Virus record (IMG/VR): IMGVR_UViG_2802428989_000001
Location: 1-64,000 of that record
Source: a virus
Direction: 5' to 3' (one strand)
Length of the DNA: 64,000 bases
Shown here: positions 1 through 64,000 of the stretch, in pieces
Layout of the letters: each line of letters opens with the position of its first letter
How positions within the stretch are numbered: the stretch's first letter is position 1
Notes under the pieces: generated by a model
What the model saw: the letters and a program-made list of their open reading frames with translations, nothing else
The model's database searches: none
Told to the model about the DNA's origin: nothing
Program-made: the position numbers and the translations under genes

Positions 1-1449
1 ATGCGATGCCCAACCCCTCAACTCAAGGGCTATCCCGACAAGACTGCGGCAGCCGACGAGCTAGCCCGTCGCTATCGGAATCCACCGAAGGCCGTCAAGC
101 CGTACGAGTGCGACTGCGGAGCGTGGCACCTCACGCCGCGCCAGCGCGCAGGGCGCGGCGAAGGCAAGCCTTACAAGCGCGGGGATGGCATGTGGATCTG
201 CGCGGTGACCGTGCCGGGTGCAGACGGCAAACAGAGGCGAAAAACAGTCTCAGCGAAGGACCGCGGTGCGGCACTCGATCGGCGCAAGAAGCTGCTGGAG
301 GACATCGCCAAGGGAAACATCATCCAGTCACCCAAGATCACGGTCGGCCAGTGGCTCGATCACTGGCTCGAAACCATCCACAAGCCGAATGTGAAGCCCA
401 AGACCTACCGCTACTACGAATCGGGGATTCGTCTGCTGATCAAGCCACACATCGGCAACAAACAGCTCGCCAAGCTGACACCCGAGGATGTTCGCACGGT
501 TATCAAGAAGATCAATGAAACGGGCTCGACACGGAACGCGGTCAAGGCGCATCAGATTCTTCAGAAGGCGCTCAAGGGTGCGATCAACGAAGGCGTGCTT
601 GAGCGCAACGTCGCCACGATGGTCAAGAAGCCCAGCCATGTGACTGCGGAGATTCAGCCGTTTACTGCGCCCGAGGCCAAGCACATCATGAGAACCGCGA
701 TCGACTTGAACGATCCTCTGGCGGATCGTTGGAGTTTCGGGTTCCTGACGGTGGCCCGCCCGAGCGAACTGAACGGCCTTGAATGGAGCCGGGTCGACTT
801 CGAGAACAAGGTCTTGGATCTGTCCTGGCAGCTACAAGAGCTGACGAATAAGAGGCACGGGTGCGGAGAGCCCAACGGCGATGGTGTCTACCCCTGCAAG
901 CGAAAGCGTGCGGCTTGGTGCCCAAAGGCGGAGTACGACTTCCAACCTGGCTTCGAGTATCGCCCCTGTCACGGTACGCAGGTGTGGACTCGCCCCAAGA
1001 CGGCCGCGGGGAAACGTTCCCTTCCGCTCATCAAGCCACTGGAAACTATGTTGCGCTTGCGATTAGAGCGCCAGAAGCCCGGACACCTGGACCTGGTCTG
1101 GGCTCACGATGACGGTCGGCCGTATGGCCCAACGGAGATGAATGAGCGATGGCATGCGCTCATGGTGGCCGCTGGGTTCGAGTTTGATGAATCCGTTACT
1201 GACCGTAATGAAATTGAGATCGAATCTGGAGACTCGGAAGTCCCAGATTTGCCTAGCCGAATGCTCTATGCGACAAGGCACACTGCCGCAACGCTTTTGA
1301 TGGAACTGAAGGTTCCAGAAGATGTGCGGATGGCGATAATGGGTCAGAGTTCTGTTGTCGCGCATCGCGGTTACGTCCATGTGGACCAGACGCAGACGAA
1401 GGCAGCATTGTCAAAACTGACCAAGTTGTTGAATCCAGCGCTACATTGA
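1..1449 (+). CDS. int: Tyrosine integrase (site-specific recombinase). The ORF starts at base 1, so the true start may lie upstream of the window.
   Basis: C-terminal catalytic residues R..H..R..Y are present ('RHTAATLLMEL...VVAHRGYVHVD'). N-terminal SAM-like domain. Position at the genome end, divergent from a repressor-like gene. Confidence 0.9.
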   Translation: MRCPTPQLKGYPDKTAAADELARRYRNPPKAVKPYECDCGAWHLTPRQRAGRGEGKPYKRGDGMWICAVTVPGADGKQRRKTVSAKDRGAALDRRKKLLEDIAKGNIIQSPKITVGQWLDHWLETIHKPNVKPKTYRYYESGIRLLIKPHIGNKQLAKLTPEDVRTVIKKINETGSTRNAVKAHQILQKALKGAINEGVLERNVATMVKKPSHVTAEIQPFTAPEAKHIMRTAIDLNDPLADRWSFGFLTVARPSELNGLEWSRVDFENKVLDLSWQLQELTNKRHGCGEPNGDGVYPCKRKRAAWCPKAEYDFQPGFEYRPCHGTQVWTRPKTAAGKRSLPLIKPLETMLRLRLERQKPGHLDLVWAHDDGRPYGPTEMNERWHALMVAAGFEFDESVTDRNEIEIESGDSEVPDLPSRMLYATRHTAATLLMELKVPEDVRMAIMGQSSVVAHRGYVHVDQTQTKAALSKLTKLLNPALH

Positions 1450-1876
1450 GTCCCACGCGGGGGCTGTCAATTGGCAGGCTGCGCGCCGTAAAGCATCGTT
1501 GCCACGGCTGTGGGGCGCTTGTGGCGTATGGGAACAGGGGACGATCTTGTTTGTAGCCATATACCCCTCTGTCGGCGAGGTCATCTATCACCATGTCGGG
1601 CCGCACGCGATGGTGTACATCGGTCAGTTGGTTCAGCTTGTCACGGGTTCGATAGTGGTGATCCCTTGCCGGCGCGTCAACGCGACACAACTCGCGGTCC
1701 AGTTCTACGCGCTTCGGCACCAGGATGTGTGGATAGAAACAGGTGATGGCCTACTGACCCATGTATCGGTGCCCATCGATTTGTCGTGGCAGGATGGTCC
1801 CTGTAGCGCTTCGATCGATATGAGAAAAGGACCGAGGAGGCGACTGGGTGGCGGTCGCCTGCTGATCTGCTGAGTC

Positions 1877-2365
1877 CTACTTTGATGCTCTGGTCCGACG
1901 CGTCGTCTTTTTCGGGGCTTCGGGCTCCGGTTTAGTCTTGGAGCCCAATACTTTTGGGGCGCTCTCAGCGTTCCCGTCGTCATCACTTTCGCTTGCTTTG
2001 ATCATCTCTCGTAGTAACGACAGCATTAGACCAAGCTGAGCGTCGCCCAGTTTCTCGGCACCAGGGGGAAGCATGGCTGCCAGTCGTGAAACATCGTCTT
2101 CGACGGGCAGGCCGACCGATCGTGCTATCGACAGCAATATGACATCGAGTTTCACATTGAGTGCGCGAGCCATGCCCTCTATCGATGCTGGTTCTGGGAA
2201 CTCTTTGACCTTGATTCCATTGGTGATCTGGTTCCAGCGTTGTGCCTTCACCACTCCACCGCTGGCGTCCTCCAGATCCTTGTACGTCCGATCACCCTTG
2301 AGGGTGAGTATCAAGTCTTGGAGAGTCAACCCATCCTCATCGCTACTCGCGTTGGTTACAGGCAT
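1877..2365 (-). CDS. Immunity-repressor-like DNA-binding protein (HTH) with an acidic/Lys-rich tail.
   Basis: Transcribed divergently from a Cro-like gene next to int. HTH-like segment 'TYKDLEDASGGVVKAQRWNQITNG'. The upstream intergenic region carries five copies of an 8-mer. Confidence 0.5.
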   Translation of the reverse strand: MPVTNASSDEDGLTLQDLILTLKGDRTYKDLEDASGGVVKAQRWNQITNGIKVKEFPEPASIEGMARALNVKLDVILLSIARSVGLPVEDDVSRLAAMLPPGAEKLGDAQLGLMLSLLREMIKASESDDDGNAESAPKVLGSKTKPEPEAPKKTTRRTRASK

Positions 2366-2388
2366 CTTGTCTTCCGATCGTCGGTGGT

Positions 2389-2612
2389 CACTAGTAGTTA
2401 GCGGTCCTGTCAGTTCTATTTGAGCTTGAAATTACCGGTAATGCAACTAGTAGCTCGTGGTTGCTGAACTTTACAACATCACTGCTCAGTGCGCAGGGCT
2501 TCGTTAGTCCACCCGCGTGGCGGGCTAGTAGATTCGCTGGACACGGCATATCAGTGGTTGACAGAGCAGTAGCTAGTAGTTGATGATCTACGCATCCCGT
2601 TCACCTACTAGT
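2389..2612. promoter_or_regulatory. Divergent promoter/operator region of the immunity switch, with five copies of ACTAGTAG (one inverted).
   Basis: ACTAGTAG at 2389-2396, 2445-2452, 2524-2531 (GCTAGTAG), 2572-2579 and, inverted, 2605-2612. TTGACA at 2558-2563. The region lies between the divergent genes at 2365 and 2630. Confidence 0.55.
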
Positions 2613-2629
2613 CACCACATCGTTGCGAG

Positions 2630-2941
2630 GTGGCGCTGAAGGGTTGTGAAAACGTGGCGCACGATGTCAGATCGGTCGAGGTCAAGAACCTACCGCTGCT
2701 GCGCAGCCTGGTTGGTCCTGAACCTGAGAAGCTGATGACGGCCCGTAACCTGGCTCAAAGAATCGGCAAGCACCCATCTTTCATCGGCCACCTCCTCAGT
2801 GGCGATCCTGATCGTTGTCGAACCTTCTCTATCGAAGTGGCGCAGGCGATTTCGGTGGCTCTCGGCGTGAAGATGTCGAATCTTTTTCAGCCCGCGTCGT
2901 CAATTACCAGACAACGACGCACCAACCAGCAGGCGAGCTAA
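2630..2941 (+). CDS. XRE-family HTH transcriptional regulator (Cro-like).
   Basis: Classic HTH_3 segment 'LMTARNLAQRIGKHPSFIGHLLSG'. First rightward gene after the operator region. Confidence 0.6.
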   Translation: MALKGCENVAHDVRSVEVKNLPLLRSLVGPEPEKLMTARNLAQRIGKHPSFIGHLLSGDPDRCRTFSIEVAQAISVALGVKMSNLFQPASSITRQRRTNQQAS

Positions 2942-3177
2942 TGTCCGATCTGATCACCGGCGAGATCACAGTCGGAATGGAACCGATCTTCGTACCCAAG
3001 AAAGTCGCCGCTAGGGCGCTGGGTGAGATCTCCCTGAACAAGCTGAACGAACTCATTAGGACAGGTCGTATCAATCCCCGAGTTTTAGACGGACGCGTGA
3101 TGTTCACGCCCGAAGAGTTGCGGAGATTTGCTGCCGAGCTGCCCTCATGGGAGCCCCCAGAGAGTCGGGGGCACTGA
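2941..3177 (+). CDS. Excisionase-like / MerR-type HTH DNA-binding protein.
   Basis: ATG at 2941 overlaps the upstream stop (TAATG). 'VAARALGEISLNKLNELIRTGRI' HTH. Small gene beside int and the repressor. Confidence 0.45.
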   Translation: MSDLITGEITVGMEPIFVPKKVAARALGEISLNKLNELIRTGRINPRVLDGRVMFTPEELRRFAAELPSWEPPESRGH

Positions 3178-4529
3178 TGGCACTGAAACTCGGTTCACTA
3201 TTTTCGGGCGCTGGAGGCCTGGATCTTGGTGTCGCTTCCATCTTCGACGCTGAGACCGTCTGGGTCTGCGAATTCAACAAAGACGCTCAGAAGGTGCTCG
3301 CGGCCCGCTTTCCGGGTCTACCCAACTTGATCGACGTGACCACCGTGGACTGGGCGACGGTAGAGGGTGTTGACATCCTGTGCGGCGGTTTCCCATGCCA
3401 GGACGTGAGTTGCGCGGGTGTTCGCAAGGGGCTTACCGAGGGGACGCGCTCTGGTCTCTGGTCCTACTTCGCCGAGGCTATCTCTGTGCTTCGCCCGAAG
3501 TTCGTCGTCATCGAGAACGTGAGGGGACTGCTCAGTGCAACCGCCGATCGCAACATGGAACCCAACGACTCAGACCTGGGAGAAGACGCAGGACAACCTA
3601 CACTCAACGCAGCCGGAGCCGTACTCGGAGACCTGGCCGGACTCGGGTACAACGCGAGCTGGCGGACTGTATCCGCGTCATGGTGGGGAGCCCCGCATCA
3701 GCGCGAGCGAGTCTTCATCCTTGCCTATCGTGCCGACCTCACGGCGACAGAAGTCGAAGAAGCAATCCGACCCGAATCAGGGGTCCATTTTGGACTGATC
3801 ACCGCCGAGTCGGGTGATCTGCTGCCGACACCCACCGCTGGCTACTACACGCGCGGGTCAAAGCATTTGATGCTGCCGTACGTCGCTCAGTATGCAACCG
3901 GCCACGATCCGGTGCCCGATCGGCCAGATCTAAAGGGTCGTCCTGATCCACTTCTGCCTACACCTATTGCGCTCCAGAACAACACACACAACAGCGCAGG
4001 TAAGCCGATGCTGACCGGACTGGTCAAGGAGTTGTTTCCGACGCCGACAGCGAGCGACGGAAACGGCGCTGGACCACACGGTGACGGCGGCCCGGATCTG
4101 CGGACGGTGGTCAGCGGCATGTTCCCGCTGATGCCTACGCCGGTGGCGTCCGACGACCGAAACGGCGTGCACCCCGACAAACGGCGGAGCTACGGCATCG
4201 GTGCGTCGATCGTCCAGATCGTTGATCTCGCTGTCGCCTACGGCGAACCCGAGTGGCACCAGTACGACCCGGCGATCAAGCGATGGGAGGCGCTGTTTCG
4301 TCCAGCGCCGTATCCCGTGGTACCCGGCAACGGGTCGCCTCAGCTCAACCCTCGGTTCTCCGAGTGGATGATGGGCTGGCCGCAGGATTGGGTCAACATC
4401 GACGGCCTGTCTCGTCGCGTCCAGAACCGCATCTGTGGCAATGGCGTCGTGCCGCAACAGGCCGCTGGCGCGCTGCGCTGGATGCTCAGTGACCTAATCG
4501 CAGAGCTGAATGCGGCGGTGGCGGCATGA
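3177..4529 (+). CDS. DNA (cytosine-5)-methyltransferase.
   Basis: Motif I 'FSGAGGLDLG', motif IV 'GFPCQDVS', motif VI 'VIENVRGL', motif VIII 'QRERVFILAY', motif X 'GNGVVP'. An alternative start is ATG 3147. Confidence 0.9.
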   Translation: MALKLGSLFSGAGGLDLGVASIFDAETVWVCEFNKDAQKVLAARFPGLPNLIDVTTVDWATVEGVDILCGGFPCQDVSCAGVRKGLTEGTRSGLWSYFAEAISVLRPKFVVIENVRGLLSATADRNMEPNDSDLGEDAGQPTLNAAGAVLGDLAGLGYNASWRTVSASWWGAPHQRERVFILAYRADLTATEVEEAIRPESGVHFGLITAESGDLLPTPTAGYYTRGSKHLMLPYVAQYATGHDPVPDRPDLKGRPDPLLPTPIALQNNTHNSAGKPMLTGLVKELFPTPTASDGNGAGPHGDGGPDLRTVVSGMFPLMPTPVASDDRNGVHPDKRRSYGIGASIVQIVDLAVAYGEPEWHQYDPAIKRWEALFRPAPYPVVPGNGSPQLNPRFSEWMMGWPQDWVNIDGLSRRVQNRICGNGVVPQQAAGALRWMLSDLIAELNAAVAA

Positions 4530-5293
4530 GCGCCGTCGACCAGTACATACCCGTAGCCGGGCTGCTGGAGCCACTGGGGCTGACCTGGAGTCATCAGACA
4601 TCTCTCGCTGCGCTACTCGCGGCCAACGATGAGGGCAAAGATCTCGCAGCCTGGGACCGAATCGATCTCAAGGCGTATCAGATCGCAACTGCGGAGATGG
4701 AGATGGTCAGCATCCTTCCGACCTTCGTCCACGACCAGCTCAAAGCGATCGCGGTTCCCGACCGAATCGTGTACTACCGCCACAACTTCTATCTGATGGG
4801 CATTGAGACGGGCGCGGAAGTTCATCGCTCGACGATCGCACTCATGGCGTTGGCCGCGCGAGGCAAGAGCTACGACCCCGCGGCTAAAAAACGCATCAAG
4901 GGTCTACCGATGGACATCGACCGCGGGCTGATCGTGCACATCCCCGAGGGTGCAAAGAAGGCCACCGTGCACTGGGTCAATCTGCTACGCGGATGGGGCG
5001 ATGTGTCGCTGGCACACAGGCTCTCTGAGCTTCGCAAGCGCACTGTCAAGGACTACATCGCGCCCGTGCGGCGTCCCGACGACCGGCCCAAGAACGCTCA
5101 GGCTTACCGCCGTCGCGGCCAGTTCGACAACTTTTCCAACAGGACACGCAAGCGGTTCGACGTACTCGCAGCACGTGCGAAGGACATCGAAGAGCTGCGC
5201 GACGTGTACACGCGAGCGCACAAGAACATTGCGCTCACCCCCAGCTTCAAAGAGGCATGCAAACGACGGCTAGCGGAGCTGTCGGCCTCCTAG
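4526..5293 (+). CDS. Hypothetical protein; degenerate paralog of the RecB/Cas4-like nuclease at 8235 with the nuclease motifs lost.
   Basis: Shares 'PDRI', 'IVHIPEGAKKATVHWVNLLRGWGDVSLAHRL' and the C-terminal 'IEELRD...FKEACKRRLAELSAS' with 8235..9164. The D-x-K and QxxxY positions are replaced ('YLMGIETG', 'ALMAL'). Confidence 0.5.
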   Translation: MSAVDQYIPVAGLLEPLGLTWSHQTSLAALLAANDEGKDLAAWDRIDLKAYQIATAEMEMVSILPTFVHDQLKAIAVPDRIVYYRHNFYLMGIETGAEVHRSTIALMALAARGKSYDPAAKKRIKGLPMDIDRGLIVHIPEGAKKATVHWVNLLRGWGDVSLAHRLSELRKRTVKDYIAPVRRPDDRPKNAQAYRRRGQFDNFSNRTRKRFDVLAARAKDIEELRDVYTRAHKNIALTPSFKEACKRRLAELSAS

Positions 5294-5335
5294 AAGGGCA
5301 TCACAACAACGACACCAACGAATGGAAGGAATGAG

Positions 5336-5443
5336 ATGTCATCCAAGGAAACGACTTTCGGTGACTACGCGTCCTGGCTGATGTTAGCCATGACCGGGCC
5401 GATCGTCGCGGCGGCGTACCTGATCCGAGTGGGGGCGTTCTGA
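5336..5443 (+). CDS. Small membrane protein (35 aa), not in the ORF track.
   Basis: RBS 'GGAAGGAATGAGATG'. Hydrophobic 'WLMLAMTGPIVAAAYLI'. The stop overlaps the next start (TGATG). GC-rich third positions. Confidence 0.35.
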   Translation: MSSKETTFGDYASWLMLAMTGPIVAAAYLIRVGAF

Positions 5444-5766
5444 TGGACACCAACTACCCGACGTACCCCAGCGGCACCATCGCGTACTGGGTATGCCCAC
5501 GCAACGACAATCATGTCTCGGTGCTGCTGCGCGACGCCAACGGCTGGAACCTATCCGGCGTCGCTGAGCATGGCAATTTCACCATGTTCATGGAGCCGCT
5601 GAAGTTGGGGCTTGCGCTGTTGACGGGTCATTCGATTCCGGTCATCAGCGACCAGGACTTCCACGAACTCCAGCAGGGACCCAAGCCGATGGTCGTGACC
5701 ATCGTGCACATTCCCACCGCGCCGTTGGTCACCGACGAGGACGAAGAGGTGGCCGACCATGCGTGA
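5443..5766 (+). CDS. Hypothetical protein (paralog of 5759..6307).
   Basis: 'CPRNDNHVSVLLRDANGW' resembles 'CPDNDNHAVFGLRAEDGW' in the next gene. Operon-style overlaps. Confidence 0.55.
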   Translation: MDTNYPTYPSGTIAYWVCPRNDNHVSVLLRDANGWNLSGVAEHGNFTMFMEPLKLGLALLTGHSIPVISDQDFHELQQGPKPMVVTIVHIPTAPLVTDEDEEVADHA

Positions 5767-6307
5767 GTATCCCATGGGCTCAATGGTGTTCACCATCTGC
5801 CCGGACAACGACAACCATGCAGTCTTCGGTCTGCGCGCCGAGGACGGCTGGTATCTCATGCAGGTCACCGAATCGAGCACGCTCAAGATCACCCAAGAGC
5901 CGTCCACCGACGAGGAGATAATGGGCGATCTGGATATGACGTGGATCGTCTGCCGTGACCCGTTGATGACGATCATCGGGCCGGACAAGACGAGGCCGGA
6001 TGAGTGTCCCAGTGGCAGCATCATTTTCAGCCGCATGGAGGATCATCCGTTCGCGATCGTCGCTGGCTTGAAAACGCTGGACGGCTGGGAATTTGCACGT
6101 ATCAACCCCGACGGCAAGTTTGAGGCGATGGCGTTCATCCATCACCTACTGACTCACCACCTGGGGATGAACGTCGGACTACCGCAGGACAGCAACGTGT
6201 TTGGCAGTGAAGACGTTGACCCGCGGTACGTGATCGGCGGTGACTGGACGATCGTCCACGTTCCTACGGTCGTCACCACCCCCGTATCGAAGGCGGCGGA
6301 GAACTGA
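5759..6307 (+). CDS. Hypothetical protein (paralog of 5443..5766, longer).
   Basis: Shared N-terminal motif with the previous gene. The start overlaps the previous stop. Confidence 0.55.
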   Translation: MREYPMGSMVFTICPDNDNHAVFGLRAEDGWYLMQVTESSTLKITQEPSTDEEIMGDLDMTWIVCRDPLMTIIGPDKTRPDECPSGSIIFSRMEDHPFAIVAGLKTLDGWEFARINPDGKFEAMAFIHHLLTHHLGMNVGLPQDSNVFGSEDVDPRYVIGGDWTIVHVPTVVTTPVSKAAEN

Positions 6308-6834
6308 TGGACCTGATCGTGGTGGACCTGGAGACCACAGGTCTTGACACCGATGTTCACTCGATCCTGGAGGTGGCGGCTGTCAATGTCGCCACCGGCC
6401 AGGAACTCTACTTCGTGCCCTACATCAAGCCTGATCAGATGATGATGGCCGACCCGGAAGCGCTGCGTATCAACAGGTATTACGAACGCGGTGTGTTCCG
6501 CAAGATGCTCAAGAGTCCCGACGACAACGTCCAAGCCTATCGCGAGCTGTTCGACATGCTGAAAGACAACAGGCTCGGCGGCGCTAACCCCCGTTTCGAC
6601 GCCGACATGCTGGTCAAAGCAACTGGCTACGCGGAGTCTTGGCACTATCGGCTGGCCGATGTGTGCGCGTACGTCAGCGGCGCTCTGGGATTCGACCCTA
6701 GCGACATTCGCGGCCTGCATGACATGTGCGTATCGCTATCGGTGGACACCGGCACTGAGCACAGCGCCCTAGACGACGCCAGGGCGACCGCAGCATGCTT
6801 CCGGGCCGCCGCACTGGGACCCCGGAGTCGATGA
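6307..6834 (+). CDS. DnaQ-like 3'-5' exonuclease (DEDDh family).
   Basis: Exo I 'VVDLETTGLD' and Exo III 'HSALDDARA'. Confidence 0.85.
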   Translation: MDLIVVDLETTGLDTDVHSILEVAAVNVATGQELYFVPYIKPDQMMMADPEALRINRYYERGVFRKMLKSPDDNVQAYRELFDMLKDNRLGGANPRFDADMLVKATGYAESWHYRLADVCAYVSGALGFDPSDIRGLHDMCVSLSVDTGTEHSALDDARATAACFRAAALGPRSR

Positions 6835-7247
6835 TGGGAAGGTTTAAAGAGTGGTTCGGCCAACTCGTGCAACAGCTTCCGTCGCAAGACGTGGAGGCGC
6901 GTGTCGAGGTCGACAACTGGCTGACTGCGGGCAACAACCTGATCGTGGAGGCCGGCGCGCAGGATCATCAGTTGTTCCTGCGCATGAACGGTAGTGACTG
7001 GCCGCTGCGATCGGGCACGTACGCCCTGGCGACTAGCCAGGGGCGGCGGCTGCTGCTGTCAACGCACTGGGACGAAGTTGACGACTGGGCGGTCTACGTC
7101 GGCACCGAGACGGTAGACCAGCACGACACACCCCCGGTGTGGGACGTGAAGTTCCGCATCGTCCCCTTTCACCGAGTTAGGGACCCACTGGTCATCATCG
7201 CCCTGGAGGACGGGGAGTTCCTGACGGACATTGAGGAGATCGCATGA
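6831..7247 (+). CDS. Hypothetical protein.
   Basis: ATG at 6831 overlaps the upstream stop (ATGA). GC-rich third positions. Confidence 0.55.
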   Translation: MMGRFKEWFGQLVQQLPSQDVEARVEVDNWLTAGNNLIVEAGAQDHQLFLRMNGSDWPLRSGTYALATSQGRRLLLSTHWDEVDDWAVYVGTETVDQHDTPPVWDVKFRIVPFHRVRDPLVIIALEDGEFLTDIEEIA

Positions 7248-7963
7248 CACTCGCACTGGTCACCGACGACATGACGACAGGTGTTCTGAAAACAACTGAT
7301 GGCGAGCGTAACTCGCGCAAGAAGCTGTACTGGAAACGTCGGCGAGAAGCGCTATCGGGCGTCGCGCTGGAACGCTTGGCAGATCTTGGTATTGAGTTCC
7401 CGGTGGTCGCGGGAACCATGACTATCCCCGAGGTTTGCGACTACTTCGGAATCAGCCGTTCGACACTGACCAACATAGCCCGCCAGTACTACGAAGAGCT
7501 GATCGAGGTCGGTTACATGCCCGGCAGCGTGACACAGCCGACGCGGTACAGCGAGTTGGCGCTTGCGCATGTTGCGATGATCCTGCGACCCAGCACATCT
7601 GACCAGGCGATGATCATCCAGAAGGCACTAGGCATCTACCGCGCACCTCGCGGAGCCGTCAAGGTCCACAACCAGAGTGGTGCTCACGTCAAGGTCTGCG
7701 GCCGCGTGCTCGATGAGGCATACAAGCTGATCAGTGAGATTCGCGAGGATGACCCCGAAGAGGTTTGGAAGGCGCTGGAGAAACGCAATCGTCATGAGCT
7801 GCAAGTGCTCACGGTGGCGTTGGCGGCGCTAGTGCCGAATGACCGCGGTGGACTGCGCGCTTGGCTGGCCGAAATCGGTCTGGGCATCCGCTCGGACGCT
7901 CAGAACAAGGCAGCGGTCGGGCTGGCCAGCTTGGTCCCGAGTCGTCAGCAGGTGTCTGAGTGA
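7244..7963 (+). CDS. Hypothetical DNA-binding protein (HTH).
   Basis: 'IPEVCDYFGISRSTLTNIARQY' HTH-like. The start overlaps the previous stop. Confidence 0.5.
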   Translation: MTLALVTDDMTTGVLKTTDGERNSRKKLYWKRRREALSGVALERLADLGIEFPVVAGTMTIPEVCDYFGISRSTLTNIARQYYEELIEVGYMPGSVTQPTRYSELALAHVAMILRPSTSDQAMIIQKALGIYRAPRGAVKVHNQSGAHVKVCGRVLDEAYKLISEIREDDPEEVWKALEKRNRHELQVLTVALAALVPNDRGGLRAWLAEIGLGIRSDAQNKAAVGLASLVPSRQQVSE

Positions 7964-8238
7964 ACGAAGTCCCGGCCCGTCGCCGCGCGGTCTACGACGG
8001 TGACGCGCGCGAGGTTGCCAACACCCCCCAACTGCTGGGGCCGTGCTCCCGTGGCATTTTCTGGCGACCCGTGTCAGCGGCGTACGACAGCGAAAACGAC
8101 AACACCACAGTCGTATTCGCACCCGTACCGCGCGACGAGGTGATGGCGATTGCTGCCAAGCAGCTTGACGCACATCGCGAGACGCTGATTGACCTCGCGG
8201 CCAGTGGACTTCTCGATACCAAGGGGACACGCAAGTGA
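7960..8238 (+). CDS. Hypothetical protein.
   Basis: Translationally coupled ORF in the early operon. Confidence 0.45.
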   Translation: MNEVPARRRAVYDGDAREVANTPQLLGPCSRGIFWRPVSAAYDSENDNTTVVFAPVPRDEVMAIAAKQLDAHRETLIDLAASGLLDTKGTRK

Positions 8239-9164
8239 GCGACCAGTTCACCAACGACATTCCACGCGATGGCTGGGGTCGCCCGAAGATCAAGCAGCCA
8301 GACGGCAAGCTCAAGGCTTACCGCCGTACCACCAAGTTCATCAACGTGCTCGAAGACACCTACAACCTGGAGAAGTGGAAGCTGCGCCAGGTGGCACTAG
8401 GCCTGGGGCAGCGTGAAGACCTGGTGCTGGCCGCTGCGTCGTGCACACAAGAGGACAAGGGAACGCTCAACGACGTAGCGCACAAGGCGATGGAGCACGC
8501 GCGGTCATCATCTAAGTCGACCACCGGGACGGCGCTGCACAAGCTGTGCGAGCGCGTGGACCGCGGCGAGCCCTTGGGTTCCATACCGTCGGCATTCGTT
8601 GGTGACATCGAGGCCTATGAGAAGTGTCGCGACGCCAACGGCTTGAAATACAAGCAAATCGAAATGATGCGCGTCCTGCATGACTGGCAGGTCGCCGGCA
8701 CCCCCGACCGGGTTGGGGAGTACCACGGGAAGCACTACATCATCGACGTAAAGACAGGCGACATCACCTGGTCTGAGCGTGAGATCTCGATGCAGCTTGG
8801 CGCATACTCGCGCAGCACCGCGTACACGGCCGATGGCGACGTGGATGACGGGTTCGTGATCGACCAGGACCGCGCGATCGTCATCCATCTGCCCTCCGGT
8901 CAGGGTAAGTGCGAGTTGCACTGGGTGGACATCTCGCGCGGATGGAAGGCATGCCAGCTCGCCAGGCAAGTGTGGGACTGGCGCAGCGAGAGTGGTCTGT
9001 TCGTCCCGATCAGCGAGGACGATCCACTCATCCCGCTCGCGCTGGCCTGCACCACCGTGGAAGAACTTCGCGACCTCTGGCAGACCGCCTATGAGGAGGA
9101 CGCGATTGACGATGCGTTCAAGGTCGTCGTCAAGCGGCGCCTCGCCGAACTCGGCGCAGCGTAA
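8235..9164 (+). CDS. RecB/Cas4-family PD-(D/E)xK exonuclease.
   Basis: 'TPDRV...IIDVKTGD...EREISMQLGAYS' gives the D, (D/E)xK and QxxxY motifs. Typical phage recombination nuclease. Confidence 0.7.
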   Translation: MSDQFTNDIPRDGWGRPKIKQPDGKLKAYRRTTKFINVLEDTYNLEKWKLRQVALGLGQREDLVLAAASCTQEDKGTLNDVAHKAMEHARSSSKSTTGTALHKLCERVDRGEPLGSIPSAFVGDIEAYEKCRDANGLKYKQIEMMRVLHDWQVAGTPDRVGEYHGKHYIIDVKTGDITWSEREISMQLGAYSRSTAYTADGDVDDGFVIDQDRAIVIHLPSGQGKCELHWVDISRGWKACQLARQVWDWRSESGLFVPISEDDPLIPLALACTTVEELRDLWQTAYEEDAIDDAFKVVVKRRLAELGAA

Positions 9165-9199
9165 TCAACAACAACGGCACCATCAACGAAAGGCACGAA

Positions 9200-10180
9200 A
9201 TGAGTTGGCAGATGTGGACGTTCATCGTCCTGGCGTTTATCGCGGTCCCGATCATCGGGGTCGGTCTTTGGATGCTGCGAAAATCCGGCAGTGTTGGACC
9301 CAAGCCCGAGAAGGATGGGCCCAATGACTATGACTACACGTACAAGCTGCGCGACTGGGAGAACCAAGTTGATCGCGTGGAAGAGAATCGCGGAACGTCC
9401 AAGCTGACGATCATCACTGGTGCGGCCATTCTCGCGCTGGCGACGATCATTCTCACTTTCGGATGCTTCACCATCGTTGCGACGCGCAGCGTCGGCATCG
9501 TGACCACGTTCGGGAAGCCCTCCGGCACAACGCTCCAGAACGGCCTACATGCCAAGGCCCCTTGGTCGAACGTGACCGAGATGGATGGCGCGATTCAAAA
9601 TGACGTGTTCAACGGCGACCACCGCGTGAAGATCCGTCTCGGCAACAACTCCACCGCGGACGCAGATGTCAATGTGCGCTGGCAGATTAAGCCCGATGCC
9701 GCTGATGTGCTCTTCGTCCAGTACAAGACGTTCGACAATGTGAAGTCCAACCTGGTCACTCGCTCGCTCCAGTCGGCCATGAATGAGACTTTCGCGTCAT
9801 TCGATCCTCTGGAGCCCAAGAACGCCACGAACGGCGCTGATCTGGGTGCACTGTCGAGGCAGGTTCAACAGCGTCTCATCGCCAAGATCAGCAGCCAGAT
9901 CGACGTGCTGGAGGTCAACGTTCCGATCATCGATTACGACCAGCAGACCGAGGACAAGATCAACCAGTACAACGCCGAGAAAGCCAATACTGCTGTCGCA
10001 GAGCAGGCGAAACAGACGGCAGAAGCGCAGGCCGCCGCCAACAAGATACTTGCGTCGTCGGTGTCCAATGATCCGAACGTCATAATCATGTACTGCATCC
10101 AGAAGTCACTGGAGAAGGGGCAGCCCACCGCTGGCTGCTGGCCGATCAACGGCGCCATTCCCACGGTGCCGGTTCGATGA
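9200..10180 (+). CDS. SPFH/band-7 (prohibitin/HflK-like) membrane protein.
   Basis: Two N-terminal TM helices. 'ATRSVGIVTTFGKPSGTTLQNGLHAKAPWSNVTEMD' matches the SPFH core pattern. Coiled-coil/Ala-Gln-rich C-terminal part. Confidence 0.55.
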   Translation: MSWQMWTFIVLAFIAVPIIGVGLWMLRKSGSVGPKPEKDGPNDYDYTYKLRDWENQVDRVEENRGTSKLTIITGAAILALATIILTFGCFTIVATRSVGIVTTFGKPSGTTLQNGLHAKAPWSNVTEMDGAIQNDVFNGDHRVKIRLGNNSTADADVNVRWQIKPDAADVLFVQYKTFDNVKSNLVTRSLQSAMNETFASFDPLEPKNATNGADLGALSRQVQQRLIAKISSQIDVLEVNVPIIDYDQQTEDKINQYNAEKANTAVAEQAKQTAEAQAAANKILASSVSNDPNVIIMYCIQKSLEKGQPTAGCWPINGAIPTVPVR

Positions 10181-10533
10181 CGACCGTGAACACCCTCACC
10201 GAGTACCAGCGTAGAGCTGCCGAGACAGCTATCTACCCCGGTGCTGATGACATCGAAAGCGTAGACGGTTTGGCCTACGTAACAATGGGTCTCGTCGGCG
10301 AGGCTGGTGAGATCGCGAATAAGGTCAAGAAGATCCTTCGGGATGACGGCGGTGTCATCACTGCTTCCGCTCGTTTGCGACTGGTCTTCGAGCTGGGGGA
10401 TGTGCTCTGGTACCTGGCGCAGACGGCGACCCAGCTGGGGATCGATCTGGATTCGATTGCGGGCATGAACATCGCCAAGCTGGCCTCGCGTTCTGAGCGC
10501 GGCACCCTGCAAGGGTCCGGTGATGCGCGGTGA
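10177..10533 (+). CDS. mazG: MazG-like nucleoside triphosphate pyrophosphohydrolase.
   Basis: 'YVTMGLVGEAGEIANKVKK' and 'ELGDVLWYLAQ' EExxE/D motifs. Confidence 0.85.
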   Translation: MTTVNTLTEYQRRAAETAIYPGADDIESVDGLAYVTMGLVGEAGEIANKVKKILRDDGGVITASARLRLVFELGDVLWYLAQTATQLGIDLDSIAGMNIAKLASRSERGTLQGSGDAR

Positions 10534-11021
10534 AGAAGAAGCGACTGCTGCGCCTTGTCGCCAATGAGCGTGAGCGCGCCGACAAGGCGACGCAGACGAT
10601 TGAACGACTCACTCGTGAGGGTGAACAGAATCGCCAGAATCACAAGGAAACTCGCGAGAAGCTACAACGCACGATGGGACTGATCCGCAAGGCTGAGCGT
10701 GCGACGGCGTATCTCACGCTGCCTGAGTTCGGCTCAATTTCACACTGCCCGATGTGTGACGAGAGGCTTGAAGATATTCAGGTTCACCTCGTTGGCTGGA
10801 CCCAGCCGGACACGCCTTTCACGAAGTCATACAGCGTGCCCACAAGCGGCGGTAGTCCTTACCTGTCAAGCGGATTCGTTAACCGAATTGAATGGTTTGG
10901 CAGTGTCGATAGCGCTGACGAGAATGCTGACACTCCAGCGCATCTGGTCTATCAGTGTGGATGCGGCTACATCTTCCGCACCAAGACGCGCAAGGACACG
11001 CCGAGGGTGGTCATCACATGA
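10530..11021 (+). CDS. Hypothetical protein with a coiled-coil N-terminus and a Cys4 zinc ribbon.
   Basis: GTG start overlapping the mazG stop. 'CPMCDE...CGCGYIF'. Confidence 0.5.
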   Translation: MKKKRLLRLVANERERADKATQTIERLTREGEQNRQNHKETREKLQRTMGLIRKAERATAYLTLPEFGSISHCPMCDERLEDIQVHLVGWTQPDTPFTKSYSVPTSGGSPYLSSGFVNRIEWFGSVDSADENADTPAHLVYQCGCGYIFRTKTRKDTPRVVIT

Positions 11022-11206
11022 CCACACACAAGCGCTACGGCTACAGAGACAGGTATGACCGCGTGACCGGAGACAACGCACAGGCGCGGCGCCTGAATGC
11101 TCAGATAGCGATGATCAGGCGCGCTCGCGAAACCGGGTTCCACATTACCGAGGTCGAGGCCAACCTGGCGGGCTTGCAGTTCAAGCCGCTCGACACCAAG
11201 CCGTAA
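11018..11206 (+). CDS. Hypothetical small protein.
   Basis: ATG at 11018 overlaps the upstream stop. Basic protein. Confidence 0.4.
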   Translation: MTTHKRYGYRDRYDRVTGDNAQARRLNAQIAMIRRARETGFHITEVEANLAGLQFKPLDTKP

Positions 11207-11272
11207 CCGGCTGTGCCGGAACGGGATACGTGCGCCGCGCGTATCAACTACCAGGAATGAAAGGATCAACCA

Positions 11273-11737
11273 ATGAGTGATGACCTATTCGACGGTCCGG
11301 GCTCGGCCGATGTCATCAACTGGGAGGACCTGGAGAAGCGATTGCTACTTGTCCAACCCCTTGAGCTGAAGGTGGGAGTGCCGACCAAGAACTACGGCCC
11401 GAAGGATGCCATTGAGGCCAACGTTCACGTGCTGGACGGCCCGGAGGCTGGCTCGGTGTACCGCAACGGGTACGTCTTCCCGCTGGTGCTGCAAGGTCAG
11501 ATCAAGGGCAACATCGGAACTGGCCGTTTCAACCTTGGTCGTCTCGGCAAGGGTGTGCCCAAGCCGGGCCAGAAGCCGCCCTGGACACTGAGCGAGCCGA
11601 CCGAGGATGAGAAGTCGCTGGCGCGAAAGTATCTCGCTAGCGACAAGTTCCAGCAGAACATGGCCGCGCCTGTCGCTGCGGCATCCGCACCAGCCAACGA
11701 CCCATGGTCGAACAACAGCGCGGAACCGCCGTTCTGA
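11273..11737 (+). CDS. Hypothetical protein.
   Basis: RBS 'GAAAGGA' before the ATG. Coding bias. Confidence 0.55.
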   Translation: MSDDLFDGPGSADVINWEDLEKRLLLVQPLELKVGVPTKNYGPKDAIEANVHVLDGPEAGSVYRNGYVFPLVLQGQIKGNIGTGRFNLGRLGKGVPKPGQKPPWTLSEPTEDEKSLARKYLASDKFQQNMAAPVAAASAPANDPWSNNSAEPPF

Positions 11738-11791
11738 TGAGCGGCCGAGGCTAGAAGCGGATCAACCCCCCGCCCGATCTGCTCGTCTCGG

Positions 11792-11871
11792 CAGGCGCGC
11801 CCCGCGCCCGATCTCGTCCACAGTGTTTGGTTTCAGGTCCCAATCACTGACGGTCGGGGCGGGGCGCGCCA
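11792..11871. repeat. GC-rich imperfect inverted repeat (GGCGCGCCCCGCGCCCGATC ... GGTCGGGGCGGGGCGCGCC) in a 180-bp non-coding gap.
   Basis: Arms at 11792-11811 and 11853-11871, with a direct 'CCCGATCT' repeat. Possible terminator or regulatory site. Confidence 0.4.
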
Positions 11872-11915
11872 CCCAAAACAACTGACACAACAAGCAAACC
11901 GACGCGGAGAACGAG

Positions 11916-12125
11916 ATGAATGCGCCAGCACCCACCTGCAAGTGCGGTCACGACGATGACACGCATGTTGCGGGGTTCGGCCAGTGCCTCGGCTGCACGC
12001 ACTGCCCTGACATTCCGCACAACGCCAAGTCTGGGCACGTCTACAGCCGATGCCTATGCACCGAGTTCAAGCGCGACGATGAGAGCGCCAGCCAGACGGA
12101 GCGACTGATGGGAATGCAGTGGTGA
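11916..12125 (+). CDS. Small Cys/His-rich (zinc-binding) protein.
   Basis: 'CKCGHDDDTH...CLGCTHCPDIPH...CLCTEF'. Confidence 0.5.
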   Translation: MNAPAPTCKCGHDDDTHVAGFGQCLGCTHCPDIPHNAKSGHVYSRCLCTEFKRDDESASQTERLMGMQW

Positions 12126-12349
12126 GCGCCAAGACTATCCGTGCGCGTGAGATCGTCAATGAGGTCCGCAACGACGCCGCGAATGATGTCAAGAACTTCG
12201 ACGGCCGTGAGCTGACTGGGCGACTGGTCGGCGAAATCAATGGCAACACAAACGGTCTCATCGTGGGTCTGGCCAATTGTATTGAGATGTTGGCGACCGA
12301 GATCGAGCGGCTTGAGAATCGGATGCCACCTCAACAGGGGTGGTGGTGA
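12119..12349 (+). CDS. Hypothetical protein.
   Basis: Start overlaps the previous stop. Coding bias. Confidence 0.45.
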   Translation: MVSAKTIRAREIVNEVRNDAANDVKNFDGRELTGRLVGEINGNTNGLIVGLANCIEMLATEIERLENRMPPQQGWW

Positions 12350-13056
12350 TGTTCACCTACTCCACCTGCGTTACGTGCAACACGATCATGATCGTTACAG
12401 ACCATGACCAGCGTCAGCACCCGGAGTGCGCAGAGAACGCGCCAGCGCCAACGCTGACGCGCGTGGAGCTGCTGACCGAGGAGTTACGCGCCGCACTCAT
12501 TGCTGGCGACCAGTCTGTGTTCGATTCCAAGTTGGCTGAGCTGAATGTGATAGATGATCAGCCGCCACCGCTGGGCCCTTCGGCGCTGTTTTATGCCACA
12601 GAATATGGCTGGCCCGTGTTTCCGTTGGAGGTTGGGGGTAAGCGACCAGCTGTCCCGAAGAAGGATGGTGGCAACGGGTTCAAGGACGCGACGACCGATC
12701 CAGAGCGCATCAAGAAGTTCTGGACCAAGCACCCACTTTGCAACATCGGCATACCGACCGGCATCCATTTCGACGTGATCGATGTGGATGTGCCTGATGG
12801 ATGGCTGTCGCTGCGCGACATGCTGAATGAGGATCGAGTGCCCGACATTCATGGTCGCGTGGCGACCTCATCTGGTGGTGTTCACCTTCTGATCGAACCC
12901 ACCGGCGATGGCAACTCGGCCCGTATCGCGCCAGGTATCGACTACCGCGGCACGGGCGGTTATGTCGTGGCGCCACCCTCACGAATAGACCCCCAGCACC
13001 GCTGGTCGTGGACGGTCAAGCCGTCACCGAAAGTAAAAGGGAGAGAGAAACAATGA
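12340..13056 (+). CDS. Bifunctional primase-polymerase (PrimPol) N-terminal domain protein.
   Basis: 'YGWPVFPL...KRPAV...GFKDATTDPERIKKFW...NIGIPTG...DVIDVD' and 'GIDYRGTGGYVVAPPS' match Prim-Pol domain signatures. Confidence 0.8.
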   Translation: MVVMFTYSTCVTCNTIMIVTDHDQRQHPECAENAPAPTLTRVELLTEELRAALIAGDQSVFDSKLAELNVIDDQPPPLGPSALFYATEYGWPVFPLEVGGKRPAVPKKDGGNGFKDATTDPERIKKFWTKHPLCNIGIPTGIHFDVIDVDVPDGWLSLRDMLNEDRVPDIHGRVATSSGGVHLLIEPTGDGNSARIAPGIDYRGTGGYVVAPPSRIDPQHRWSWTVKPSPKVKGREKQ

Positions 13057-13364
13057 ATGAATCAACTAACACCCATGAAGACCCCATCGTCAAGCATGTG
13101 GACTCCGAAGTCCTGCTAGACATCTGGCTCGATGGATTCTCCAGCGGCATGGCGACTTTGATCCTAAACGCATCCGAGGGGCACGACGACGCGCCACCTG
13201 AGATGGTGCAGGACGCCATGGTCCAGAGAATCGTCAGCGAAATCACGAGCGACCCGGCGGCGATGGAGACAGCGCGTCAGAAGATCTTTGCGCGCGTGCT
13301 CGGCACTCCGCAGTTCGGGACCACCAAGCTCGACCTCGCGCGGGTGGATTCTTCCGATGAATGA
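13053..13364 (+). CDS. Hypothetical acidic protein.
   Basis: Strong SD 'AAGGGAGAG' 8 nt before ATG 13053. Confidence 0.55.
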   Translation: MNESTNTHEDPIVKHVDSEVLLDIWLDGFSSGMATLILNASEGHDDAPPEMVQDAMVQRIVSEITSDPAAMETARQKIFARVLGTPQFGTTKLDLARVDSSDE

Positions 13365-13833
13365 GCTGAATATGGCGATTCGCGAGGCGATCGCGGAGGC
13401 GAGCGACGACGCTACGCCGCAGCGTATCGCGGCGGGACTGGCCGAGCAGATGACCGAAAATGAGGCCAGAACGCACCTGGTGATGTTGATGACTGACGTT
13501 GTGCGCGCGCTCATTCGCGAACGGCGCAACACGGCTCTGGCCAAAGCGATGAGCGAGCTACGCGGCGACAAAGCGAATCAGTCACCGAAACTGGCCGCGC
13601 GCCGTGAGTGGTGGCAGGAGATGCTTGAGTCACGCGTACACGTCGGCGCGAACGACTGGAAACGACTTGGCGACTGCACCGCAGGGGATCTGGAGTTCTG
13701 CATCGCCGAGCGAGAGATTCAGATCAATCGCACGCATCAGCAGATCGACAACTACCGGCATCTGATCAAGTTGATGGACGAGCACCACGCCGAGACGGTC
13801 GATCAGTTGCCACGAGAGGCGCTGGCGGCCTGA
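13357..13833 (+). CDS. Hypothetical protein.
   Basis: ATG 13357 overlaps the previous stop. Coding bias. Confidence 0.5.
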   Translation: MNELNMAIREAIAEASDDATPQRIAAGLAEQMTENEARTHLVMLMTDVVRALIRERRNTALAKAMSELRGDKANQSPKLAARREWWQEMLESRVHVGANDWKRLGDCTAGDLEFCIAEREIQINRTHQQIDNYRHLIKLMDEHHAETVDQLPREALAA

Positions 13834-14053
13834 TGATTACAGACTTCCACCCGGACCAAGTTTTGAGCGCTAACCATATTTGCGTCGTTCGGGTGGAACC
13901 AAACTACCGAGTGCGACCAGTCTCGCGGTGTGACCCATGTGGCCGCCGTCGTACTCGGTTTCAAACTTCCACCTCGGCCCATATGTGGAGCGCTATCCAA
14001 TCAGCATTCGCTCCGAGGTGGAACTCCATCACAACAACACAACGGAAGGATGA

Positions 14054-14791
14054 ATGATGGGAGCGATACTGCGTGACCCGTTGATGGGTCTCCATGCGGA
14101 TGTGCTGAACGATCTCGAATCAGTCAGGATCGCCAACGAGAATCGTCTGCGCACACTCACCGACACCGGCGAAGATGGCCACGGTCTGACGCTGGACAAC
14201 GCCGAAGTGGCCCGCCTGGCGGCGTTGGTGGACGCGCTGAAAGATGCTGAGAAACAGGCGACATCGAACCTACAGAGGTCGATGCGCATACACCCACTGG
14301 GCAACTGGGCCAAGCAGATGACCGGCGTGGGTGAGAAGCAACTGGCGCGACTGCTGGCGGCTATCGGTGATCCGTACTGGAACGACCTGCACGATCGTCC
14401 ACGGCTGGTCTCGGAGCTGTGGTCGTACGCTGGCTACGGAGTGATCGACGGAGCGGCACCGCGGCGGCAGCGAGGTGTCAAGAGCAACTGGTCCGATGAC
14501 GCACGCATGCGCGCCCGACTCATCGCAGAGAAGTGCGTGATGCAGAAGCCGACTGCGCACTATCGCCAGGTCTACGACCGAGCGCGTGAGAAGTACGCGG
14601 ATGCAACGCATGCCGTGACATGCAATCGCTGTGGTCCGAAGGGTAACCCAGCGGTCGCGGGGTCACCCCTGTCGGCGGGGCATCAACACGCGCGTGCGTT
14701 GCGCGTGGTGTCCAAGGAGCTGTTGCGCGATCTGTGGATCGAGTCGCGAAGGATTCATCAAGAGCGTGCGGAGGTTCTGATTGCGGCCTAG
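14054..14791 (+). CDS. Hypothetical protein with an HhH-like segment ('GVGEKQLARLLAAIGDPYWN').
   Basis: Leader motif CATCACAACAAC and an RBS precede ATG 14054. Confidence 0.55.
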   Translation: MMGAILRDPLMGLHADVLNDLESVRIANENRLRTLTDTGEDGHGLTLDNAEVARLAALVDALKDAEKQATSNLQRSMRIHPLGNWAKQMTGVGEKQLARLLAAIGDPYWNDLHDRPRLVSELWSYAGYGVIDGAAPRRQRGVKSNWSDDARMRARLIAEKCVMQKPTAHYRQVYDRAREKYADATHAVTCNRCGPKGNPAVAGSPLSAGHQHARALRVVSKELLRDLWIESRRIHQERAEVLIAA

Positions 14792-14846
14792 AGATCAACT
14801 ACCAGGCAACTAATCATCAATCACAACAACGAAATTGGAGAATGCG

Positions 14847-14975
14847 ATGAAGCGCTGGATATACAAATTCCTGGGCGTCCAAGTACCGGGGTACGACGAG
14901 ACGCCCGCCTACACGGCGACGGTCAAGCGTCTCGGATTCGACCCGGAGACCCTGGCCTGGGTGGTGTCGGCATGA
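14847..14975 (+). CDS. Small protein (42 aa), not in the ORF track.
   Basis: RBS 'ATTGGAGAATGCGATG'. The stop overlaps the next start. Confidence 0.35.
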   Translation: MKRWIYKFLGVQVPGYDETPAYTATVKRLGFDPETLAWVVSA

Positions 14976-15223
14976 GTGTTCTGCCGAGCACCGAAGAAGA
15001 ACTTGAGTGGGAGAGCGGCATTGGTGCGTCTCTGGACAAGCTAATCAGAGAGCACCGAGACCAGACGCGAAAGATGGGCGGAACCCCGCCGCTGAAACTG
15101 CTGGCCGGATTGCTGCACCTCACGTACAAGGCGTATGGAACCGACGAGTTTCTGAAGATCGAAGATCTGATCAACCTGTTTATCGTTGCCATTGATCGGC
15201 TTGCGCAACAGGAGATGTCGTGA
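14972..15223 (+). CDS. Hypothetical protein, paralog family member 1 (C-terminal 'VAIDRLAQQ').
   Basis: First of three tandem homologous genes. Confidence 0.55.
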   Translation: MSVLPSTEEELEWESGIGASLDKLIREHRDQTRKMGGTPPLKLLAGLLHLTYKAYGTDEFLKIEDLINLFIVAIDRLAQQEMS

Positions 15224-15489
15224 TGATGGATGGGACGGAGTTCACCGCCGCTATCGCCGACAAGATCGGCCAATGGGCCAAGGATGTGAACGAAGAACTC
15301 GACGAGATGATCGGCGACCACATAAAGCTGATCAAATCTGTCGCGCCTGATCGCAACGTGGCACTAGTCAGCATCGCATCACGGTTCGCCACGATGCACG
15401 AGAATCCCGAGCAGGGTGAGATCAATGAGCTGTGCAGTCTGTTGGTACTAGCCATTGACCGCCTAGCGCAGCAGCGGGAGTCGTCGTGA
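15220..15489 (+). CDS. Hypothetical protein, paralog family member 2 (C-terminal 'LAIDRLAQQ').
   Basis: Second of three tandem homologous genes. Confidence 0.55.
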   Translation: MMMDGTEFTAAIADKIGQWAKDVNEELDEMIGDHIKLIKSVAPDRNVALVSIASRFATMHENPEQGEINELCSLLVLAIDRLAQQRESS

Positions 15490-15731
15490 CGCACCCGTTC
15501 ACACCCGTACAAGAGGCGGAAGCGTTCGCCTGGTACGCCAAAGTTGGTGCGGAGCTTGATGTGATGCTTGCTTCACAGCCGAAAACCGGGCCGCTGCCCG
15601 CGAAGTTCATCGCCGGAGTGATGGCGCTTGGAGCGTCGATGAGGCCGGAGCTGAAACTGGAGAACCTGATCGATCTACTGGTCGTTGCGGTGGATCGTCT
15701 TGCGCAGCAGCGAGGTACACCCAATGGCTAG
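15486..15731 (+). CDS. Hypothetical protein, paralog family member 3 (C-terminal 'VAVDRLAQQ').
   Basis: Third of three tandem homologous genes. Confidence 0.55.
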   Translation: MTHPFTPVQEAEAFAWYAKVGAELDVMLASQPKTGPLPAKFIAGVMALGASMRPELKLENLIDLLVVAVDRLAQQRGTPNG

Positions 15732-15963
15732 ACAGTCTCGCACCGTCTACAGCTTCCCTGGCGAGCCTGAAGTGCAGTTCATGGGCATTTGCCATGACTG
15801 CAATCAGGCGCAGCCGTTCCTGAATGCACGGTCACGTGATGAGTGGGTGGACGACCATCGCACCTCTCACGGTCACCAGATCACGAAAACGGTTGAGGTG
15901 CATACCGGATTGGCCCGTGTCGAATGCACGATGAATTTTCAGGGAGAGGTGATGAAACGATGA
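15724..15963 (+). CDS. Hypothetical protein with a Cys/His motif ('CHDCNQ').
   Basis: ATG 15724 overlaps the previous stop. Confidence 0.45.
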   Translation: MARQSRTVYSFPGEPEVQFMGICHDCNQAQPFLNARSRDEWVDDHRTSHGHQITKTVEVHTGLARVECTMNFQGEVMKR

Positions 15964-16493
15964 ACCAAGGGCCAAGCAACAAGCACTGGCTGCGAAAACT
16001 GCTGCGGCGTGAGCCGCATCAGCTCATATACAACAGTCATGGTGAGCTGTATCTGAGACGCTGGTACGTCATTCCGCGTAACCCGCTGCTGAATGTCTAT
16101 GTCCACCAATTTATTCACAGTGACGACGATCGCGCGCCACACGACCACCCGTGGTGGTTCGTGTCGTGGGTGCTCAAGGGTCACTACTTCGAGCACACCG
16201 ACGCTGGCGTGATCCGGCGCGAGCGTTGGTCGTGGGCGTTCCGGCGGGCAGTCCATCGGCACATCGTGAAGCTCGACACCGTTACGGTACAGGATCGATA
16301 CGAGGATGGATCGTGGGCAAGAAGTGCTAGTCCGCAGGATGTTCCAGCGTGGACGCTGCTCATCACTGGCCGGCGCTTGCGCCAATGGGGATTCTGGTGC
16401 CCGACGCGGTACACGGTAGGACTGGAGCCGTATAACCCCGCCGCACGCTTTGTCCCGTGGCAGGACTTCGGCGCTGGTGGGTGCGGTGAGTAG
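15960..16493 (+). CDS. Hypothetical His/Trp-rich protein.
   Basis: RBS 'AGGGAGAGG' upstream. ATG 15960 overlaps the previous stop (ATGA). Confidence 0.55.
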   Translation: MNQGPSNKHWLRKLLRREPHQLIYNSHGELYLRRWYVIPRNPLLNVYVHQFIHSDDDRAPHDHPWWFVSWVLKGHYFEHTDAGVIRRERWSWAFRRAVHRHIVKLDTVTVQDRYEDGSWARSASPQDVPAWTLLITGRRLRQWGFWCPTRYTVGLEPYNPAARFVPWQDFGAGGCGE

Positions 16494-17169
16494 CCCATGC
16501 CTGGTACATCACGTGGCCGTGGCCGCGGCCATCGCTATCCCGGTCGCAGCAGTGGGCTACGTCGCGCTGTTCTGGGAGCCACTGTCACGGGCGATCCCGT
16601 ACTCCAGTGGCATCTGTGCGAGCGGTGCGACAGACCATTCAGACACGTCAACATCAGAGCAAGGCTCTGCTACCTCTGCAACGAATCACAACGAAAGGTG
16701 TACGGAGACAGTGAAAACAACCATTGAACGCCTACGCGTCGAACGTGAAGGTGTCGTGAACTACCTGCGAAGCCTCGATGCCGAGATCGAGCGCGAGGAA
16801 ATGTCAGGCATGCCGGTCGAGCCGAGCGAGCCGTTCGCGGTCGTCGCGTTCATCAAGGTTCGCGAGGACGACCAGCAACCGTTGAACTACGCAGCCATTC
16901 GCAACGGCGACAGGTGGGTGCTCACGCAGGACTCACGGTCCAACTACCCGCAGCGCTCGCGCTGCTGGGACGAACTGATGCGGTGGATCGGCCCGGACGA
17001 ATGGCCGACCGTCCGCGTGTTGGTCGAGAAGCGGGACAGCCCGGTCAGTACCGATCAGATCAACATCCACGTGACTGACTCCATTGGTGGTGCTGGTGGT
17101 GGCGGCGGATTCGGTATTGGTGGCCGCCTCAGTGATCAAGCCAAACTCGGTAGGCCCGGCATTCTCTGA
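16450..17169 (+). CDS. Hypothetical protein with a Gly-rich C-terminus (GGAGGGGGFGIGG). Start uncertain: TTG at 16450, or a GTG near 16717.
   Basis: Strong GC3 bias from about 16720 onward. The upstream part (16497..16727) could instead be a separate Cys-rich ORF in another frame. Confidence 0.4.
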   Translation: MSRGRTSALVGAVSSPCLVHHVAVAAAIAIPVAAVGYVALFWEPLSRAIPYSSGICASGATDHSDTSTSEQGSATSATNHNERCTETVKTTIERLRVEREGVVNYLRSLDAEIEREEMSGMPVEPSEPFAVVAFIKVREDDQQPLNYAAIRNGDRWVLTQDSRSNYPQRSRCWDELMRWIGPDEWPTVRVLVEKRDSPVSTDQINIHVTDSIGGAGGGGGFGIGGRLSDQAKLGRPGIL

Positions 17170-17341
17170 TGTTCGTTCTGCGAATGTGGTGGCATTCGTT
17201 TCGCGGTCATGGCGTACTCGGTGAGTCAACCGGGCGCGGTGACCGCGCGGCGTTTATGTGCTCATGTGGACGCGTATGGGAGCTGTAGTGCGCCCGTGTG
17301 GCGCACAATGAGAGGCAATCACAACACATCCGAGGAGTGCC

Positions 17342-17779
17342 ATGGGTTCGGAAACTGAGCTGATCAGCATGATCGAGATGACAATTACCGGGCACTGGCC
17401 AGACAAGCAGCAGGACACCGAGGGTGTGTCGACGCTGAGAACGGTTGCCACGGACATCGCCCGCGCCGTCAGCTATGCCGCTTTCCCGCAGCGTGTTCTA
17501 AACGGCCCTGGGCCGAGCGAGCCGATCGACTGGGGTGAGGCCATGCGCAGAGGCGGTATCACCGCCGTGGACGAGTCACCCGCCGTCAAGTACGTGCACA
17601 CCATTCATGCTCCGCAGGCGATCATTGCGCGGCTGCTGGCAGGTGAAGACCTGACGAGGATGACTCGCGAAGAGTTTTTCGACACCCCCGGTGAGTGGAC
17701 CGCTCTTGGTGTCGATGTTGAGACGGCGCAGCGTTTCGCGGCCATCGGTTCGGCGTCCGAAGACGGTCCGTGGATCTAG
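17342..17779 (+). CDS. Hypothetical protein.
   Basis: Leader motif plus 'GAGGAG' RBS before ATG 17342. Confidence 0.55.
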   Translation: MGSETELISMIEMTITGHWPDKQQDTEGVSTLRTVATDIARAVSYAAFPQRVLNGPGPSEPIDWGEAMRRGGITAVDESPAVKYVHTIHAPQAIIARLLAGEDLTRMTREEFFDTPGEWTALGVDVETAQRFAAIGSASEDGPWI

Positions 17780-17782
17780 TCC

Positions 17783-26059: not shown

Positions 26060-26548
26060 ATGGCTGGAATAGGCCCGCGTCCCAAGGACCCGGATCGGCT
26101 CGCAGGACACGGCGCGCGCCGCGGTCGCGACAACATAATGCGCATCATCCCCGCTAAGCCTGTTGAACAGCCTCCGCTACCGCAGTTCGACCTTGAGGTC
26201 AGCGTTGACGGTCAGATAGTCGCCCAACAGTTCAAGTGGCCCGCGCGGACGGTCGAGTGGTGGCAGATGTGGAAGGAATCGCCGCTGTCGAAGGAGTTCA
26301 CTTCGACGGACTGGTCAGAACTGCTTGATACCGCGGTGCTGCACGCCCGGTACTGGACTGGCGACGTGAAAGTGGCCGCCGAACTGCGGTTGCGCGTTGC
26401 CAAATTCGGCGCGACACCGGAAGACCGCGCTCGTCTGCGTATTCAGTTCGCCGCGGCCAATGAGGCCGACAAGAGGGCTATCCAGCCGAGCGGGAAGTCC
26501 GATGGCGGGTCCAAAGGGCGGTACGGGCCGCTGGGGTCGACGGGCTAA
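26060..26548 (+). CDS. Terminase small subunit.
   Basis: Position immediately upstream of the terminase large subunit. Size and basic N-terminus typical of actinophage small subunits. Confidence 0.65.
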   Translation: MAGIGPRPKDPDRLAGHGARRGRDNIMRIIPAKPVEQPPLPQFDLEVSVDGQIVAQQFKWPARTVEWWQMWKESPLSKEFTSTDWSELLDTAVLHARYWTGDVKVAAELRLRVAKFGATPEDRARLRIQFAAANEADKRAIQPSGKSDGGSKGRYGPLGSTG

Positions 26549-28291
26549 TTGCCCTGGAAGCCAACGGTCCCCGGTGAGCGTCCCACGCTCGGCTGGGCCG
26601 TACTCGACTGGATAACCGAGTACCTCCCAGTCGTTGACGGCCCCAGCTTGGGTGAGCCGCTGATCTTCACGCCGGAACAGGCGCATTTCGTCGCCCGGCT
26701 CTATGAAGTGGACCCGCTGTTCAAGCCTGGGACCTCGATCGTCGGCCGAGCGATGAATAACGGCCGGCTGATCCGCCGCGCGGTGCTTTCCCGGCCCAAG
26801 GGTTGGGGTAAGTCGCCGCTGGTGGCCGCGCTGTGCATCGTCGAGGCAATCGGCGATGTGGTCATGGACGGCTGGGACGCTGATGGCCAGCCCGTAGGCC
26901 GCCCCTGGGTCGATCTCGGCATCAAGCCGAAGGTCCAGATCATCGCCGTCTCAGAGGATCAGACCGCCAACACCTGGGACCCATGCCTAGACATGGTGCG
27001 CAGCAGCGATCGGCTGCTCGATGACTACGACGTTGACCCGATGGAAACCTTCATCACCGTTCCGCGCGGCCGAATCGAGGCCGTCACGTCGGCCGGAATC
27101 AGTCGCGAAGGTTTCCGGCCCGTCTTCACCGCAATGGATCAGACTGAGAGCTGGACCGAGACCAACGGCGGGCTGCGGCTCGCCGGGACCATCCGCCGGA
27201 ACCTCGGTAAGGTCAACGGCTGCTCTGTCGAGACCCCAAACGCGTTTCTACCTGGTGAGAACACCGTCGCCGAACGTTCGTGGAAGACATACCAGGCGCA
27301 GCTCATTCGTGCCGAGCGCCCACAAGGTGAGGGCCGCGTGCCTGGTGGCCTCTACTACGACCACCGCGAAGCGCCACCGGAAACTGATCCGTCCGACTAC
27401 GACTCGCTGCGCGAGGGGTTGCGGGTGTCGTACGGCGAGTCAGCCGATGACAACGGCGGATGGGTCAACCTTGATCGGATCATCCAGGAATATTGGGATG
27501 ACGACACCGACCCGCAGGACGCGCGTCGGTACTACCTGAATCAGATCACTCACGCCTCGGACCAGTGGATCAGCCAGATCGAGTGGAGTGCGATTCGCGT
27601 TGGCGACGAGAACAAGCCAGACCTAAACCCCATCAAGCCAGGCGACTTCATCGCGGTTGGGTTCGACGGCTCACGCGGCCGTCAGCGCGGAAAAGCTGAC
27701 GCCACAGCGCTGATCGGATGCCGCATTCACGATGGCCGACTGTTCACAATCGGCATCTGGCAGGCCGAGAAACACGAAAAGAACTGGGTGCCACCGGTTC
27801 ACGAGGTGGACGCCGCGGTGCGCAAGACGTTCGCAGATTTCCGGGTTATCGCGTTCAACGCTGACCCAACAGGCTGGACTGAGCAGGTAGTGGCCTGGGA
27901 AAAGGACTTCGGGCGACGGCTCAAGGTCAAGTGCTCCGTCAAGAACCCGATGATGGCCTGGCCGAAGGGCAAGGGCATCAACGTAGTCGAGCATGTTGAG
28001 ATATTTCGTCACGCCGTCGTTACGTCGGGCCAGGACGCCGGCGCGGAGGACTCCGTCATCACGATCAGCCACGGCGGTGACCTCGCGCTGACGCAACACA
28101 TTCTCAACGCGCGAAAACGGGCCGCCAGCCGCGGGTACCTGATCCACAAGGCATATCCAGAGTCTCCCAACAAGATTGACGCCGCATATGCGGCAGTCAT
28201 GGCGTACAAGGGACGGCTCGACTGCTACGCCCAAGGTATCGGCGTACGCGTCAACTCATCTAGCCAGGGAAGGATGGTAGTGCTCGGATGA
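26549..28291 (+). CDS. Terminase large subunit.
   Basis: Walker A-like 'RPKGWGKSPL'. ATPase plus nuclease architecture. 580 aa. Confidence 0.9.
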   Translation: MPWKPTVPGERPTLGWAVLDWITEYLPVVDGPSLGEPLIFTPEQAHFVARLYEVDPLFKPGTSIVGRAMNNGRLIRRAVLSRPKGWGKSPLVAALCIVEAIGDVVMDGWDADGQPVGRPWVDLGIKPKVQIIAVSEDQTANTWDPCLDMVRSSDRLLDDYDVDPMETFITVPRGRIEAVTSAGISREGFRPVFTAMDQTESWTETNGGLRLAGTIRRNLGKVNGCSVETPNAFLPGENTVAERSWKTYQAQLIRAERPQGEGRVPGGLYYDHREAPPETDPSDYDSLREGLRVSYGESADDNGGWVNLDRIIQEYWDDDTDPQDARRYYLNQITHASDQWISQIEWSAIRVGDENKPDLNPIKPGDFIAVGFDGSRGRQRGKADATALIGCRIHDGRLFTIGIWQAEKHEKNWVPPVHEVDAAVRKTFADFRVIAFNADPTGWTEQVVAWEKDFGRRLKVKCSVKNPMMAWPKGKGINVVEHVEIFRHAVVTSGQDAGAEDSVITISHGGDLALTQHILNARKRAASRGYLIHKAYPESPNKIDAAYAAVMAYKGRLDCYAQGIGVRVNSSSQGRMVVLG

Positions 28292-29778
28292 CCACTGCAA
28301 TCGCGCTGCCGTCGCTCCAGCTGTCGAAGGACGAACAAGCCGTACTGATGGATCTGACTACTCAGCTCCAGAAGCACCAGGGCGAAAACCTGATCAAAGA
28401 GCAGTACTACGAGGCTAAGCGCCGAATGGAAGATCTCAAGATCGCCATTCCTCCAACACTTTCCAATCTGATGTGCTGCGTAGGCTGGCCCGCCGTCGCT
28501 GTTGACAGTCTAGTTGAGCGGCTGAACTTTGAGGGCTGGTCATACGAGGGTGACGGCGAGGATCGCGACCCGCTGGGGCTCGATGAGATCTTCCTGGAGA
28601 ACGATCTCGATGTCGAGTCGGATGTTAACCACACAGACGGTCTGATGTACGGAACCTCTTTTGTGGCAGTATCTTCCGGGCTAGACGATGAGCCGGAAGT
28701 GGTCGTGACGGTTGAGTCGCCGCGGAACATGACCGCCATCTACGACCCTCGTACGCGGCGCGCTACCTCGGCGTTCCTCCAGATCGTTGATCGCGAGCTG
28801 CGGTTGGTAGGCGGGCGGCTGATTCTGCCCAACGAAATCATTTCTCTGGAATGCGTTCCCATGGAACTCGGCGCGGCGGGTGTGGGAAACATGCGAGTGG
28901 TCGACCGTAACAAGCACAACCTAGAGCGCGTGCTGGTCGCCCAGATGATCAACCGGCCACGGTCGGGTGCGCGCGGCCGCAATGGACACTCTGAAATCAC
29001 CGAAACACTTATCTCGCATACGCAGTCGGGCATGCGGACGCTAGCCAATATGGAAGTAGCGCGCGAGTACCTGGCATCGCCTCAGCGCGCGGTGCTCGGT
29101 GCGAAGGAATCATTCTTCGTCGGGGAGGACGGCAAGCCGGTCCCGGCGTGGAAATCCTATATCGGCCGCATGATCGCACTGGAGCGTGACGAGTATGGCG
29201 AGATCCCTGACATCAAGGAATTCAAGGGCGCCAGCCTGGAATCGTTCTTCGGTCAGATGCGCACACTGAGCCAGCTCGTATCCTCTGAAATTGCTGTCCC
29301 TGCAAACTATTTGGGATTTGAGACAGACAACCCGCCATCTGCCGACGCGATCCGGTCACTAGAGGGTCGCCACGTCAAACGCGCGGAGCAGCGCCAGAAG
29401 ACTTTTGGCCGCGGCTGGTCGGAGACCGCGCGGCTGTGCGTGATGGTGCGTGAAGGCAAGAAGTTCAACGAACTACCCGACGAGATTCGCAAGGTACGCC
29501 CCCAGTGGCGCGACGCCGCAACGCCGACCTTCGCGGCAACATCCGACGCGGTGACCAAGCTCATCGACAAGGGCGTTTACACACCGACATCGCGCGTCAC
29601 CCGCGACAAGCTGGGAATTAGTCGGGCTGATCAGCGACAGATGGAGATTGACGATAAGAAGACGACGGTCACGAACCTCGTCGCGTCGGTCCGTCAAGGT
29701 GTCGAGAATGCACGCCAGGACAGCCAGGTAGCGTCCCTGGCTGACCGTAGAGCGGCATCTGTTGGCCAGCCTGGTTGA
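28288..29778 (+). CDS. Portal protein.
   Basis: 496 aa, directly after the terminase large subunit with an overlapping start. Confidence 0.85.
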   Translation: MTTAIALPSLQLSKDEQAVLMDLTTQLQKHQGENLIKEQYYEAKRRMEDLKIAIPPTLSNLMCCVGWPAVAVDSLVERLNFEGWSYEGDGEDRDPLGLDEIFLENDLDVESDVNHTDGLMYGTSFVAVSSGLDDEPEVVVTVESPRNMTAIYDPRTRRATSAFLQIVDRELRLVGGRLILPNEIISLECVPMELGAAGVGNMRVVDRNKHNLERVLVAQMINRPRSGARGRNGHSEITETLISHTQSGMRTLANMEVAREYLASPQRAVLGAKESFFVGEDGKPVPAWKSYIGRMIALERDEYGEIPDIKEFKGASLESFFGQMRTLSQLVSSEIAVPANYLGFETDNPPSADAIRSLEGRHVKRAEQRQKTFGRGWSETARLCVMVREGKKFNELPDEIRKVRPQWRDAATPTFAATSDAVTKLIDKGVYTPTSRVTRDKLGISRADQRQMEIDDKKTTVTNLVASVRQGVENARQDSQVASLADRRAASVGQPG

Positions 29779-32700
29779 GCAGGCTCAAGCGCTCCAGAGC
29801 GTCCTGGGCGACCTTTCTACGCTATCCACCAAAGACCTTGTGAGCCTGTACAAGAAGCTCGAAGGCGACGGCGCTACCGGTGCCGACTTGCTGGACGCGT
29901 TCAAGGCCGTGTTCCCCGAGGTTGTACAGCCTTACGTCGAGGCCGCATCCGAAGTGGCGAATCAGTGGTACGGGGAGCTGGCACCCGATGAGCCGTACAC
30001 ACCGAAAGCGGTCGCCGCGATCGACGCGGTGCCACTAGACCGCATGATGAACTCTCTGGAGTGGGCGTTTCGCGCCGCTGGCACCGCTCACCCGCTGACA
30101 AGACTGACCGGTTCGGCGCAGCGCATGGTGTTCGACGGTGCTCGCGCGACGATTCTGCACAACGCTGACGCCGAGAATGTCAAGTACTCGCGCCTGGCGT
30201 CGCCGGGTGCGTGCGAGTTCTGTCGAGTGATGGCCACGCGTGGAGCGGTCTACCGCAGCGCTCACGCGGCGCAGGCGGGCCATGACAACTGCCATTGCGT
30301 GCCGGCTGTTGCCCGCGGAAAGCTCAAATTCCAGCGTCCGGGGTACTACCAGGACTGGGATGCCGAGTACATCGAGACGGTCAAACAGCTCGAAGCTGAG
30401 CAGATCAAGCCGACGCTCAACGCGGTCCTGTCGAAAATGCGGGCCAACGAACTGGCCGCGTCAGACAGCGGGCCAACACTGGTAGCGATGTCTACCAAGA
30501 AGTCACCGGCATCGGCGGACCTCGCAAAGTGGCTTGATGCTGAGAAACAGCACCAGGCGGACGTGGCCGCTTGGCTGGACGCCGAGAAGGTAGTCACGAA
30601 GAAGAAGGCCAAGGCCGCGGCGCAGGCGAAGTACGTCGCCAAGAAGAAGGCCACCGCCGAGTGGCTGGCGGCTGAGCAGCAGTACCAGACAGATGTAACG
30701 ACGTGGCTCGCGGCTGAGAAGGACTTCACCAAGAAAAAGGCCAAGGCCGCAGCGCAGGCGAAGTATGTCGCGAACAAGAAGGCGACTGTCGCCTGGCTTA
30801 AGGCCGAGCAGATCTACATCGAGCAGCAGGCCCCACTTGCGACCGCTGCGGCAGCGGCCAAGGCATCCGCGAAGATCACCGCGATGGCGAACGCGGCCGC
30901 GAACGTCGATCTCAAGAAAGCGGCCAAGGCACTCGCGGCGGCCAAGCATGCGGCCAAAAAGAAGGGCGACACTGCCAAGTACAACGTACTGGCCAAGATG
31001 ACGCCCACGGAATACGTGCAATCCAAGGGTGGCAACGCATCCAAGGCCGCGACGACGGCCACCGCCAAGGTCACCACACCGGAGACCGCGCCGACCGCCG
31101 GAGTCGGCACTGTATCCACCGCGACCAAGCCCAAGGTTGTCGTCGGCGAGCTGACAGATTCGCCGAACGTGCTCGCCAGCACCGGTCAGGTACTCGGCAC
31201 GCACGGCGCCACGGTGTACACCGACTCACAGTCTCAGAAGTGGTTGGTCAAGGGGCCCAAGAACCCGAATGATCAATTCCTGGTCACGCTGGATGCGGCA
31301 TCTGCTGAGCTGCAAGCGAAGTCGGGCTTGACGACACCGGCGATGTACATCATGACGGTAGGTGGTAAGCGTCAGTCCGTTCAGTACATGTTCCCCGGAA
31401 GTAAGAGTGCCTTTCCTTCTGGGGTTGACCTGTCCACAATCAGTGAACCTGATCTGTTGACGATCCAGAAGCATCACGCGCTCGACTGGCTGATGGGTAA
31501 TCACGACAGCCATGCTGGGCAGTTCATCCGTACTGGTAGCGGTGAGATCGTCGGAATCGACAAGGGTCAAGCCTTCAAGTATTTCACCGGCGACAAGCTG
31601 GACTGGAACTATCACCCCAACGTCAAGCACGGCACGCCAGAACCCATTTACAACACGCTGTTTCGGCAGTACGCCGAAGGCAAGCCCGGTCAGTTGCTCA
31701 ATCCCTCGGGCGGCGAGCTAGCGGACTACATCCAAGGTTTACAGGCGATTCCAGACAAAGAGATTCGCAACCTATTTCGGCCCTACGCCGAGGGTGCGGT
31801 CAAACAGGGGAAGCTGTTGGTCGAGGCCAACGGTAGCACTCCAACGAACAATGTTGACGCGTTCCTAGACGCAGTTGTTGCCAGAAAGAACAGTCTCGGA
31901 ACCGATCTGAGCGCCTACTACGTCAAGGCTGTCGAAAAGCGTCTGACGAAGACCAAAGTCAAAGGTGAGGTCATCACCGTGCCGCCAGGGATGAGCATCT
32001 CCCAGGGTGACATCCTGCTGCCGACACCATCAGCGACGACGACGGTTCTGTTGCCGTCTGCTGATGTGCTCAAGAAGGCAGGCAAAGCACTCGCATCCGC
32101 GAAGTATCTAGCGAAAAAGAAGGGCGATACAGCCAAGTTCGCCGAGCTGTCGAAGTTGTCACCCGCTCAATACTTGCAGACCAAGAGCGGTGATGGCCTC
32201 GTGCCCACGGCCGCTACCGAGTCACCCACGGGTTCTGCGACCACTATTCAAATTGCCAAGTGGCAAAAGGAATTTCTCCAGAAGTTCGGCTCCAGCGGGT
32301 TCTTCCAGCCTGTCAAGTCGATGGCGGTCGAGAAGGGTATCAAGCTTTCGGAGGCAATCCCAGAGTTCGATAAAGAGTTCGGAATCAACGCCTTGACCGT
32401 GGATCAGATGGTCAACCTGATGGGCTATTACGGCGCGGCCGTCCAGAGCAAGTGGATCAACAAGTATGGCGATCTGCTCGGCGATGACGTAGCCACAAAG
32501 GTGTGGGACAAGCTCAAGGCGCAGGGCAAGTCCACACTCATAGAACCGCCGAAACCTGTTGCCATCAAGCCGGGTACGAAGTACACACCCGAGCATGAGC
32601 AGCCCGTAGCCGAAATCGCCAAGCTGGGTAAGGCTGTCATCGCCAACCCGAAAGCACCGGTTGGATCTGCGGACAACCCGCACATATTCGACGCGAGCGG

Positions 32701-33301
32701 TAAGACGGCGGAGTGGCAGCAGTTCGGATCGCTGATGTCGCCGCAAGACCAGGCATCCTGGAAGGCCAATCAGTACAGCGCCATCAAGTCCTACACCGGC
32801 AGCGGCTATAGCACCATGAACGCGCACGCGCGCGAAGACAAGGTGCCCTCAGCCAAGACGAAGGCGCTCGATTCAGCGTTTTATGAGCACAAGCCTTTCG
32901 AGGAGCACATCGTGCTCAGCCGCGGTACGCACGCTGTTGAGTTCAACGACGAGAACAGTTTGGGAATGAAGTTCAACTTTGCCGACAGCACCGATGTTGA
33001 CGCGCTCAAGGTGCTGGAGGGTGAGACGTACGTGTCCAAGTCCTTCCTGTCCACGTCGATCACCACGGTGCCGGCATTCAGCAACCCGGTCCGCGTGCTG
33101 TACAAAATGAGACCCGGCCAGCGAGGCATTTTCGTCTCAGGCACGCCAGACGGGGCGAACCAACTGACCTCCGTGGGAACACATGAGCGCGAGGTTATCC
33201 TTCCCCGTAACCAGAAGATGAAGGTGCTCGAAGTACGGAAGTCGACCGGGACGCATTCCAAGGTTGACGTGATCGTGGAGGTGGTGGATCAACCTGTCTA
33301 A
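29762..33301 (+). CDS. MuF-family head morphogenesis protein fused to Lys/Ala-rich repeats, a protein-kinase-like (APH/HipA-like) core and a C-terminal R-S-E ADP-ribosyltransferase domain (1179 aa). Start uncertain: TTG at 29762, or GTG near 29840.
   Basis: Follows the portal gene. 'ACEFCRVMATRG...HDNCHC' MuF-like. Repeats 'KKKAKAAAQAKYVAKKKAT'. 'GNHDSHAGQF...VGIDKGQAF' (HGDxxxxN plus IDxG spacing of 18). ART motifs 'YTGSGYSTMNAHAR', 'FLSTSIT' and 'THEREVILP'. Confidence 0.8.
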   Translation: MASLVEQAQALQSVLGDLSTLSTKDLVSLYKKLEGDGATGADLLDAFKAVFPEVVQPYVEAASEVANQWYGELAPDEPYTPKAVAAIDAVPLDRMMNSLEWAFRAAGTAHPLTRLTGSAQRMVFDGARATILHNADAENVKYSRLASPGACEFCRVMATRGAVYRSAHAAQAGHDNCHCVPAVARGKLKFQRPGYYQDWDAEYIETVKQLEAEQIKPTLNAVLSKMRANELAASDSGPTLVAMSTKKSPASADLAKWLDAEKQHQADVAAWLDAEKVVTKKKAKAAAQAKYVAKKKATAEWLAAEQQYQTDVTTWLAAEKDFTKKKAKAAAQAKYVANKKATVAWLKAEQIYIEQQAPLATAAAAAKASAKITAMANAAANVDLKKAAKALAAAKHAAKKKGDTAKYNVLAKMTPTEYVQSKGGNASKAATTATAKVTTPETAPTAGVGTVSTATKPKVVVGELTDSPNVLASTGQVLGTHGATVYTDSQSQKWLVKGPKNPNDQFLVTLDAASAELQAKSGLTTPAMYIMTVGGKRQSVQYMFPGSKSAFPSGVDLSTISEPDLLTIQKHHALDWLMGNHDSHAGQFIRTGSGEIVGIDKGQAFKYFTGDKLDWNYHPNVKHGTPEPIYNTLFRQYAEGKPGQLLNPSGGELADYIQGLQAIPDKEIRNLFRPYAEGAVKQGKLLVEANGSTPTNNVDAFLDAVVARKNSLGTDLSAYYVKAVEKRLTKTKVKGEVITVPPGMSISQGDILLPTPSATTTVLLPSADVLKKAGKALASAKYLAKKKGDTAKFAELSKLSPAQYLQTKSGDGLVPTAATESPTGSATTIQIAKWQKEFLQKFGSSGFFQPVKSMAVEKGIKLSEAIPEFDKEFGINALTVDQMVNLMGYYGAAVQSKWINKYGDLLGDDVATKVWDKLKAQGKSTLIEPPKPVAIKPGTKYTPEHEQPVAEIAKLGKAVIANPKAPVGSADNPHIFDASGKTAEWQQFGSLMSPQDQASWKANQYSAIKSYTGSGYSTMNAHAREDKVPSAKTKALDSAFYEHKPFEEHIVLSRGTHAVEFNDENSLGMKFNFADSTDVDALKVLEGETYVSKSFLSTSITTVPAFSNPVRVLYKMRPGQRGIFVSGTPDGANQLTSVGTHEREVILPRNQKMKVLEVRKSTGTHSKVDVIVEVVDQPV

Positions 33302-33320
33302 CCCCATCCCCACACGCTGG

Positions 33321-33689
33321 TTGCCCAACGGCGTATACGACATCATCAGCGCCGAGCTAGGCGCGTTCTATGACCGGCCGGATTATCCCGGTGCGCGCGC
33401 TGGCGCTGGGCGCTACGTGGATCTTTTCCAAGACCCAGAACTGGAACACCCAATCGGGCGACTCTGGACCAATGACAAAGACGCCTGCGGCCTGCTGCAT
33501 GTGGCAGACGGCGACGAAGTGCTGTACGCCTACGTTGCGCTATCAATTCGGCGCGAATTTGATGGTGGCGAATCTGCTACGGATACCTTTGACTTCATCC
33601 GCGGCGAGTGGCAAGAAGACGGCACACTCACGACAGTCGATCTTGCAGACATCGAAGACTCTTCGATCGAACTTAATGCCAATATATAG
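33321..33689 (+). CDS. Hypothetical protein directly downstream of the ART toxin domain; candidate immunity or accessory protein.
   Basis: TTG start 20 nt after the MuF-ART stop. Acidic. Followed by a strong terminator. Confidence 0.4.
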   Translation: MPNGVYDIISAELGAFYDRPDYPGARAGAGRYVDLFQDPELEHPIGRLWTNDKDACGLLHVADGDEVLYAYVALSIRREFDGGESATDTFDFIRGEWQEDGTLTTVDLADIEDSSIELNANI

Positions 33690-33706
33690 CTCTTAGAACA
33701 GAGTTC

Positions 33707-33737
33707 GGCCCCTAACAAATAGTTAGGGGCCTTTTTC
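33707..33737 (+). terminator. Rho-independent terminator.
   Basis: GGCCCCTAAC-aaata-GTTAGGGGCC, followed by TTTTT. Confidence 0.85.
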
Positions 33738-33774
33738 ATGCCCGAATTAGCTGTGTAACAGGCAATTCGGGCAT
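33738..33774. other. Second 11-bp stem-loop (ATGCCCGAATT ... AATTCGGGCAT) immediately after the terminator.
   Basis: Perfect 11-bp inverted repeat with a 15-nt loop, upstream of the scaffold gene. Confidence 0.5.
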
Positions 33775-33851
33775 CTCACACTTCCGCTCACACCCGAGCG
33801 GATCGCCCGAAACGGGCGCCCCCTCTATGCGAAACGCAGGAGAGATCTCGC

Positions 33852-34472
33852 ATGTCAGAAGAAGCCGGAACCCCCACGCCCAACTCGATGCCCGGAGCGG
33901 CCGAGGCCGCGGCTGGTCAGCAGCCAGACGCGACGGGGGAGAGCATCGACGAGCTGGAAACTTCGTATGACGAACAGCTCGCGGCGCTAGAGAGCGAACG
34001 CGACCAGTGGCGCGACCAGGCGCGTAAGAACGAGGCTCGCGCAAAGACCAACGCGGCCAAGGCGAAGGAACATGATCAGCACTTCGCCGAGTACAAGGCC
34101 GCGTTCGATCGCGAACAGCAGAAGAAGGAAAGCGAGAAGACACCCGATCAGCGTGTGCTAGATCAGGCGGCTCAGGATCGGGCTCGCGCCGAGAAGGCCG
34201 AGGCTGACAAGGCTGAGGCAGACGCTCGCCTTCTGAGATACCAACTGGCCGACGGTATTCCGCCGTTCGCGCTGCCACTGATCACGGCGACTTCTGAGGA
34301 AGAGATCACTGCCGAGGTCGAGGACCTAAAGGCCAAGCTGGCTGCCTACGTCACTGAGGTGACCAATAGCCAGTCCCGCAGGCCAGCTCCCGATCCGGCG
34401 TTTGGGCGGGGCGGTGCCGCTGGAGCAACTCCAGAAGAGCAATTCGCCGCAGCGCTCAGAGGCGTTATTTAG
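33852..34472 (+). CDS. Scaffolding protein.
   Basis: Acidic, coiled-coil rich ('ERDQWRDQARKNEARAK'). Immediately upstream of the major capsid gene. Confidence 0.7.
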   Translation: MSEEAGTPTPNSMPGAAEAAAGQQPDATGESIDELETSYDEQLAALESERDQWRDQARKNEARAKTNAAKAKEHDQHFAEYKAAFDREQQKKESEKTPDQRVLDQAAQDRARAEKAEADKAEADARLLRYQLADGIPPFALPLITATSEEEITAEVEDLKAKLAAYVTEVTNSQSRRPAPDPAFGRGGAAGATPEEQFAAALRGVI

Positions 34473-34505
34473 CAACCACTTTCATTTGAAAGGAGGTCAC
34501 ACCAA

Positions 34506-35399
34506 ATGGCTGGTGTGGACATCAACCGGACTACAAACGGGGTGCTTCTGCCCCCGGCTGTGTCCCAGCAGATCTGGCAGAACGTCCAGCAGGCTTCGAT
34601 CATTCAGCAGCTCGTGCCGCAGATTGATCTGCCCGCTGGTGGTCTGTCCATCCCGATTATCACGGGAGATCCCCAGGCCGAGTGGGTCGATGAGACCGAC
34701 GAGAAGCCGGTTAGCCGTGGATCGCTGAGTTCCAAGAACATCAAGGGCTACACGCTTGCCGTGATCGTCCCGTTCTCGAACCAGTTCAAGCGCGACCTTC
34801 CGGGCCTGTACAACGCCCTGGTCAGTCGCCTTCCGCGTGTCCTGGCCAAGAAGTTCGACCGTACGTGCTTGGGGTTCGATCCCTCGCCCGGTACCGGATT
34901 CGACACTCTCGCGGCTGCGCCGACCGCTTCGATCGCAACCAACGTTTACGACGGCTACGTCGATGCGTTGGAATCGGTTGCCGCGGTCGAGGGCTCAGAC
35001 GTAGAGCGTTGGGTTCTCACCTCTCAGGCCGAGATCGCAGCGCTCGGCGCCAAGGACACGATGGGCCGCCCGATCTTCATCGACTCGGTCACCCGTGAGG
35101 GCCGGGTTGAGCGTGAGATTCTGGCGCGCCCCGTCTCCAAGACCCCGCATGCCTACAAGGCCGGTTCGCCGTCCACCGTGGGCTTCGGTGGCGAGTGGTC
35201 CACGGCGATGTGGGGCTACGTGGAGGGCCTGTCCATCGACATCTCCAGCCAGGCGAGCCTGACTGATGGTGCCGAAACGCTGAACCTGTGGCAGCGCAAC
35301 ATGTTCGCTGTCCGCGTGGAGTTCGAGGTTGGTTTCGCCGTTCGCGACGTGAACCGCTTCGTCCGCATCACGGGCGCGAACGCCGCATCGGGTAGCTAG
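34506..35399 (+). CDS. Major capsid protein (HK97 fold).
   Basis: Strong RBS 'GAAAGGAGG'. 297 aa. Position after the scaffold gene. High expected expression. Confidence 0.85.
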   Translation: MAGVDINRTTNGVLLPPAVSQQIWQNVQQASIIQQLVPQIDLPAGGLSIPIITGDPQAEWVDETDEKPVSRGSLSSKNIKGYTLAVIVPFSNQFKRDLPGLYNALVSRLPRVLAKKFDRTCLGFDPSPGTGFDTLAAAPTASIATNVYDGYVDALESVAAVEGSDVERWVLTSQAEIAALGAKDTMGRPIFIDSVTREGRVEREILARPVSKTPHAYKAGSPSTVGFGGEWSTAMWGYVEGLSIDISSQASLTDGAETLNLWQRNMFAVRVEFEVGFAVRDVNRFVRITGANAASGS

Positions 35400-35417
35400 G
35401 GCAGAAGGGAGCGGACA

Positions 35418-35822
35418 GTGGCCGCCGTCGCAATCACCAGAGGCGAGATTCAGGCACATCTACCGGGTGCGCCCGACGAAGTGGTTGATCGTCTCATCGC
35501 TGGCACGATTGCGCGCGCGGCCCTGTTCGCGCCCTGCATCACATCCGTCGATTTCCCCACCGAGAAGGCGGCCGCTGCAAAAGACATCCTGATCGATGTC
35601 ATCGTGCGTGCCGCCGAATCGGGGAGTGGCGTCCAGAGCAACATCATGGCTGGCCCTTATCAGGTCAGCTCAGATACTTCAAAACCGAGACGCCGTCGCT
35701 TTGAGACCGACGAGATACGCGATCTCAAGGCACTGTGTGGCATCAAGTCGGGCGGTGCGTTCACCATCACGCCGACATACGACGCGACCGACGCATATAC
35801 CGAGGATGTGACCCCGGCGTGA
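35418..35822 (+). CDS. Head-tail connector / adaptor protein.
   Basis: Synteny after the capsid gene. 134 aa. Confidence 0.55.
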   Translation: MAAVAITRGEIQAHLPGAPDEVVDRLIAGTIARAALFAPCITSVDFPTEKAAAAKDILIDVIVRAAESGSGVQSNIMAGPYQVSSDTSKPRRRRFETDEIRDLKALCGIKSGGAFTITPTYDATDAYTEDVTPA

Positions 35823-36283
35823 CGATCGTCGCAACCATTCCCACCAATCTGCTGGGCGCGCTGCACCGCTACAACCCGATCGCGGTCAACGCGGAGAATG
35901 CGCCAGTTCGCACGTGGACGCCACCGAAGGATCAGCGCGGAGTCTTGTTCTGGTTTCAGGCGGCCGCGCCCCCTGGCGGCGCTGGTGACCCGGAATACAT
36001 CAAGGATCGATCCGTCGATCGGGTTGAACTGTATATCCCACCCGTGCTTATCGACATCGACGGCAATGCAATGGACGACCCCGGCGCGATGGACGTAATC
36101 GACCTCCCCGACAGGAACTCATTGCGAGGCGTGCGGCCCGGACGCGCTGGCCTTCTGCAAGCGCTCGATGACGACCGAATCGTCTGGAACCGCTACGAGG
36201 TTCAAGGCTGGCCCCGCGACTACACCAACGGTTTTCACCTATGGCAACCAGGCAAGGTTATCGATCTAGAAAGGGTCACCTAA
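35819..36283 (+). CDS. Head-tail connector / head closure protein.
   Basis: GTG start overlapping the upstream stop (GTGA). Synteny. Confidence 0.5.
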   Translation: MTIVATIPTNLLGALHRYNPIAVNAENAPVRTWTPPKDQRGVLFWFQAAAPPGGAGDPEYIKDRSVDRVELYIPPVLIDIDGNAMDDPGAMDVIDLPDRNSLRGVRPGRAGLLQALDDDRIVWNRYEVQGWPRDYTNGFHLWQPGKVIDLERVT

Positions 36284-36462
36284 TGTTCCGCGTTCATCTC
36301 AAAAACGCTGACCCTGTGGATTTTCCCGAAGGGGGTAAAACCGAATGGGAGACCGAAGAGGTCACCAATAATCTGGTGGTCAGCACCGAGACACGGGTCG
36401 CCATCTTCAACGGTGATCAGTGGACGCATCTTGTTGAGGATCGCGACATCGATGGCGAGTAG
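36283..36462 (+). CDS. Small hypothetical structural-module protein (59 aa).
   Basis: ATG overlaps the upstream TAA. Synteny. Confidence 0.4.
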   Translation: MFRVHLKNADPVDFPEGGKTEWETEEVTNNLVVSTETRVAIFNGDQWTHLVEDRDIDGE

Positions 36463-36724
36463 CCGGATTCGCATCCAGCACAAGGTAAACGGCTACTACA
36501 AGATTCGTGCAGCTCCCGGCGTCAAGGGCGACCTTGAGCGCCGCGCTGCCGGGATCGCCGCGGCGGCGAACGCCGAGTCCGGCACGGGCGGATTCAAAAC
36601 CAGCAGCATGCAGGGCGTCAAGCGTCCACAAGGTCGCTGGCGTACGACCGTAATTCCGACGACATTCAAGGCCATTCGGCACAATGCTCGACACAATACT
36701 TTGGTGAAGCGGCTCCATGGCTGA
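36452..36724 (+). CDS. Hypothetical head-tail joining protein.
   Basis: Synteny. Basic protein. Confidence 0.45.
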   Translation: MASSRIRIQHKVNGYYKIRAAPGVKGDLERRAAGIAAAANAESGTGGFKTSSMQGVKRPQGRWRTTVIPTTFKAIRHNARHNTLVKRLHG

Positions 36725-37139
36725 GCTGATAGTTCCCAAACCATCTGTAGCACTAGCGGTTCAGGCATTGACCGCAGGGCTACCACAAGCTGGCCTAACC
36801 AGTGTCTTCGTTTCTTCCAAGAAACCGGGCACGGCGACGGGTCACCGCATCCTGCCCGGCAAGTTCATCCGCGTAACGCGACTGAACTCGGGAGGGATGC
36901 TCAATCGCGTTACCGACCAGGCACATCTGCTGATCGAGTGCTGGGACGATAGCGGAGAAGGGGAGAAGCTGGCCAACGCAGCGCGTGGGGTGTTGCGCGC
37001 TGCCAGTGGCCAAACGATCGCTGGCGGATTCGTTCGTTGTGCCGGTGACGATAACGGGCCCGTGGAATTTCCCGATCCCGACGTGCCGAGTCACGACCGC
37101 TATCAGTTCACGGTCGACCTGCTCATCTCCACCAACTAG
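36717..37139 (+). CDS. Tail terminator / head-tail joining protein.
   Basis: Synteny, immediately before the major tail protein gene. Confidence 0.5.
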   Translation: MAELIVPKPSVALAVQALTAGLPQAGLTSVFVSSKKPGTATGHRILPGKFIRVTRLNSGGMLNRVTDQAHLLIECWDDSGEGEKLANAARGVLRAASGQTIAGGFVRCAGDDNGPVEFPDPDVPSHDRYQFTVDLLISTN

Positions 37140-37205
37140 CCCGAAACGGGTGCCCCTCAGGTCCGGTCCAAGTTCCGACCACTTCTCAGTAGAAGGGGAC
37201 CAATT

Positions 37206-37787
37206 ATGGCCAATTCCAAGAACATCTGGGCGGCAACTCTTCACGAGGATGGCGGTAGCTTCTACCGCGCTCCTCTGGGAACCCCGCTGCCTGATGACGC
37301 CCTTGATGCGCTTGACGCTGCATTCAAGGACCACGGCTGGATGGGTGACGACGGGTTCAAGGTGAGCCCCAAGCGTGACACCACCAAGCACAAGGCGTTT
37401 GGTGGGTCCACGGTCAAGACGACCCAGGACAACTACGAATGCACTGTCACCGCAACGATCTACGAGCAGAACATCGTGACGCTCAAGACCGTTTTCGGTG
37501 ATGACAACGTGACCGTGAGCTACGCGAGTGGTCACGCCAAGTACCGCGTCGAATGGTCGGATGCTCAGCTGCCCCGCAGCTCTTTCATCCAGCGCTACAT
37601 CGACGGACGGAAGACCGCGCTCAATGTGATCGAAGAAGGTCAGATCGTAGAGATCGAGGACATCGAGTATGTCCACGATCAACTGGTCAAGTTCACGGTC
37701 AACATCGACGTGTACAAGCCGGAATCTGGTAACCCCGGCGTCTACTCGCTGATCGACGATCCCGACGCCACTGGCTCGGGCTCCTAG
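37206..37787 (+). CDS. Major tail protein.
   Basis: 193 aa. Follows the connector genes and precedes the tail assembly chaperone genes. Followed by a hairpin. Confidence 0.75.
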   Translation: MANSKNIWAATLHEDGGSFYRAPLGTPLPDDALDALDAAFKDHGWMGDDGFKVSPKRDTTKHKAFGGSTVKTTQDNYECTVTATIYEQNIVTLKTVFGDDNVTVSYASGHAKYRVEWSDAQLPRSSFIQRYIDGRKTALNVIEEGQIVEIEDIEYVHDQLVKFTVNIDVYKPESGNPGVYSLIDDPDATGSGS

Positions 37788-37799
37788 ATCGAAAGTCTC

Positions 37800-37846
37800 A
37801 CCCCGGCAATGGTTGTACCCCTGGACCGGACCGCCCTTGCCGGGGT
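37800..37846 (+). other. Long-loop hairpin after the major tail gene (ACCCCGGCAA ... TTGCCGGGGT).
   Basis: 10-bp perfect stem with a 27-nt loop. Possible attenuator or terminator. Confidence 0.4.
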
Positions 37847-37892
37847 GGGGCCGTCCGGTCAACATCTCTCAAATTGAAAGGTTCGGTCCATC

Positions 37893-38351
37893 ATGGCATT
37901 TCGTATCACCCCCGCATCTGAGGCAAAGGTCGAATTTGAGGTGCCTATGAAAGACGGCTCCGTGCTGGCTTTCGCATTGCCGCACATGAACTTCATGGAC
38001 GAAGACCTAGCCCGAAAGATGAAGAAAAACCTCACCGCGCTAGACGCGCCCGTTCCAGTGCTGGATGCCGAGGGTAACCCGATTCTTGATGAAGAGGGCA
38101 ACCCGGAGACCGAGGTGCCGCGCCGGACCATGCACGAGACCACCCGAGACTCGGCCCGAGCCATGCTCAGTGCGGTACTGGATGAGTCGCTGTGCGACCG
38201 GCTGATGACGCTCACGGTCGGCGAGCTGGATCAGATTCTTGCCCACTGGGCCAAGGAGTCTCAGAAGCCAGTCGGACTGGATGGCCAGACCCGCGACAAC
38301 GGCGAGCCTGGCGTCAGCTTGGGGGAATCTTCCGCCTCCTCGAACTCCTAG
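37893..38351 (+). CDS. Tail assembly chaperone (G-like).
   Basis: Immediately upstream of the tape measure gene. Acidic C-terminus. Confidence 0.7.
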   Translation: MAFRITPASEAKVEFEVPMKDGSVLAFALPHMNFMDEDLARKMKKNLTALDAPVPVLDAEGNPILDEEGNPETEVPRRTMHETTRDSARAMLSAVLDESLCDRLMTLTVGELDQILAHWAKESQKPVGLDGQTRDNGEPGVSLGESSASSNS

Positions 38352-38770
38352 ACGAGTGGGGGGAGGCGATCCAAGCCGACCTAATGGATCGCCAGCTTCA
38401 CCGTCGTGATATCGGCTCACTGCTGATGTCCTGGCAGGAATTGCGTGTGTTCCTGGAGAACTTGGGCACCAACTCCGCGCTGTTCCGTGCACGTCATCCG
38501 CGCACGTGGGCATGGGACCTGAACGTAGATCTACTGTGCGCCATCCTTTTCACGCTTCAAGGCGCGAACTGGCAGCGCGCGGGCGGCCGAGGTTCCAAGC
38601 CCAAACAGATCAAGAGGCCCAGCGACGAAGGGCCGTCGATCGATCCGAATATCCCTATGGCCGTGCGTAAACAGCGGCACGACGACGAGATCGCCCGTCG
38701 TCGTGCGGTGCGAGACAAGAGGCGTGGCAGGAAATCACAGATGATCCCGAGAGGAGTGAGCGTTGGCTAA
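37893..38770 (+). CDS. Tail assembly chaperone G-T fusion produced by a -1 programmed frameshift near 38319-38327.
   Basis: The 0 frame and the -1 frame overlap for about 160 nt. The GGGGGAA run (0 frame 'ttG GGG GAA') sits at the end of the overlap. Confidence 0.55.
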
Positions 38771-41700
38771 AGGCGTAGAGCTGGCTGTTGGATACGTCTC
38801 GCTCGTGGCAGAGACTCGCGATCTGCAAAAGGGTGTCACTCGCGCACTGAATGCCGCTGGAAACGACGCTGACGCCATCGGCCGGCGCATGGGGCGCGAT
38901 CTAGGACAGGGGGCGTTCACGTCGTTCGGCGACATCATGAAGAAGGGTCTCGCTACTGCGGGCATCGCGGGCGGCCTTGCGTCGATCACCGCTGGATTCA
39001 CCGCCGCCGTCAAGTCGGGGACTGAGTTCCAGCGGAATTTGAACACCCTTCAGGGCGCATCGAACGCATCGGCGGCCGAGATGGCCCAGATCAGCGCCAG
39101 GGCTCGCGAGCTTGGTAGGGACGTGACACTGACTGGCACCTCGGCGCAGGATGCCGCAGCCGCAATGACCGAGTTGGTGAAGGGTGGCCTGAACGTAAGG
39201 CAGGCGATGGACGCCGCACGCGGGACTCTCCAACTCGCCACGGCCGCACAAGTGGACGCCGCAACTGCTGCCGAAATTCAGGCTCGCACTCTCAACACCT
39301 TCGGCCTTGGTGCGGAGTCCGCGGCCATGGTCGCCGACAACCTCTCGAATGCCGCCGCCGCAGCAAGCGGTGAAATCACCGATGTCGCCTACGCAATGCA
39401 GGCTGGCGGCGCAGTCGCATCCAACTTCGGGCTGTCCGTCGAAGATACGACCACCGCACTGGCGCTGTTTGCCAAGAACGGCATCATCGGCAGTGACGCC
39501 GGAACGATGCTCAAGGCATCACTGCTGGCCATCACCGATTCGAGTAAGCCCGCTCAGGGTGCGATCGAAGAGTTGGGTCTGACTCTATACGACCAGCAGG
39601 GGCGCTTTGTCGGCATCCGCTCGATGATGGACCAGCTCAATCAGGCCGCAAAGCGGATGACGCCGGAGATGTTCCAATCCGCGACCACAACACTCTACGG
39701 CTCGGACGCTGCCCGTATCGCCGGTATCGCAGCTCGGACGAGCGGCAAAGACTTCGATGTGATGCGGGAGGCTGTCACCAAACAAGGGGGCGCGGCACGT
39801 CTGGCCTCTGCTCAGCTCACGGGTCTACCGGGAGTCTTTGAACGTCTGTCGAATACGGTCGATGACGCCAAGCTTCAGTTGTCAGATCTGGTTGATGGTC
39901 CGCTCATGCAGGTCGGCAACTGGGTCAACACGACGCTTGGCGATCTCCTAGATGCACTCAAGGGCGACACCAGTAGTGGCGTCTTTTCAGACATAACCAA
40001 AGAGGTCAAACAGGCATGGCCGGACATTCAGAAGTTCGGCAAGGCGCTCGGTGAGGTTCTCCAAACGCTTGGCAGCGCGGCGTGGACCGGCTTCGTAGAA
40101 GCGCTGAAAGTCGCCGGTGACGTTATAGGATTCGTTGCGCCGCTTCTAAGTACGGTTGCAAGTGCGCTCGACGGTCAAGAGTCGTTGGTTACCGCGGTCG
40201 CGGTGGCATGGGCTTCATGGAAGTTCATCCCCGCACTTCTAGACAGGCTACCGGGTCCGCTGGGTAACCTGCGGCAGACCCTACCCGGTGTTGTCACCGG
40301 CATGCGTGGATTCCGCGAAGAGATGCAGTTACAGCGCAGTCTTGGGGCCGCGCAGGGTGTCCAGTTGAATGGCATGAACGCAGCTCTTGCCACCATGCAG
40401 GCGCGGTATTCGGTACTTGGTCGCATGGGTGAGGCGTACCGCTCAGGTGTCGATGGTGCCGAACGGTTCGGGCGTACAGCAGGTGTGGCACGTGCAGCGA
40501 CCGCTGGCTTATCCACCGCGGCAGGCGGTCTCATGTCAGCACTCGGTGGACCGTGGGGGTTGGCACTTGGCGGTGCATCAGTCGCACTGGGCCTACTCGC
40601 CGCGAAGCACCAAGAGGCTGCCGACAAGGCTGCTCAACAGCGTCAGGAAGAGGAAGCGCTTCGCGCCACACTTGACAAATCGACAGGTCGAATCACCGAG
40701 CAGACGCGTGAACAGGTCGCGACCAAGTTTCAGGAAATCAACACCGATCAGCGCGCACGCAGCTACGGCCTAGATCCCACCCAACTACTCGATGCAGCAC
40801 TGGGAACTGGCGATCCCAACGCGTACAACGACATCCGCAAGAGAGCTGCCGATATCATCGGTGAGCAGGTCAGCGACAAGGGGCTGCGAACCAGAAGCGC
40901 GATGATCGACATCCGCAACGCGGGTATCAGCAATGAAGAACTGACGCAGGCACTTCTACGCGAGGGCACCGCGTGGGATGACGTTAACAAGAAGCTCAGT
41001 GACTATCAGTCAAACCAGAAGAGCATCAACAAGGACTACCAAAAAGGTGTTGAGGGCCTTCAGGGCTTCATAGACATCATGCCCGATGTGCGCGAGTCGT
41101 TTATCACGATGACGCAGAACATCAATGAGCAACGAAACTCCATCGGCGACATGTCACAGAAGCAACGTGACCTTCAGTCCATGCTCGAAGGCACGTGGCG
41201 CGCAACAGAAGAGGGCGTAAAGCGGTTCAAGGATCTCGGCGCATCCATTGTTCAAGTGCCAGACAGTAAGTCGGTCGTCGTAACCGCTCTCACCGAGGAG
41301 GCCCAAAACAAGCTCAAGAGTCTGGGCTACGAGGTGCAGAAGATGAAGGACGGCAACTTCAAGGTTGTCGCCGAGACAGACGAGGCTAAGCGCCGCATTG
41401 CGGAGCTGATCGAGAAGATCAATCAGCCGCACACCATGACCATTCAGGCGCAGATGACAGGTCTGGGCGCGATCCTGCCTGGACCTATAGGCCCTGTGGC
41501 GGGTGCCTTGCAGCAGCTTCCAAAGAAGAAGGATGGCGGCGCGGTCTACGGTCCCGGTAGCAGAAAGTCCGATGACGTACTCATGTGGGGTTCGCAGGGT
41601 GAGCACATGCTCACTGCTGACGACGTGGACAACATGGGTGGACACCGAGGCGTGTTTCAGCTTCGGCGCGCGGCGGCGCAGGGCATGCTTCCGGGGTTCA

Positions 41701-43319
41701 AGGATGGTGGACCCGTTGACCTGGAAGACCTCTTCGGAGGCGATCTCGGTCCAGGTCTTGCGGATGAAACAGGCCTGCAGAGCAAGACAATTCTCATCAA
41801 CCGCGCCATCTCGATGCTGTTCGGTGATCGCATTCGGAAGATCGGCGGCATGCGCGCCGACTCGATGCCGTACCACCCGTCTGGGCGCGCACTCGACATC
41901 ATGATTCCAGATTCGAGCACACCCGAGGGTAAACAACTCGGTGACGACATTCGTCGGCACCTGCTGGAGAATGCCAGCGCATACGGCCTCGAAGATGTTA
42001 TCTGGCAACAGAACTGGACCGGAGCGAACGGCCAATCGAACCGGATGGACGACCGCGGTAACCCAACCGCCAACCATATGGATCACGTTCACGCCACGTC
42101 CATTGGAGGCGGGAAGCCGCGCAAAAACACCCGGTTTGTATTGCCCGCGAAGGTGCGACGCCAGCTCACCGAGCAGTACATGGCCAACGGTGGCACCGGA
42201 CCAGCCAATGCCGCCAGCCTCATGGCACAGATCATGGGTAACGGCGGCATTCCAACAGGCCGCGAAAACGGCGTGAGCGCCCTGGCTGCCGGTGACATGA
42301 ACAATCGCGGCACCGACCGCACCGAAGGCTACATTCCCGCCGCAGCCGGTAGCACCGGCACCGCGGGAACCAGTTTCGCCTCCGGGCTGCTCAACATGGG
42401 CGCCGAGGCAGTCAACGGGCTCATCGATCAGGCCGCGTCAGCGGCGGCCACAGCAGCATCAGCGGCCGCCACAGCCGGCAGCTTCGGCGCAGGCGGTCAG
42501 GCCGCAGGTCCGGCCGCCGCTGCCGCGATCGGTCTCGGAGCGAACGCCGCCAAGCGCGGTGTGAGCTGGGGCTTCCAGATGGCCGGTATCGGCGTGGACG
42601 CGCTCGTCGAGCAGTTGTTTCCGTTCGGCGCCCCGCGCTGGCTGGGCTACGACTACACCGGCTTTGTCCCGCAACTTCAGAATCAGAGCGCGGCGACCAC
42701 GACTCTGGAAAAGGCCGAGGCACAGAAGTCGGCTGTCGATCCCAACACCAAAGAGCACGGCAAGGGCCTGGGTGCCGCACCTGGCCCCGAGCTACCCGGC
42801 GCACCCGTCCAGGCGGGGCAGATGCCCGGCTCTGGCGCGCCCGGTATACAGACACAGGCACAGCCCGGCGCACTGCCCGGTGTAGGCGGTGGTCAGGGGC
42901 CGTTGCCACCACCCCCCGCTAGCTCCAATCCGTTCGGCACGAAAACCGGACCCGGTCCCGCAGCACCGCCGCCGACGATGGACGGCCCGCCCGCAGCGAC
43001 ACCGCAGCAGCAGAATCCGAACTCACCGATGGGCCCGGAATGGCTCAAGATGATGGGCATTTTTGACTCCGGCGGCATGCTGCCTCCCGGTGGTATGGCC
43101 ATCAACCTATCGAAGTCACCCGAGCCGGTTCTAACCGGCCGCCAGTGGGCCGATGTCAGCACCGCGGCCGCGCGTCAGCCGCTAGAGCCGGGTGCTCTAC
43201 AGGGCAACGACTACAGCATCAAGGTCGACAACATCAACGTCAAGGATGTGGACGAATTGATGGGCCAGCTCAACGACAAACAGAAGCTCCAGATGATGCG
43301 ATACGCGGGGCGTCCGTGA
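38763..43319 (+). CDS. Tape measure protein.
   Basis: 1518 aa, Ala/Gly-rich, helical N-terminus. Embedded motifs 'YGPGSRKSDDVLMWGSQGEH' and 'YHPSGRALDIMIP...GLEDVIWQQNW' resemble the hydrolase-like motifs reported in mycobacteriophage tape measure proteins. Confidence 0.9.
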   Translation: MAKGVELAVGYVSLVAETRDLQKGVTRALNAAGNDADAIGRRMGRDLGQGAFTSFGDIMKKGLATAGIAGGLASITAGFTAAVKSGTEFQRNLNTLQGASNASAAEMAQISARARELGRDVTLTGTSAQDAAAAMTELVKGGLNVRQAMDAARGTLQLATAAQVDAATAAEIQARTLNTFGLGAESAAMVADNLSNAAAAASGEITDVAYAMQAGGAVASNFGLSVEDTTTALALFAKNGIIGSDAGTMLKASLLAITDSSKPAQGAIEELGLTLYDQQGRFVGIRSMMDQLNQAAKRMTPEMFQSATTTLYGSDAARIAGIAARTSGKDFDVMREAVTKQGGAARLASAQLTGLPGVFERLSNTVDDAKLQLSDLVDGPLMQVGNWVNTTLGDLLDALKGDTSSGVFSDITKEVKQAWPDIQKFGKALGEVLQTLGSAAWTGFVEALKVAGDVIGFVAPLLSTVASALDGQESLVTAVAVAWASWKFIPALLDRLPGPLGNLRQTLPGVVTGMRGFREEMQLQRSLGAAQGVQLNGMNAALATMQARYSVLGRMGEAYRSGVDGAERFGRTAGVARAATAGLSTAAGGLMSALGGPWGLALGGASVALGLLAAKHQEAADKAAQQRQEEEALRATLDKSTGRITEQTREQVATKFQEINTDQRARSYGLDPTQLLDAALGTGDPNAYNDIRKRAADIIGEQVSDKGLRTRSAMIDIRNAGISNEELTQALLREGTAWDDVNKKLSDYQSNQKSINKDYQKGVEGLQGFIDIMPDVRESFITMTQNINEQRNSIGDMSQKQRDLQSMLEGTWRATEEGVKRFKDLGASIVQVPDSKSVVVTALTEEAQNKLKSLGYEVQKMKDGNFKVVAETDEAKRRIAELIEKINQPHTMTIQAQMTGLGAILPGPIGPVAGALQQLPKKKDGGAVYGPGSRKSDDVLMWGSQGEHMLTADDVDNMGGHRGVFQLRRAAAQGMLPGFKDGGPVDLEDLFGGDLGPGLADETGLQSKTILINRAISMLFGDRIRKIGGMRADSMPYHPSGRALDIMIPDSSTPEGKQLGDDIRRHLLENASAYGLEDVIWQQNWTGANGQSNRMDDRGNPTANHMDHVHATSIGGGKPRKNTRFVLPAKVRRQLTEQYMANGGTGPANAASLMAQIMGNGGIPTGRENGVSALAAGDMNNRGTDRTEGYIPAAAGSTGTAGTSFASGLLNMGAEAVNGLIDQAASAAATAASAAATAGSFGAGGQAAGPAAAAAIGLGANAAKRGVSWGFQMAGIGVDALVEQLFPFGAPRWLGYDYTGFVPQLQNQSAATTTLEKAEAQKSAVDPNTKEHGKGLGAAPGPELPGAPVQAGQMPGSGAPGIQTQAQPGALPGVGGGQGPLPPPPASSNPFGTKTGPGPAAPPPTMDGPPAATPQQQNPNSPMGPEWLKMMGIFDSGGMLPPGGMAINLSKSPEPVLTGRQWADVSTAAARQPLEPGALQGNDYSIKVDNINVKDVDELMGQLNDKQKLQMMRYAGRP

Positions 43320-44269
43320 GTAGCAATCCGTTCATCATCCAGCCTGATCGCTATGAATCGCAGATCCTTTCGATGTGGATCAGTGGTGACGGTCGCCGAT
43401 TTCATACGCATGGCGAGGTAGAAGGCCATGAGGGTGTCTGGAATGCAAAGGGTCAGGTGCAGGGCATCTATGACGCCCCAGTCAAGACCACCTGGAAGGC
43501 CGGCGCGTTCCAGGATGGCGCGACCCAGAAGGGCAAGAAGGTTCTGCACCGTGACCTTACCCTCGGATTCCATTGCATCGAAACACTCGGTCGCACAATG
43601 GAAGAGAACGAATCAGACTTCCGCAAGATCTTTGCCTACGAAGAGGACGAGTGGGACGACGACCCCGAGCCGATCACGCTAGGCATCGAGACCGAGAAGT
43701 CCGGCGTGCGCATGCTGGACGTGCTGATGTACGAGAACCCGGTCATCGAATCCGACATCGACCCGATCAAGCAACAGTACCTCAACCTGATCCTGAAACT
43801 CCGTGCAGGACAACCCATGTGGTACGAAACGCCGGTTGTCACCGAGTTCTCGGATGGCAGCACCGACGCGGCGGGGTTCATCGAGATCGAGAACCCAACC
43901 GATCAGCCCATGCGGCACAAGTGGATTCTGACTCGTGCCGAGTGGGAGATCCCAGACTTCAGTTGGCGCGGCAAGAAGTACGCGCGGAAACCTGGTGGAG
44001 CCTACCGCTCCCGAGTGCTGTCGATTCCGCCGATCACCGCCGTACAGGGTGGCGCGGTCATCAGTCTGAACAAGCAGGACTTGATGATTCGGGACGCGCA
44101 CTACACCAACATGTTGCCGCTGATGAATGGCCGATTTTTCATGCACGTCATCCCGCCGTACACCCCGAAGCAGCAGATTCCGATCAGCTACAAGAACGCC
44201 CCCACTGGAGGTGCGATGGCTCAACTGGTACAGCCGCGCCTCTGGTCGCGGCCATGGGGTCTTGAGTGA
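43316..44269 (+). CDS. Minor tail protein (distal tail / Dit-like by position).
   Basis: GTG start overlapping the tape measure stop. Confidence 0.65.
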   Translation: MSSNPFIIQPDRYESQILSMWISGDGRRFHTHGEVEGHEGVWNAKGQVQGIYDAPVKTTWKAGAFQDGATQKGKKVLHRDLTLGFHCIETLGRTMEENESDFRKIFAYEEDEWDDDPEPITLGIETEKSGVRMLDVLMYENPVIESDIDPIKQQYLNLILKLRAGQPMWYETPVVTEFSDGSTDAAGFIEIENPTDQPMRHKWILTRAEWEIPDFSWRGKKYARKPGGAYRSRVLSIPPITAVQGGAVISLNKQDLMIRDAHYTNMLPLMNGRFFMHVIPPYTPKQQIPISYKNAPTGGAMAQLVQPRLWSRPWGLE

Positions 44270-45993
44270 GCGTCAACGACGCCACCGCCGTACTCGACTA
44301 CGAACCCATTCAGCTCGACTTCGACAACCTAGACCTGCGCGCCCAGTGCGAGGCGATCTGGGACGAGACGATCAAGCAAGAGCGCGCCGAGGTCAGACTT
44401 CGCCGTCAGCCGCCGATCGTCCGCATCTTCGATGGTGAATGGGAATTACATCACGTACTGGCCACCGAGTACCGCGCCGAATTCTCGTTTATCTCCAACG
44501 ACTCTGGCCCCGGTCAGACAGACATCCCGTTCACGTCAGAAGTGGCGCAATGGATTCACGACATGCAAGGCCGCATGGACCGTGGCGAGAAACGCAATGT
44601 CCACATCACCGTGGACTACTGCGGCGCGCGCTGGTCCGGTCGACTCGACAAAGCGACACTGAAGTCTGACGAGGATGGCGACCAAACACTAAGTGTCACT
44701 TGGCTTCACGACTACGAAAATTTGAAATGGTATTCCGTCTGGAGTAACCCGTTCCTGCCAGCGGCATTTCAGGCGCCCCGCGCTTTTATCCTGGCTGGCC
44801 CCGTTCCATGGATTTTGAAGCTAAGTCTTTTTCTTCAATTCTTCCGAGAGCACAACCCGCTCATCACAATTCCAGATGACCCGCTGAATCTGGCTAGCTG
44901 GTTCTCCGGACTTGACCAGTCCACCTGGAGCATCGTCGTCAAGCCCACGTCGTTCTTCGAGGCGATGGCTAGCGGTGCCGTCTGGGGCATGGTTTCCTCT
45001 CGCTGGGCCAACTGGCACGACATGGCCAAGATCATGCTCGAAGACGCCGAATACAGCGTCGTGTGCCGCCGCTGGCTAGAGGGCGACCCCGAACCATGGC
45101 CCGGCGCCAAACTGCGCAGCGGAACCCTGGTCATCGACATCGTTGACAAGTCCGGCGTGATGATCGGAACGTCACACGGCGGCACCATGTTCGACGGATT
45201 ATTCCGCACCGCAGCCGAATTCGCCGATGACTTCATTGACTCGACCGACGACCTGATTGCCGATAACGACATACCCGAGGACTACTTCATCCCAGGACTG
45301 CGGCTGACCCGCAAGGAGATGCCGTACGTCATCTACCGCGACGGTGACCAATCGCCCATCCAGACATCGGAATTCACCGTGTCACCCGCCAAAGGTATTC
45401 AGGTGAACGTCGGCGGTCACTCGATGCCCGGCGTCAACGAGGCCATCAGCGCGTCTATACAGGCCGGGTTCGACATCCTCGGCGGTATCGCCCAGATCGG
45501 CTCACTCGGTGGCACAGTTGACACACTGGTCAAACCCCTCTACGAGGACACCGTTCTGGCGTGGTGGTCAGTCAAATCCACTCAGAGAGCGCAGAATTCG
45601 GGATGGTCTCGATATTTCGAGTACTTCCAGGATGGCGCGAACAAGGCGTACACCATCGCGGCGCTGATGGTGCTTCGCGCCGGCTTCTGGGCGACGAAGA
45701 CAACCATCAGTTGCAAGGTGTCGGTGGTAGATGGTGCCCCATTCATGGTGGGCGACAGCGGACTTGGTCACTTCTTTCTAGATGATCGTGTAGGCATCGC
45801 CCTGCGCAACGACACGCGGAACCGAATCCAGATGGACAGGTGCCGCCGCATCGACCTCAAGTGGGACGAAGAGACCCCACCTGAATGGCAACTAACCATC
45901 GGCGACGAACGCGCGCTACAGGACCCGGCACAGCGGGCCTGGGGCAAGATCGAGTCCATCGTCGCCGCCCTGCGAGATCTGGGAGTGTACTAA
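44266..45993 (+). CDS. Minor tail protein (Tal-like by position and size).
   Basis: 575 aa, second gene after the tape measure gene. Confidence 0.65.
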   Translation: MSVNDATAVLDYEPIQLDFDNLDLRAQCEAIWDETIKQERAEVRLRRQPPIVRIFDGEWELHHVLATEYRAEFSFISNDSGPGQTDIPFTSEVAQWIHDMQGRMDRGEKRNVHITVDYCGARWSGRLDKATLKSDEDGDQTLSVTWLHDYENLKWYSVWSNPFLPAAFQAPRAFILAGPVPWILKLSLFLQFFREHNPLITIPDDPLNLASWFSGLDQSTWSIVVKPTSFFEAMASGAVWGMVSSRWANWHDMAKIMLEDAEYSVVCRRWLEGDPEPWPGAKLRSGTLVIDIVDKSGVMIGTSHGGTMFDGLFRTAAEFADDFIDSTDDLIADNDIPEDYFIPGLRLTRKEMPYVIYRDGDQSPIQTSEFTVSPAKGIQVNVGGHSMPGVNEAISASIQAGFDILGGIAQIGSLGGTVDTLVKPLYEDTVLAWWSVKSTQRAQNSGWSRYFEYFQDGANKAYTIAALMVLRAGFWATKTTISCKVSVVDGAPFMVGDSGLGHFFLDDRVGIALRNDTRNRIQMDRCRRIDLKWDEETPPEWQLTIGDERALQDPAQRAWGKIESIVAALRDLGVY

Positions 45994-46425
45994 GTGACGA
46001 TGCCCGCGATGAATCCCAATTTCGGGATGAACGGTGCCAACGCTCAAGACTATGAATTCTCCAAAGGCTTTCCCACACGCGAGAATTGCGACCTTGAAAA
46101 CCCGCGCGAGATGTTTCTCTGGATGCTCGTCGCGCTACCGGGTGTCGTCGGCGCTCAGCTCGTCATGCCCATTGGATACAACATGGCGGTCTCTGAGCAC
46201 CTGTACGAATGTGGCGCTGGACTGGTTCGCGAGCCCGTCAAGAAGTGGATTCCACCGAAGGCTAATGGCCCGCACTGGATGACCTCGCCGGGGCAGTGGG
46301 TTCCCTTGGAAACACCTGTCGAGGAACAGCATCCAGCCGATGTAGCGATTAACAAGCTGTCTCGGCTCCAGCAGGCAGAGCTTCTTGAGCGCCTACTCAA
46401 GATGCGTGAGAGCGGCGATCTGTGA
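45994..46425 (+). CDS. Minor tail protein.
   Basis: Synteny. Confidence 0.5.
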   Translation: MTMPAMNPNFGMNGANAQDYEFSKGFPTRENCDLENPREMFLWMLVALPGVVGAQLVMPIGYNMAVSEHLYECGAGLVREPVKKWIPPKANGPHWMTSPGQWVPLETPVEEQHPADVAINKLSRLQQAELLERLLKMRESGDL

Positions 46426-48557
46426 CCCAGCCCGATCAGCTCAACCCCGAACAGGCGGCTAATTACGACAGCCTGGCCGCGTGGGCGGAGATGACCGAGA
46501 TCGACTGGCGGAACAAGTACAACGCGCCCTATCAGACAGCGCTTGATCAGTTCACGGGCGGATTCTTCGGCGGGCTGCCGACAGGCATGCCGCACAGTCT
46601 GGCAATGCTGACGGCGTTGATTCGCAAGCTGATCGGCAATCCTTTTGCAATTTTCCGCTCAGCCGAGGAGGCGCTGGACGCGCTGTTTCAGATTCCGATC
46701 ATCGGTGATCTGCTGTCGATCGTCTTCCGTGGCACGATTCCGCGATCTTGGATTTCTGATGTCATCGAAGATCTGATCAGTGGCGCTGGTCAGTTCCTCA
46801 ACGCATTGAGCGTCAGCGGTAACCCGTTCCTCCAGTGGGACCCCGCCAAGCCGGGTTGGCAGTCTGGCGGGTCAGCCAAGATGACCGCTAACGGAACCCA
46901 ACAGTCTGCACGCTCAGAGATATTCAATGTTGTGCCCGGACAGATACTTGAGCTACCAGCGGGCACGATGTGGTCGAGCCTGACCGCCACTCCGGGTACG
47001 AATCCCATCAAGGTTGGCTTCGCGACCTGGGACGCGAATAAGAACCCACTGCCCGATGTGATCACCGGCCAACTGCAACCCCCCGCAGCTAACGGTATCT
47101 GGCAAGCCATGCCGTCGCAGCCCTGGAAAGTCGAGAGCGGAGTGGCCTTCGCTGCGCCGCTCCTGATGCTGGACTCCGGCGCAACTTCGGGTGATGTGTG
47201 GTTCTCGAATGTATTGCCACACATGTCAAACAAGATCAACCCGCTAGATCTGCAAAGTATTTTAGAGGGTGGCAACAACATCGCCGAAGACATCCAGAAC
47301 ACCTGGAATAGCTTCTGGAATGGAGTATTTGGTGGAAGCGCCACCGGCAAGACGCCGGATGATGTAAAGGCTGCTGCTGGACATGTCACATCGGTAGCGA
47401 GTGACGCTAGCGCCGCGGCGCAGTTCGCGGCTTCGATGGTTATCCGACCTCGGCGCAGTCCACGCTGGATCTCCACTGGAACTCACGATGATGTTTCGTT
47501 CCCAATCATTTCGGCGCAGTCGATGTTCACCCCCGCGCTGAATGACATCACCTACATTCCCATCACACCGGACACAGATCGAGTCTATAAGGCGCTGAAG
47601 TTCGGGCTCGTCGGCTCATCGATGACCAACTGCTATGTCGGCGTGTACAAGATCGAGACAGACGGAACGCTCACCCTGGCAGTGAATCTCGGTGACAAGA
47701 AGCCAAGTCTGACGGCATCGAAGGTTCAGACATTCGCCATCCCCGGCGGCGTCGGAGTGGGTCGCGGAGAGACCGTATTCATCGCGGTACGACAGGTGGG
47801 TGGCACGGCTGGCCAGATGTTCACCACTCCTTCATTACTTCAGGTGACGGAGGTTGTGCAGCCATTGCCTACGTACCCGACAGAGAAGAACAACACTGGT
47901 AGTGGGCTTCCTGGGTCTATCTCGGGTGCGATAGTTCGCTCCGAGTCCGCGCCAGCCTGGGGTGCACTCGGTGAGACACTTCTGGATTCGCCGTGGACAG
48001 ACTTCTCAACGCCAGGCACACATTCCTTCCTGATCCCTACGGATGCTCGCTACATCTACATCATTGGCTCTAGCGCTGGTGGGGGCGGCGGCGGTGGCGA
48101 CGGCGGTTGGAACAAGCCGGGTGAAGGTGGTCGCCGCGGGCAATGGGCGGCAGTGAGTCTAGAGCGGGGTGTTGGCATCCCTTGGGATGTCACGGAGTTG
48201 GAGATCTATCTTCCGTCTGGCGGCGCAGGCGCTCCCGGCAGAGAGCAGAACGGCAGCGCAGGAGGTGCGTTGAATGTCCACTTCGCAGGTAGTCCGTTCA
48301 CGGTCCTACTGAACATCCCCGGTGGTGTGGGTGGCCGGCTGGCATACGGCGGGTTTTTCAATCGCGACCCGGTAGGCGAGGCCCAAGTGAACTACCCGTT
48401 CTTTGGTCGGCTCTTCGTGGGTGGCCTCGCGGCGGCAACGGATACGAACGGCAACCCACCCGGTGGCGGCGGGGGTGGCGGTGAGGGTGGCGTGGGCGGA
48501 TCGGCCAATGGCGGTCGTCCGGGTGGTTCCGGCTTCTGCGCGATAAGGACTGCCTGA
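46422..48557 (+). CDS. Minor tail protein with Gly-rich (collagen-like) C-terminal segments.
   Basis: 'GGGGGGDGGWNKPGEGG' and 'GGGGGGEGGVGGSANGGRPGG'. Confidence 0.7.
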   Translation: MTQPDQLNPEQAANYDSLAAWAEMTEIDWRNKYNAPYQTALDQFTGGFFGGLPTGMPHSLAMLTALIRKLIGNPFAIFRSAEEALDALFQIPIIGDLLSIVFRGTIPRSWISDVIEDLISGAGQFLNALSVSGNPFLQWDPAKPGWQSGGSAKMTANGTQQSARSEIFNVVPGQILELPAGTMWSSLTATPGTNPIKVGFATWDANKNPLPDVITGQLQPPAANGIWQAMPSQPWKVESGVAFAAPLLMLDSGATSGDVWFSNVLPHMSNKINPLDLQSILEGGNNIAEDIQNTWNSFWNGVFGGSATGKTPDDVKAAAGHVTSVASDASAAAQFAASMVIRPRRSPRWISTGTHDDVSFPIISAQSMFTPALNDITYIPITPDTDRVYKALKFGLVGSSMTNCYVGVYKIETDGTLTLAVNLGDKKPSLTASKVQTFAIPGGVGVGRGETVFIAVRQVGGTAGQMFTTPSLLQVTEVVQPLPTYPTEKNNTGSGLPGSISGAIVRSESAPAWGALGETLLDSPWTDFSTPGTHSFLIPTDARYIYIIGSSAGGGGGGGDGGWNKPGEGGRRGQWAAVSLERGVGIPWDVTELEIYLPSGGAGAPGREQNGSAGGALNVHFAGSPFTVLLNIPGGVGGRLAYGGFFNRDPVGEAQVNYPFFGRLFVGGLAAATDTNGNPPGGGGGGGEGGVGGSANGGRPGGSGFCAIRTA

Positions 48558-50305
48558 TGCCCCAGGGCTTCCCGGTCAAGAGTGCCGGTGGCCAATGGTA
48601 CGGACGATTCAGCGCGTCAGTCCCGTCCATCCCGTCAGCAGAGGTGTTCGGCACCCCGGAGCTGGTGAAGCTTGTCTACAACCTGCGACCTAACAGCATC
48701 CCGTCCGCAGAAGCCTTCGGCTCGATGCTGGTCACATTCCCGCAGTTTACGTACCCCACAGGCATCCCGTCAGGGGAGGCGTTCGGTACAGCGCTTATCC
48801 GCAGTTCTTTCAACCCCGTATCCATTCCTTCGGAAGAGGCGTTCGGCGGGCCGACAATCTCAGTCGGCCCGGTCACCTTCACCCCTACAGGTATCCCATC
48901 GGCCGAGGCGTTCGGCTCCGCGAAGTTCTCCCATGTCGTCATCGTGACGGCGGGCATCGTTTCAGCCGAAGTGGTGCCAGCCCCACGGGTGGGACGCAAC
49001 ATTGGCGCGACCGGCATCGCCAGCGGCGAAGCATTCGGAACAGCGACAGTCAACCGCGGCTCCGTCAGTATCGCCGCGTCGGCCATCCCGTCGGTCGAGT
49101 CATTCGGCGCCGCCACCTTCACGCAGCCAGCGACCGTCAACTACAGCACTCAAGGCGTCGGCAGCGAGACAACCTCATCACCCACCCAGGTCACCATCAG
49201 TCCAAACGCCGGCGAGGACGTACTGGTGTTCTTCTCGATCGGCGATGGCGGCGTTATGGGTGCTACCTACGGCGCAAGCAATCTGCCGATGACATGTGTT
49301 GGTCAAGCACTGTCATCGGGTAGCACCCTGATCGTGTGTTACCTGATCCGTAATGTGGCCGCGGGTAGCGCAACCATCAATCTGGCGAAGACCGGCAACA
49401 ACTGGGGTCAGGCGGTTGCCGTGTCGTACGCCGGGGCGCAGGGCTTCCGGACGGCTAAACACGTTGTAGGAAACGGATCTTCATTCTCCCAGGCTGCAAC
49501 CGTGCCGCTGAATGGTCGCACGGTACATGCTTTCACCCCCGGCGAGAACAGCACCACCCTGTCAAGTCTGACGGGTGGCACAAGCCGCTATCTGGACAAC
49601 GCAGGGTTCCTAACGCAGTCCATCAGAGACGCGGACGCGGATACCTCATTCACAGGCACACTAAGCGCTAGCCGCCCCTGGGCCGCTTTGGCAGTGGCGC
49701 TGCGCGCCACTGCGATTGGCGGCGTCACTCCGGGAGTTAGCGCGGGAACTGCCAGTGAAGGCAATGGCGACACTCGTACGTTTGATGTCTACACGGCAAC
49801 AGGTGATTACGTGTATGCCGTAGTCGCACAGGACCGAACCGGCAATCCCTCATCGGTCACATGCGCGGGTACCGCGATGACCTTGATGGACACCCAGACC
49901 TTCACTACTGGCGTAGGCACTGGGTTCCTGAAGGTCTATCGCAGTGCCTCGGCTATGGATTCGGCTGGTGCCAAGACGGTTTCCATTACCGCAACGGGCA
50001 GTGGCTGGTGGCGTGGTTGCGGTATCGCCGTGTCGGGTGTGACCTCGCCGTCAGGGGTGGTCACCAAAACCTCGGGTTCATCGTCACAACCATCACAGGC
50101 CGTCACGTGTTCAGCCGGTGAGTTGATCCTTCAGTTCTTCGCGACCGCTACGGAGCCGACCGGAACGGAGGGGGCAGCGACCCTGTGGCTCTCACCGGGT
50201 GGTTCGTTCATGTTCCCCGTGATCAGCATTTCCGACGAGTCAACGACTTTCAAGCTCTCGAACACCTCTGTCAACTGGGGTGCGATCGCTGTGGTTCTCA
50301 GCTAG
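48557..50305 (+). CDS. Minor tail protein with 8 N-terminal tandem ~20-aa repeats with core (I/V)PS(A/G)E(A/V)FG.
   Basis: The repeats are listed in the findings. 582 aa. Confidence 0.6.
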   Translation: MPQGFPVKSAGGQWYGRFSASVPSIPSAEVFGTPELVKLVYNLRPNSIPSAEAFGSMLVTFPQFTYPTGIPSGEAFGTALIRSSFNPVSIPSEEAFGGPTISVGPVTFTPTGIPSAEAFGSAKFSHVVIVTAGIVSAEVVPAPRVGRNIGATGIASGEAFGTATVNRGSVSIAASAIPSVESFGAATFTQPATVNYSTQGVGSETTSSPTQVTISPNAGEDVLVFFSIGDGGVMGATYGASNLPMTCVGQALSSGSTLIVCYLIRNVAAGSATINLAKTGNNWGQAVAVSYAGAQGFRTAKHVVGNGSSFSQAATVPLNGRTVHAFTPGENSTTLSSLTGGTSRYLDNAGFLTQSIRDADADTSFTGTLSASRPWAALAVALRATAIGGVTPGVSAGTASEGNGDTRTFDVYTATGDYVYAVVAQDRTGNPSSVTCAGTAMTLMDTQTFTTGVGTGFLKVYRSASAMDSAGAKTVSITATGSGWWRGCGIAVSGVTSPSGVVTKTSGSSSQPSQAVTCSAGELILQFFATATEPTGTEGAATLWLSPGGSFMFPVISISDESTTFKLSNTSVNWGAIAVVLS

Positions 50306-50330
50306 CCGCAAGCCACTCACGAAAAAACAG

Positions 50331-50351
50331 GGGTCGATATGCCATCGACCC
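50331..50351. other. Hairpin GGGTCGAT-atgcc-ATCGACCC preceded by an A-tract.
   Basis: 8-bp perfect stem. The A6 tract upstream means it reads as a terminator on the - strand. Function on the + strand is uncertain. Confidence 0.4.
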
Positions 50352-50387
50352 CCATCTAGCCCTGCGCAAAAGAAAGTGGGTCCAAAA

Positions 50388-50795
50388 ATGGCAAATGCTC
50401 TGTACGACAAGGGACGTGAAGCATTCGCGACAGGTGGCATCAACTGGACTGGCGACACCATCAAGGTCGTGCTGGTTGATACCGGCGCATACACAGTGAA
50501 TCTCGCTACACACCAATTCCTTTCGGACATCCCGGCTGGCGCACGAATCGCTACCTCATCGGCATTGGGCTCCAAGACGGCGACTGCGGGCGTCTGCGAT
50601 GCGGCTGATGTCACGCACCCTGCCGTCGCTGGCGCAAGCATCGAGGCGGCAGTGATCATCAAAGACACCGGCAGCGCTGCCACCTCACCGCTGATCGCCT
50701 ACATCGACACCGCGACCGGACTCCCGGTGACTCCCAACGGTGGTGACATCAACGTCGTTTGGGACAACGGCGCGAACAAGATATTCAAGCTGTGA
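50388..50795 (+). CDS. Hypothetical structural-region protein.
   Basis: RBS 'AAGAAAGTGGG'. ATG at 50388. Confidence 0.5.
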   Translation: MANALYDKGREAFATGGINWTGDTIKVVLVDTGAYTVNLATHQFLSDIPAGARIATSSALGSKTATAGVCDAADVTHPAVAGASIEAAVIIKDTGSAATSPLIAYIDTATGLPVTPNGGDINVVWDNGANKIFKL

Positions 50796-51058
50796 ACCCG
50801 CGTTCGATCGTCAAATGGCTTGTGCCGGTGGTACTTGAGGCTGGTCAGGAATATCTCGACAAAAACCCCCAACTGTTAGATCAGTTCGGCGAGATCGTCA
50901 CCGCCAAGCTCATAGAGGCACTACCGAAGGTCATCGACAATCTGACCAACATCACCCCCTGGAAGATCGACGATGCAGTGCTAGACAGCCTCGCCAAACG
51001 CATCGTGAACCTACTGCCGTCATTCCTGCCTGATTTTCTGAAATTCAGGCGGCCGTAA
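50792..51058 (+). CDS. Hypothetical protein.
   Basis: GTG overlaps the upstream stop. Confidence 0.4.
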   Translation: MNPRSIVKWLVPVVLEAGQEYLDKNPQLLDQFGEIVTAKLIEALPKVIDNLTNITPWKIDDAVLDSLAKRIVNLLPSFLPDFLKFRRP

Positions 51059-51208
51059 ATGAATCGGCTCGCATGGACAGCGCTGTTCGGCGCCGGCCTG
51101 GCGAGTATAGCCGCGCTGACGGCAGGACTGACATTCATCGTACTCACCCGACTCTATTCACCGGGGGAGAAGGACCCGCGCCTTGTGGAAGGGAAAAACG
51201 GATGGTGA
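51059..51208 (+). CDS. Small membrane protein (49 aa), not in the ORF track.
   Basis: ATG directly after the upstream TAA. 'LFGAGLASIAALTAGLTFIVL' TM helix. Confidence 0.35.
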   Translation: MNRLAWTALFGAGLASIAALTAGLTFIVLTRLYSPGEKDPRLVEGKNGW

Positions 51209-51212
51209 TCCG

Positions 51213-52673
51213 ATGATGCGCTTCACGCGATCCAAGCCGATAATGACACGCGAAGAGATTGCACGAGAAGTTATTTCAGTCGCAGCAATGCTTGGTGTCG
51301 AGCCTAAGGGTGTGAAGATCGCGCTCGCGACGATCGCCGTGGAGGTCGGCACAACCAATCCCGTCTCCGGTGAGTACGGCTGGTGGTGCTTCGCTAATGT
51401 GAAAGACCCGCAATGCCTGGCGCTCCCACACGACGCCGAGGGAGACGACGGCTACTCGTCGGGGTACTTTCAGCAGCAGGCGCCCAAGGGTGCTAACTGG
51501 GGCTGGGGTGGACTGTTCGGCGATCCTGTTGGCGCATTCCGCCGTATGGACATTCGCGAGTCCTCGCGCATGTTCCTAGAGGCGCTGTTGCGTCAACCGT
51601 ACGACTATCGCGGTAGCTCGCGCTCGCCGGGCCAGATGGCTCAGGACGTGCAGCGGTCGGCGTTCCCGGACCGCTACGACGAGCGCTGGCGCGAAGCCAA
51701 CGAAGTGTATGCCCGCGCAGTTAGCGGCAATCCCGGCGAGCCGGAACGCCCCTCAGGACCATGGACGGGCGACCCCATATGGCTCGCTGACGTGTTGCGC
51801 GCCGAAGGTGTGACCGTTGTCGAGTGCTCCGTTGGTGATGTGAGCTGGCTTGAGCGCGGCCACGGTGACATGGGCTCGCTCTGGGGTGTCGTCAACCATC
51901 ACACCGGGAGCAACGGCTCAACGTGGCGTTCCATCTGGGATGGACGTCCAGACCTACCAGGGCCACTGTCGCACATCCATCTGCGCCGCGACGGCGTTGC
52001 AGAGCTTGTCGCTGTTGGTGTGTGCTGGCACGCCGGAACGGGCGCGTACGGCGATCTGAGGCCCGGCACTGGTAATCAGCGAACCATAGGCATCGAATGT
52101 CAGAACGATGGCGGCGGTTCATCCGATCTGCCTCTACGACATCGCAGCTCGTGGCCAGATGCCCAATACGAGGCGCTGGTGAAGATCAACGCCGCGATCA
52201 ACCGTCGCCTCGGAGTTGATGCCAGCCGAAGCATCTCGCACAAGGAATACGACGACGGCGACCCACAGACCGACGAGGGCAAGTGGGACCCCGGCCAGAT
52301 CGACATGGACATCTTCCGTGCCGATGTTCAGCACCAAATCGGCTCCAACACAGGAGGTTTCCTCATGGCACTATCGGACGACGAACAGCGCGAGATCTTG
52401 GGATACGTTCGGGAGCAGAGAGAGATCGTGGAATCACTCTCTCCGCTGCGCCATCTCGGCGAGAAGAAGGCGAACAACATCGCCGGATACATCCGGGTGA
52501 TGGACGCGAACAGCCACGTCGAGGCGATTGAGAAGCGAGCCGGATACGGCGACGCCAAAGCGATTGAGCTGCTGGAGGAGATCGCCGGGGCAGACCCCGA
52601 CGAGTACCCGGATCGTCAGCGAGACGCCGAGCTAGCCCGGCGCATCCTGGCCAAGGTCAGGGACGAGAAGTGA
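51213..52673 (+). CDS. lysA: Lysin A (endolysin, modular: peptidase, amidase-2, C-terminal wall-binding domain).
   Basis: Amidase_2/PGRP-like 'VVNHHTGSNG...WHAGTG...GIECQNDG'. Immediately upstream of lysin B. Confidence 0.85.
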   Translation: MMRFTRSKPIMTREEIAREVISVAAMLGVEPKGVKIALATIAVEVGTTNPVSGEYGWWCFANVKDPQCLALPHDAEGDDGYSSGYFQQQAPKGANWGWGGLFGDPVGAFRRMDIRESSRMFLEALLRQPYDYRGSSRSPGQMAQDVQRSAFPDRYDERWREANEVYARAVSGNPGEPERPSGPWTGDPIWLADVLRAEGVTVVECSVGDVSWLERGHGDMGSLWGVVNHHTGSNGSTWRSIWDGRPDLPGPLSHIHLRRDGVAELVAVGVCWHAGTGAYGDLRPGTGNQRTIGIECQNDGGGSSDLPLRHRSSWPDAQYEALVKINAAINRRLGVDASRSISHKEYDDGDPQTDEGKWDPGQIDMDIFRADVQHQIGSNTGGFLMALSDDEQREILGYVREQREIVESLSPLRHLGEKKANNIAGYIRVMDANSHVEAIEKRAGYGDAKAIELLEEIAGADPDEYPDRQRDAELARRILAKVRDEK

Positions 52674-53746
52674 TCGTCAACGGTCAGTTTGTCGGCTACG
52701 GCCGAGGTGACAACGGTCCCGAGGTTGAGCGAGTCCGGTACTACCTCACCGAGAAGTTTCGATGGGCGCGCGACATGGGTATGACTCACGGCGACTACTT
52801 CGATGAACTCACTGAGCGCGTATTGATCCAGTTCCAGAAGAACGTCGGGCTACCGGCAGTTGGCATCGCGAACTACGCAACCAGGATGCGGCTGTACGGA
52901 CTCAAACCGCTTCCATGGCAGCGCATTACCATATACACATTCGCCGGTACCTGGTCCGCTGCGGACTGGGGTTTCCAGGCCGACGTGGCGCGAGGCCTTG
53001 ACCCCGGATTCTTCACCTGGGCACCAATCGACTACCCAGCCAGCTTCGGCCCCATTCCTGGTGGTCCAGTCACCGGCATTACGTCGCTGTCGTATCAGGA
53101 ATCGGTAGAGGTCGCTGTAAGAGCTGGCATCAAGCGGATCGCCGCGACGCCGGGGAAGTTCGTGCTCGGTGGCTACTCGCAGGGTGCCGAGGCGGCATCG
53201 CGTCTATTGCGAGAGATCATTCACGGCGGCTCCCTATCGCACCGCGCGAGCGACTTCATCGGCGGCTACACCTTTGGTAATCCATGTCGCGAGGAGAATC
53301 ACACATGGCCCGGTGACACACTCGTGGGCCGCGGTATCTCGCCGAATCGCATCGAGGGCACGCCGCTTACCTGGCACGATTACGCACACGCTGGCGATAT
53401 GTATACAGCCGTGCCGAAAGGTGATGCTGGCGACGACATTACAGCCGTCTATGACGTGCTGACGCGTCTCCAGATTCACGACCCGTTCCAGATGGCCACA
53501 GATATGGTCGCGGCATTGACTGGCAAGGGTGGTCTAGCTGAGCAGATCGCGGAGCTGTTGGGCAACCCGCTGAACCTGATCGACGCCGCGCGCGCCGCTG
53601 GTATCGCGATTCGGTTCGCGGCATCCGGTGCGCGCGATCACGGCACCTACGGGATTGATGACGTAATGGACGGCTCAGGGCGCAGCTCTGTCCGCCATGC
53701 CATCGATTCGATGAACGCATACGGCCGCAAAGTACTTGCGGCGTAG
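52670..53746 (+). CDS. lysB: Lysin B (mycolylarabinogalactan esterase, cutinase-like).
   Basis: 'GGYSQGAEAA' GxSxG serine hydrolase motif. Position after lysA. Confidence 0.85.
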   Translation: MIVNGQFVGYGRGDNGPEVERVRYYLTEKFRWARDMGMTHGDYFDELTERVLIQFQKNVGLPAVGIANYATRMRLYGLKPLPWQRITIYTFAGTWSAADWGFQADVARGLDPGFFTWAPIDYPASFGPIPGGPVTGITSLSYQESVEVAVRAGIKRIAATPGKFVLGGYSQGAEAASRLLREIIHGGSLSHRASDFIGGYTFGNPCREENHTWPGDTLVGRGISPNRIEGTPLTWHDYAHAGDMYTAVPKGDAGDDITAVYDVLTRLQIHDPFQMATDMVAALTGKGGLAEQIAELLGNPLNLIDAARAAGIAIRFAASGARDHGTYGIDDVMDGSGRSSVRHAIDSMNAYGRKVLAA

Positions 53747-53761
53747 CTAATTACGAGAGGA

Positions 53762-53980
53762 TTGATCGTGCCGAATCTGAGTGAAAAGCTGACATCGACA
53801 CAGCGAATTGCGTTGTACGGCGTTACCTTCGTGGTACTCACGGGGCTCGCCGCTGCCAATGTCATCGACAAGGAAGCGGTACCGCCGTTGCTGGACATGG
53901 CCGGAACGATGCTGGGGCTCGGAGTGGTCGGCGTGGCCGGTCGAGTGCTGCACGAGCAGCGGCGAGACGGGTTGTTCTGA
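53762..53980 (+). CDS. Holin (72 aa, two TM segments).
   Basis: Two hydrophobic helices with a charged C-terminus, directly after lysB. Confidence 0.65.
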   Translation: MIVPNLSEKLTSTQRIALYGVTFVVLTGLAAANVIDKEAVPPLLDMAGTMLGLGVVGVAGRVLHEQRRDGLF

Positions 53981-53981
53981 C

Positions 53982-54308
53982 GTGAACTGGAGCGGCATCG
54001 GAGCCGACAACCTGATGGACTTGGTCGCCTACGGGATCATCGGCATTGCCTACGTGCTGTCGCAACGACAGACGCGCAGTCAGTTGGAGGCCATTCGCGG
54101 TCAGGTCCAAAACGGCCATAAGACACCGATGCGCACCGACCTTGACGAGGTGAAAGACGACGTTCGCGGTATACGAAAGGATTTTGGCGACTTTCGCTCT
54201 GAGGTCCGTACCGGGTTCCGCAATCTGCGCGAAGACCTCAATGCCGAACGTGACGAACGTATTGCGTCGGACCAGGAACTAGCGAAAAGGCACCGCCATG
54301 ATCGGTAA
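53982..54308 (+). CDS. Membrane protein (one TM helix plus a coiled coil); possible lysis accessory protein.
   Basis: GTG start. 'LMDLVAYGIIGIAYVLS' TM helix. Confidence 0.45.
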   Translation: MNWSGIGADNLMDLVAYGIIGIAYVLSQRQTRSQLEAIRGQVQNGHKTPMRTDLDEVKDDVRGIRKDFGDFRSEVRTGFRNLREDLNAERDERIASDQELAKRHRHDR

Positions 54309-54618
54309 CGTCGCGATTGTCGATCGCATCAACCTCATTCAGGGCCAGGACCTCGCGCACCGATGGGATGTGCCAGCTGGTGATGGCCTCCCCGCCGGCA
54401 CCACCGTCACGCTGTATATGTATTCGCATAATTTCAGTGAGACGCTGGGTATCTGGCCATCTATCGACGTTGATACATCCGGTGCGAGCTTCTTCATCGA
54501 AGCCGAGGATCTAGAGCCGATCCCAGCCGGGGCACGATTCCGCGTCTATCTCATCTATCCAGACTCACCCAAGCCTCGGCTGGTCTGGATTCTTGGCACC
54601 GTCTCAAGGCAGGGGTAG
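54298..54618 (+). CDS. Hypothetical protein.
   Basis: Coding bias. Operon position. Confidence 0.45.
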   Translation: MIGNVAIVDRINLIQGQDLAHRWDVPAGDGLPAGTTVTLYMYSHNFSETLGIWPSIDVDTSGASFFIEAEDLEPIPAGARFRVYLIYPDSPKPRLVWILGTVSRQG

Positions 54619-54621
54619 CGG

Positions 54622-54942
54622 ATGATTGACGAAGCTGTTCTGAATGCTATGTGCACCACAATGGTTGGCTACTTCGATGAGGTCTCGCTACACAACGGCG
54701 AGCCCGGTGCCGGTGGTGCCAGTGAGATGCCCGGCATCGCGCGCCAAACGCCGACATGGGCGCCAGCCGACAATGGCGAGTCAACCTCTGTGGTTACGTT
54801 CGCGGCCTATTTCGGGGTATCGACACACATTGGCTTCTGGCATGCCGGTGCATTCGTAGGATCTCGGCCGTTCGTCGCGAACTTCGAGACCGCCGCTGAT
54901 CTGGTGGTGGCGCTCAATCCGTATGTGCAGGAACGAGCATGA
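54622..54942 (+). CDS. Hypothetical protein.
   Basis: RBS 'GGGGTAGCGG'. Coding bias. Confidence 0.45.
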   Translation: MIDEAVLNAMCTTMVGYFDEVSLHNGEPGAGGASEMPGIARQTPTWAPADNGESTSVVTFAAYFGVSTHIGFWHAGAFVGSRPFVANFETAADLVVALNPYVQERA

Positions 54943-55634
54943 CCCTGGTACGTCCACCTAAGCCGTTCACGCGGATGGTTCACGCGCGGCCCGGTGTGCT
55001 GTCTCAGCCCATCGGAGCTGTCGGTAAGGGTGCGCGTATCGGCGTCGTTGCCGATGTTCTGGTGACGGGCAAGATGCACGTCACCGATACCTTCACGAAC
55101 CTGGACAAGTTCACGATGGTGTACGGCGGCCTGCCGTTCTTCGGTGGGGTCCCCTATATCGACGGCGGGAAGCTGGCAGGCCGTGGCCTGGTGCGTCACA
55201 AGGTGCAGGCGATGAGCGACAACGGCCGCGCCAATGCCGTCATCGGCTCGCTGGCGACCGGTAAGACCCGGCTGGTGATCTGCGGTGACGCGCTGTTCAA
55301 CACCTACTACGGCATCGAGGTTGAGACCGGCATCATCAACAACAAGCTGCACATCATCAAGGGCCGCGGCAACGCGGCCACAGTGACCAAGCACGCGACA
55401 GTCAACGTGGCATGGGCCAACAGCGATTCGGTGTCGGTGTGGTACGACGAGCCCAACCACACCATTCGCGCCTACCGGAACAACACGCAGGTGACGAGTC
55501 TGGCGGTGCGAGCCAATGAGATCAACCACGGACCGGGGTTTAGACACCATGGCGTCGCGGTCGGGGTGGATCTGTTCCTGGGTGTGATCAACGTCGGCGC
55601 GCTGTTCACGTCATACGAATATCTCGACGTTTAG
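54939..55634 (+). CDS. Hypothetical protein.
   Basis: Overlapping start. 231 aa. Confidence 0.5.
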   Translation: MTLVRPPKPFTRMVHARPGVLSQPIGAVGKGARIGVVADVLVTGKMHVTDTFTNLDKFTMVYGGLPFFGGVPYIDGGKLAGRGLVRHKVQAMSDNGRANAVIGSLATGKTRLVICGDALFNTYYGIEVETGIINNKLHIIKGRGNAATVTKHATVNVAWANSDSVSVWYDEPNHTIRAYRNNTQVTSLAVRANEINHGPGFRHHGVAVGVDLFLGVINVGALFTSYEYLDV

Positions 55635-55717
55635 CGCCGCCAAAACTGTAGGACATGTACTGTCAACTACCGGGCTACATTCATCTCCGAGACCCATCAT
55701 CCGAGCCTGGAGTAGAG

Positions 55718-56896
55718 ATGCCCGATCTGTCATTCACCATGGACCGCGACGCGTTCACAGAGGCCGTCACGTGGGCCGCACGCATCATCCCCGGTAAGCC
55801 GCAGACGCCCATCCTGGCGGGAATGCTGGCGACGGGAGGAGCATCAGGACTGACGCTGAGCAGTTTCGACCTGGACGTGAGCGCTGAGATTGGCCTTCCC
55901 GACGCGCAGCAGGTGACGCCTGGTAGTTCGCTGGTCAGCGGCCGACTGCTCGCGACAATCGCCAAGGTGCTGCCACGCAAGCCGATCACCTGGACCGATA
56001 ACGGCTCAACCGTGGCCATCCAGTGCGGCAAGGTTGACTTCAGTCTCCCGACGATGCTCGCTGACCAGTACCCCGTACTGCCGGCGCTACCCGAGGACAC
56101 CGGCACCGTCAGCGCCGAGGAGTTCAGTCACGCGGTCACGCAGGTGATCGGCGCGGCCAGCAGCGACGAGGCCAAGCCTGGTCAGATGTGCGTGAGCCTG
56201 GAGATCACCAGTGAGTCCACACTGACACTCACGACAACCAACGGCCACCGGATCGCCATGCGTGAGATCGGCTGGACGCCGCTGTCCGACAACCCGGCCA
56301 TTGGGCAACGCCTTCTGATCCCGACTCGCGCGCTGGCCGAGATTGGCCGACTCGGTGACGATCAGGTCTATCTCGCGATCAGTGGGAATGAAAGCGACGC
56401 GCAGCTTCTCGGCATCCATGGCGGCACTCGACGCATGACTTCGCGACTCGTCGATGACAAGTTCCCCAACTGCCGAGCGGCGCTGCCGAAGCAATACCTG
56501 ACCACCGCGACCGTTGTCGTTCCCGAGATCGCCGAGTCTGTCACCCGCGCACTGGCCGTCACCGGCTCGTCGGCTGACAACCATCCAAGGATGAAGTTGA
56601 CTTTTGGTGACAACACGTTGAATGTCTACGCGAGCACGTCGATCGGCACGGTCAATGAGGACATCGACGTGCAGCTCACCGGAGAGCCTGAGACCGTGTG
56701 GATCAACCCCGTGTACCTCATGGACAGCCTGAATGCTCTCGACAGCGACAAGGCGACCATCGGCCTGCAAGGTGGTCTGCGCGGGTTGATGTTCGCGCCT
56801 GACGTTGTTGAGGCCGATGAGCTGCTAGCCAATCCGCTTGCCGGTGAAACGATTCAGATGATCCAGCCGATTCGTCACACGGAACCGGCCGCGTAG
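55718..56896 (+). CDS. dnaN: DNA polymerase III beta subunit (sliding clamp).
   Basis: RBS 'GGAGTAGAG' before ATG 55718. Three-domain DnaN-like sequence ('TPILAGMLATGGASGLTLSSFDLD...', 'TTNGHRIAMREI', C-terminal 'LMFAP'). Confidence 0.85.
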   Translation: MPDLSFTMDRDAFTEAVTWAARIIPGKPQTPILAGMLATGGASGLTLSSFDLDVSAEIGLPDAQQVTPGSSLVSGRLLATIAKVLPRKPITWTDNGSTVAIQCGKVDFSLPTMLADQYPVLPALPEDTGTVSAEEFSHAVTQVIGAASSDEAKPGQMCVSLEITSESTLTLTTTNGHRIAMREIGWTPLSDNPAIGQRLLIPTRALAEIGRLGDDQVYLAISGNESDAQLLGIHGGTRRMTSRLVDDKFPNCRAALPKQYLTTATVVVPEIAESVTRALAVTGSSADNHPRMKLTFGDNTLNVYASTSIGTVNEDIDVQLTGEPETVWINPVYLMDSLNALDSDKATIGLQGGLRGLMFAPDVVEADELLANPLAGETIQMIQPIRHTEPAA

Positions 56897-56973
56897 ACCC
56901 CCCTGACGGTCGTAGCACCCGACCCTGTCCGGTGAACCAGGTGAGAGCGCTCCCGTCAGGGGCCTCAAAAGGA

Positions 56974-57012
56974 AACGCCCCCAACCGCATTCAGCTCGCG
57001 GTTGGGGGCGTT
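56974..57012. terminator. Bidirectional rho-independent terminator between convergent genes.
   Basis: 15-bp stem AACGCCCCCAACCGC / GCGGTTGGGGGCGTT with T-rich DNA downstream and A-rich DNA upstream. Confidence 0.8.
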
Positions 57013-57020
57013 TTGTATTT

Positions 57021-57188
57021 CTATTGCAATGTCTCGTAGGCGGTAGCTACTTGACCTTTCAGATCTTCGATCGTGTTCAGCGCCTCAAGGTGTGAGTCGA
57101 TGAGTTGCCGCTCGCGTTCGGCGCTCGGGTGGTAGTCCATCTTGTTCACGACTCGTCGCCAACCGGCGAGCGTTTCGCGTTTGATCAT
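57021..57188 (-). CDS. Small hypothetical protein (55 aa).
   Basis: ATG shares its A with the upstream stop (TGATG-style overlap). Last gene of the leftward operon. Confidence 0.35.
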   Translation of the reverse strand: MIKRETLAGWRRVVNKMDYHPSAERERQLIDSHLEALNTIEDLKGQVATAYETLQ

Positions 57189-57628
57189 CAGTGCCCCTCT
57201 CTGGAATCCAATTCGGTTGTAATGTCGGAGATTGGGCGACTTCCCGCCTCGATTCGATCGTGGACGCAGACAGCCCCTACGCACGGGGGACCGTTGAATA
57301 CCCTTTCGATCAGCCCTCCCAGTCGTGAGTCACCGGACGCCATGTTGCCTCCGAACATTGTCCACGTGCGCATCTGGAATGCCGAGAGCGGCACAAAATG
57401 CGGCAGCGCTCCGGGTAGATTTGGCCCGACAAGCACCACGGCGTTATCGCTCGTAGACTCCACAACCCGTGATCCCTCCGGTGGTGGAATCAGCTCACCG
57501 TTGCGGTCGCTCGCGATACCGACCAGAACCAGACGAGAGTGCCGCGCGCTGATGCCATTCAGGGTGCAGTCGGGAAAGTCCGCGGGTCGCAAGACCGTTA
57601 GTTCTAATCCCATCATTGTGTCAGTCAT
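57188..57628 (-). CDS. Hypothetical protein (146 aa) co-transcribed downstream of the ADP-ribosylglycohydrolase gene.
   Basis: ATG shares its A with the glycohydrolase stop. No recognisable motif. Confidence 0.45.
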   Translation of the reverse strand: MTDTMMGLELTVLRPADFPDCTLNGISARHSRLVLVGIASDRNGELIPPPEGSRVVESTSDNAVVLVGPNLPGALPHFVPLSAFQMRTWTMFGGNMASGDSRLGGLIERVFNGPPCVGAVCVHDRIEAGSRPISDITTELDSREGH

Positions 57629-58638
57629 CAGAACTCGTATCCTTCCGCTTCTGAAATCTCTTTCTGGTAGCGCGTTTCCAGCCGATCGAACCACTCGGCA
57701 GGCCATGGGTCGTCATACATCGCGCCGAGGATTGATCCCGCGATCGCCGCGATCGAGTCGCTGTCACCGCTCGTGACCGTCGCGCGACGTAGTGCCGCTA
57801 TCGGGTCATTGGGAAACAGATCGATGCAGAACAGCGCGCACGCCAGCGCATCATGAGCGCGCCAGCCGGGGCCAGCGTGCTCACACGGATCGAGATCCCA
57901 CGGATCAACACCAGAATCACGCAACTGGCGAAGTGCGATATCCGCGGTCAGTAGACGGTCCTGGACGAAGAGCAGACCGCGCGTCATGAACCGACGCACG
58001 CCGACCTCAGCGACGACAGGGTGACCGTCGATCCAACGGGCAACATCCGTAAGTAGAGACGAATCATGATGTAGCCCAGTGCTTGCCAGATAGACCGCCT
58101 CTTCGAGCAGCCGCCCTGGGTAGATGCTTCGCGCATTGCGGATGATCGCTGCGGTCAAGAGCGATGCGGCGATGCCCGTCGCGCGCCCGTGGGTGGATGC
58201 TGCTTGCCACGCGGCGACCCCTTGCCAGCTGCGATCTTTGGTTACGAAAGCTGCTGGACTGACGCGCATTACCGTGCCGCATCCATCCGAGTTCAAAATA
58301 GTGGCCTTGGGCCAGGGGAAGTCGTTCTTCAACGCCCCGATAGCGCGCATGCACGTGTTGCCCGGTGCGCGGTTGTTGTCTGGGTCATCGAACCACTTGA
58401 TCCACTGATCGATGATCTTGACGCCAACCTCATCATCGGTCAATTCTTTTGTGTCGTGGAGACCTCGCGCGAGCGCGAGCGTCATCTGAGTGTCGTCGCT
58501 GATGATCAGCTTCTCAGGCAGCTCTGGGCCCATTAGCCCGTTTTCGGTGAGCTGAGCGTACGACCTGAACTCATTGCGGTAGCCCCACGCATCGCCATAG
58601 GCGACACCACGGAGCACGTTGGACCATTTACTAGGCAT
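57628..58638 (-). CDS. ADP-ribosylglycohydrolase (DraG/ARH family).
   Basis: N-terminal 'GVAYGDAWG' and C-terminal 'SGDSDSIAAIAGSILGAMYD' metal-binding signatures of the ARH fold. Confidence 0.85.
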   Translation of the reverse strand: MPSKWSNVLRGVAYGDAWGYRNEFRSYAQLTENGLMGPELPEKLIISDDTQMTLALARGLHDTKELTDDEVGVKIIDQWIKWFDDPDNNRAPGNTCMRAIGALKNDFPWPKATILNSDGCGTVMRVSPAAFVTKDRSWQGVAAWQAASTHGRATGIAASLLTAAIIRNARSIYPGRLLEEAVYLASTGLHHDSSLLTDVARWIDGHPVVAEVGVRRFMTRGLLFVQDRLLTADIALRQLRDSGVDPWDLDPCEHAGPGWRAHDALACALFCIDLFPNDPIAALRRATVTSGDSDSIAAIAGSILGAMYDDPWPAEWFDRLETRYQKEISEAEGYEF

Positions 58639-58831
58639 TTGGTTTCCTCATATGGAAGGGGACGCACGTTTCGCACTCGTACTTTCCGGACTCATCAGCG
58701 ACGTACACACCGAGAGGTGTGGTGTGCCGCTTCGCGCTGGGCCGCTCCTTGATGGCGAAACGCATGTACATACCCGAGTGCTCGTCGCACGTGACCATTC
58801 CGCCGTTATCGATCCAGACCCTCTTGGCCAT
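58631..58831 (-). CDS. Small zinc-ribbon protein.
   Basis: 'CDEH...CETC'. First gene of the leftward operon. The operator-bearing promoter region lies upstream. Confidence 0.45.
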   Translation of the reverse strand: MAKRVWIDNGGMVTCDEHSGMYMRFAIKERPSAKRHTTPLGVYVADESGKYECETCVPFHMRKPNA

Positions 58832-58855
58832 GAGCAGCCCTTTCGTCCGTTGTTT

Positions 58856-58923
58856 GGTAGACGGCTCTACCGTAGCACATTGGTAGAGCTGTCTACTACT
58901 CTATTGGTAGAATGAACTACCAA
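58856..58923. promoter_or_regulatory. Divergent promoter region with three GGTAGA-type palindromic operators.
   Basis: GGTAGACGGCTCTACC at 58856-71. GGTAGAGCTGTCTACT at 58882-97. TTGGTAG-n6-CTACCAA at 58904-23, abutting ATG 58925. Confidence 0.55.
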
Positions 58924-58924
58924 G

Positions 58925-59731
58925 ATGACACACATGACCGACGACAAGATCGTTGACAAGATCGCAAAGCTGTTGCGACAGGCCGAGGATGTAACAGGGA
59001 CGCCCGAGGAGGATGCGTTTCAAGAGCGCGCCTTCGCACTGCTGGCCAAGCATGGCATCGACCTGGCGACTGTGCGCGCACATCAGCGCGGACTCGACAT
59101 CAGCGACATGCCGAACGCCATCGACACGCTGATGCTTGTTCATAGTCCTTACGCGAGTGAGCAGAAGCACATGCTGTCCATCCTCGCGGAGGCGCTGCAT
59201 TGCAAGACCGTTGGACTCAATGACATCCCGTTCGTGCATGTCTTCGGTATGTCTCACCATGTTGCGCGTCTACAAATGCTCTGGGAGATATTGCAACCAC
59301 AGGCGACGCGCTTGGTTGCCAAAGTGCAGATGTCGAAACGGAAACCGGTTCGCAAGCTCACCCCATCCGAGTGGGCGGCGATGAATCGAGCGCAGCGAAG
59401 AGACCACCTGGTAGAGATGACGCGCGAAAGACGTGCACCGGTATCACTGCACGTTTATCGCCAGTCGTGGTTGATCGGGTTTGCCGCGTCGATCGCTCAG
59501 CGCATTAAGCTCCAGGAAGGAGAGGCCGCCAACAAGGCTGGCGTGGTCGCGCTATACAAGTCCGACCGTGAGCGCGCTGACGACGCGATGCGCGGCGCGT
59601 ACCCGGACGCGGTCAACACTATGGTGGACCAGTTCAGTGACGATGGATTCAACCAGGGTGCGCGCGCCGGACAGACCGCGACCATGGATCGGCCGGTTGA
59701 GTCTGTAGACCCTCTAGGTTTGCCGCGCTAG
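58925..59731 (+). CDS. Hypothetical protein with an alpha-helical N-terminus ('KIVDKIAKLLRQAE...EEDAFQERAFALLAKHGI').
   Basis: ATG immediately after the operator. 268 aa. Confidence 0.55.
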   Translation: MTHMTDDKIVDKIAKLLRQAEDVTGTPEEDAFQERAFALLAKHGIDLATVRAHQRGLDISDMPNAIDTLMLVHSPYASEQKHMLSILAEALHCKTVGLNDIPFVHVFGMSHHVARLQMLWEILQPQATRLVAKVQMSKRKPVRKLTPSEWAAMNRAQRRDHLVEMTRERRAPVSLHVYRQSWLIGFAASIAQRIKLQEGEAANKAGVVALYKSDRERADDAMRGAYPDAVNTMVDQFSDDGFNQGARAGQTATMDRPVESVDPLGLPR

Positions 59732-59767
59732 TAGCTTGCACTACCGGCCACGTCACTAGACTAAAAG

Positions 59768-60157
59768 GTGACAACTGGAGGACACTTCATGACCATGGCA
59801 ACAGCTCCCACCAACGCAACCGGATGGCTACGCGAGAACGGTTTCAAACTGTCTCGCGCGGCATCGTCGCGTTTCGTGGACACGTTCAACGATCTCGTCG
59901 AGCGCTACGCAGACCCAGCGGAGTATCCGATGCGCGACGCGGCGATCATGGCTGCGGCGCGGTATCTCTCGGAAGAGCTGACCTTGGATGATGCTGGTCT
60001 GGCGCTGGAGCGAGCGCGGAGCCGCGCCGACACGGGCATGGCCGTTGCGCGCGTCGTGGCCCTGCTGTCGATGGAAGACGGTCTGAGTGAGCATGGTGCA
60101 CAGCGCGCGGCCCGCGTCGATCGTATGACCGTGCGACGTTGGAGGGGGAAGCGGTGA
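59768..60157 (+). CDS. Putative HTH DNA-binding protein.
   Basis: C-terminal 'GLSEHGAQRAARVDRMTVRRW' HTH-like. Confidence 0.45.
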   Translation: MTTGGHFMTMATAPTNATGWLRENGFKLSRAASSRFVDTFNDLVERYADPAEYPMRDAAIMAAARYLSEELTLDDAGLALERARSRADTGMAVARVVALLSMEDGLSEHGAQRAARVDRMTVRRWRGKR

Positions 60158-60441
60158 CCGAGTACCTGGGTCTCACTGACATCTGCGCATGCGGTCACGA
60201 TCTGGAAAACCACGACCTCGGCGACCCGCATCACCGCGCCGGCGCGTGCGCTGGCCATGAGCTGGATGGCCCTTGCGACTGCACGCACTACCGGGAGAAG
60301 TGCCGGTGTCCCGAGTGCGACGATCTGGAGGAGATTGAGGTCGAAGAGATGACCACGCGAACCCTGCTGACGACTCTGGGTGTGCTGGTTGGGTTCGGTG
60401 TTCTGCTCGGTATGTCGTTCGGGAGACTGATCAGGCGCTAG
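60154..60441 (+). CDS. Cys/His-rich protein with a C-terminal TM helix. Start could be GTG 60154 or ATG 60139.
   Basis: 'CACGHDLENHD...HHRAGACAGHE...CDCTHY...CRCPECD', then 'LLTTLGVLVGFGVLLGM'. Confidence 0.4.
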   Translation: MTEYLGLTDICACGHDLENHDLGDPHHRAGACAGHELDGPCDCTHYREKCRCPECDDLEEIEVEEMTTRTLLTTLGVLVGFGVLLGMSFGRLIRR

Positions 60442-60473
60442 ATGCGCCACAGTGGCGAAATACGTTGATACGG

Positions 60474-60510
60474 AAGCACCCCCGAGATTCGCTCTCGGGG
60501 GTGCTTTGTC
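60474..60510 (+). terminator. Rho-independent terminator.
   Basis: 13-bp stem AAGCACCCCCGAG / CTCGGGGGTGCTT followed by TTGTCGTTG. Confidence 0.75.
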
Positions 60511-60521
60511 GTTGTGAAAGC

Positions 60522-60710
60522 TTAGAAAGTGGCGTCGATGGAGCGAGCGAAGCTGACTACATTGTCCCGCAGTTGCACTCCCAGGTCTTGCGCCGCGCGA
60601 CACCGCTTAACGAATTCATCAGGTTTGAGAACGCCTGCCATGACATCACATTTCTGGTTGTACAACGATGCCTCGATGTCTATCGCCTGTCTCTTGGTGA
60701 CTATGCTCAT
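60522..60710 (-). CDS. Small ORF (62 aa), low confidence; the locus may instead be a small RNA.
   Basis: ATG directly abutted by the operator GGTAGAGCAGTCTACC (60711-26). Only ~59% GC3. Flanked by two terminators. Confidence 0.3.
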   Translation of the reverse strand: MSIVTKRQAIDIEASLYNQKCDVMAGVLKPDEFVKRCRAAQDLGVQLRDNVVSFARSIDATF

Positions 60711-60752
60711 GGTAGAGCAGTCTACCAGCTGGACTCATGCTTATCAATAAGA

Positions 60753-60805
60753 ACGGCACCCCCGAACCTAATCTCCGGGGGTGCCGTTTCTCCGTTTGTT
60801 TTTCC
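60753..60805 (+). terminator. Rho-independent terminator-like hairpin with a T-tract.
   Basis: 12-bp stem ACGGCACCCCCG / CGGGGGTGCCGT followed by TTCTCCGTTTGTTTTT. Confidence 0.6.
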
Positions 60806-60815
60806 AGCGACGAAA

Positions 60816-62255
60816 TCAGCTCTTCTTGAGCTTCAAGGTGCCGACGTAATCATTGTCGTAATCCCGAATCTCGAAGTCCGTCATGAGGTTCTGGATCTGA
60901 TCGTCAATGGTCGGCGTGGCGATACCCTCTTCGGCCTCAAACTGCGCCTTGAGCTGGTTGTGCAGCGACACCGCCGCGCCAACCAGATCGGTGGTATCCA
61001 GCTTGTAGTTGGTTCCGCCATTGAGCCGACCGATCGCGAACGTCTTGGCTCGCTCCAGGGCCTCGCGTACGAACGCCGGATAGAAACCGACCACCACGCC
61101 ATCACCAAGCTGGATGGTCATCGCCTCATAGACCTTGTCGTAGTCCACGTCATCTGCAAGACGCTCAGTTGCGACGACGGCCTTGATCAGACGTTCAACA
61201 CCGTTGCGGTCCAGTGCCGCGACCTCAACCACCGCATCGATGCGCCCAGGGCGGAGCATGCCCTTGTGGATGCGCTCAAAGTGGTTGGTAGTCATCAGAA
61301 GTGCGACCTCGGACCCCTTGGATGTGACACCATCGAAGGTCTCCAGCAGCTTGGACACCTGGTCTACGTCGCTGGTCGATGTCTGATTGTCCACGTCCTC
61401 AATGAATACCACCGCGGGCTGGTACAGCTTCGCTGTACGGAGAACATCATTGATGTCATCACCCGGTCGTGCAGCGATGAAAGTCCAACCATTCTGGACA
61501 GCCTCCAGCGCGGTGAGCTGACCAGCCGAGGTCTTCCCGGTACCGTACGGACCCTCCAGCAGCAGCGCGCGCTTGATGCGCACGCCCTCGCCTTTGAGTG
61601 CCTTGCGGTGCCGAATCACCGACCACAGAGTGCCTTCCAGTGTGCTCATCACTTCGTCGGAGAAGACGATCTCACTCGGTACGATGGTCGCGAGGTTCAG
61701 GAACTCCGGTTCCTCGGTGCCGACGATCGCCTTACCGCGATAGATCGAGTTGGTTTTCAGCTCCTCGCCGATCGCATCAAGGAACTCACGCGCGATTTTG
61801 GCGTTCTTCTTCGCAGTGATGACGGTGACATGAGTGACGATCCCGTTGTCGCGATCGCGTTTGCCGCCGACGTTGACCAGCGTCCGATTGTCAACGCTGG
61901 GCAGGTAGACGTTGCCCCATGGAACTTCCAGGGTCTCGGTTGCCGAAATCTGCACCGTGCGGGTTTCCGGGGGTTCGGGCGGGGAGAAGAAACCGCCACC
62001 ACTCGGAGCGCCGATGGTGATACCGAACATGCGCTTCATCACCCGAGAGGTGGCGACCGCGCCGTCAAACGGACGGAACTGGTAGGTGCGGCTAGTCTGC
62101 TGCACCGACTCGGCCTCATCCTGCATGCGCTCCAGGATCTCCTTGGCGCGACCGTATGTAATGCCTTCCGGCAGAACGATCTGCGGGTTCTTGTGAAAGG
62201 TAACCTCATCACCGGTGATGATGTCGGTATCGTTCATTGGTTTTCTCACTTTCAT
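60816..62255 (-). CDS. Classic-clade AAA+ ATPase with a ~250-aa N-terminal domain of unknown function.
   Basis: Walker A 'GPYGTGKTS'. Walker B 'VVFIEDVD'. Second region of homology 'RPGRID'. Start chosen at MKVRK (RBS GGAAGGTG). The ORF track extends it to 62393. Confidence 0.8.
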   Translation of the reverse strand: MKVRKPMNDTDIITGDEVTFHKNPQIVLPEGITYGRAKEILERMQDEAESVQQTSRTYQFRPFDGAVATSRVMKRMFGITIGAPSGGGFFSPPEPPETRTVQISATETLEVPWGNVYLPSVDNRTLVNVGGKRDRDNGIVTHVTVITAKKNAKIAREFLDAIGEELKTNSIYRGKAIVGTEEPEFLNLATIVPSEIVFSDEVMSTLEGTLWSVIRHRKALKGEGVRIKRALLLEGPYGTGKTSAGQLTALEAVQNGWTFIAARPGDDINDVLRTAKLYQPAVVFIEDVDNQTSTSDVDQVSKLLETFDGVTSKGSEVALLMTTNHFERIHKGMLRPGRIDAVVEVAALDRNGVERLIKAVVATERLADDVDYDKVYEAMTIQLGDGVVVGFYPAFVREALERAKTFAIGRLNGGTNYKLDTTDLVGAAVSLHNQLKAQFEAEEGIATPTIDDQIQNLMTDFEIRDYDNDYVGTLKLKKS

Positions 62256-62307
62256 TGAATGCACCTTCCGCACCTTGCGAAAGAGGTTGTTGTTGGTGAT
62301 GTTTGAA

Positions 62308-62350
62308 CACCCCCGCCCGCCACCCGGTATAGAAAGAACGGGCGGGGGTG
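62308..62350. other. Perfect 12-bp GC hairpin (CACCCCCGCCCG ... CGGGCGGGGGTG) in the leader region of the AAA gene.
   Basis: 19-nt loop. Lies between the upstream small gene and the AAA start. Confidence 0.5.
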
Positions 62351-62515
62351 CGTTGTGTTGGTGACGTGAGCCAGTCTTAGGGATCGCGCCCAATGACCAC
62401 TTAGCGCGCTAGCTCGCGTCCTTACCGTGGCCGCGACCAACGAAATCACTTCTCAGACAAACGAGACGGGACCAGGGGGCGTGAGGGTCGCTCACGACCC
62501 CTGGTGATCTGCTGA

Positions 62516-62701
62516 CTAGCTAGACAGCAGATCTTCGCCTTGTTCGATGTGGGCTAGCTCTGTCTCCAGGGATTGCACTTCGGCCACGAGAGCACGAAGC
62601 TCGCGTTTGCGATTTGCAATCTTCTGGGTGACAACCCTGCGTCGTTGGCGCAGGGTTGCTAGCGCCTCATCTCGGCTCATCCCGTCAGGCAGTTGAACCA
62701 T
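62516..62701 (-). CDS. Small coiled-coil protein (61 aa).
   Basis: Strong SD 'CAAGGAGGTGAAC' before ATG at 62701 (the ORF track starts it at 62743). Confidence 0.45.
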   Translation of the reverse strand: MVQLPDGMSRDEALATLRQRRRVVTQKIANRKRELRALVAEVQSLETELAHIEQGEDLLSS

Positions 62702-62774
62702 GTTCACCTCCTTGTTTCCGCTTGTCGTCGTTGTGATTGACACCTTTCGGTGTCGCTGATCAGTGTAGCAGCAA

Positions 62775-62883
62775 TGGTAGACAGGTCTACCAATATGGAC
62801 TCACTGAAAGTGTTGTACAAGGCAACGCTACGTCAAATGGTGGACATAGACCTCGTGCAGTTTAGGTAGTAGAGTCATCTACC
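62775..62883. promoter_or_regulatory. Divergent promoter region with a perfect 18-bp palindrome and a second GGTAG...CTACC site.
   Basis: TGGTAGAC-AG-GTCTACCA at 62775-92. GGTAG-n9-CTACC at 62865-83. Confidence 0.55.
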
Positions 62884-62907
62884 AACGTGCAACTGAGGAG
62901 GTTCACC

Positions 62908-63105
62908 ATGTCAGAACAGGTTTTCACCGCGACCGACCCGGACGGCGACACGCTGGACGTGCAACACTGGGCCAAGGCGCAGAAGATCACCGTCAAGGTT
63001 CTAGACCGAGACGGCGATTTCCAGTCGGTCGAGCTGGACTATGGCGACGCTGCTGAGCTGGCGACAGCCATCACGGGGACGCTCGCGGAGGTGGCGGGGG
63101 CGTGA
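62908..63105 (+). CDS. Small acidic hypothetical protein (65 aa).
   Basis: RBS 'GAGGAGG' 7 nt before ATG 62908. Confidence 0.45.
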   Translation: MSEQVFTATDPDGDTLDVQHWAKAQKITVKVLDRDGDFQSVELDYGDAAELATAITGTLAEVAGA

Positions 63106-63210
63106 CCGACCCCTACGCAGCGGATGTGTACGACCCTCTGGCGTGCAACTATCCCTGGGCATGCTCGTCTCGTCATAGCGCTTGGCGTCTGAGTGCGCTG
63201 AAAAAATCAA

Positions 63211-63249
63211 GGAACTGAGACCTGCTGTATGGCAATAGGTCTCAGTTCC
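63211..63249 (-). terminator. Rho-independent terminator for the lipoprotein gene (- strand).
   Basis: 13-bp stem GGAACTGAGACCT / AGGTCTCAGTTCC with an A6 tract on the + strand, giving a U-tract on the - strand. Confidence 0.75.
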
Positions 63250-63595
63250 GGTCGTCTACCTTAGTGATCGCCTGATCAACGTGAGATACGCGCGCCGGAC
63301 AGACGTAACTCATGCCCATGCGCGTCGCGTTAATGACGCCGTTGCTGCCCTTGTCATGATTGAGCGCGACCCACTTGGCCATCTCTTCGGTGCTGTAGTT
63401 GCAATGCTCGACCGCTTGGTCATAGAGCGCATCGAAGCGGAAGTCACCATTTGGGTAGGCGCGTCTGAATTCAGTGCCCCAGGCCTGCTGGTTGACCTCG
63501 GACTTCGTTTTGAGTACATCAGGTGCGCTAGCCGGCGCTGAGCACGCCAGGACGCAACCAGCGGTCAGCGCGGCTAGTGCGATCTTGGTGAACAT
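63242..63595 (-). CDS. Secreted lipoprotein (signal peptide plus lipobox LTAGC).
   Basis: 'MFTKIALAALTAGCVLACSAPASA'. Has its own terminator. Moron-like or host gene. Confidence 0.6.
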   Translation of the reverse strand: MFTKIALAALTAGCVLACSAPASAPDVLKTKSEVNQQAWGTEFRRAYPNGDFRFDALYDQAVEHCNYSTEEMAKWVALNHDKGSNGVINATRMGMSYVCPARVSHVDQAITKVDDRN

Positions 63596-64000
63596 GGCGT
63601 GATGCTAGTACCAACTAGAAACGCAGGGGAGGGGTTATGCCGAACTGCCATCCGGCCATCCCGGATCGGGCGGCAGAGTAGGCGGCGGCTCGGTCCGCAT
63701 GTATGGATCGGGCCAGTCTGTCGGGGTTCCGGGCGCGAGTTTGTTGCACACGCGGACTTGTTCATCGCTGACGCGTGGCTGCTCGAACAGCAACCAGGTT
63801 CCGAACACGTTGTCTGTCGGTCGCCTTGCAGGGCCACGCTGCTGTGCAAGGGGTGCGCGCTGCTGTGCCGGTGTTAGCGAGGGATCGGGACCGAAGATAT
63901 ATGCCTGAGTCACACCGCCAGGTAAGGAGCCTCGGCTGATATAAGTGCCCTCGCGCTCCGTGAGGGTAGGGCCAATTCGGGTGCCTGCACGCCCCCGGTG

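Follow-up and report, generated by a model that had tools for sequence, protein, structure and literature searches.

A lysogeny-region ADP-ribosylglycohydrolase of Mycobacterium phage prophiFSAT01-1 as a possible eraser of marks made by capsid-borne ADP-ribosyltransferases

What does an ADP-ribosylglycohydrolase (ARH) do in a phage that also carries an ADP-ribosyltransferase (ART) on its capsid? The question is raised by prophiFSAT01-1, a prophage of Mycobacterium abscessus. The window, i.e. the whole stretch of 64,000 nucleotides that was analysed, is 100% identical to BK061308.1, and window positions are the coordinates of that record minus 217. The original prediction regarded the hydrolase as antidote or partner of the ART and the system as an undescribed one. 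The claim of novelty has to be given up, as the hydrolase gene is annotated in the GenBank record BK061308.1, two papers count it among the signature genes of the MabR cluster, and immunity to R-S-E ARTs by way of an ARH is already an established idea (Zhang 2012, PMC3482391; Tre1/Tri1, PMC8120803). As an enzyme, gp84 is an ordinary, annotated member of the ARH family. What is added here is the signal of co-occurrence between the hydrolase and capsid ARTs, and the proposal that gp54 is more likely than the hydrolase to be the ART's cognate immunity protein. The pairing of hydrolase and ART is a plausible hypothesis of moderate interest.

The hydrolase gp84 (336 aa; 57628..58638, minus strand) was identified by its Pfam match, motifs, predicted fold and GenBank annotation. 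It matches PF03747 (ADP_ribosyl_GH) over residues 9-308 of 336 with an E-value of 4.6e-49 and 168 bits against a cut-off of 26.2 bits, and it also matches phrog_6572 'ADP-ribosylglycohydrolase' (E 2.1e-24). Both signature motifs that had been predicted are in place, 'GDAWG' (aa 15-19) near the N-terminus and SGDSDSIAAIAGSILG (aa 290-305) near the C-terminus. Two alignments, with 12 and with 55 clade members, show no variation at D16, E23, D48, D49, T149-H150 and G291-D292-S293-D294, and none or almost none at G15 and T50. The metal site of an ARH is recognised by an N-terminal GD...E, (S/T)DDT and a C-terminal D-x-D-(S/T), together with a TH motif; gp84 holds the predicted ligands of such a binuclear site (G15-D16, E23, S47-D48-D49-T50 and D292-S293-D294-S295) as well as T149-H150. 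The AlphaFold (AF2) model is all-helical, as is the ARH fold, with pLDDT 97.2 and pTM 0.95, and Foldseek related it with a probability of 1.00 to ARH3, ARH1, MJ1187 and 8za7 (TM 0.65-0.73). Sequence and model together suggest that gp84 is an intact, apparently active metal-dependent ADP-ribosyl hydrolase.

The enzyme had been called DraG-type, a label that fits more loosely than this suggests. The DraT-DraG system carries out reversible arginine ADP-ribosylation of nitrogenase reductase. DraG shares the Glu and Asp-Asp metal/catalytic motifs with gp84, but there is no DraT, GlnB-type or nitrogenase context around the phage gene. In a sequence search of the PDB, DraG was the best match of gp84 (2woe/2woc, E 5.5e-9, about 20-23% identity), followed by Tri1 (6dre, 2e-6) and ARH3 (1.9e-5). 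In Foldseek, on the other hand, DraG (TM 0.59-0.60) falls below ARH1 and ARH3 (0.70-0.73), and ARH3 ranks at the top by a narrow margin. The catalytic E-D-D set of DraG is E28, D60 and D97 (PMC8120803). In the phmmer alignment E28 and D60 correspond to E23 and D48/D49 of gp84, but D97 falls on Ala91 inside a clade-invariant NNRAPG loop, with an almost invariant D87 four residues upstream. By these alignments gp84 appears to belong to a separate actinobacterial/actinophage ARH clade, having about 20% identity to all solved members of the family.

gp84 is the second of four leftward genes (gp85, gp84, gp83 and gp82) which are coupled, overlapping by 8 nt at one junction and by ATGA at the other two. 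The first, gp85 (66 aa; 58631..58831, minus strand), was predicted to be a zinc-ribbon protein. It does have C15, H18, C53 and C56 in the arrangement C-x2-H...C-x2-C, and the name rests on these four positions; there was no family match in Pfam, PHROG or PADLOC. gp83 (146 aa; 57188..57628, minus strand), whose start is ATGA-coupled to the ARH stop codon, belongs to the family PF26991/phrog_6045, and its AF2 model (pLDDT 91.7) has no matching fold in the PDB. The last gene is gp82 (55 aa; 57021..57188, minus strand). PADLOC found no defence-system match for the four operon proteins and gp86. The operon partners are not conserved with the hydrolase, which weakens the original interpretation. In the five MabR phages compared, the hydrolase lies at the same position in all five and is the sole operon gene kept throughout, whereas gp85 occurs in McProf and FSIL01-1 besides prophiFSAT01-1, gp82 is an insertion peculiar to prophiFSAT01-1 in comparison with McProf, and gp83 is present in cluster K mycobacteriophages that have no ARH. 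gp85 and gp82 were ruled out as conserved partners of the hydrolase.

The predicted extent of the operon, from an operator-bearing promoter to a bidirectional terminator, could largely be confirmed from the coupling overlaps, palindromes and hairpin. Three operator palindromes of the form TTGGTAGA-N4/5-(T)CTACC (58854..58921), spaced 24-26 bp apart, lie in the 93-bp divergent region between gp85 and gp86 (58832-58924), and the number of such patterns expected by chance in the window is 0.00. A GTAGA-N4-TCTAC palindrome is found upstream of the hydrolase operon in 5/5 MabR phages. In the window it is found again at 60711-60726 and at 62776-62791, in each case ahead of another operon of the right arm, and there is none near the repressor/cro region. 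As to the promoter itself, a consensus scan of the control region called none of the sigma-70 type. The bidirectional intrinsic terminator (56964..57013) lies between the convergent genes gp81 (sliding clamp, plus strand) and gp82 (minus strand); its hairpin (56973-57013; stem of 17 bp, dG -33.2 kcal/mol, z -6.2) is preceded by an A-tract and followed by a U-tract, and it is conserved in McProf. A helix-turn-helix (HTH) gene is divergent from the ARH operon in 5/5 MabR phages. Here it is gp87 (122 aa; 59789..60157, plus strand), which is annotated as an HTH protein, has no Pfam match and is a candidate for the operator-binding protein. A conserved operator-like palindrome was also seen within the gp53 gene, at 30481-30498.

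The other half of the question is gp53 (29762..33301, plus strand), a polyvalent MuF/VG15 minor capsid protein by Pfam and GenBank annotation. Its C-terminal ART domain (aa 1001-1170, nt 32762-33271) was predicted to be of the R-S-E type, and the full R-S-ExE motif set is indeed present as R1054, STS at 1097-1099 and E1142-x-E1144. The Pfam matches of the protein are PF25310 (E 1.1e-37) and PF03496 (E 1.2e-15). Such an arrangement is familiar from the MuF polymorphic toxins of temperate phages, in which a C-terminal toxin domain on a capsid MuF protein presumably enters the cell together with the injected DNA, and in which the toxin gene is followed by an ORF of <150 aa for a putative immunity protein, as gp53 is followed by gp54 (Jamet et al. 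2017, PMC5576092). Like the capsid-borne gp53, Alt of phage T4 is a packaged R-S-E ART (PMC8120803). The MuF-toxin and T4 Alt models have no phage-encoded eraser, and prophiFSAT01-1 adds an ARH to them. No ARH is known from T4.

The gene next to the ART is gp54 (122 aa; 33321..33689, plus strand), a candidate ART immunity protein by its adjacency to the ART gene and by homologues in the same position. In Sixama (E 3e-13), Cafasso (E 3e-8) and Morgana, too, the ART is directly followed by a homologue, and the pair of ART and gp54 is found in 5/5 MabR phages. Outside phages, Mycolicibacterium sp. XJ870 encodes a 6354-aa WXG100/SecA_DEAD polymorphic toxin of the type VII secretion system (T7SS) that ends in an ART with 47% identity to the one on gp53, and a gp54 homologue with 52% identity lies downstream of it. 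The pair would thus fit a polymorphic-toxin cassette, that is, a C-terminal toxin and a small gene moving together between delivery scaffolds. Its recurrence in Sixama, in Cafasso and with the T7SS toxin marks gp54 as the probable cognate immunity protein. On the other hand, the hydrolase is about 24 kb away from the end of the ART gene at 33301, on the opposite strand and with operators of its own. Within MabR the divergence of gp54 follows that of the ART and the divergence of the hydrolase does not; the alleles of the hydrolase, with identities of 97% versus about 65%, show no co-variation with the ART alleles. On these grounds gp54 is more likely than gp84 to be the dedicated antidote of the ART. 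The proposal that the hydrolase is the ART's own antidote is weakened by gp54 as the canonical adjacent partner, and by the position of the hydrolase 24 kb from the ART and under a different regulator.

A link between the two enzymes is nevertheless indicated by their distribution, which the original prediction had proposed as a check. A PF03496 ART was found in 18 of the 27 hydrolase-positive phage records, corresponding to 4/6 independent actinophage lineages. Both are present in all five MabR, four Cafasso-group and five Sixama/Forza-group phages and in GMA2. The ARTs concerned sit on large, apparently virion-associated proteins of 873-1285 aa, which in MabR, Sixama/Forza and GMA2 are encoded among head or structural genes. 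A Fisher test on records gave p = 1e-42, and counting lineages (4/6) gave p = 1e-3 even with a background frequency of 10%. The association does not hold in either direction without exceptions. Many actinophages with an ART have no hydrolase (temperate cluster A mycobacteriophages, Microbacterium MuF-ART phages and the Chidiebere group), and in two hydrolase lineages, the Trina-like Rhodococcus phages and Phrappuccino/Settecandela, no ART was detected in the parts of the genomes scanned. These included the first 50 kb of Trina and the right end of Settecandela, which gave no ART with a custom HMM of five ART sequences. Outside MabR, the nearest mycobacterial homologues of gp84 are associated with mobile elements, and no ART lies within 8 kb of them. 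In these genome comparisons hydrolase and ART occur together far above chance, and the proposed link to the capsid ART is partly supported. By eye, an R-S-ExE-like pattern can be made out in the three tandem repeats of Settecandela gp220, for which hhalign with the ART profile returned a probability of 0.3% and Pfam returned nothing.

The reading we prefer, with a probability of roughly 0.45, is that gp84 is an unlinked catalytic eraser, expressed in lysogens, that removes ADP-ribose marks set by ARTs which capsids deliver. It would be transcribed in the right-arm 'lysogeny' region, from a promoter of its own under operator control, and would act in trans and non-stoichiometrically, removing ADP-ribose, probably from arginine, on proteins. 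The marks would be those of VIP2/Alt-type R-S-ExE ARTs that are carried in the capsids of tailed phages and injected with the DNA, the MuF-ART of gp53 being one such writer. In a lysogen this could have two effects. gp84 could clear the marks made by the ART of the incoming genome so that the new lysogen recovers, and it could make a takeover of the host harder for siblings or rivals armed with an ART. Protection of the producer cell would fall instead to gp54, the probable cognate and co-inherited immunity protein. We infer here the substrate, taken to be Arg-ADPr on host proteins, as well as where the marks come from and what benefit results. All three are consistent with a number of observations. 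ExE ARTs typically target arginine, and ARHs of the DraG/Tri1 type take off Arg-ADPr (PMC8120803). McProf encodes an orthologue 97% identical to gp84, and measurements in that prophage place its gp85 and gp86, the orthologues of gp83 and the ARH, among the lysogeny-expressed genes, a list from which the gp54 orthologue is absent (PMC9434293, PMC8191103). The original idea of self-immunity of the lysogen fits this reported expression (PMC9434293). Protection from ART toxins by unlinked erasers has a precedent (PMC11833690), and host ARG systems are predicted to act against viral ARTs (PMC9503650); the Streptomyces homologues of gp84, next to a Nudix-NrtR regulator, are part of that system. That hydrolase and ART alleles do not vary together can be reconciled with an enzyme working in trans and gives no positive support to it.

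In a more elaborate form, which we offer tentatively and consider doubtful, the antidote would have two tiers: gp54, produced along with the toxin, would act stoichiometrically in the producer cell, and the HTH-controlled hydrolase of the lysogen would erase marks after injection, so that lysogens survive the toxin of their own phage, and would exclude ART-armed phages, with a regulator that may also reach gp53 through the internal palindrome. If true, no writer/eraser pair would have been described from a bacteriophage before. If gp84 does erase the marks of capsid ARTs, ADP-ribosylation in conflicts between phage and host and between phages would be reversible from the phage side, and a concrete function could be given to one of the few MabR prophage genes expressed in M. 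abscessus and M. chelonae lysogens. It would also matter for the treatment of M. abscessus with phages, as therapeutic phages that depend on injected ARTs could be blunted by resident prophages, and could help to explain prophage-driven phenotypes such as the effect of McProf on drug resistance.

Lysogeny expression of the hydrolase would also suit a lysogenic-conversion shield against ARTs that do not come from phages, such as interbacterial T7SS/WXG100 toxins and host ART toxin-antitoxin or defence modules. A gp53-like ART is after all the C-terminal warhead of the XJ870 toxin, the prophage has an ESX-type polymorphic toxin cassette near attR (PMC9434293), and phage erasers against host ART defence are known, as with the NADAR domain of AdfN against DarT1 (PMC11825919). 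This reading is unlikely, as it leaves the specific co-occurrence with capsid ARTs in large actinophages unexplained, and no enzyme of the ARH family is known to reverse DarT-type DNA marks (PMC11833690). AdfN against DarT1 (PMC11825919) and PARG against RhsP2 (PMC11833690) are, as proposed for gp84, unlinked erasers facing the ART of another party. They differ from gp84 in fold (NADAR and macrodomain/PARG), in having nucleic-acid substrates and in being experimentally demonstrated. The prophage's own ESX polymorphic toxin was also considered as the ART partner and was rejected, there being no ART signal in the L002 ORFs.

It could also be imagined that the substrates of gp84 are not protein marks but small derivatives of ADP-ribose (O-acetyl-ADPr, the ADPr-1''-phosphate of RNA repair or ADPr-based immune signals), with a role in NAD/ADPr housekeeping or in anti-signalling. 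O-acetyl-ADPr is hydrolysed by ARH3-type enzymes (PMC9503650), ARH3 is marginally at the top in Foldseek, and in the Trina-like phages the hydrolase gene lies among genes for RNA ligase, PRPP transferase and ThyX, joined in Trina by one for a tRNA methyltransferase. We consider this quite unlikely: the Trina protein is 36% identical to gp84, the MabR context has no NAD-salvage or RNA-repair genes, phage ARG domains are argued to prefer macromolecular conjugates (Iyer et al., PMC9503650), and the co-occurrence with capsid ARTs is again left unexplained.

A strict cognate antidote of gp53, as Tri1 is for Tre1, or a timed modify-then-erase mechanism within one lytic cycle, would account for the co-occurrence. 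It has precedents in Tre1-Tri1 of the Serratia proteamaculans type VI secretion system and in the solved Listeria effector-immunity pair 8za7. These combine, like gp53 and gp84, an R-S-E ART with an ARH-fold enzyme able to remove the mark, Tri1 (6dre) being among the best sequence matches of gp84 and 8za7 among the structural ones; the Cafasso hydrolase, moreover, lies in a leftward block of small genes. In both known pairs, however, the genes are adjacent, whereas here ART and hydrolase are under separate control and a different small protein, gp54, takes the usual place of an immunity protein and moves with the ART domain between MuF protein and T7SS toxin. Tri1 also blocks its toxin by means of an N-terminal extension (PMC8120803). 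gp84 has no such extension for occluding the active site, because its conserved core begins at residue 11, whereas Tri1 aligns from Tri1 residue 73. As the hydrolase alleles do not follow those of the ART, and as the operon is lysogen-expressed in McProf and not part of a lytic module, such a role for gp84 is very unlikely.

Most improbable is a regulator of host physiology that counteracts an ART of the mycobacterial host itself, in a switch of the DraT/DraG kind, for although the gene is lysogeny-expressed, McProf lysogeny changes whiB7 expression and aminoglycoside resistance (PMC8191103), McProf gp85/86 are among the authors' candidate genes (PMC9434293) and Streptomyces homologues about 40% identical to gp84 are chromosomal and neighbour a Nudix-NrtR regulator, the capsid-ART co-occurrence is not explained by it. 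Closer to the preferred reading of gp84 as an eraser of marks from capsid-delivered ARTs are the ARG-centred host systems (Iyer, Burroughs, Anantharaman and Aravind 2022, PMC9503650), which have an ARH of the same clade and the same proposed role, removing the marks of an ART from outside. The phage operon has no Nudix- or WYL-HTH regulator, and no phosphatase was matched among the operon partner proteins, so that it does not have the make-up of an NrtR/WYL-regulated ARG system. The host systems are chromosomal, ligand-sensing and often phosphatase-linked, whereas the phage version has a plain HTH/operator arrangement with the ART on the same genome.

The ADP-ribosylglycohydrolase gp84 (336 aa; 57628-58638, minus strand) matches PF03747 across the domain with an E-value of 4.6e-49. 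It carries the N-terminal motif GDAWG at aa 15-19 and the C-terminal signature motif at aa 290-305. The metal site (D16, E23, D48, D49 and G291-D292-S293-D294) was invariant in alignments with 11 and with 54 homologues, as was the TH motif (T149-H150). The AlphaFold model (input of 55 sequences) had a pLDDT of 97.2, and Foldseek matched it to solved ARH-family structures with a probability of 1.00, with a TM-score of about 0.7 for most of them and 0.6 for DraG. Profile, motif positions, conservation and predicted fold thus confirm the hydrolase with both signature motifs that the original prediction had described. Its label 'DraG-type' is only loosely right. DraG (E 5.5e-9) and Tri1 (E 2e-6) are the best sequence matches among solved structures, but identity to every solved family member is about 20%, D97 of DraG aligns with Ala91 of gp84, and ARH1 and ARH3 fit the model no worse than DraG. 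The protein is a member of a distinct actinobacterial and actinophage ARH clade, within which the alignments show an invariant NNRAPG loop, DPC motif and G-x-G-W.

Over 55000-61000 the sequence agrees at 100% identity with BK061308.1, the record of Mycobacterium phage prophiFSAT01-1 (window coordinate equals BK061308.1 coordinate minus 217). This prophage comes from M. abscessus strain 280 and groups with McProf and three further prophages in the MabR cluster. In that record gene 84 is annotated as 'ADP-ribosyl glycohydrolase' and gene 53 as 'minor capsid and ADP-ribosyltransferase domain fusion protein'. The McProf orthologue gp86, 97% identical to gp84, was annotated by Cushman et al. 2021 among genes 'typically expressed during lysogeny' (PMC8191103). 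The hydrolase gene is common to all MabR genomes, and of McProf's own genes 16, with gp85 and gp86 among them, are expressed in lysogens (PMC9434293). The hydrolase is therefore real and intact but, taken alone, ordinary, and the suggestion of an undescribed system does not hold, as the gene is in GenBank and in both papers and the concept of ARH enzymes set against R-S-E ARTs is established. According to Zhang et al. 2012 (PMC3482391), ARG is the sole enzymatic immunity protein and is strictly tied to R-S-E ART toxins, and Tre1/Tri1 later gave experimental confirmation of such immunity (PMC8120803). Iyer et al. (PMC9503650) state that the role of phage ARG domains lacks direct evidence, and predict that bacterial ARG-centred operons counter viral ARTs. 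Homologues of gp84 in Streptomyces, about 40% identical to it, adjoin a Nudix-NrtR regulator and so are part of that predicted system.

The MuF minor capsid protein gp53 has a VG15/MuF N-terminal domain and a PF03496 ART domain at aa 1001-1170. The catalytic set is complete (R1054, S1097-T-S, E1142-x-E1144), in agreement with the predicted R-S-E ART on a MuF protein. ExE ARTs usually modify arginine, the linkage that DraG/Tri1-type enzymes remove (PMC8120803). An unannotated kinase-like domain was also observed in the middle of gp53 (31109-31951; aa ~450-730), with motifs GNHDSHAGQF and GIDKGQAF, a weak match to the DNA-PKcs catalytic loop (E 0.7) and 40% identity to the N-terminus of gp220 of phage Settecandela. 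With this domain beside the ART, gp53 is a polyvalent protein of at least two enzymatic modules.

Co-occurrence of the two genes across phages was examined by tblastn, in which the hydrolase query gave 27 phage records, the ART domain 75, and a second, divergent ART query from Forza 38. Both genes were found in the five MabR phages, in Cafasso, Morgana, ObLaDi and Aleemily, in Sixama, Forza, Mareelih, BlueNGold and Boopy, and in GMA2. The ART sits on a large protein (873-1285 aa) in every one of these, and in MabR, Sixama/Forza and GMA2 its gene lies amid head or structural genes. An ART accompanies the hydrolase in 18 of the 27 hydrolase records, or four of six lineages. A Fisher test on records gives p = 1e-42; at the level of lineages p is 1e-3 even on the assumption that 10% of them have an ART. 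On the other side, no ART was detected in the scanned parts of the Trina-like Rhodococcus phages, where the hydrolase neighbours RNA-ligase, PRPP-transferase and ThyX genes, nor a PF03496 ART in those of Phrappuccino/Settecandela, and numerous ART-bearing actinophages have no hydrolase. The association is thus real, but neither obligatory nor exclusive. In Settecandela a 2030-aa protein (gp220, L019:4205-10297) lies 4 kb downstream of the hydrolase; its three tandem repeats of about 220 aa ([WY]RG ... GLGRHW[ST] ... ExE[IV]T-LP) recall R-S-ExE ARTs, though hhalign gives this a probability of 0.3% and Pfam likewise no support. Gordonia phage GMA2 has a second ART-like match (record coordinates 14511-15035), and its ART-bearing structural protein Orf10 (L014:2498-5149) ends in a domain like 2H phosphoesterase or Acb1 (E ~1e-3).

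A different gene adjoins the ART. The unannotated gp54 (122 aa; 33321-33689), a candidate ART immunity protein, begins 19 nt after the ART gene, and homologues lie directly downstream of the ART in Sixama (E 3e-13), Cafasso (E 3e-8), Morgana and all MabR phages. A homologue with 52% identity in Mycolicibacterium sp. XJ870 overlaps the end of the gene for a 6354-aa WXG100/SecA_DEAD polymorphic toxin, whose C-terminal ART is 47% identical to that of gp53 (E 2e-54). A toxin domain that moves between delivery scaffolds together with the small gene behind it is characteristic of toxin-immunity cassettes. This gene order likewise fits the rule of Jamet et al. 2017 (PMC5576092), who found an ORF of less than 150 aa after 89% of MuF toxin genes. 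Within MabR the divergence of gp54 parallels that of the ART, FSQJ01-1 being the outlier in both (73% and 59% identity), whereas hydrolase alleles follow another pattern (McProf 97%, the rest 63-66%). In the published description of the McProf RNA-seq the gp54 orthologue is absent from the lysogeny-expressed genes, which include the hydrolase (PMC9434293, PMC8191103). Because it moves with the ART, occupies the position expected of a small immunity ORF and diverges in step with the ART, gp54 is likelier than gp84 to be the cognate antidote.

The functional idea of the original prediction is therefore partly supported: co-occurrence and reported lysogenic expression favour a role of the hydrolase against ART activity, while that of strict antidote fits gp54 better. 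The likeliest reading is that labour is divided, gp54 shielding the virion-producing cell and the hydrolase acting in the lysogen. The hydrolase would be made in lysogens from its own promoter and, because gp84 lacks the occluding extension that Tri1 has, would work as a catalyst in trans. Its task would be to erase marks of ARTs arriving with phage DNA, namely those of its own ART at lysogenisation and later those from sibling virions or rival ART-armed phages. We put the probability of this reading at roughly 45%. If true, the pairing of a capsid ART with an eraser that is unlinked to it and expressed from the prophage would extend the established concept in a modest but worthwhile way. Protection against non-phage ARTs is an unlikely alternative to such an eraser of phage-delivered marks, and action on soluble ADP-ribose derivatives is quite unlikely. 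That the hydrolase is a strict cognate antidote or a 'modify-then-erase' partner in the lytic cycle is improbable, and a switch of host physiology very improbable.

The genes gp85, gp84, gp83 and gp82 are coupled by one 8-nt overlap and two ATGA overlaps, and Shine-Dalgarno-like sequences precede gp85 and gp84. A terminator hairpin lies at 56973-57013 (17-bp stem, dG -33.2 kcal/mol, z -6.2, A-rich and U-rich flanks) and is kept in McProf. The leftward four-gene operon with its bidirectional terminator is thereby borne out. The 93-bp divergent gp85/gp86 region holds three operator copies, TTGGTAGA-N-(T)CTACC, spaced 24-26 bp apart, a pattern with 0.00 chance occurrences expected in the window. 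Each of the five MabR phages has a GTAGA-N4-TCTAC palindrome directly ahead of the hydrolase operon, despite differing flanking genes. The operators of the proposed operator-bearing promoter are thus present, but a consensus scan of this control region called no promoter. By four Cys/His positions, gp85 is a candidate zinc-ribbon protein. The hydrolase locus is constant in all five MabR phages, between a sliding-clamp gene and a divergent HTH gene, while the small genes beside it vary. Just two relatives share gp85. Within MabR, gp83 is shared with McProf alone, and it occurs elsewhere in cluster K mycobacteriophages and unrelated jumbo phages, both without the hydrolase. McProf lacks gp82, an insertion, and has a gene 84 (L006:5227-5382) whose counterpart is missing from the window (compared with 56900-57020). 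What functions as a unit is thus the hydrolase together with its control region rather than all four genes. As for gp83 (57188-57628), it belongs to PF26991/phrog_6045 (192 representatives in an exhaustive search), with invariant GG and HDR motifs and a confident AF2 model (pLDDT 91.7) that no solved structure resembles; lysogenic expression is reported for its orthologue in McProf (PMC9434293).

Further copies of the palindrome were observed at 60711-60726, 62776-62791 and 62869-62882, upstream of gp89 and between the divergent genes gp91 and gp92, where they precede an operon whose ATPase has nSTAND3/AAA matches. No copy was found near the repressor/cro region of the window. This points to a second regulon over right-arm genes that does not depend on the immunity repressor and whose regulator is probably the HTH protein gp87. 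Another copy, GGTAGCGATGTCTACCAA, lies at 30481-30498, about 720 nt into gp53; it is kept in McProf (L022:1359) and is perfect in the divergent FSQJ01-1 (L023:1305, GGTAGA-GATG-TCTACC). Its use of the rarest valine and serine codons (GTA 12.8%, TCT 8.5%) suggests selection on DNA and not on protein at this site, which may tie regulation of the ART gene to the hydrolase regulon.

Follow-up and report, generated by a model that had tools for sequence, protein, structure and literature searches.

Right-arm palindromes of a Mycobacterium abscessus prophage are probable operators of the helix-turn-helix protein gp87

The right end of Mycobacterium phage prophiFSAT01-1, a cluster MabR prophage of Mycobacterium abscessus of which a 64,000-nucleotide stretch (the window) was analysed, carries seven near-identical palindromes over six predicted promoters. 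These palindromes, with the consensus TGGTAGA-N4-TCTACCA, are probably operators for gp87, which would be the self-regulated repressor of a second circuit that is separate from immunity. This protein of 122 aa (59789..60157, + strand) has a C-terminal helix-turn-helix, and we infer that it binds every palindrome, presumably in dimeric form. Bound gp87 would block RNA polymerase at the SigA-type promoters P85 (ADP-ribosylglycohydrolase operon), P86, P87, P89, P91 and P93, and its own promoter, P87, would be governed through the weakest site, operator B. The predicted outcome is a self-limiting circuit for the genes lying between the lysis cassette and attR that operates independently of the gp3/Cro immunity switch.

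The GTAG-N6-CTAC core occurs 8 times in the 64 kb where 0.19 matches are expected, and none of 100 shuffles reaches this count. The longer form GGTAG-N6-CTACC has 5 exact matches, against an expectation of 0.00 in shuffled sequence. When the whole 67.7-kb phage record is scored with a weight matrix derived from the MabR sites, the same 8 sites are recovered at 16.7-30.9 bits, with no other match above 8 bits. Seven of the eight core copies lie in noncoding DNA, all within 58.8-62.9 kb, even though such DNA amounts to 3,071 bases or 4.5% of the record (binomial P = 3e-9, or 2e-7 if gp92, a doubtful annotated ORF of 31 aa, is treated as coding). This genome-wide scan, which a first-pass annotation of the window had proposed, upholds the right-arm clustering, and the motif is not similarly dense within coding DNA, where a single copy (in gp53) is found. 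All six palindromes listed in that annotation are real and lie at the coordinates it assigned to them.

We compared prophiFSAT01-1 (FSAT) with McProf, prophiFSIL01-1 (FSIL), prophiFVLQ01-1 (FVLQ) and prophiFSQJ01-1 (FSQJ), five MabR phages in all. Conservation in related phages had been suggested as a check on the palindromes, and they are indeed retained at the same positions in these relatives, with A3 and C occurring only alongside gp86 and gene 89, respectively. In FSQJ, the most divergent relative, the sites are islands of identity within diverged spacer DNA. The copy within gp53, which encodes a minor capsid/ADP-ribosyltransferase fusion, is TGGTAGCGATGTCTACCA (30480..30497, 22.6 bits), and it occupies the same codon position in all five phages. 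Because its GG-type flank is unchanged even in FSQJ, coding constraint is the simpler explanation for this copy, and its membership in the operator system is uncertain.

All right-arm sites coincide in part with a -35, -10 or +1 of a predicted promoter, a placement in which bound gp87 would block RNA polymerase. Operator A1 (TGGTAGACGGCTCTACCG, 58855..58872, 23.4 bits) lies over the -10 edge and predicted +1 (~58862) of leftward P85. Operator A2 (TGGTAGAGCTGTCTACTA, 58881..58898, 26.7 bits) covers the -35 regions of both P85 and rightward P86, and the left half of operator A3 (TGGTAGAATGAACTACCA, 58905..58922, 27.4 bits) forms the extended -10 (TGGTAGAAT) of P86, with a predicted start at ~58920. 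A1 and A2 are kept in 5/5 MabR phages and A3 is found in the three that have gp86 (DUF2786/DUF7168; 58925..59731, +), the first gene downstream of A2 and A3. The sequence predicts an extended -10 for P85 at 58869..58877 (TGCTACGGT on the - strand); TGnTACGGT is retained here in McProf and FSIL, and FVLQ has TAGAAT at the same place. P85 would drive a leftward operon (57021..58831, -) of gp85, the ADP-ribosylglycohydrolase gp84 (Pfam PF03747, 4.6e-49), gp83 and gp82.

Operator B (TAGTAGCTTGCACTACCG, 59729..59746), which the first-pass annotation overlooked, is the weakest match of the set (16.7 bits) and overlaps both the gp86 stop codon and the -35 region of P87. An equivalent site precedes the helix-turn-helix gene in 5/5 MabR phages. 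The predicted P87 -10 (TAGACT, 59757..59762, +) is followed by a putative start at ~59769, a Shine-Dalgarno sequence (GGAGGA, 59777-82) and the ATG at 59789, and ACTAGACT upstream of this gene is conserved in FVLQ and FSQJ. Operator C (TGGTAGAGCAGTCTACCA, 60710..60727, 27.3 bits), present only in the phages with gene 89 (FSAT and FVLQ), carries on the - strand the extended -10 (TGGTAGACT) of P89 and directly adjoins the start codon (ATG) of gp89 (62 aa, no assigned function; 60522..60710, -), in agreement with the earlier description of a palindrome abutting a small ORF at 60710. P89 (60719..60747, -) consists of TTGATA, a 17-nt spacer and TG-n-TAGACT, and it is the sole sigma-70-type match in 57000-63300. 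Half of operator C serves as its -10, which ends 8 nt ahead of the gp89 ATG; P89 would yield a leaderless start at ATG 60710. A discriminator of 8 nt is among the longer ones usually seen. In McProf, the reverse-oriented small gene gp56 bears the same TGGTAGAGTGCTCTACC-ATG module, and it is reportedly weakly expressed in lysogens (PMC8191103).

The last two sites are kept even in FSQJ at a constant distance of 92-93 bp. Operator D1 (TGGTAGACAGGTCTACCA, 62775..62792, 30.9 bits) is a perfect palindrome over the -35 region of leftward P91, which has a predicted extended -10 at 62762..62770 (TGCTACACT on the - strand; TGCTACTGT at the matching position in FSQJ), a predicted start at ~62755, and gp91 (61 aa; 62516..62701, -) downstream. 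Operator D2 (62867..62884, 23.8 bits) had been read as GGTAG-n9-CTACC at 62865-83; the site is real, but TAGTAGAGTCATCTACCA with N6 spacing is the better register. Rightward P93 has its -10 (TAGAGT) in the left half of D2, a predicted start at ~62882 and gp93-gp94 (62908..63218, +) downstream. The TANNNT hexamers inside the left halves of A3 and D2 are directed toward the adjoining genes. The P85, P87 and P91 calls have -10-like hexamers as their sole basis. Coordination of several units had been proposed, and the glycohydrolase operon and the small genes do carry sites; the AAA-ATPase gene that was included in this proposal has no site of its own, and only gp91 upstream of it does.

Palindromes in intergenic DNA could also be RNA hairpins, terminators or processing sites, and real terminator-like hairpins exist nearby (60752-60788 and 60478-60503). 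This reading is extremely improbable. A 7-bp stem closed by a 2-nt loop would be sterically unfavourable, the central bases are noncomplementary (8/26 and 2/26, with GTAG/CTAC fixed by the search pattern that defines the sites), and most of the palindromes precede the predicted transcription starts. There are no compensatory changes among the palindromes, such that sequence rather than pairing is conserved, and an Rfam search of them gives no match.

The helix-turn-helix of gp87, the proposed operator-binding repressor, is located at its extreme C-terminus, with the recognition helix at R112-W118 (RMTVRRW). The protein matches phrog_2311 (2e-21), but it falls below the cut-off for Pfam HTH_23 (13.8 versus 24.6 bits), which relatives pass. 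One family member has a weak Pfam match to KORA (E = 0.026). The AF2 model of gp87 has a pLDDT of 94.8, and structure comparison finds no solved structure that resembles the whole protein or the model outside its helix-turn-helix. The annotated ATG at 59789 is more likely to be the start than 59768.

The motif and the gp87 family are associated in both directions. A scan that used DNA sequence alone, covering 596 Gb of genomes plus IMG/VR, returns >120 loci with paired GTAGA-N4-TCTAC sites from the genomes, where ~5 chance matches are calculated, and 77 from IMG/VR. Near the high-GC sites, the gp87 family is the largest protein family (70 loci), and its gene is directed away from the sites in 69 of these. 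A homologue is present in 69/98 high-GC loci with a nonidentical pair spaced 21-25 bp, compared to 1/99 other loci. Conversely, all 35 loci retrieved by a protein pattern alone have GT[AT]G-N6-C[AT]AC palindromes upstream of the gene and almost none elsewhere in the locus. About one quarter of the well-flanked paired-site loci are without a gp87-family gene. Chromosomal LacI-family regulators use some of them as operators, and the bare motif is therefore found beyond the gp87 family. This comparison with about a hundred other actinobacterial prophages favours one dedicated regulator for several right-arm promoters, as first suggested, and the motif-protein association favours the lead candidate, the 59768..60157 product (with its start probably at 59789). 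The small proteins encoded at 62516 and 62908, offered as alternatives, have no homologues near such sites elsewhere. By sequence comparison, actinobacterial prophages widely share a portable module, and the right-arm motif is its MabR form.

The motif loci outside MabR (~70 family loci) contain no homologues of gp3, Cro, gp86, gp89, gp91 or gp93, which bears on whether the palindromes might instead be additional operators for the immunity repressor gp3 or Cro (gp4) within a single circuit like that of the cluster A stoperators. The immunity region does have about five CTAGTAG repeats with GTAG in common with the right-arm motif, the left halves of sites B and D2 read TAGTAG, and every right-arm site of FSQJ is CTAGTAGAC. 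A single circuit is nevertheless very unlikely. Core and matrix scans find no GTAG-N6-CTAC in the immunity intergenic region (window positions 2366-2653), and the immunity repeats are single and asymmetric, with changes in FSQJ (CTAGTAA, CTAGTGG) that are unlike those of the right-arm motif. In cluster K phages, a related motif, ESAS, is similarly missing from the repressor-cro region (PMC11373665). The suggestion of a second circuit distinct from immunity therefore gains from both the immunity-region scans and the motif loci without repressor or Cro homologues.

Most site pairs conform to one archetype. Among 63 distinct pairs, 60 are spaced 23-24 bp apart, 39 have TAGACA in O1, 60 have TANNNT in O2, and 35 have TCTAC-ATG immediately after O2. 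The left halves of the two palindromes would supply the -35 (TAGACA) and -10 (TAGAGT) of a promoter that fires a leaderless mRNA, usually encoding the regulator itself. Left half-sites that double as -35-like and -10-like hexamers at sigma-70 spacing could mean that the repeats are mere promoter elements, or host-factor or alternative sigma sites, with the gp87-family gene as nonbinding cargo just downstream. It is quite unlikely that this accounts for the association. The right half-sites (TCTACA, TCTACC) equal the left ones in conservation yet have no role in polymerase recognition, the twofold symmetry argues for a dimeric protein, and in MabR phages and TM4 unrelated genes in other parts of the genome also have sites at their promoters whereas the regulator gene is single. 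Furthermore, a half-site base covaries with a residue of the recognition helix: DR-M-TVR occurs with GTAG (59 distinct cases) and DR-L-TVR with GTTG (8 cases), although this Met/Leu covariation may reflect a single evolutionary event because all Leu cases are in cluster K. Binding by gp87 is thus preferred, and the regulator could act jointly with a host factor.

Cluster K phages (TM4, ZoeJ, Pixie and Adephagia) have a similar arrangement. Their extended start-associated sequences (ESAS; Pope et al. 2011, PMC3203893; Adephagia 2024, PMC11373665) are paired 6-4-6 palindromes that, like the MabR sites, are intergenic and overlap SigA-like -35 and -10 hexamers; SigA-like promoters and inverted repeats are described for those of Adephagia (PMC11373665). 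In TM4, 13 TGTTGA-N4-TCAACA sites form six pairs spaced 29-37 bp and one single site. The first pair is directly upstream of a gp87 homologue in TM4 (gp38), Adephagia (gp36) and ZoeJ (gp36), and the cluster K and MabR modules share a genome position just past the lysis cassette and a sliding-clamp-like gene. The half-sites differ (GGTAGA in MabR, TGTTGA in cluster K), and the 13-bp SAS (GGGATAGGAGCCC), the defining feature of the K elements, is missing from MabR. Unlike the K pairs, the MabR sites occur singly, as a pair and as a triplet, on both strands and at divergent promoters, and several drive leaderless or near-leaderless genes whereas the K elements are SAS-led. On these comparative grounds the ESAS repeats are the same module as the MabR sites, which suggests the gp87 homologues (gp36/gp38) as their regulator. 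The 2024 Adephagia paper calls this regulator 'unclear' and the immunity repressor an unlikely one (PMC11373665), so the comparison offers a candidate for the missing regulator of ESAS in TM4-like mycobacteriophages.

Lysogens should contain the regulator, and the expression of some operator-linked genes in them is one reason to consider gp87 as an activator or dual regulator that recruits RNA polymerase where the -35 is poor. Besides McProf gp56, these genes include Adephagia genes 36-38 (PMC11373665), the first of which encodes the gp87 homologue. A2, B and D1 lie over -35 regions that match TTGACA poorly, a position typical of class II activators, and the upstream palindrome of the archetype coincides with the -35. 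Activation is unlikely, however. A dimer bound at A1, A3, C or D2, which cover the -10 and/or +1, should exclude polymerase. The archetype needs no activator, since TAGACA in O1 agrees with the -35 consensus at 5/6 positions and the -10 in O2 is good. Other ESAS-linked Adephagia genes (75, 76 and 92) are silent in lysogeny, for which the authors propose repression (PMC11373665). We infer from the positions over -35, -10 and +1 that gp87 is a repressor rather than an activator.

A comparable scheme with a small helix-turn-helix protein is found in the global Kor repressors of IncP plasmids, which have palindromic operators at several promoters including their own. KorA/TrfB is a small dimeric repressor whose operators cover the -10 of these promoters. 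Its helix-turn-helix is N-terminal, in contrast to the C-terminal one of the gp87 family, and the two are not significantly related in sequence or structure. The stoperators of cluster A mycobacteriophages (L5 gp71; cited in PMC3203893) likewise involve one phage protein that silences nonstructural prophage genes from many dispersed sites. Stoperators are asymmetric 13-bp sequences within operons, oriented with transcription, where the bound immunity repressor blocks elongation; the MabR sites are symmetric and few, lie at promoters and are associated with a protein other than the immunity repressor. The MabR array differs from lambda OR1-OR2-OR3 in being separate from the immunity switch, in lacking any evident second, antagonistic regulator, and in that the extreme C-terminal helix-turn-helix of gp87 is unlike the cI/Cro-type fold. 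As in lambda, A1-A3 are three palindromes of 16-18 bp between divergent units (24-26 bp centre to centre), and the regulator gene is to one side, directly adjacent in FVLQ and FSQJ, with its own site predicted to be of lower affinity.

Over its right 8 kb, the window matches Mycobacterium phage prophiFSAT01-1 (BK061308.1) with 100% identity; the host of this prophage is Mycobacteroides abscessus strain 280. Subtracting 217 from a position in that record gives the window position, which is used here unless another record is named. The phage is a member of cluster MabR, as are McProf, prophiFSIL01-1, prophiFVLQ01-1 and prophiFSQJ01-1 (PMC9434293). MabR prophages are common among clinical M. abscessus isolates and, McProf included, raise the intrinsic antibiotic resistance of M. 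chelonae (PMC8191103, PMC9434293). Their genes from the lysis cassette to attR are thought to be expressed in lysogeny; the MabR paper calls the right-arm stretch "most likely expressed during lysogeny" and makes no mention of operators, palindromes or promoters (PMC9434293).

Seven related palindromes occupy the right arm. The six that the first-pass annotation had picked out by eye all lie where it placed them: a triplet with members 26 and 24 bp apart (A1, 58855-58872; A2, 58881-58898; A3, 58905-58922), the single site C (60710-60727), and D1 (62775-62792) and D2, which are 92 bp apart. D2 had been read as GGTAG-n9-CTACC; the site is genuine, and its register is not N9 but that of the family, TAGTAGAGTCATCTACCA at 62867-62884. 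The seventh, single site B (59729-59746), was absent from that list; it overlaps the stop codon of gp86, and downstream of it comes the gene of a 122-aa helix-turn-helix protein, gp87 (59789-60157, + strand). The MabR consensus TGGTAGA-N4-TCTACCA is a 6-4-6 palindrome, consisting of a 6-bp half-site, a 4-bp spacer and the inverted half-site. In the window, GGTAG-N6-CTACC occurs five times (0.00 expected) and the GTAG-N6-CTAC core eight times (0.19 expected). A weight matrix made from the MabR sites, the scan that the annotation had proposed, finds eight sites only (16.7-30.9 bits) in the full 67.7-kb phage record and no other above 8 bits. Seven of the eight fall in the non-coding 4.5% of the record (P = 3e-9).

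The sites are conserved at the same places in all five MabR phages. A1 and A2 stand out as islands of identity in the five-way alignment, and in prophiFSQJ01-1, the most divergent member, both D palindromes and their 92-93 bp spacing survive within intervening DNA that has diverged almost wholly. Site C is found only in the two phages that have gene 89 and A3 only where gp86 is present; the sites therefore travel with the promoter-gene unit that they serve. Extra copies precede gene 25 of FSQJ01-1 and, in the structural region of McProf, the reverse-oriented small gene 56, where TGGTAGAGTGCTCTACC is followed directly by ATG and a degenerate second site, GGTATACGTCTCTACC, lies 24 bp upstream (McProf, L012 34897-34977). 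McProf gene 56 has been reported to be weakly expressed in lysogens (PMC8191103). Its start is probably this leaderless ATG at 34939, which is in frame with the annotated GTG and 14 codons upstream of it.

The eighth matrix site (TGGTAGCGATGTCTACCA, 30480-30497, 22.6 bits) resembles a full-strength operator. It is situated within gp53, the capsid/ADP-ribosyltransferase gene, and all five MabR phages have it at the same codon position. Its flank is GG-type even in FSQJ01-1, where most other sites are of the TAGTAG type. Because the flank does not follow the FSQJ variant, coding constraint may explain its conservation; with about 0.19 core sites expected by chance per window, chance plus such constraint is a likelier account than a real operator.

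Every right-arm site lies on a predicted SigA-like promoter element. The sole sigma-70-type promoter returned by a scan of 57.0-63.3 kb, P89 (TTGATA-17-TG-n-TAGACT, - strand), has as its -10 a half-site of operator C, within that operator. This hexamer ends 8 nt before the gp89 ATG, which therefore implies a leaderless mRNA. The other elements were read from the sequence. TANNNT hexamers lie inside both A3, which holds TGGTAGAAT, an extended -10 directed toward gp86, and D2, which holds TAGAGT toward gp93. A1 comes after TGCTACGGT, which points at the glycohydrolase operon, D1 comes before TGCTACACT, which points at gp91, and B covers the -35 region that goes with a conserved TAGACT preceding gp87. 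The -10-like elements are conserved in the MabR relatives.

Several details of gene layout surround these promoters. The gp86 leader is about 15 nt shorter in prophiFSAT01-1 (58921-58940) than in McProf and FSIL01-1 (L002 6574-6605), and its Shine-Dalgarno sequence is lost; gp86 would therefore be translated there from a near-leaderless mRNA. Annotated gene 92 (31 aa, 62774-62869), which starts at an ATG within D1, is in DNA not conserved in FSQJ01-1, varies in length among relatives and is probably not a real gene. Gene 89 looks like an insulated single-gene cassette because two strong terminator-like hairpins (60478-60503 and 60752-60794) flank it; the latter, positioned where the gp89 promoter region and the end of the AAA-ATPase gene converge, could act both ways. 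Two hairpins lie on the path from P91, the predicted gp91 promoter, to the AAA-ATPase gp90.

Inverted repeats might instead form RNA structure, and here it is the sequence that is conserved and not the pairing. Among 26 distinct MabR sites, complementarity at the central pairs is limited to 8 and 2 sites, and an Rfam search gave no match. The pair next outward from the core is A:T in 20 of the 26; GTAG/CTAC itself is fixed by the search pattern and does not count as independent conservation. A bipartite motif with an N6 gap could also be a restriction-modification target, a reading we reject: within a 68-kb genome the sites cluster at promoters over just 4 kb, and they travel with the helix-turn-helix gene, not with methylases. 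Origin iterons or partition sites are rejected as well, with one to three dispersed sites per promoter and no array.

The palindromes are unlikely to be cI-like immunity operators either. None occurs in the intergenic region between gp3 and gp4, the immunity repressor and Cro genes, and no homologue of either protein is found near the listed non-MabR sites, in agreement with the earlier proposal of a second regulatory circuit; gp87 is unrelated to gp3 and gp4. The immunity intergenic region (2390-2612) has repeats of its own: CTAGTAG in about five copies, of which one is inverted relative to the other four. The TTGACA -35 of the rightward promoter sits among them. These repeats share GTAG with the right-arm motif and form no N6 palindromes; the homologous repeats of FSQJ01-1 are CTAGTAA or CTAGTGG.

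The palindromes can be connected to a protein from the DNA side. A DNA-only scan for two GTAGA-N4-TCTAC sites 6-14 bp apart, which specifies 20 bases and by calculation should match about five times by chance in 596 Gb, yields at least 120 loci in public genomes and 77 in IMG/VR. Among the matches listed, a single-sequence phmmer search with gp87 finds a homologue in about 65 of 128 high-GC loci (E down to 3e-14 against loci found by the DNA motif alone), and an iterated search raises the count to 70; 69 of these 70 genes are oriented away from the site block and usually lie 0-400 bp from it. The gp87 family is the largest protein cluster near the listed sites, followed by a genuine cluster of 18 loci, and homologues of the immunity repressor, Cro, gp86, gp89, gp91 and gp93 are found at none of the listed loci outside MabR. 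Also among the matches listed, 98 loci have a non-identical pair 21-25 bp apart, and 69 of them carry the family gene (46 of 61 in the subset with at least 1.2 kb of flank on both sides), vs 1 of the 99 remaining loci. The family's diversity was obtained by this DNA scan and not by protein searches; the five MabR gp87 sequences, used as protein patterns against genome contigs, turned up no relative, and a word-indexed protein search gave only four close clusters.

The other listed matches comprise operators of chromosomal LacI-family regulators (15 loci), low-GC repeats, AT-flanked TTTTGTAGA...TCTACAAAA pairs, several of them in a Burkholderiaceae MAG, and 21-bp tandem arrays of GGGTAGACCCCTCTACCC, mostly from one Thermoanaerobaculia MAG. 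The AT-flanked pairs and tandem arrays (L024, L043, L063, L095, L096, L099, L114, L122, L124 and L132; also L055, L070-L076, L088, L116, L117 and L125) are unrelated settings for the same core, and the gp87 family is nearby in neither. At 18 loci, Micromonospora-type ones such as L060, L054, L094, L199 and L205 among them, the operator pair is separated from the helix-turn-helix gene by a gene for a conserved protein of about 114 aa, whose sole recognizable signal is a faint GNAT-like one; this would be the leaderless first gene of the unit.

The association also holds from the protein side. When IMG/VR loci were fetched by a peptide pattern from the family alignment with the DNA motif unused, GT[AT]G-N6-C[AT]AC palindromes were present within 1.1 kb upstream in 35 of 35, a test not fully independent of the DNA scan, with which it has some contigs in common. 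The palindromes mostly form a pair 22-31 bp apart, and the same loci have hardly any elsewhere.

An archetype emerges from 63 distinct pairs upstream of family genes. In 60 of them the two palindromes are 23-24 bp apart. The first palindrome has TAGACA, a match to TTGACA at five of six positions, as its left half in 39 pairs, and the left half of the second fits TANNNT in 60 (TAGAGT, TAGACT, TAGATT or TAGAAT). The gap from TAGACA to TAGAGT is 17 or 18 nt, and in 35 of the 63 an ATG directly follows TCTAC. From this spacing, the two hexamers and the ATG placement, the archetype therefore reads as a predicted SigA-type promoter with both hexamers embedded in symmetric operators and a leaderless mRNA. 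A bare promoter would account for the left half-sites. The right half-sites have no role in polymerase recognition and are just as conserved, which favors a dimeric binding protein.

gp87 matches phrog_2311 (2e-21), with homology that extends over the whole protein to ...GVDRMTVRKWLGKR at its extreme C-terminus. The family is small, with 89 representative clusters at E <= 1e-3 among 1.84 billion proteins for a single gp87 query. D111, R112 and G120 are nearly invariant in the family alignment, and Pfam HTH_23 is passed by relatives of gp87 and not by gp87 itself. An AF2 model built with 50 homologues (pLDDT 94.8) has four helices followed by a short C-terminal helix-turn-helix at 101-118 (helices 101-108 and 112-118). 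Its last ~32 residues superpose at 0.8-1.3 A on the helix-turn-helix units of a serine recombinase (resolvase), IstA (IS21 transposase) and CENP-B-N, with E-values that are not significant. The PDB holds nothing like the whole protein, a PDB sequence search gave only marginal transposase helix-turn-helix matches, and NCBIfam names no family. Family members differ in the length of the N-terminus, which ranges from about 35 to about 250 residues, and no sensor domain is evident.

Cluster K mycobacteriophages carry a similar arrangement. Nearly all of the 232 phage records matched by tblastn with gp87 are from this cluster, including Adephagia gp36 and ZoeJ gp36; TM4 gp38 is matched with a related family member as query. 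Palindromes lie upstream of each cluster K homologue examined. In TM4 (L212, 26116-47663), all 13 TGTTGA-N4-TCAACA sites are intergenic; twelve form six pairs, the first of them directly upstream of gp38, and one stands alone. These are the extended start-associated sequences (ESASs), whose 6-bp half-site and 4-bp spacer were noted in 2011 with their function left open (Pope et al. 2011, PMC3203893). The TM4 pairs, 29-37 bp apart, share the 6-4-6 build with MabR; the gp36/gp38 homologue is directly downstream of an ESAS pair much as gp87 is downstream of site B, and both kinds of site overlap SigA-like -35/-10 hexamers, predicted from sequence in MabR. In the TM4 pair at 47621/47650, the first palindrome holds TTGACA, and 18 nt further on a TACTGT -10 marks the start of the second, an arrangement that fits the same promoter-in-operator design. 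The two systems differ in that the 13-bp start-associated sequence (SAS) GGGATAGGAGCCC, to which ESASs are tightly linked and owe their name, has no match in the window at up to two mismatches; the MabR element is therefore the palindrome/promoter part and not an "extended SAS". K1 ESASs are 17-bp inverted repeats of different build, the clean 6-4-6 form being that of TM4 (K2). GTTG-N6-CAAC was rejected as a multi-copy motif in Adephagia, where it has three matches, only one of them upstream of gp36.

In 59 distinct GTAG-type cases the recognition helix has Met at residue 113 (gp87 numbering), and in eight of eight GTTG-type ones it has Leu. This covariation with the half-site is suggestive, and it may reflect a single ancestral change. 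Together with the genomic association (69/98 vs 1/99; 35/35), it supports the helix-turn-helix product that the first-pass annotation had named as a candidate regulator, and we infer with good support that gp87 binds the palindromes. If so, the positions of the sites suggest that it would repress six promoters, among them its own through the weakest site, resulting in negative autoregulation.

The annotation's interpretation is upheld in its main points, and the palindromes with gp87 would form a phage repressor-operator set, a homologue of the ESAS module in cluster K. A 2024 study reported that Adephagia ESASs contain SigA-like promoters and inverted repeats, suggested a repressor whose identity "is unclear", and argued against the immunity repressor; its entry for gp36 is no more than a hypothetical protein that weakly matches a DNA-binding domain (PMC11373665). 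No report linking the gp36/gp38 family to ESASs was found in the literature searchable here, and neither the motif letters nor "LamD", a name that some cluster K homologues bear in their annotation, led to anything relevant in full-text searches. New here is a specific candidate for the ESAS-type regulator. On balance we lean slightly toward the view that the gp87/TM4 gp38/Adephagia gp36 family is this regulator, still unassigned in 2024, and that with the 6-4-6 palindromes it makes up a portable, self-repressed, often leaderless promoter cassette, used across actinobacterial prophages for plugging in and jointly controlling accessory genes outside the immunity switch. Genes thought to be expressed in lysogeny would gain a proposed control circuit made up of seven mapped putative operators and a candidate regulator, gp87, and the question of what binds the ESAS repeats of TM4-like phages a testable answer. 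The compact promoter/operator/repressor unit has a possible specificity switch (Met/GTAG vs Leu/GTTG) and, if binding is confirmed, could serve orthogonal expression control in mycobacteria.

The MabR genes under predicted operators include an ADP-ribosylglycohydrolase, gp84 (57628-58638, - strand; PF03747, 4.6e-49), which lies under A1/A2. In gp53 (29762-33301), an ADP-ribosyltransferase domain is joined to a minor-capsid protein; genes of both types are present in all five MabR phages. The glycohydrolase may counteract the capsid ADP-ribosyltransferase of the same phage; such a pairing, with the writer of ADP-ribosylation carried in the virion and the eraser encoded by the prophage, would suggest self-protection or exclusion of related phages.

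The AAA-ATPase gp90 (60816-62393, - strand) matches Pfam AAA and nSTAND3, and its weak match to the defence protein IetA (9e-6) was all that PADLOC gave. Its annotated TTG start at 62393 places a strong GC-rich hairpin (~62310-62352) within the gene, and the ATG at 62237 looks more plausible. In prophiFSQJ01-1 (L006 7539-7868), the + strand "membrane protein" gene 96 overlaps an unannotated gp91 homologue on the - strand (~7563-7748) and is likely a misannotation.

Follow-up and report, generated by a model that had tools for sequence, protein, structure and literature searches.

Classic AAA proteins are generally seen as threading motors. Bcs1, the mitochondrial AAA translocase of the folded Rieske protein, forms a heptameric ring with a concerted ATP cycle. 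It carries a single AAA domain after a specialised N-domain, and the same arrangement is found in its phage orthologues (such as CcrColossus gp235 and PTm1 ORF060) and in the protein analysed here, the product of gene 90 of a mycobacterial prophage. Bcs1 has been described as a translocase that hydrolyses ATP and moves folded protein, and whose critical pore-loop residues are not conserved (PMC7994207), and a membrane-proximal assembly role has been proposed for its phage orthologues (Iyer et al., 2021; PMC7824862). Large phages often encode true BCS1 orthologues. A match to the Bcs1 AAA core is present in 247 phage records, and in CcrColossus gp235 the BCS1_N domain is recognised at E = 4e-23. 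An earlier, sequence-only reading of this DNA had implied that phages seldom carry AAA proteins of the classic type; the count for the Bcs1 core alone does not support this.

Gene 90 was studied in a 64-kb window, by which we mean the whole 64,000-nucleotide stretch of viral DNA that was analysed. Over the 2.1-kb region around the ORF, the sequence agrees at 100% identity with BK061308.1, the record of Mycobacterium phage prophiFSAT01-1, which is a Mycobacteroides abscessus prophage of cluster MabR, and the whole window is part of that record (window coordinate = BK061308.1 record coordinate – 217). The maximal ORF on the minus strand (60816-62393; TTG start, 525 aa) is BK061308.1 gene 90, which already bears the GenBank label 'AAA-ATPase'. 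Orthologues are present in 5/5 MabR prophages, the McProf copy being gp91. Gene 90 is a real, functional gene and is under strong purifying selection, with dN/dS of 0.02-0.18 against the four other MabR copies, 0/4 of which are disrupted. Frameshifts in relatives had been named earlier as the finding that would speak against function, and the other MabR copies have none.

The same reading had taken 60816-62393 as the leftward gene. This interval does exist as a maximal ORF, but its coding start is the ATG at 62237 and not position 62393. In the alignment of the five MabR upstream regions, the 156-nt (52-aa) extension contains several frame-breaking 1-nt indels between close relatives, whereas all five prophages share an unchanged ATG at 62237 preceded by the same purine-rich stretch, and homologous proteins begin 5-40 aa before a conserved IITGDEV motif. 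On these grounds we place the start at 62237, from which the protein begins MNDTDIITG. The GenBank annotation of the prophiFSQJ01-1 orthologue already runs from the equivalent ATG. The GenBank start codons appear to be wrong in four of the five MabR orthologues, a point relevant to anyone cloning gene 90. With the start at 62237, the N-terminal domain measures about 185 aa (~185-190 aa, where ~250 aa had been proposed) and the GC hairpin falls in the 5' leader. The hairpin had indeed been assigned to the leader from the outset, although the gene boundaries assumed at the time, like the GenBank CDS, enclosed it; the new start bears the assignment out. Coordinates of all features are collected in Table 1.

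Table 1. Features of gene 90 and its flanks, in window coordinates.
Feature	Position	Strand	Basis or remarks
Corrected CDS, AAA ATPase, 473 aa + stop	60816..62237	(-)	ATG invariant in 5 MabR prophages; dN/dS 0.02-0.18
Annotated 5' CDS extension, non-coding leader	62238..62393	(-)	Single-base indels in close relatives; homologues without it
Family-specific N-terminal alpha/beta domain, residues 1 to ~185	61683..62237	(-)	
AAA large (alpha/beta) subdomain, residues ~190-345	61203..61670	(-)	
Walker A GPYGTGKTS	61527..61553	(-)	G229, G232, G234 and K235 invariant in 119 sequences
Shortened beta2-alpha2 connector AARPGDD replacing pore-loop 1	61455..61475	(-)	Without aromatic-hydrophobic-Gly
Walker B VVFIEDVD, acidic pair swapped (E280-D281)	61389..61412	(-)	E280, D281 and D283 invariant
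Sensor-1 region TTN (N318)	61284..61292	(-)	T316 and N318 invariant
Second region of homology RPGRID, arginine fingers R329 and R332	61236..61253	(-)	Invariant
Lid (small helical) subdomain, C-terminal helices and beta-hairpin	60819..61202	(-)	Secondary structure; no HbYX-type C-terminus
12-bp perfect GC hairpin, 5' leader	62308..62350	(-)	Inverted-repeat search and folding
~110-nt nearly invariant upstream block, candidate promoter/regulatory region	62355..62465	(-)	Alignment of MabR upstream regions
Intrinsic-terminator-like hairpin directly after the stop codon	60752..60788	(-)	Folding -34.2 kcal/mol, z = -4.9

By its sequence, the gene 90 protein belongs to the classic AAA clade. PF00004 matches at 53.9 bits (curated cutoff 21.2; E = 3.2e-14), and a sensor-1 Asn and two arginine fingers are present, in agreement with the clade assigned in the sequence-only reading, whose three motif strings (GPYGTGKTS, VVFIEDVD and RPGRID) translate as it gave them. 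The catalytic residues are invariant in 119 close and five very distant homologues; across this set Walker A, TTN and M(L/I)RPGR(L/I)DA do not vary, and Walker B takes the form hhhhED(I/V)D. The canonical Walker B, hhhhDE, is not what the family carries: the acidic pair is ED in at least 94 of 121 full-length representatives and DE in two. The intact Walker A, sensor-1 Asn and pair of arginine fingers suggest that the protein would hydrolyse ATP at the subunit interfaces of a ring.

Gene 90 was already annotated as an AAA protein, but its family shows a set of conserved deviations that argue against a threading unfoldase. The spacing from GK[ST] to the acidic pair has a family median of 44, against 51 in FtsH, p97 D2 and Vps4, and the beta2-alpha2 segment is 7 residues shorter than in these three proteins. 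DSSP of the structural model gives beta2 at residues 252-255 followed by alpha2 at 262-271, with no helix between, and the pore-loop 1 gap is seen both in gapped alignments to Cdc48 and in the MAFFT block. Family members have a short, polar pore-loop 2 that varies between them, and the model gives it low confidence. Because pore-loop 1 is deleted, pore-loop 2 is short and polar and the Walker B reads ED, the protein most likely does not thread or unfold its substrates through a pore. The word 'unfoldase' used in the sequence-only reading is not supported, given these features, which are family-wide. The absence of a canonical pore-loop 1 is in itself no proof of absent translocation, as other loops could line the pore.

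A conventional threading unfoldase, in which a host or phage protein would be drawn through the pore of a hexamer working alone or feeding a protease in the manner of Cdc48, FtsH, PAN or Mpa, is in our view unlikely. It would account for the best overall sequence and structure matches of the gene 90 protein, which are Cdc48/p97/VAT, FtsH, PAN and Mpa, and for the intact nucleotide site and arginine fingers, but it has to contend with the deleted pore-loop 1 and the short, polar, variable pore-loop 2 throughout the family, with the lack of a protease domain or of any conserved protease neighbour, and with the lack of a coiled-coil/OB domain and of an HbYX or GQYL-type C-terminus. Taken individually, each described threading system also differs in architecture. 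In the type II proteins (Cdc48/p97/VAT/AFG2/NVL), a double-psi-barrel N-domain is combined with two AAA domains in tandem, the Walker B is DE and the pore loops are aromatic; the gene 90 protein has none of these. FtsH has N-terminal transmembrane segments and, at its C-terminus, an M41 zinc protease domain, whereas the gene 90 protein has neither, gives no Peptidase_M41 match and scores 40.5 bits with the FtsH profile TIGR01241 (cutoff 600). ARC, Mpa and PAN combine coiled-coil and OB N-domains with an HbYX/GQYL C-terminus; the gene 90 protein is without these, has an alpha/beta N-domain and reaches 22 bits with the pup_AAA profile (cutoff 505). Bacillus subtilis YjoB (PDB 7w42) does pair a single AAA domain with an N-domain of its own, but identity is only 19% and there is no sign of kinship between the N-domains.

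It had further been suggested that the protein might act on an ADP-ribosylation target or on a substrate related to the actinobacterial proteasome. This is not supported: full-length family members are also carried by phages that infect Proteobacteria and further phyla, the family's neighbour genes are not conserved, the coiled-coil/OB N-domain is absent, and a penultimate Tyr is found in 0/119 family C-termini. As a whole, the sequence-only interpretation is partly supported.

Among the AAA cores compared, only that of Bcs1 shares both the ED swap and the short pore-loop-1 segment. Bcs1 and PHROG 10440, the phage family to which the gene 90 protein belongs, have in common a Walker B ED(I/V)D, a short beta2-alpha2 segment without pore-loop-1 residues, a Walker A-Walker B spacing of 44 and a sensor 1 of the form (M)TTN(H/Y); mouse Bcs1 (PDB 6u1y/6ukp) has LLEDVD, a short 'SLTDSSLSDDRL' connector, a spacing of 44 and MTTNY. 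The two AAA cores align with an hhalign probability of 98.5-99.5% and a small gap only across the connector. Outside these traits the proteins part company. The PHROG 10440 family is without the BCS1_N (PF08740) domain and the N-terminal membrane anchor of Bcs1, and its pore-loop 2 is much shorter. Membership in Bcs1 fails on three counts: overall HMM scores place the family no closer to Bcs1 than to FtsH or p97, its N-domain profile does not match a 55-sequence Bcs1 profile (hhalign probability 1.2%), and the NJ tree is a three-clade star (PHROG 10440 family, Bcs1 and canonical FtsH/p97/Vps4) which, being unrooted, cannot decide Bcs1 sisterhood. We therefore treat the Bcs1 traits in the sense of 'works like' rather than 'is a', and, given the star shape of the unrooted tree, they may be convergent.

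The gene 90 protein matches PHROG 10440 over its full length (E = 2.3e-75, 255 bits; residues 17-460 of a 479-aa query against profile positions 16-458 of 483), and we noted no difference between it and the rest of this family, its own, which is annotated as of unknown function. Judged from sequence comparisons, PHROG 10440 is a separate, phage-specific, uncharacterised family of the classic clade, and our literature search found no functional study of any member. Relatives were found by tblastn in 63 phage records. Gordonia Ronaldovirus relatives show ~53% identity, and full-length relatives at ~30% identity, N-domain included, occur in N4-like Schitoviridae (Johnsonvirus, Pollockvirus and SP58-like phages) as well as in Pseudomonas phage KPP25, Delftia phage PhiW-14, Stenotrophomonas phages and uncultured huge phages. 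The family is carried by 281 IMG/VR stretches, and a search with the N-domain by itself yields 728 clusters out of 1.84 billion representatives; in all of the full-length top matches, this domain is N-terminal to an AAA protein of ~500 aa. A search of 185,579 species genomes gave only ~26 full-length copies, and their scatter over phyla is what one would expect of prophages.

The AF2 model of the protein has a pLDDT of 92.4 and a pTM of 0.87. Its N-domain is conserved as strongly as the ATPase core. None of 15 diverse family N-domains has a Pfam match at E <= 10, and the only Foldseek matches for this domain are weak ones (TM ~0.3) to N-terminal regions of viral AAA/BCS1 proteins. The lid carries the family motif PAF(V/I)RE, in which P387 and A388 are invariant; no GAR, the form with a sensor-2 arginine, was seen in it. 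No hydrophobic stretch or membrane anchor was detected in the protein, where the maximal 19-residue hydropathy (KD19) is 1.28 and is located in the lid.

Our favoured reading, held tentatively and with somewhat less than even confidence, is that the gene 90 protein is a soluble ring ATPase which remodels folded proteins in a Bcs1-like, non-threading manner by means of its private N-domain. A soluble, single-domain classic-clade ATPase with an intact nucleotide site would assemble into a ring that hydrolyses ATP at its subunit interfaces; nucleotide-driven movements of the ring and of the N-domain could then grip, remodel or release a folded protein or complex, as described for Bcs1, with the N-domain serving as a substrate-binding or cap layer. 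Since the gene stands alone in phages that differ greatly in host and morphology, it probably acts either on the phage's own proteins or on a target conserved across many bacteria. In the MabR prophages the gene, which has its own leader and its own terminator, sits in the lysogenically expressed arm. We infer in this way the oligomeric state, the ATPase activity and the substrate of family members. A family of 728 clusters from many host phyla that has kept its catalytic site, lost pore-loop 1 and swapped its Walker B pair is a natural setting in which to test the Bcs1-type mechanism with a protein that is soluble and easy to express.

A bolder version of this reading is distinctly unlikely: that the family, found across phages, is a soluble sister lineage to Bcs1, a second type of AAA machine that works without threading, takes hold of folded proteins and has its own cap domain, and that the MabR copy remodels a conserved host complex during lysogeny. 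If true, gene 90 would become a candidate for contributing to the whiB7 and aminoglycoside-resistance phenotype that depends on McProf, and viruses would be a reservoir for the origin of the otherwise orphan eukaryotic Bcs1 lineage.

The genomic surroundings of the family are variable. Over 85 loci we detected no conserved partner gene, the widely 'conserved neighbours' being shadow ORFs inside the gene itself; the best real neighbour is a ParB-like protein (12/85 loci), and PD-(D/E)XK, vWA-like and Band-7 neighbours each occur in at most 12 of the 85. The genes that flank gene 90 in MabR prophages (gp89 and gp91) are absent from prophiFSQJ01-1, and neither they nor the small genes flanking the Gordonia phage Keelan copy (gp47 and gp48) matched an informative family. 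The MabR ADP-ribosyl glycohydrolase and beta clamp do not travel with the ATPase gene. A role as a clamp loader, considered because MabR prophages carry a beta clamp, was set aside: matches to PHROG clamp loaders are weak (E ~1e-3 to 1e-4), and the clamp gene lies beside the ATPase in 0/4 inspected lytic-phage regions.

In lytic phages, the ATPase gene lies among early/replication genes and on the same strand; small early genes surround it in a Gordonia bronchialis prophage. In Keelan it belongs to an insert of three genes, in reverse orientation, that separates the tail assembly chaperone gene from the tape measure gene. The Keelan location, the early/replication modules that house the gene in lytic phages, the Bcs1-like traits of the AAA core and the precedent of the assembly role put forward by Iyer et al. 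for phage BCS1 would all suit an assembly chaperone, that is, a handler of the phage's own folded proteins during virion or replisome assembly. We regard such a specialisation as improbable all the same: the protein has no membrane anchor, the Keelan gene is opposite in orientation to the structural genes, sipho-, podo- and myoviruses all carry the gene with no common structural partner, and the MabR copy is reported to be expressed in lysogeny, when no virions are made.

The statement on expression comes from the discussion of the MabR paper, where McProf gp91 and gp92 are listed among 16 genes expressed in lysogeny (PMC9434293); the underlying RNA-seq is described in PMC8191103. In MabR prophages, the gene lies in the attR-proximal, lysogenically expressed arm beside a polymorphic toxin cassette. 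As the MabR copy is among only 16 McProf genes reported to be expressed, and McProf raises the aminoglycoside resistance of Mycobacterium chelonae, it is a concrete candidate for an effect on the host. The arm location next to the toxin cassette, the place among the lysogenically expressed McProf genes, the gene's own leader and terminator and weak IetA/IteA matches at the Walker A region could also be taken to indicate a prophage defence or superinfection-exclusion ATPase, or a host-fitness factor, that acts in lysogeny to detect and block incoming phages or to alter host physiology, for example the whiB7/aminoglycoside phenotype. This alternative strikes us as very unlikely, because the PADLOC matches (E = 1e-5 to 1e-2) are confined to ~55 residues at the P-loop, the protein comes with neither an effector domain nor a partner, and most family members belong to lytic phages, on the same strand as early/replication genes. 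The IetA/IteA matches (PADLOC and profiles) cover residues 195-250 only, at E 9e-6 to 3e-3. We rejected an assignment to the IetAS anti-phage ATPase, the IetA match being not full-length and a protease neighbour being absent, and regard the PADLOC matches to IetA and TRIP13 as P-loop-level noise.

The perfect 12-bp GC hairpin described earlier in the leader proved exact in its coordinates, with arms (62308-62319 and 62339-62350, 12 nt each) that are 100% complementary and separated by a 19-nt loop. It folds at -32.9 kcal/mol (z = -5.2; 0/200 shuffles fold as well), and only 15 such inverted repeats occur in the window, several of the perfect ones (56973-57013, 60474-60506 and 60752-60788) lying directly 3' of annotated genes. 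At the same leader position, prophiFSQJ01-1 has a 15-bp GC hairpin of other sequence, which indicates that the stem-loop is kept as a structure. No co-oriented gene lies upstream in that prophage, so its hairpin cannot be the terminator of such a gene. Taken together, the upstream block, the leader hairpin and the terminator-like hairpin make gene 90 look like an autonomous transcription unit.

A sigma-70 promoter scan gave no site in the leader, inspection by eye revealed no convincing -35/-10 pair in the conserved upstream block, and an Rfam scan of 60400-63300 returned nothing relevant, its sole match being a 26-bit CcrR1 hit on the terminator hairpin. The ~110-nt block itself hardly varies, even in prophiFSQJ01-1, whose CDS shows only 79% identity and which lacks the upstream gene gp91. 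A copy of the block at 77% identity precedes other genes in phiGD17-1, an M. abscessus phage that is unrelated.

Upstream of the ATPase gene in the MabR prophages (a cluster from Mycobacteroides abscessus) lies a block of about 110 nt that hardly changes between members, whereas its flanks diverge. A copy with 77% identity is found in an intergenic position in phiGD17-1, an M. abscessus phage unrelated to the MabR prophages, where the downstream genes encode a hypothetical protein, a band-7 protein and RtcB. The block could act as a portable promoter or regulatory element; scans of it found no sigma-70-type site and no Rfam family.

Features of the ATPase region and of the comparison loci
Feature	Location	Strand	Remark
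Upstream block	window 62355-62465	-	near-invariant in MabR prophages
Block copy, phiGD17-1	L093 2501-2582		
Annotated 5' extension	window 62238-62393	-	mis-annotated; likewise in McProf, prophiFSIL01-1 and prophiFVLQ01-1 orthologues
ATPase leader hairpin	window 62308-62350	-	prophiFSQJ01-1 counterpart at L007 about 3784-3900 (-)
C-rich-arm stem-loops	window 56973-57013, 60474-60506, 60752-60788, 62308-62350		
Antisense ORF, 597 aa	window 60465-62258	+	opposite ATPase gene
gp86	window 58925-59731	+	two positions away; N-terminal motif same as DUF2786 proteins
Gordonia bronchialis prophage, DUF2786/DUF6011 locus	L009 2561-3301		
Erwinia phage Frozen gp38-gp39	L004 7469-9619		N4-like
Pollock	L012 500-3402		N4-like

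Read from the conserved ATG, the MabR ATPase is a protein of 473 aa, and close relatives differ by single-base indels within the annotated 5' extension. In GenBank, the 'AAA-ATPase' coding sequences of four MabR prophages out of five take in this non-coding leader at their start and measure 525-541 aa. The hairpin in the leader is kept in structure but not in sequence: at the same position prophiFSQJ01-1 has a GC stem of 15 bp that differs in sequence from the window hairpin and is preceded by a second hairpin. A C-rich arm (CACCCCCG or GCCCCC) recurs in several perfect GC-rich stem-loops of the window. Three of these follow the ends of annotated genes, and they have no clear U-tract. The long ORF opposite the ATPase gene has an equivalent at 78 of the 85 loci with an ATPase homologue, and we regard these antisense ORFs not as genes but as shadow ORFs cast by GC3-rich coding sequence.

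In the Gordonia bronchialis prophage, a DUF6011 gene accompanies the DUF2786 gene near the ATPase homologue. Close to the homologue in N4-like phages stands a pair comprising an N4 gp24-like AAA protein and a gp25-like metallopeptidase, an ATPase module separate from the PHROG 10440-type ATPase studied here; in Pollock, a Ser/Thr phosphatase gene lies immediately downstream as well.

Genuine BCS1-type ATPases, related to the mitochondrial AAA translocase Bcs1, are widely carried by large and jumbo phages. The Bcs1 AAA core is matched by 247 phage records, and two of the three phage proteins examined reach the threshold for the Bcs1-specific N-domain (BCS1_N), the third falling below it. Their labels range over 'major head protein', 'cell division protein' and 'mitochondrial chaperone'.
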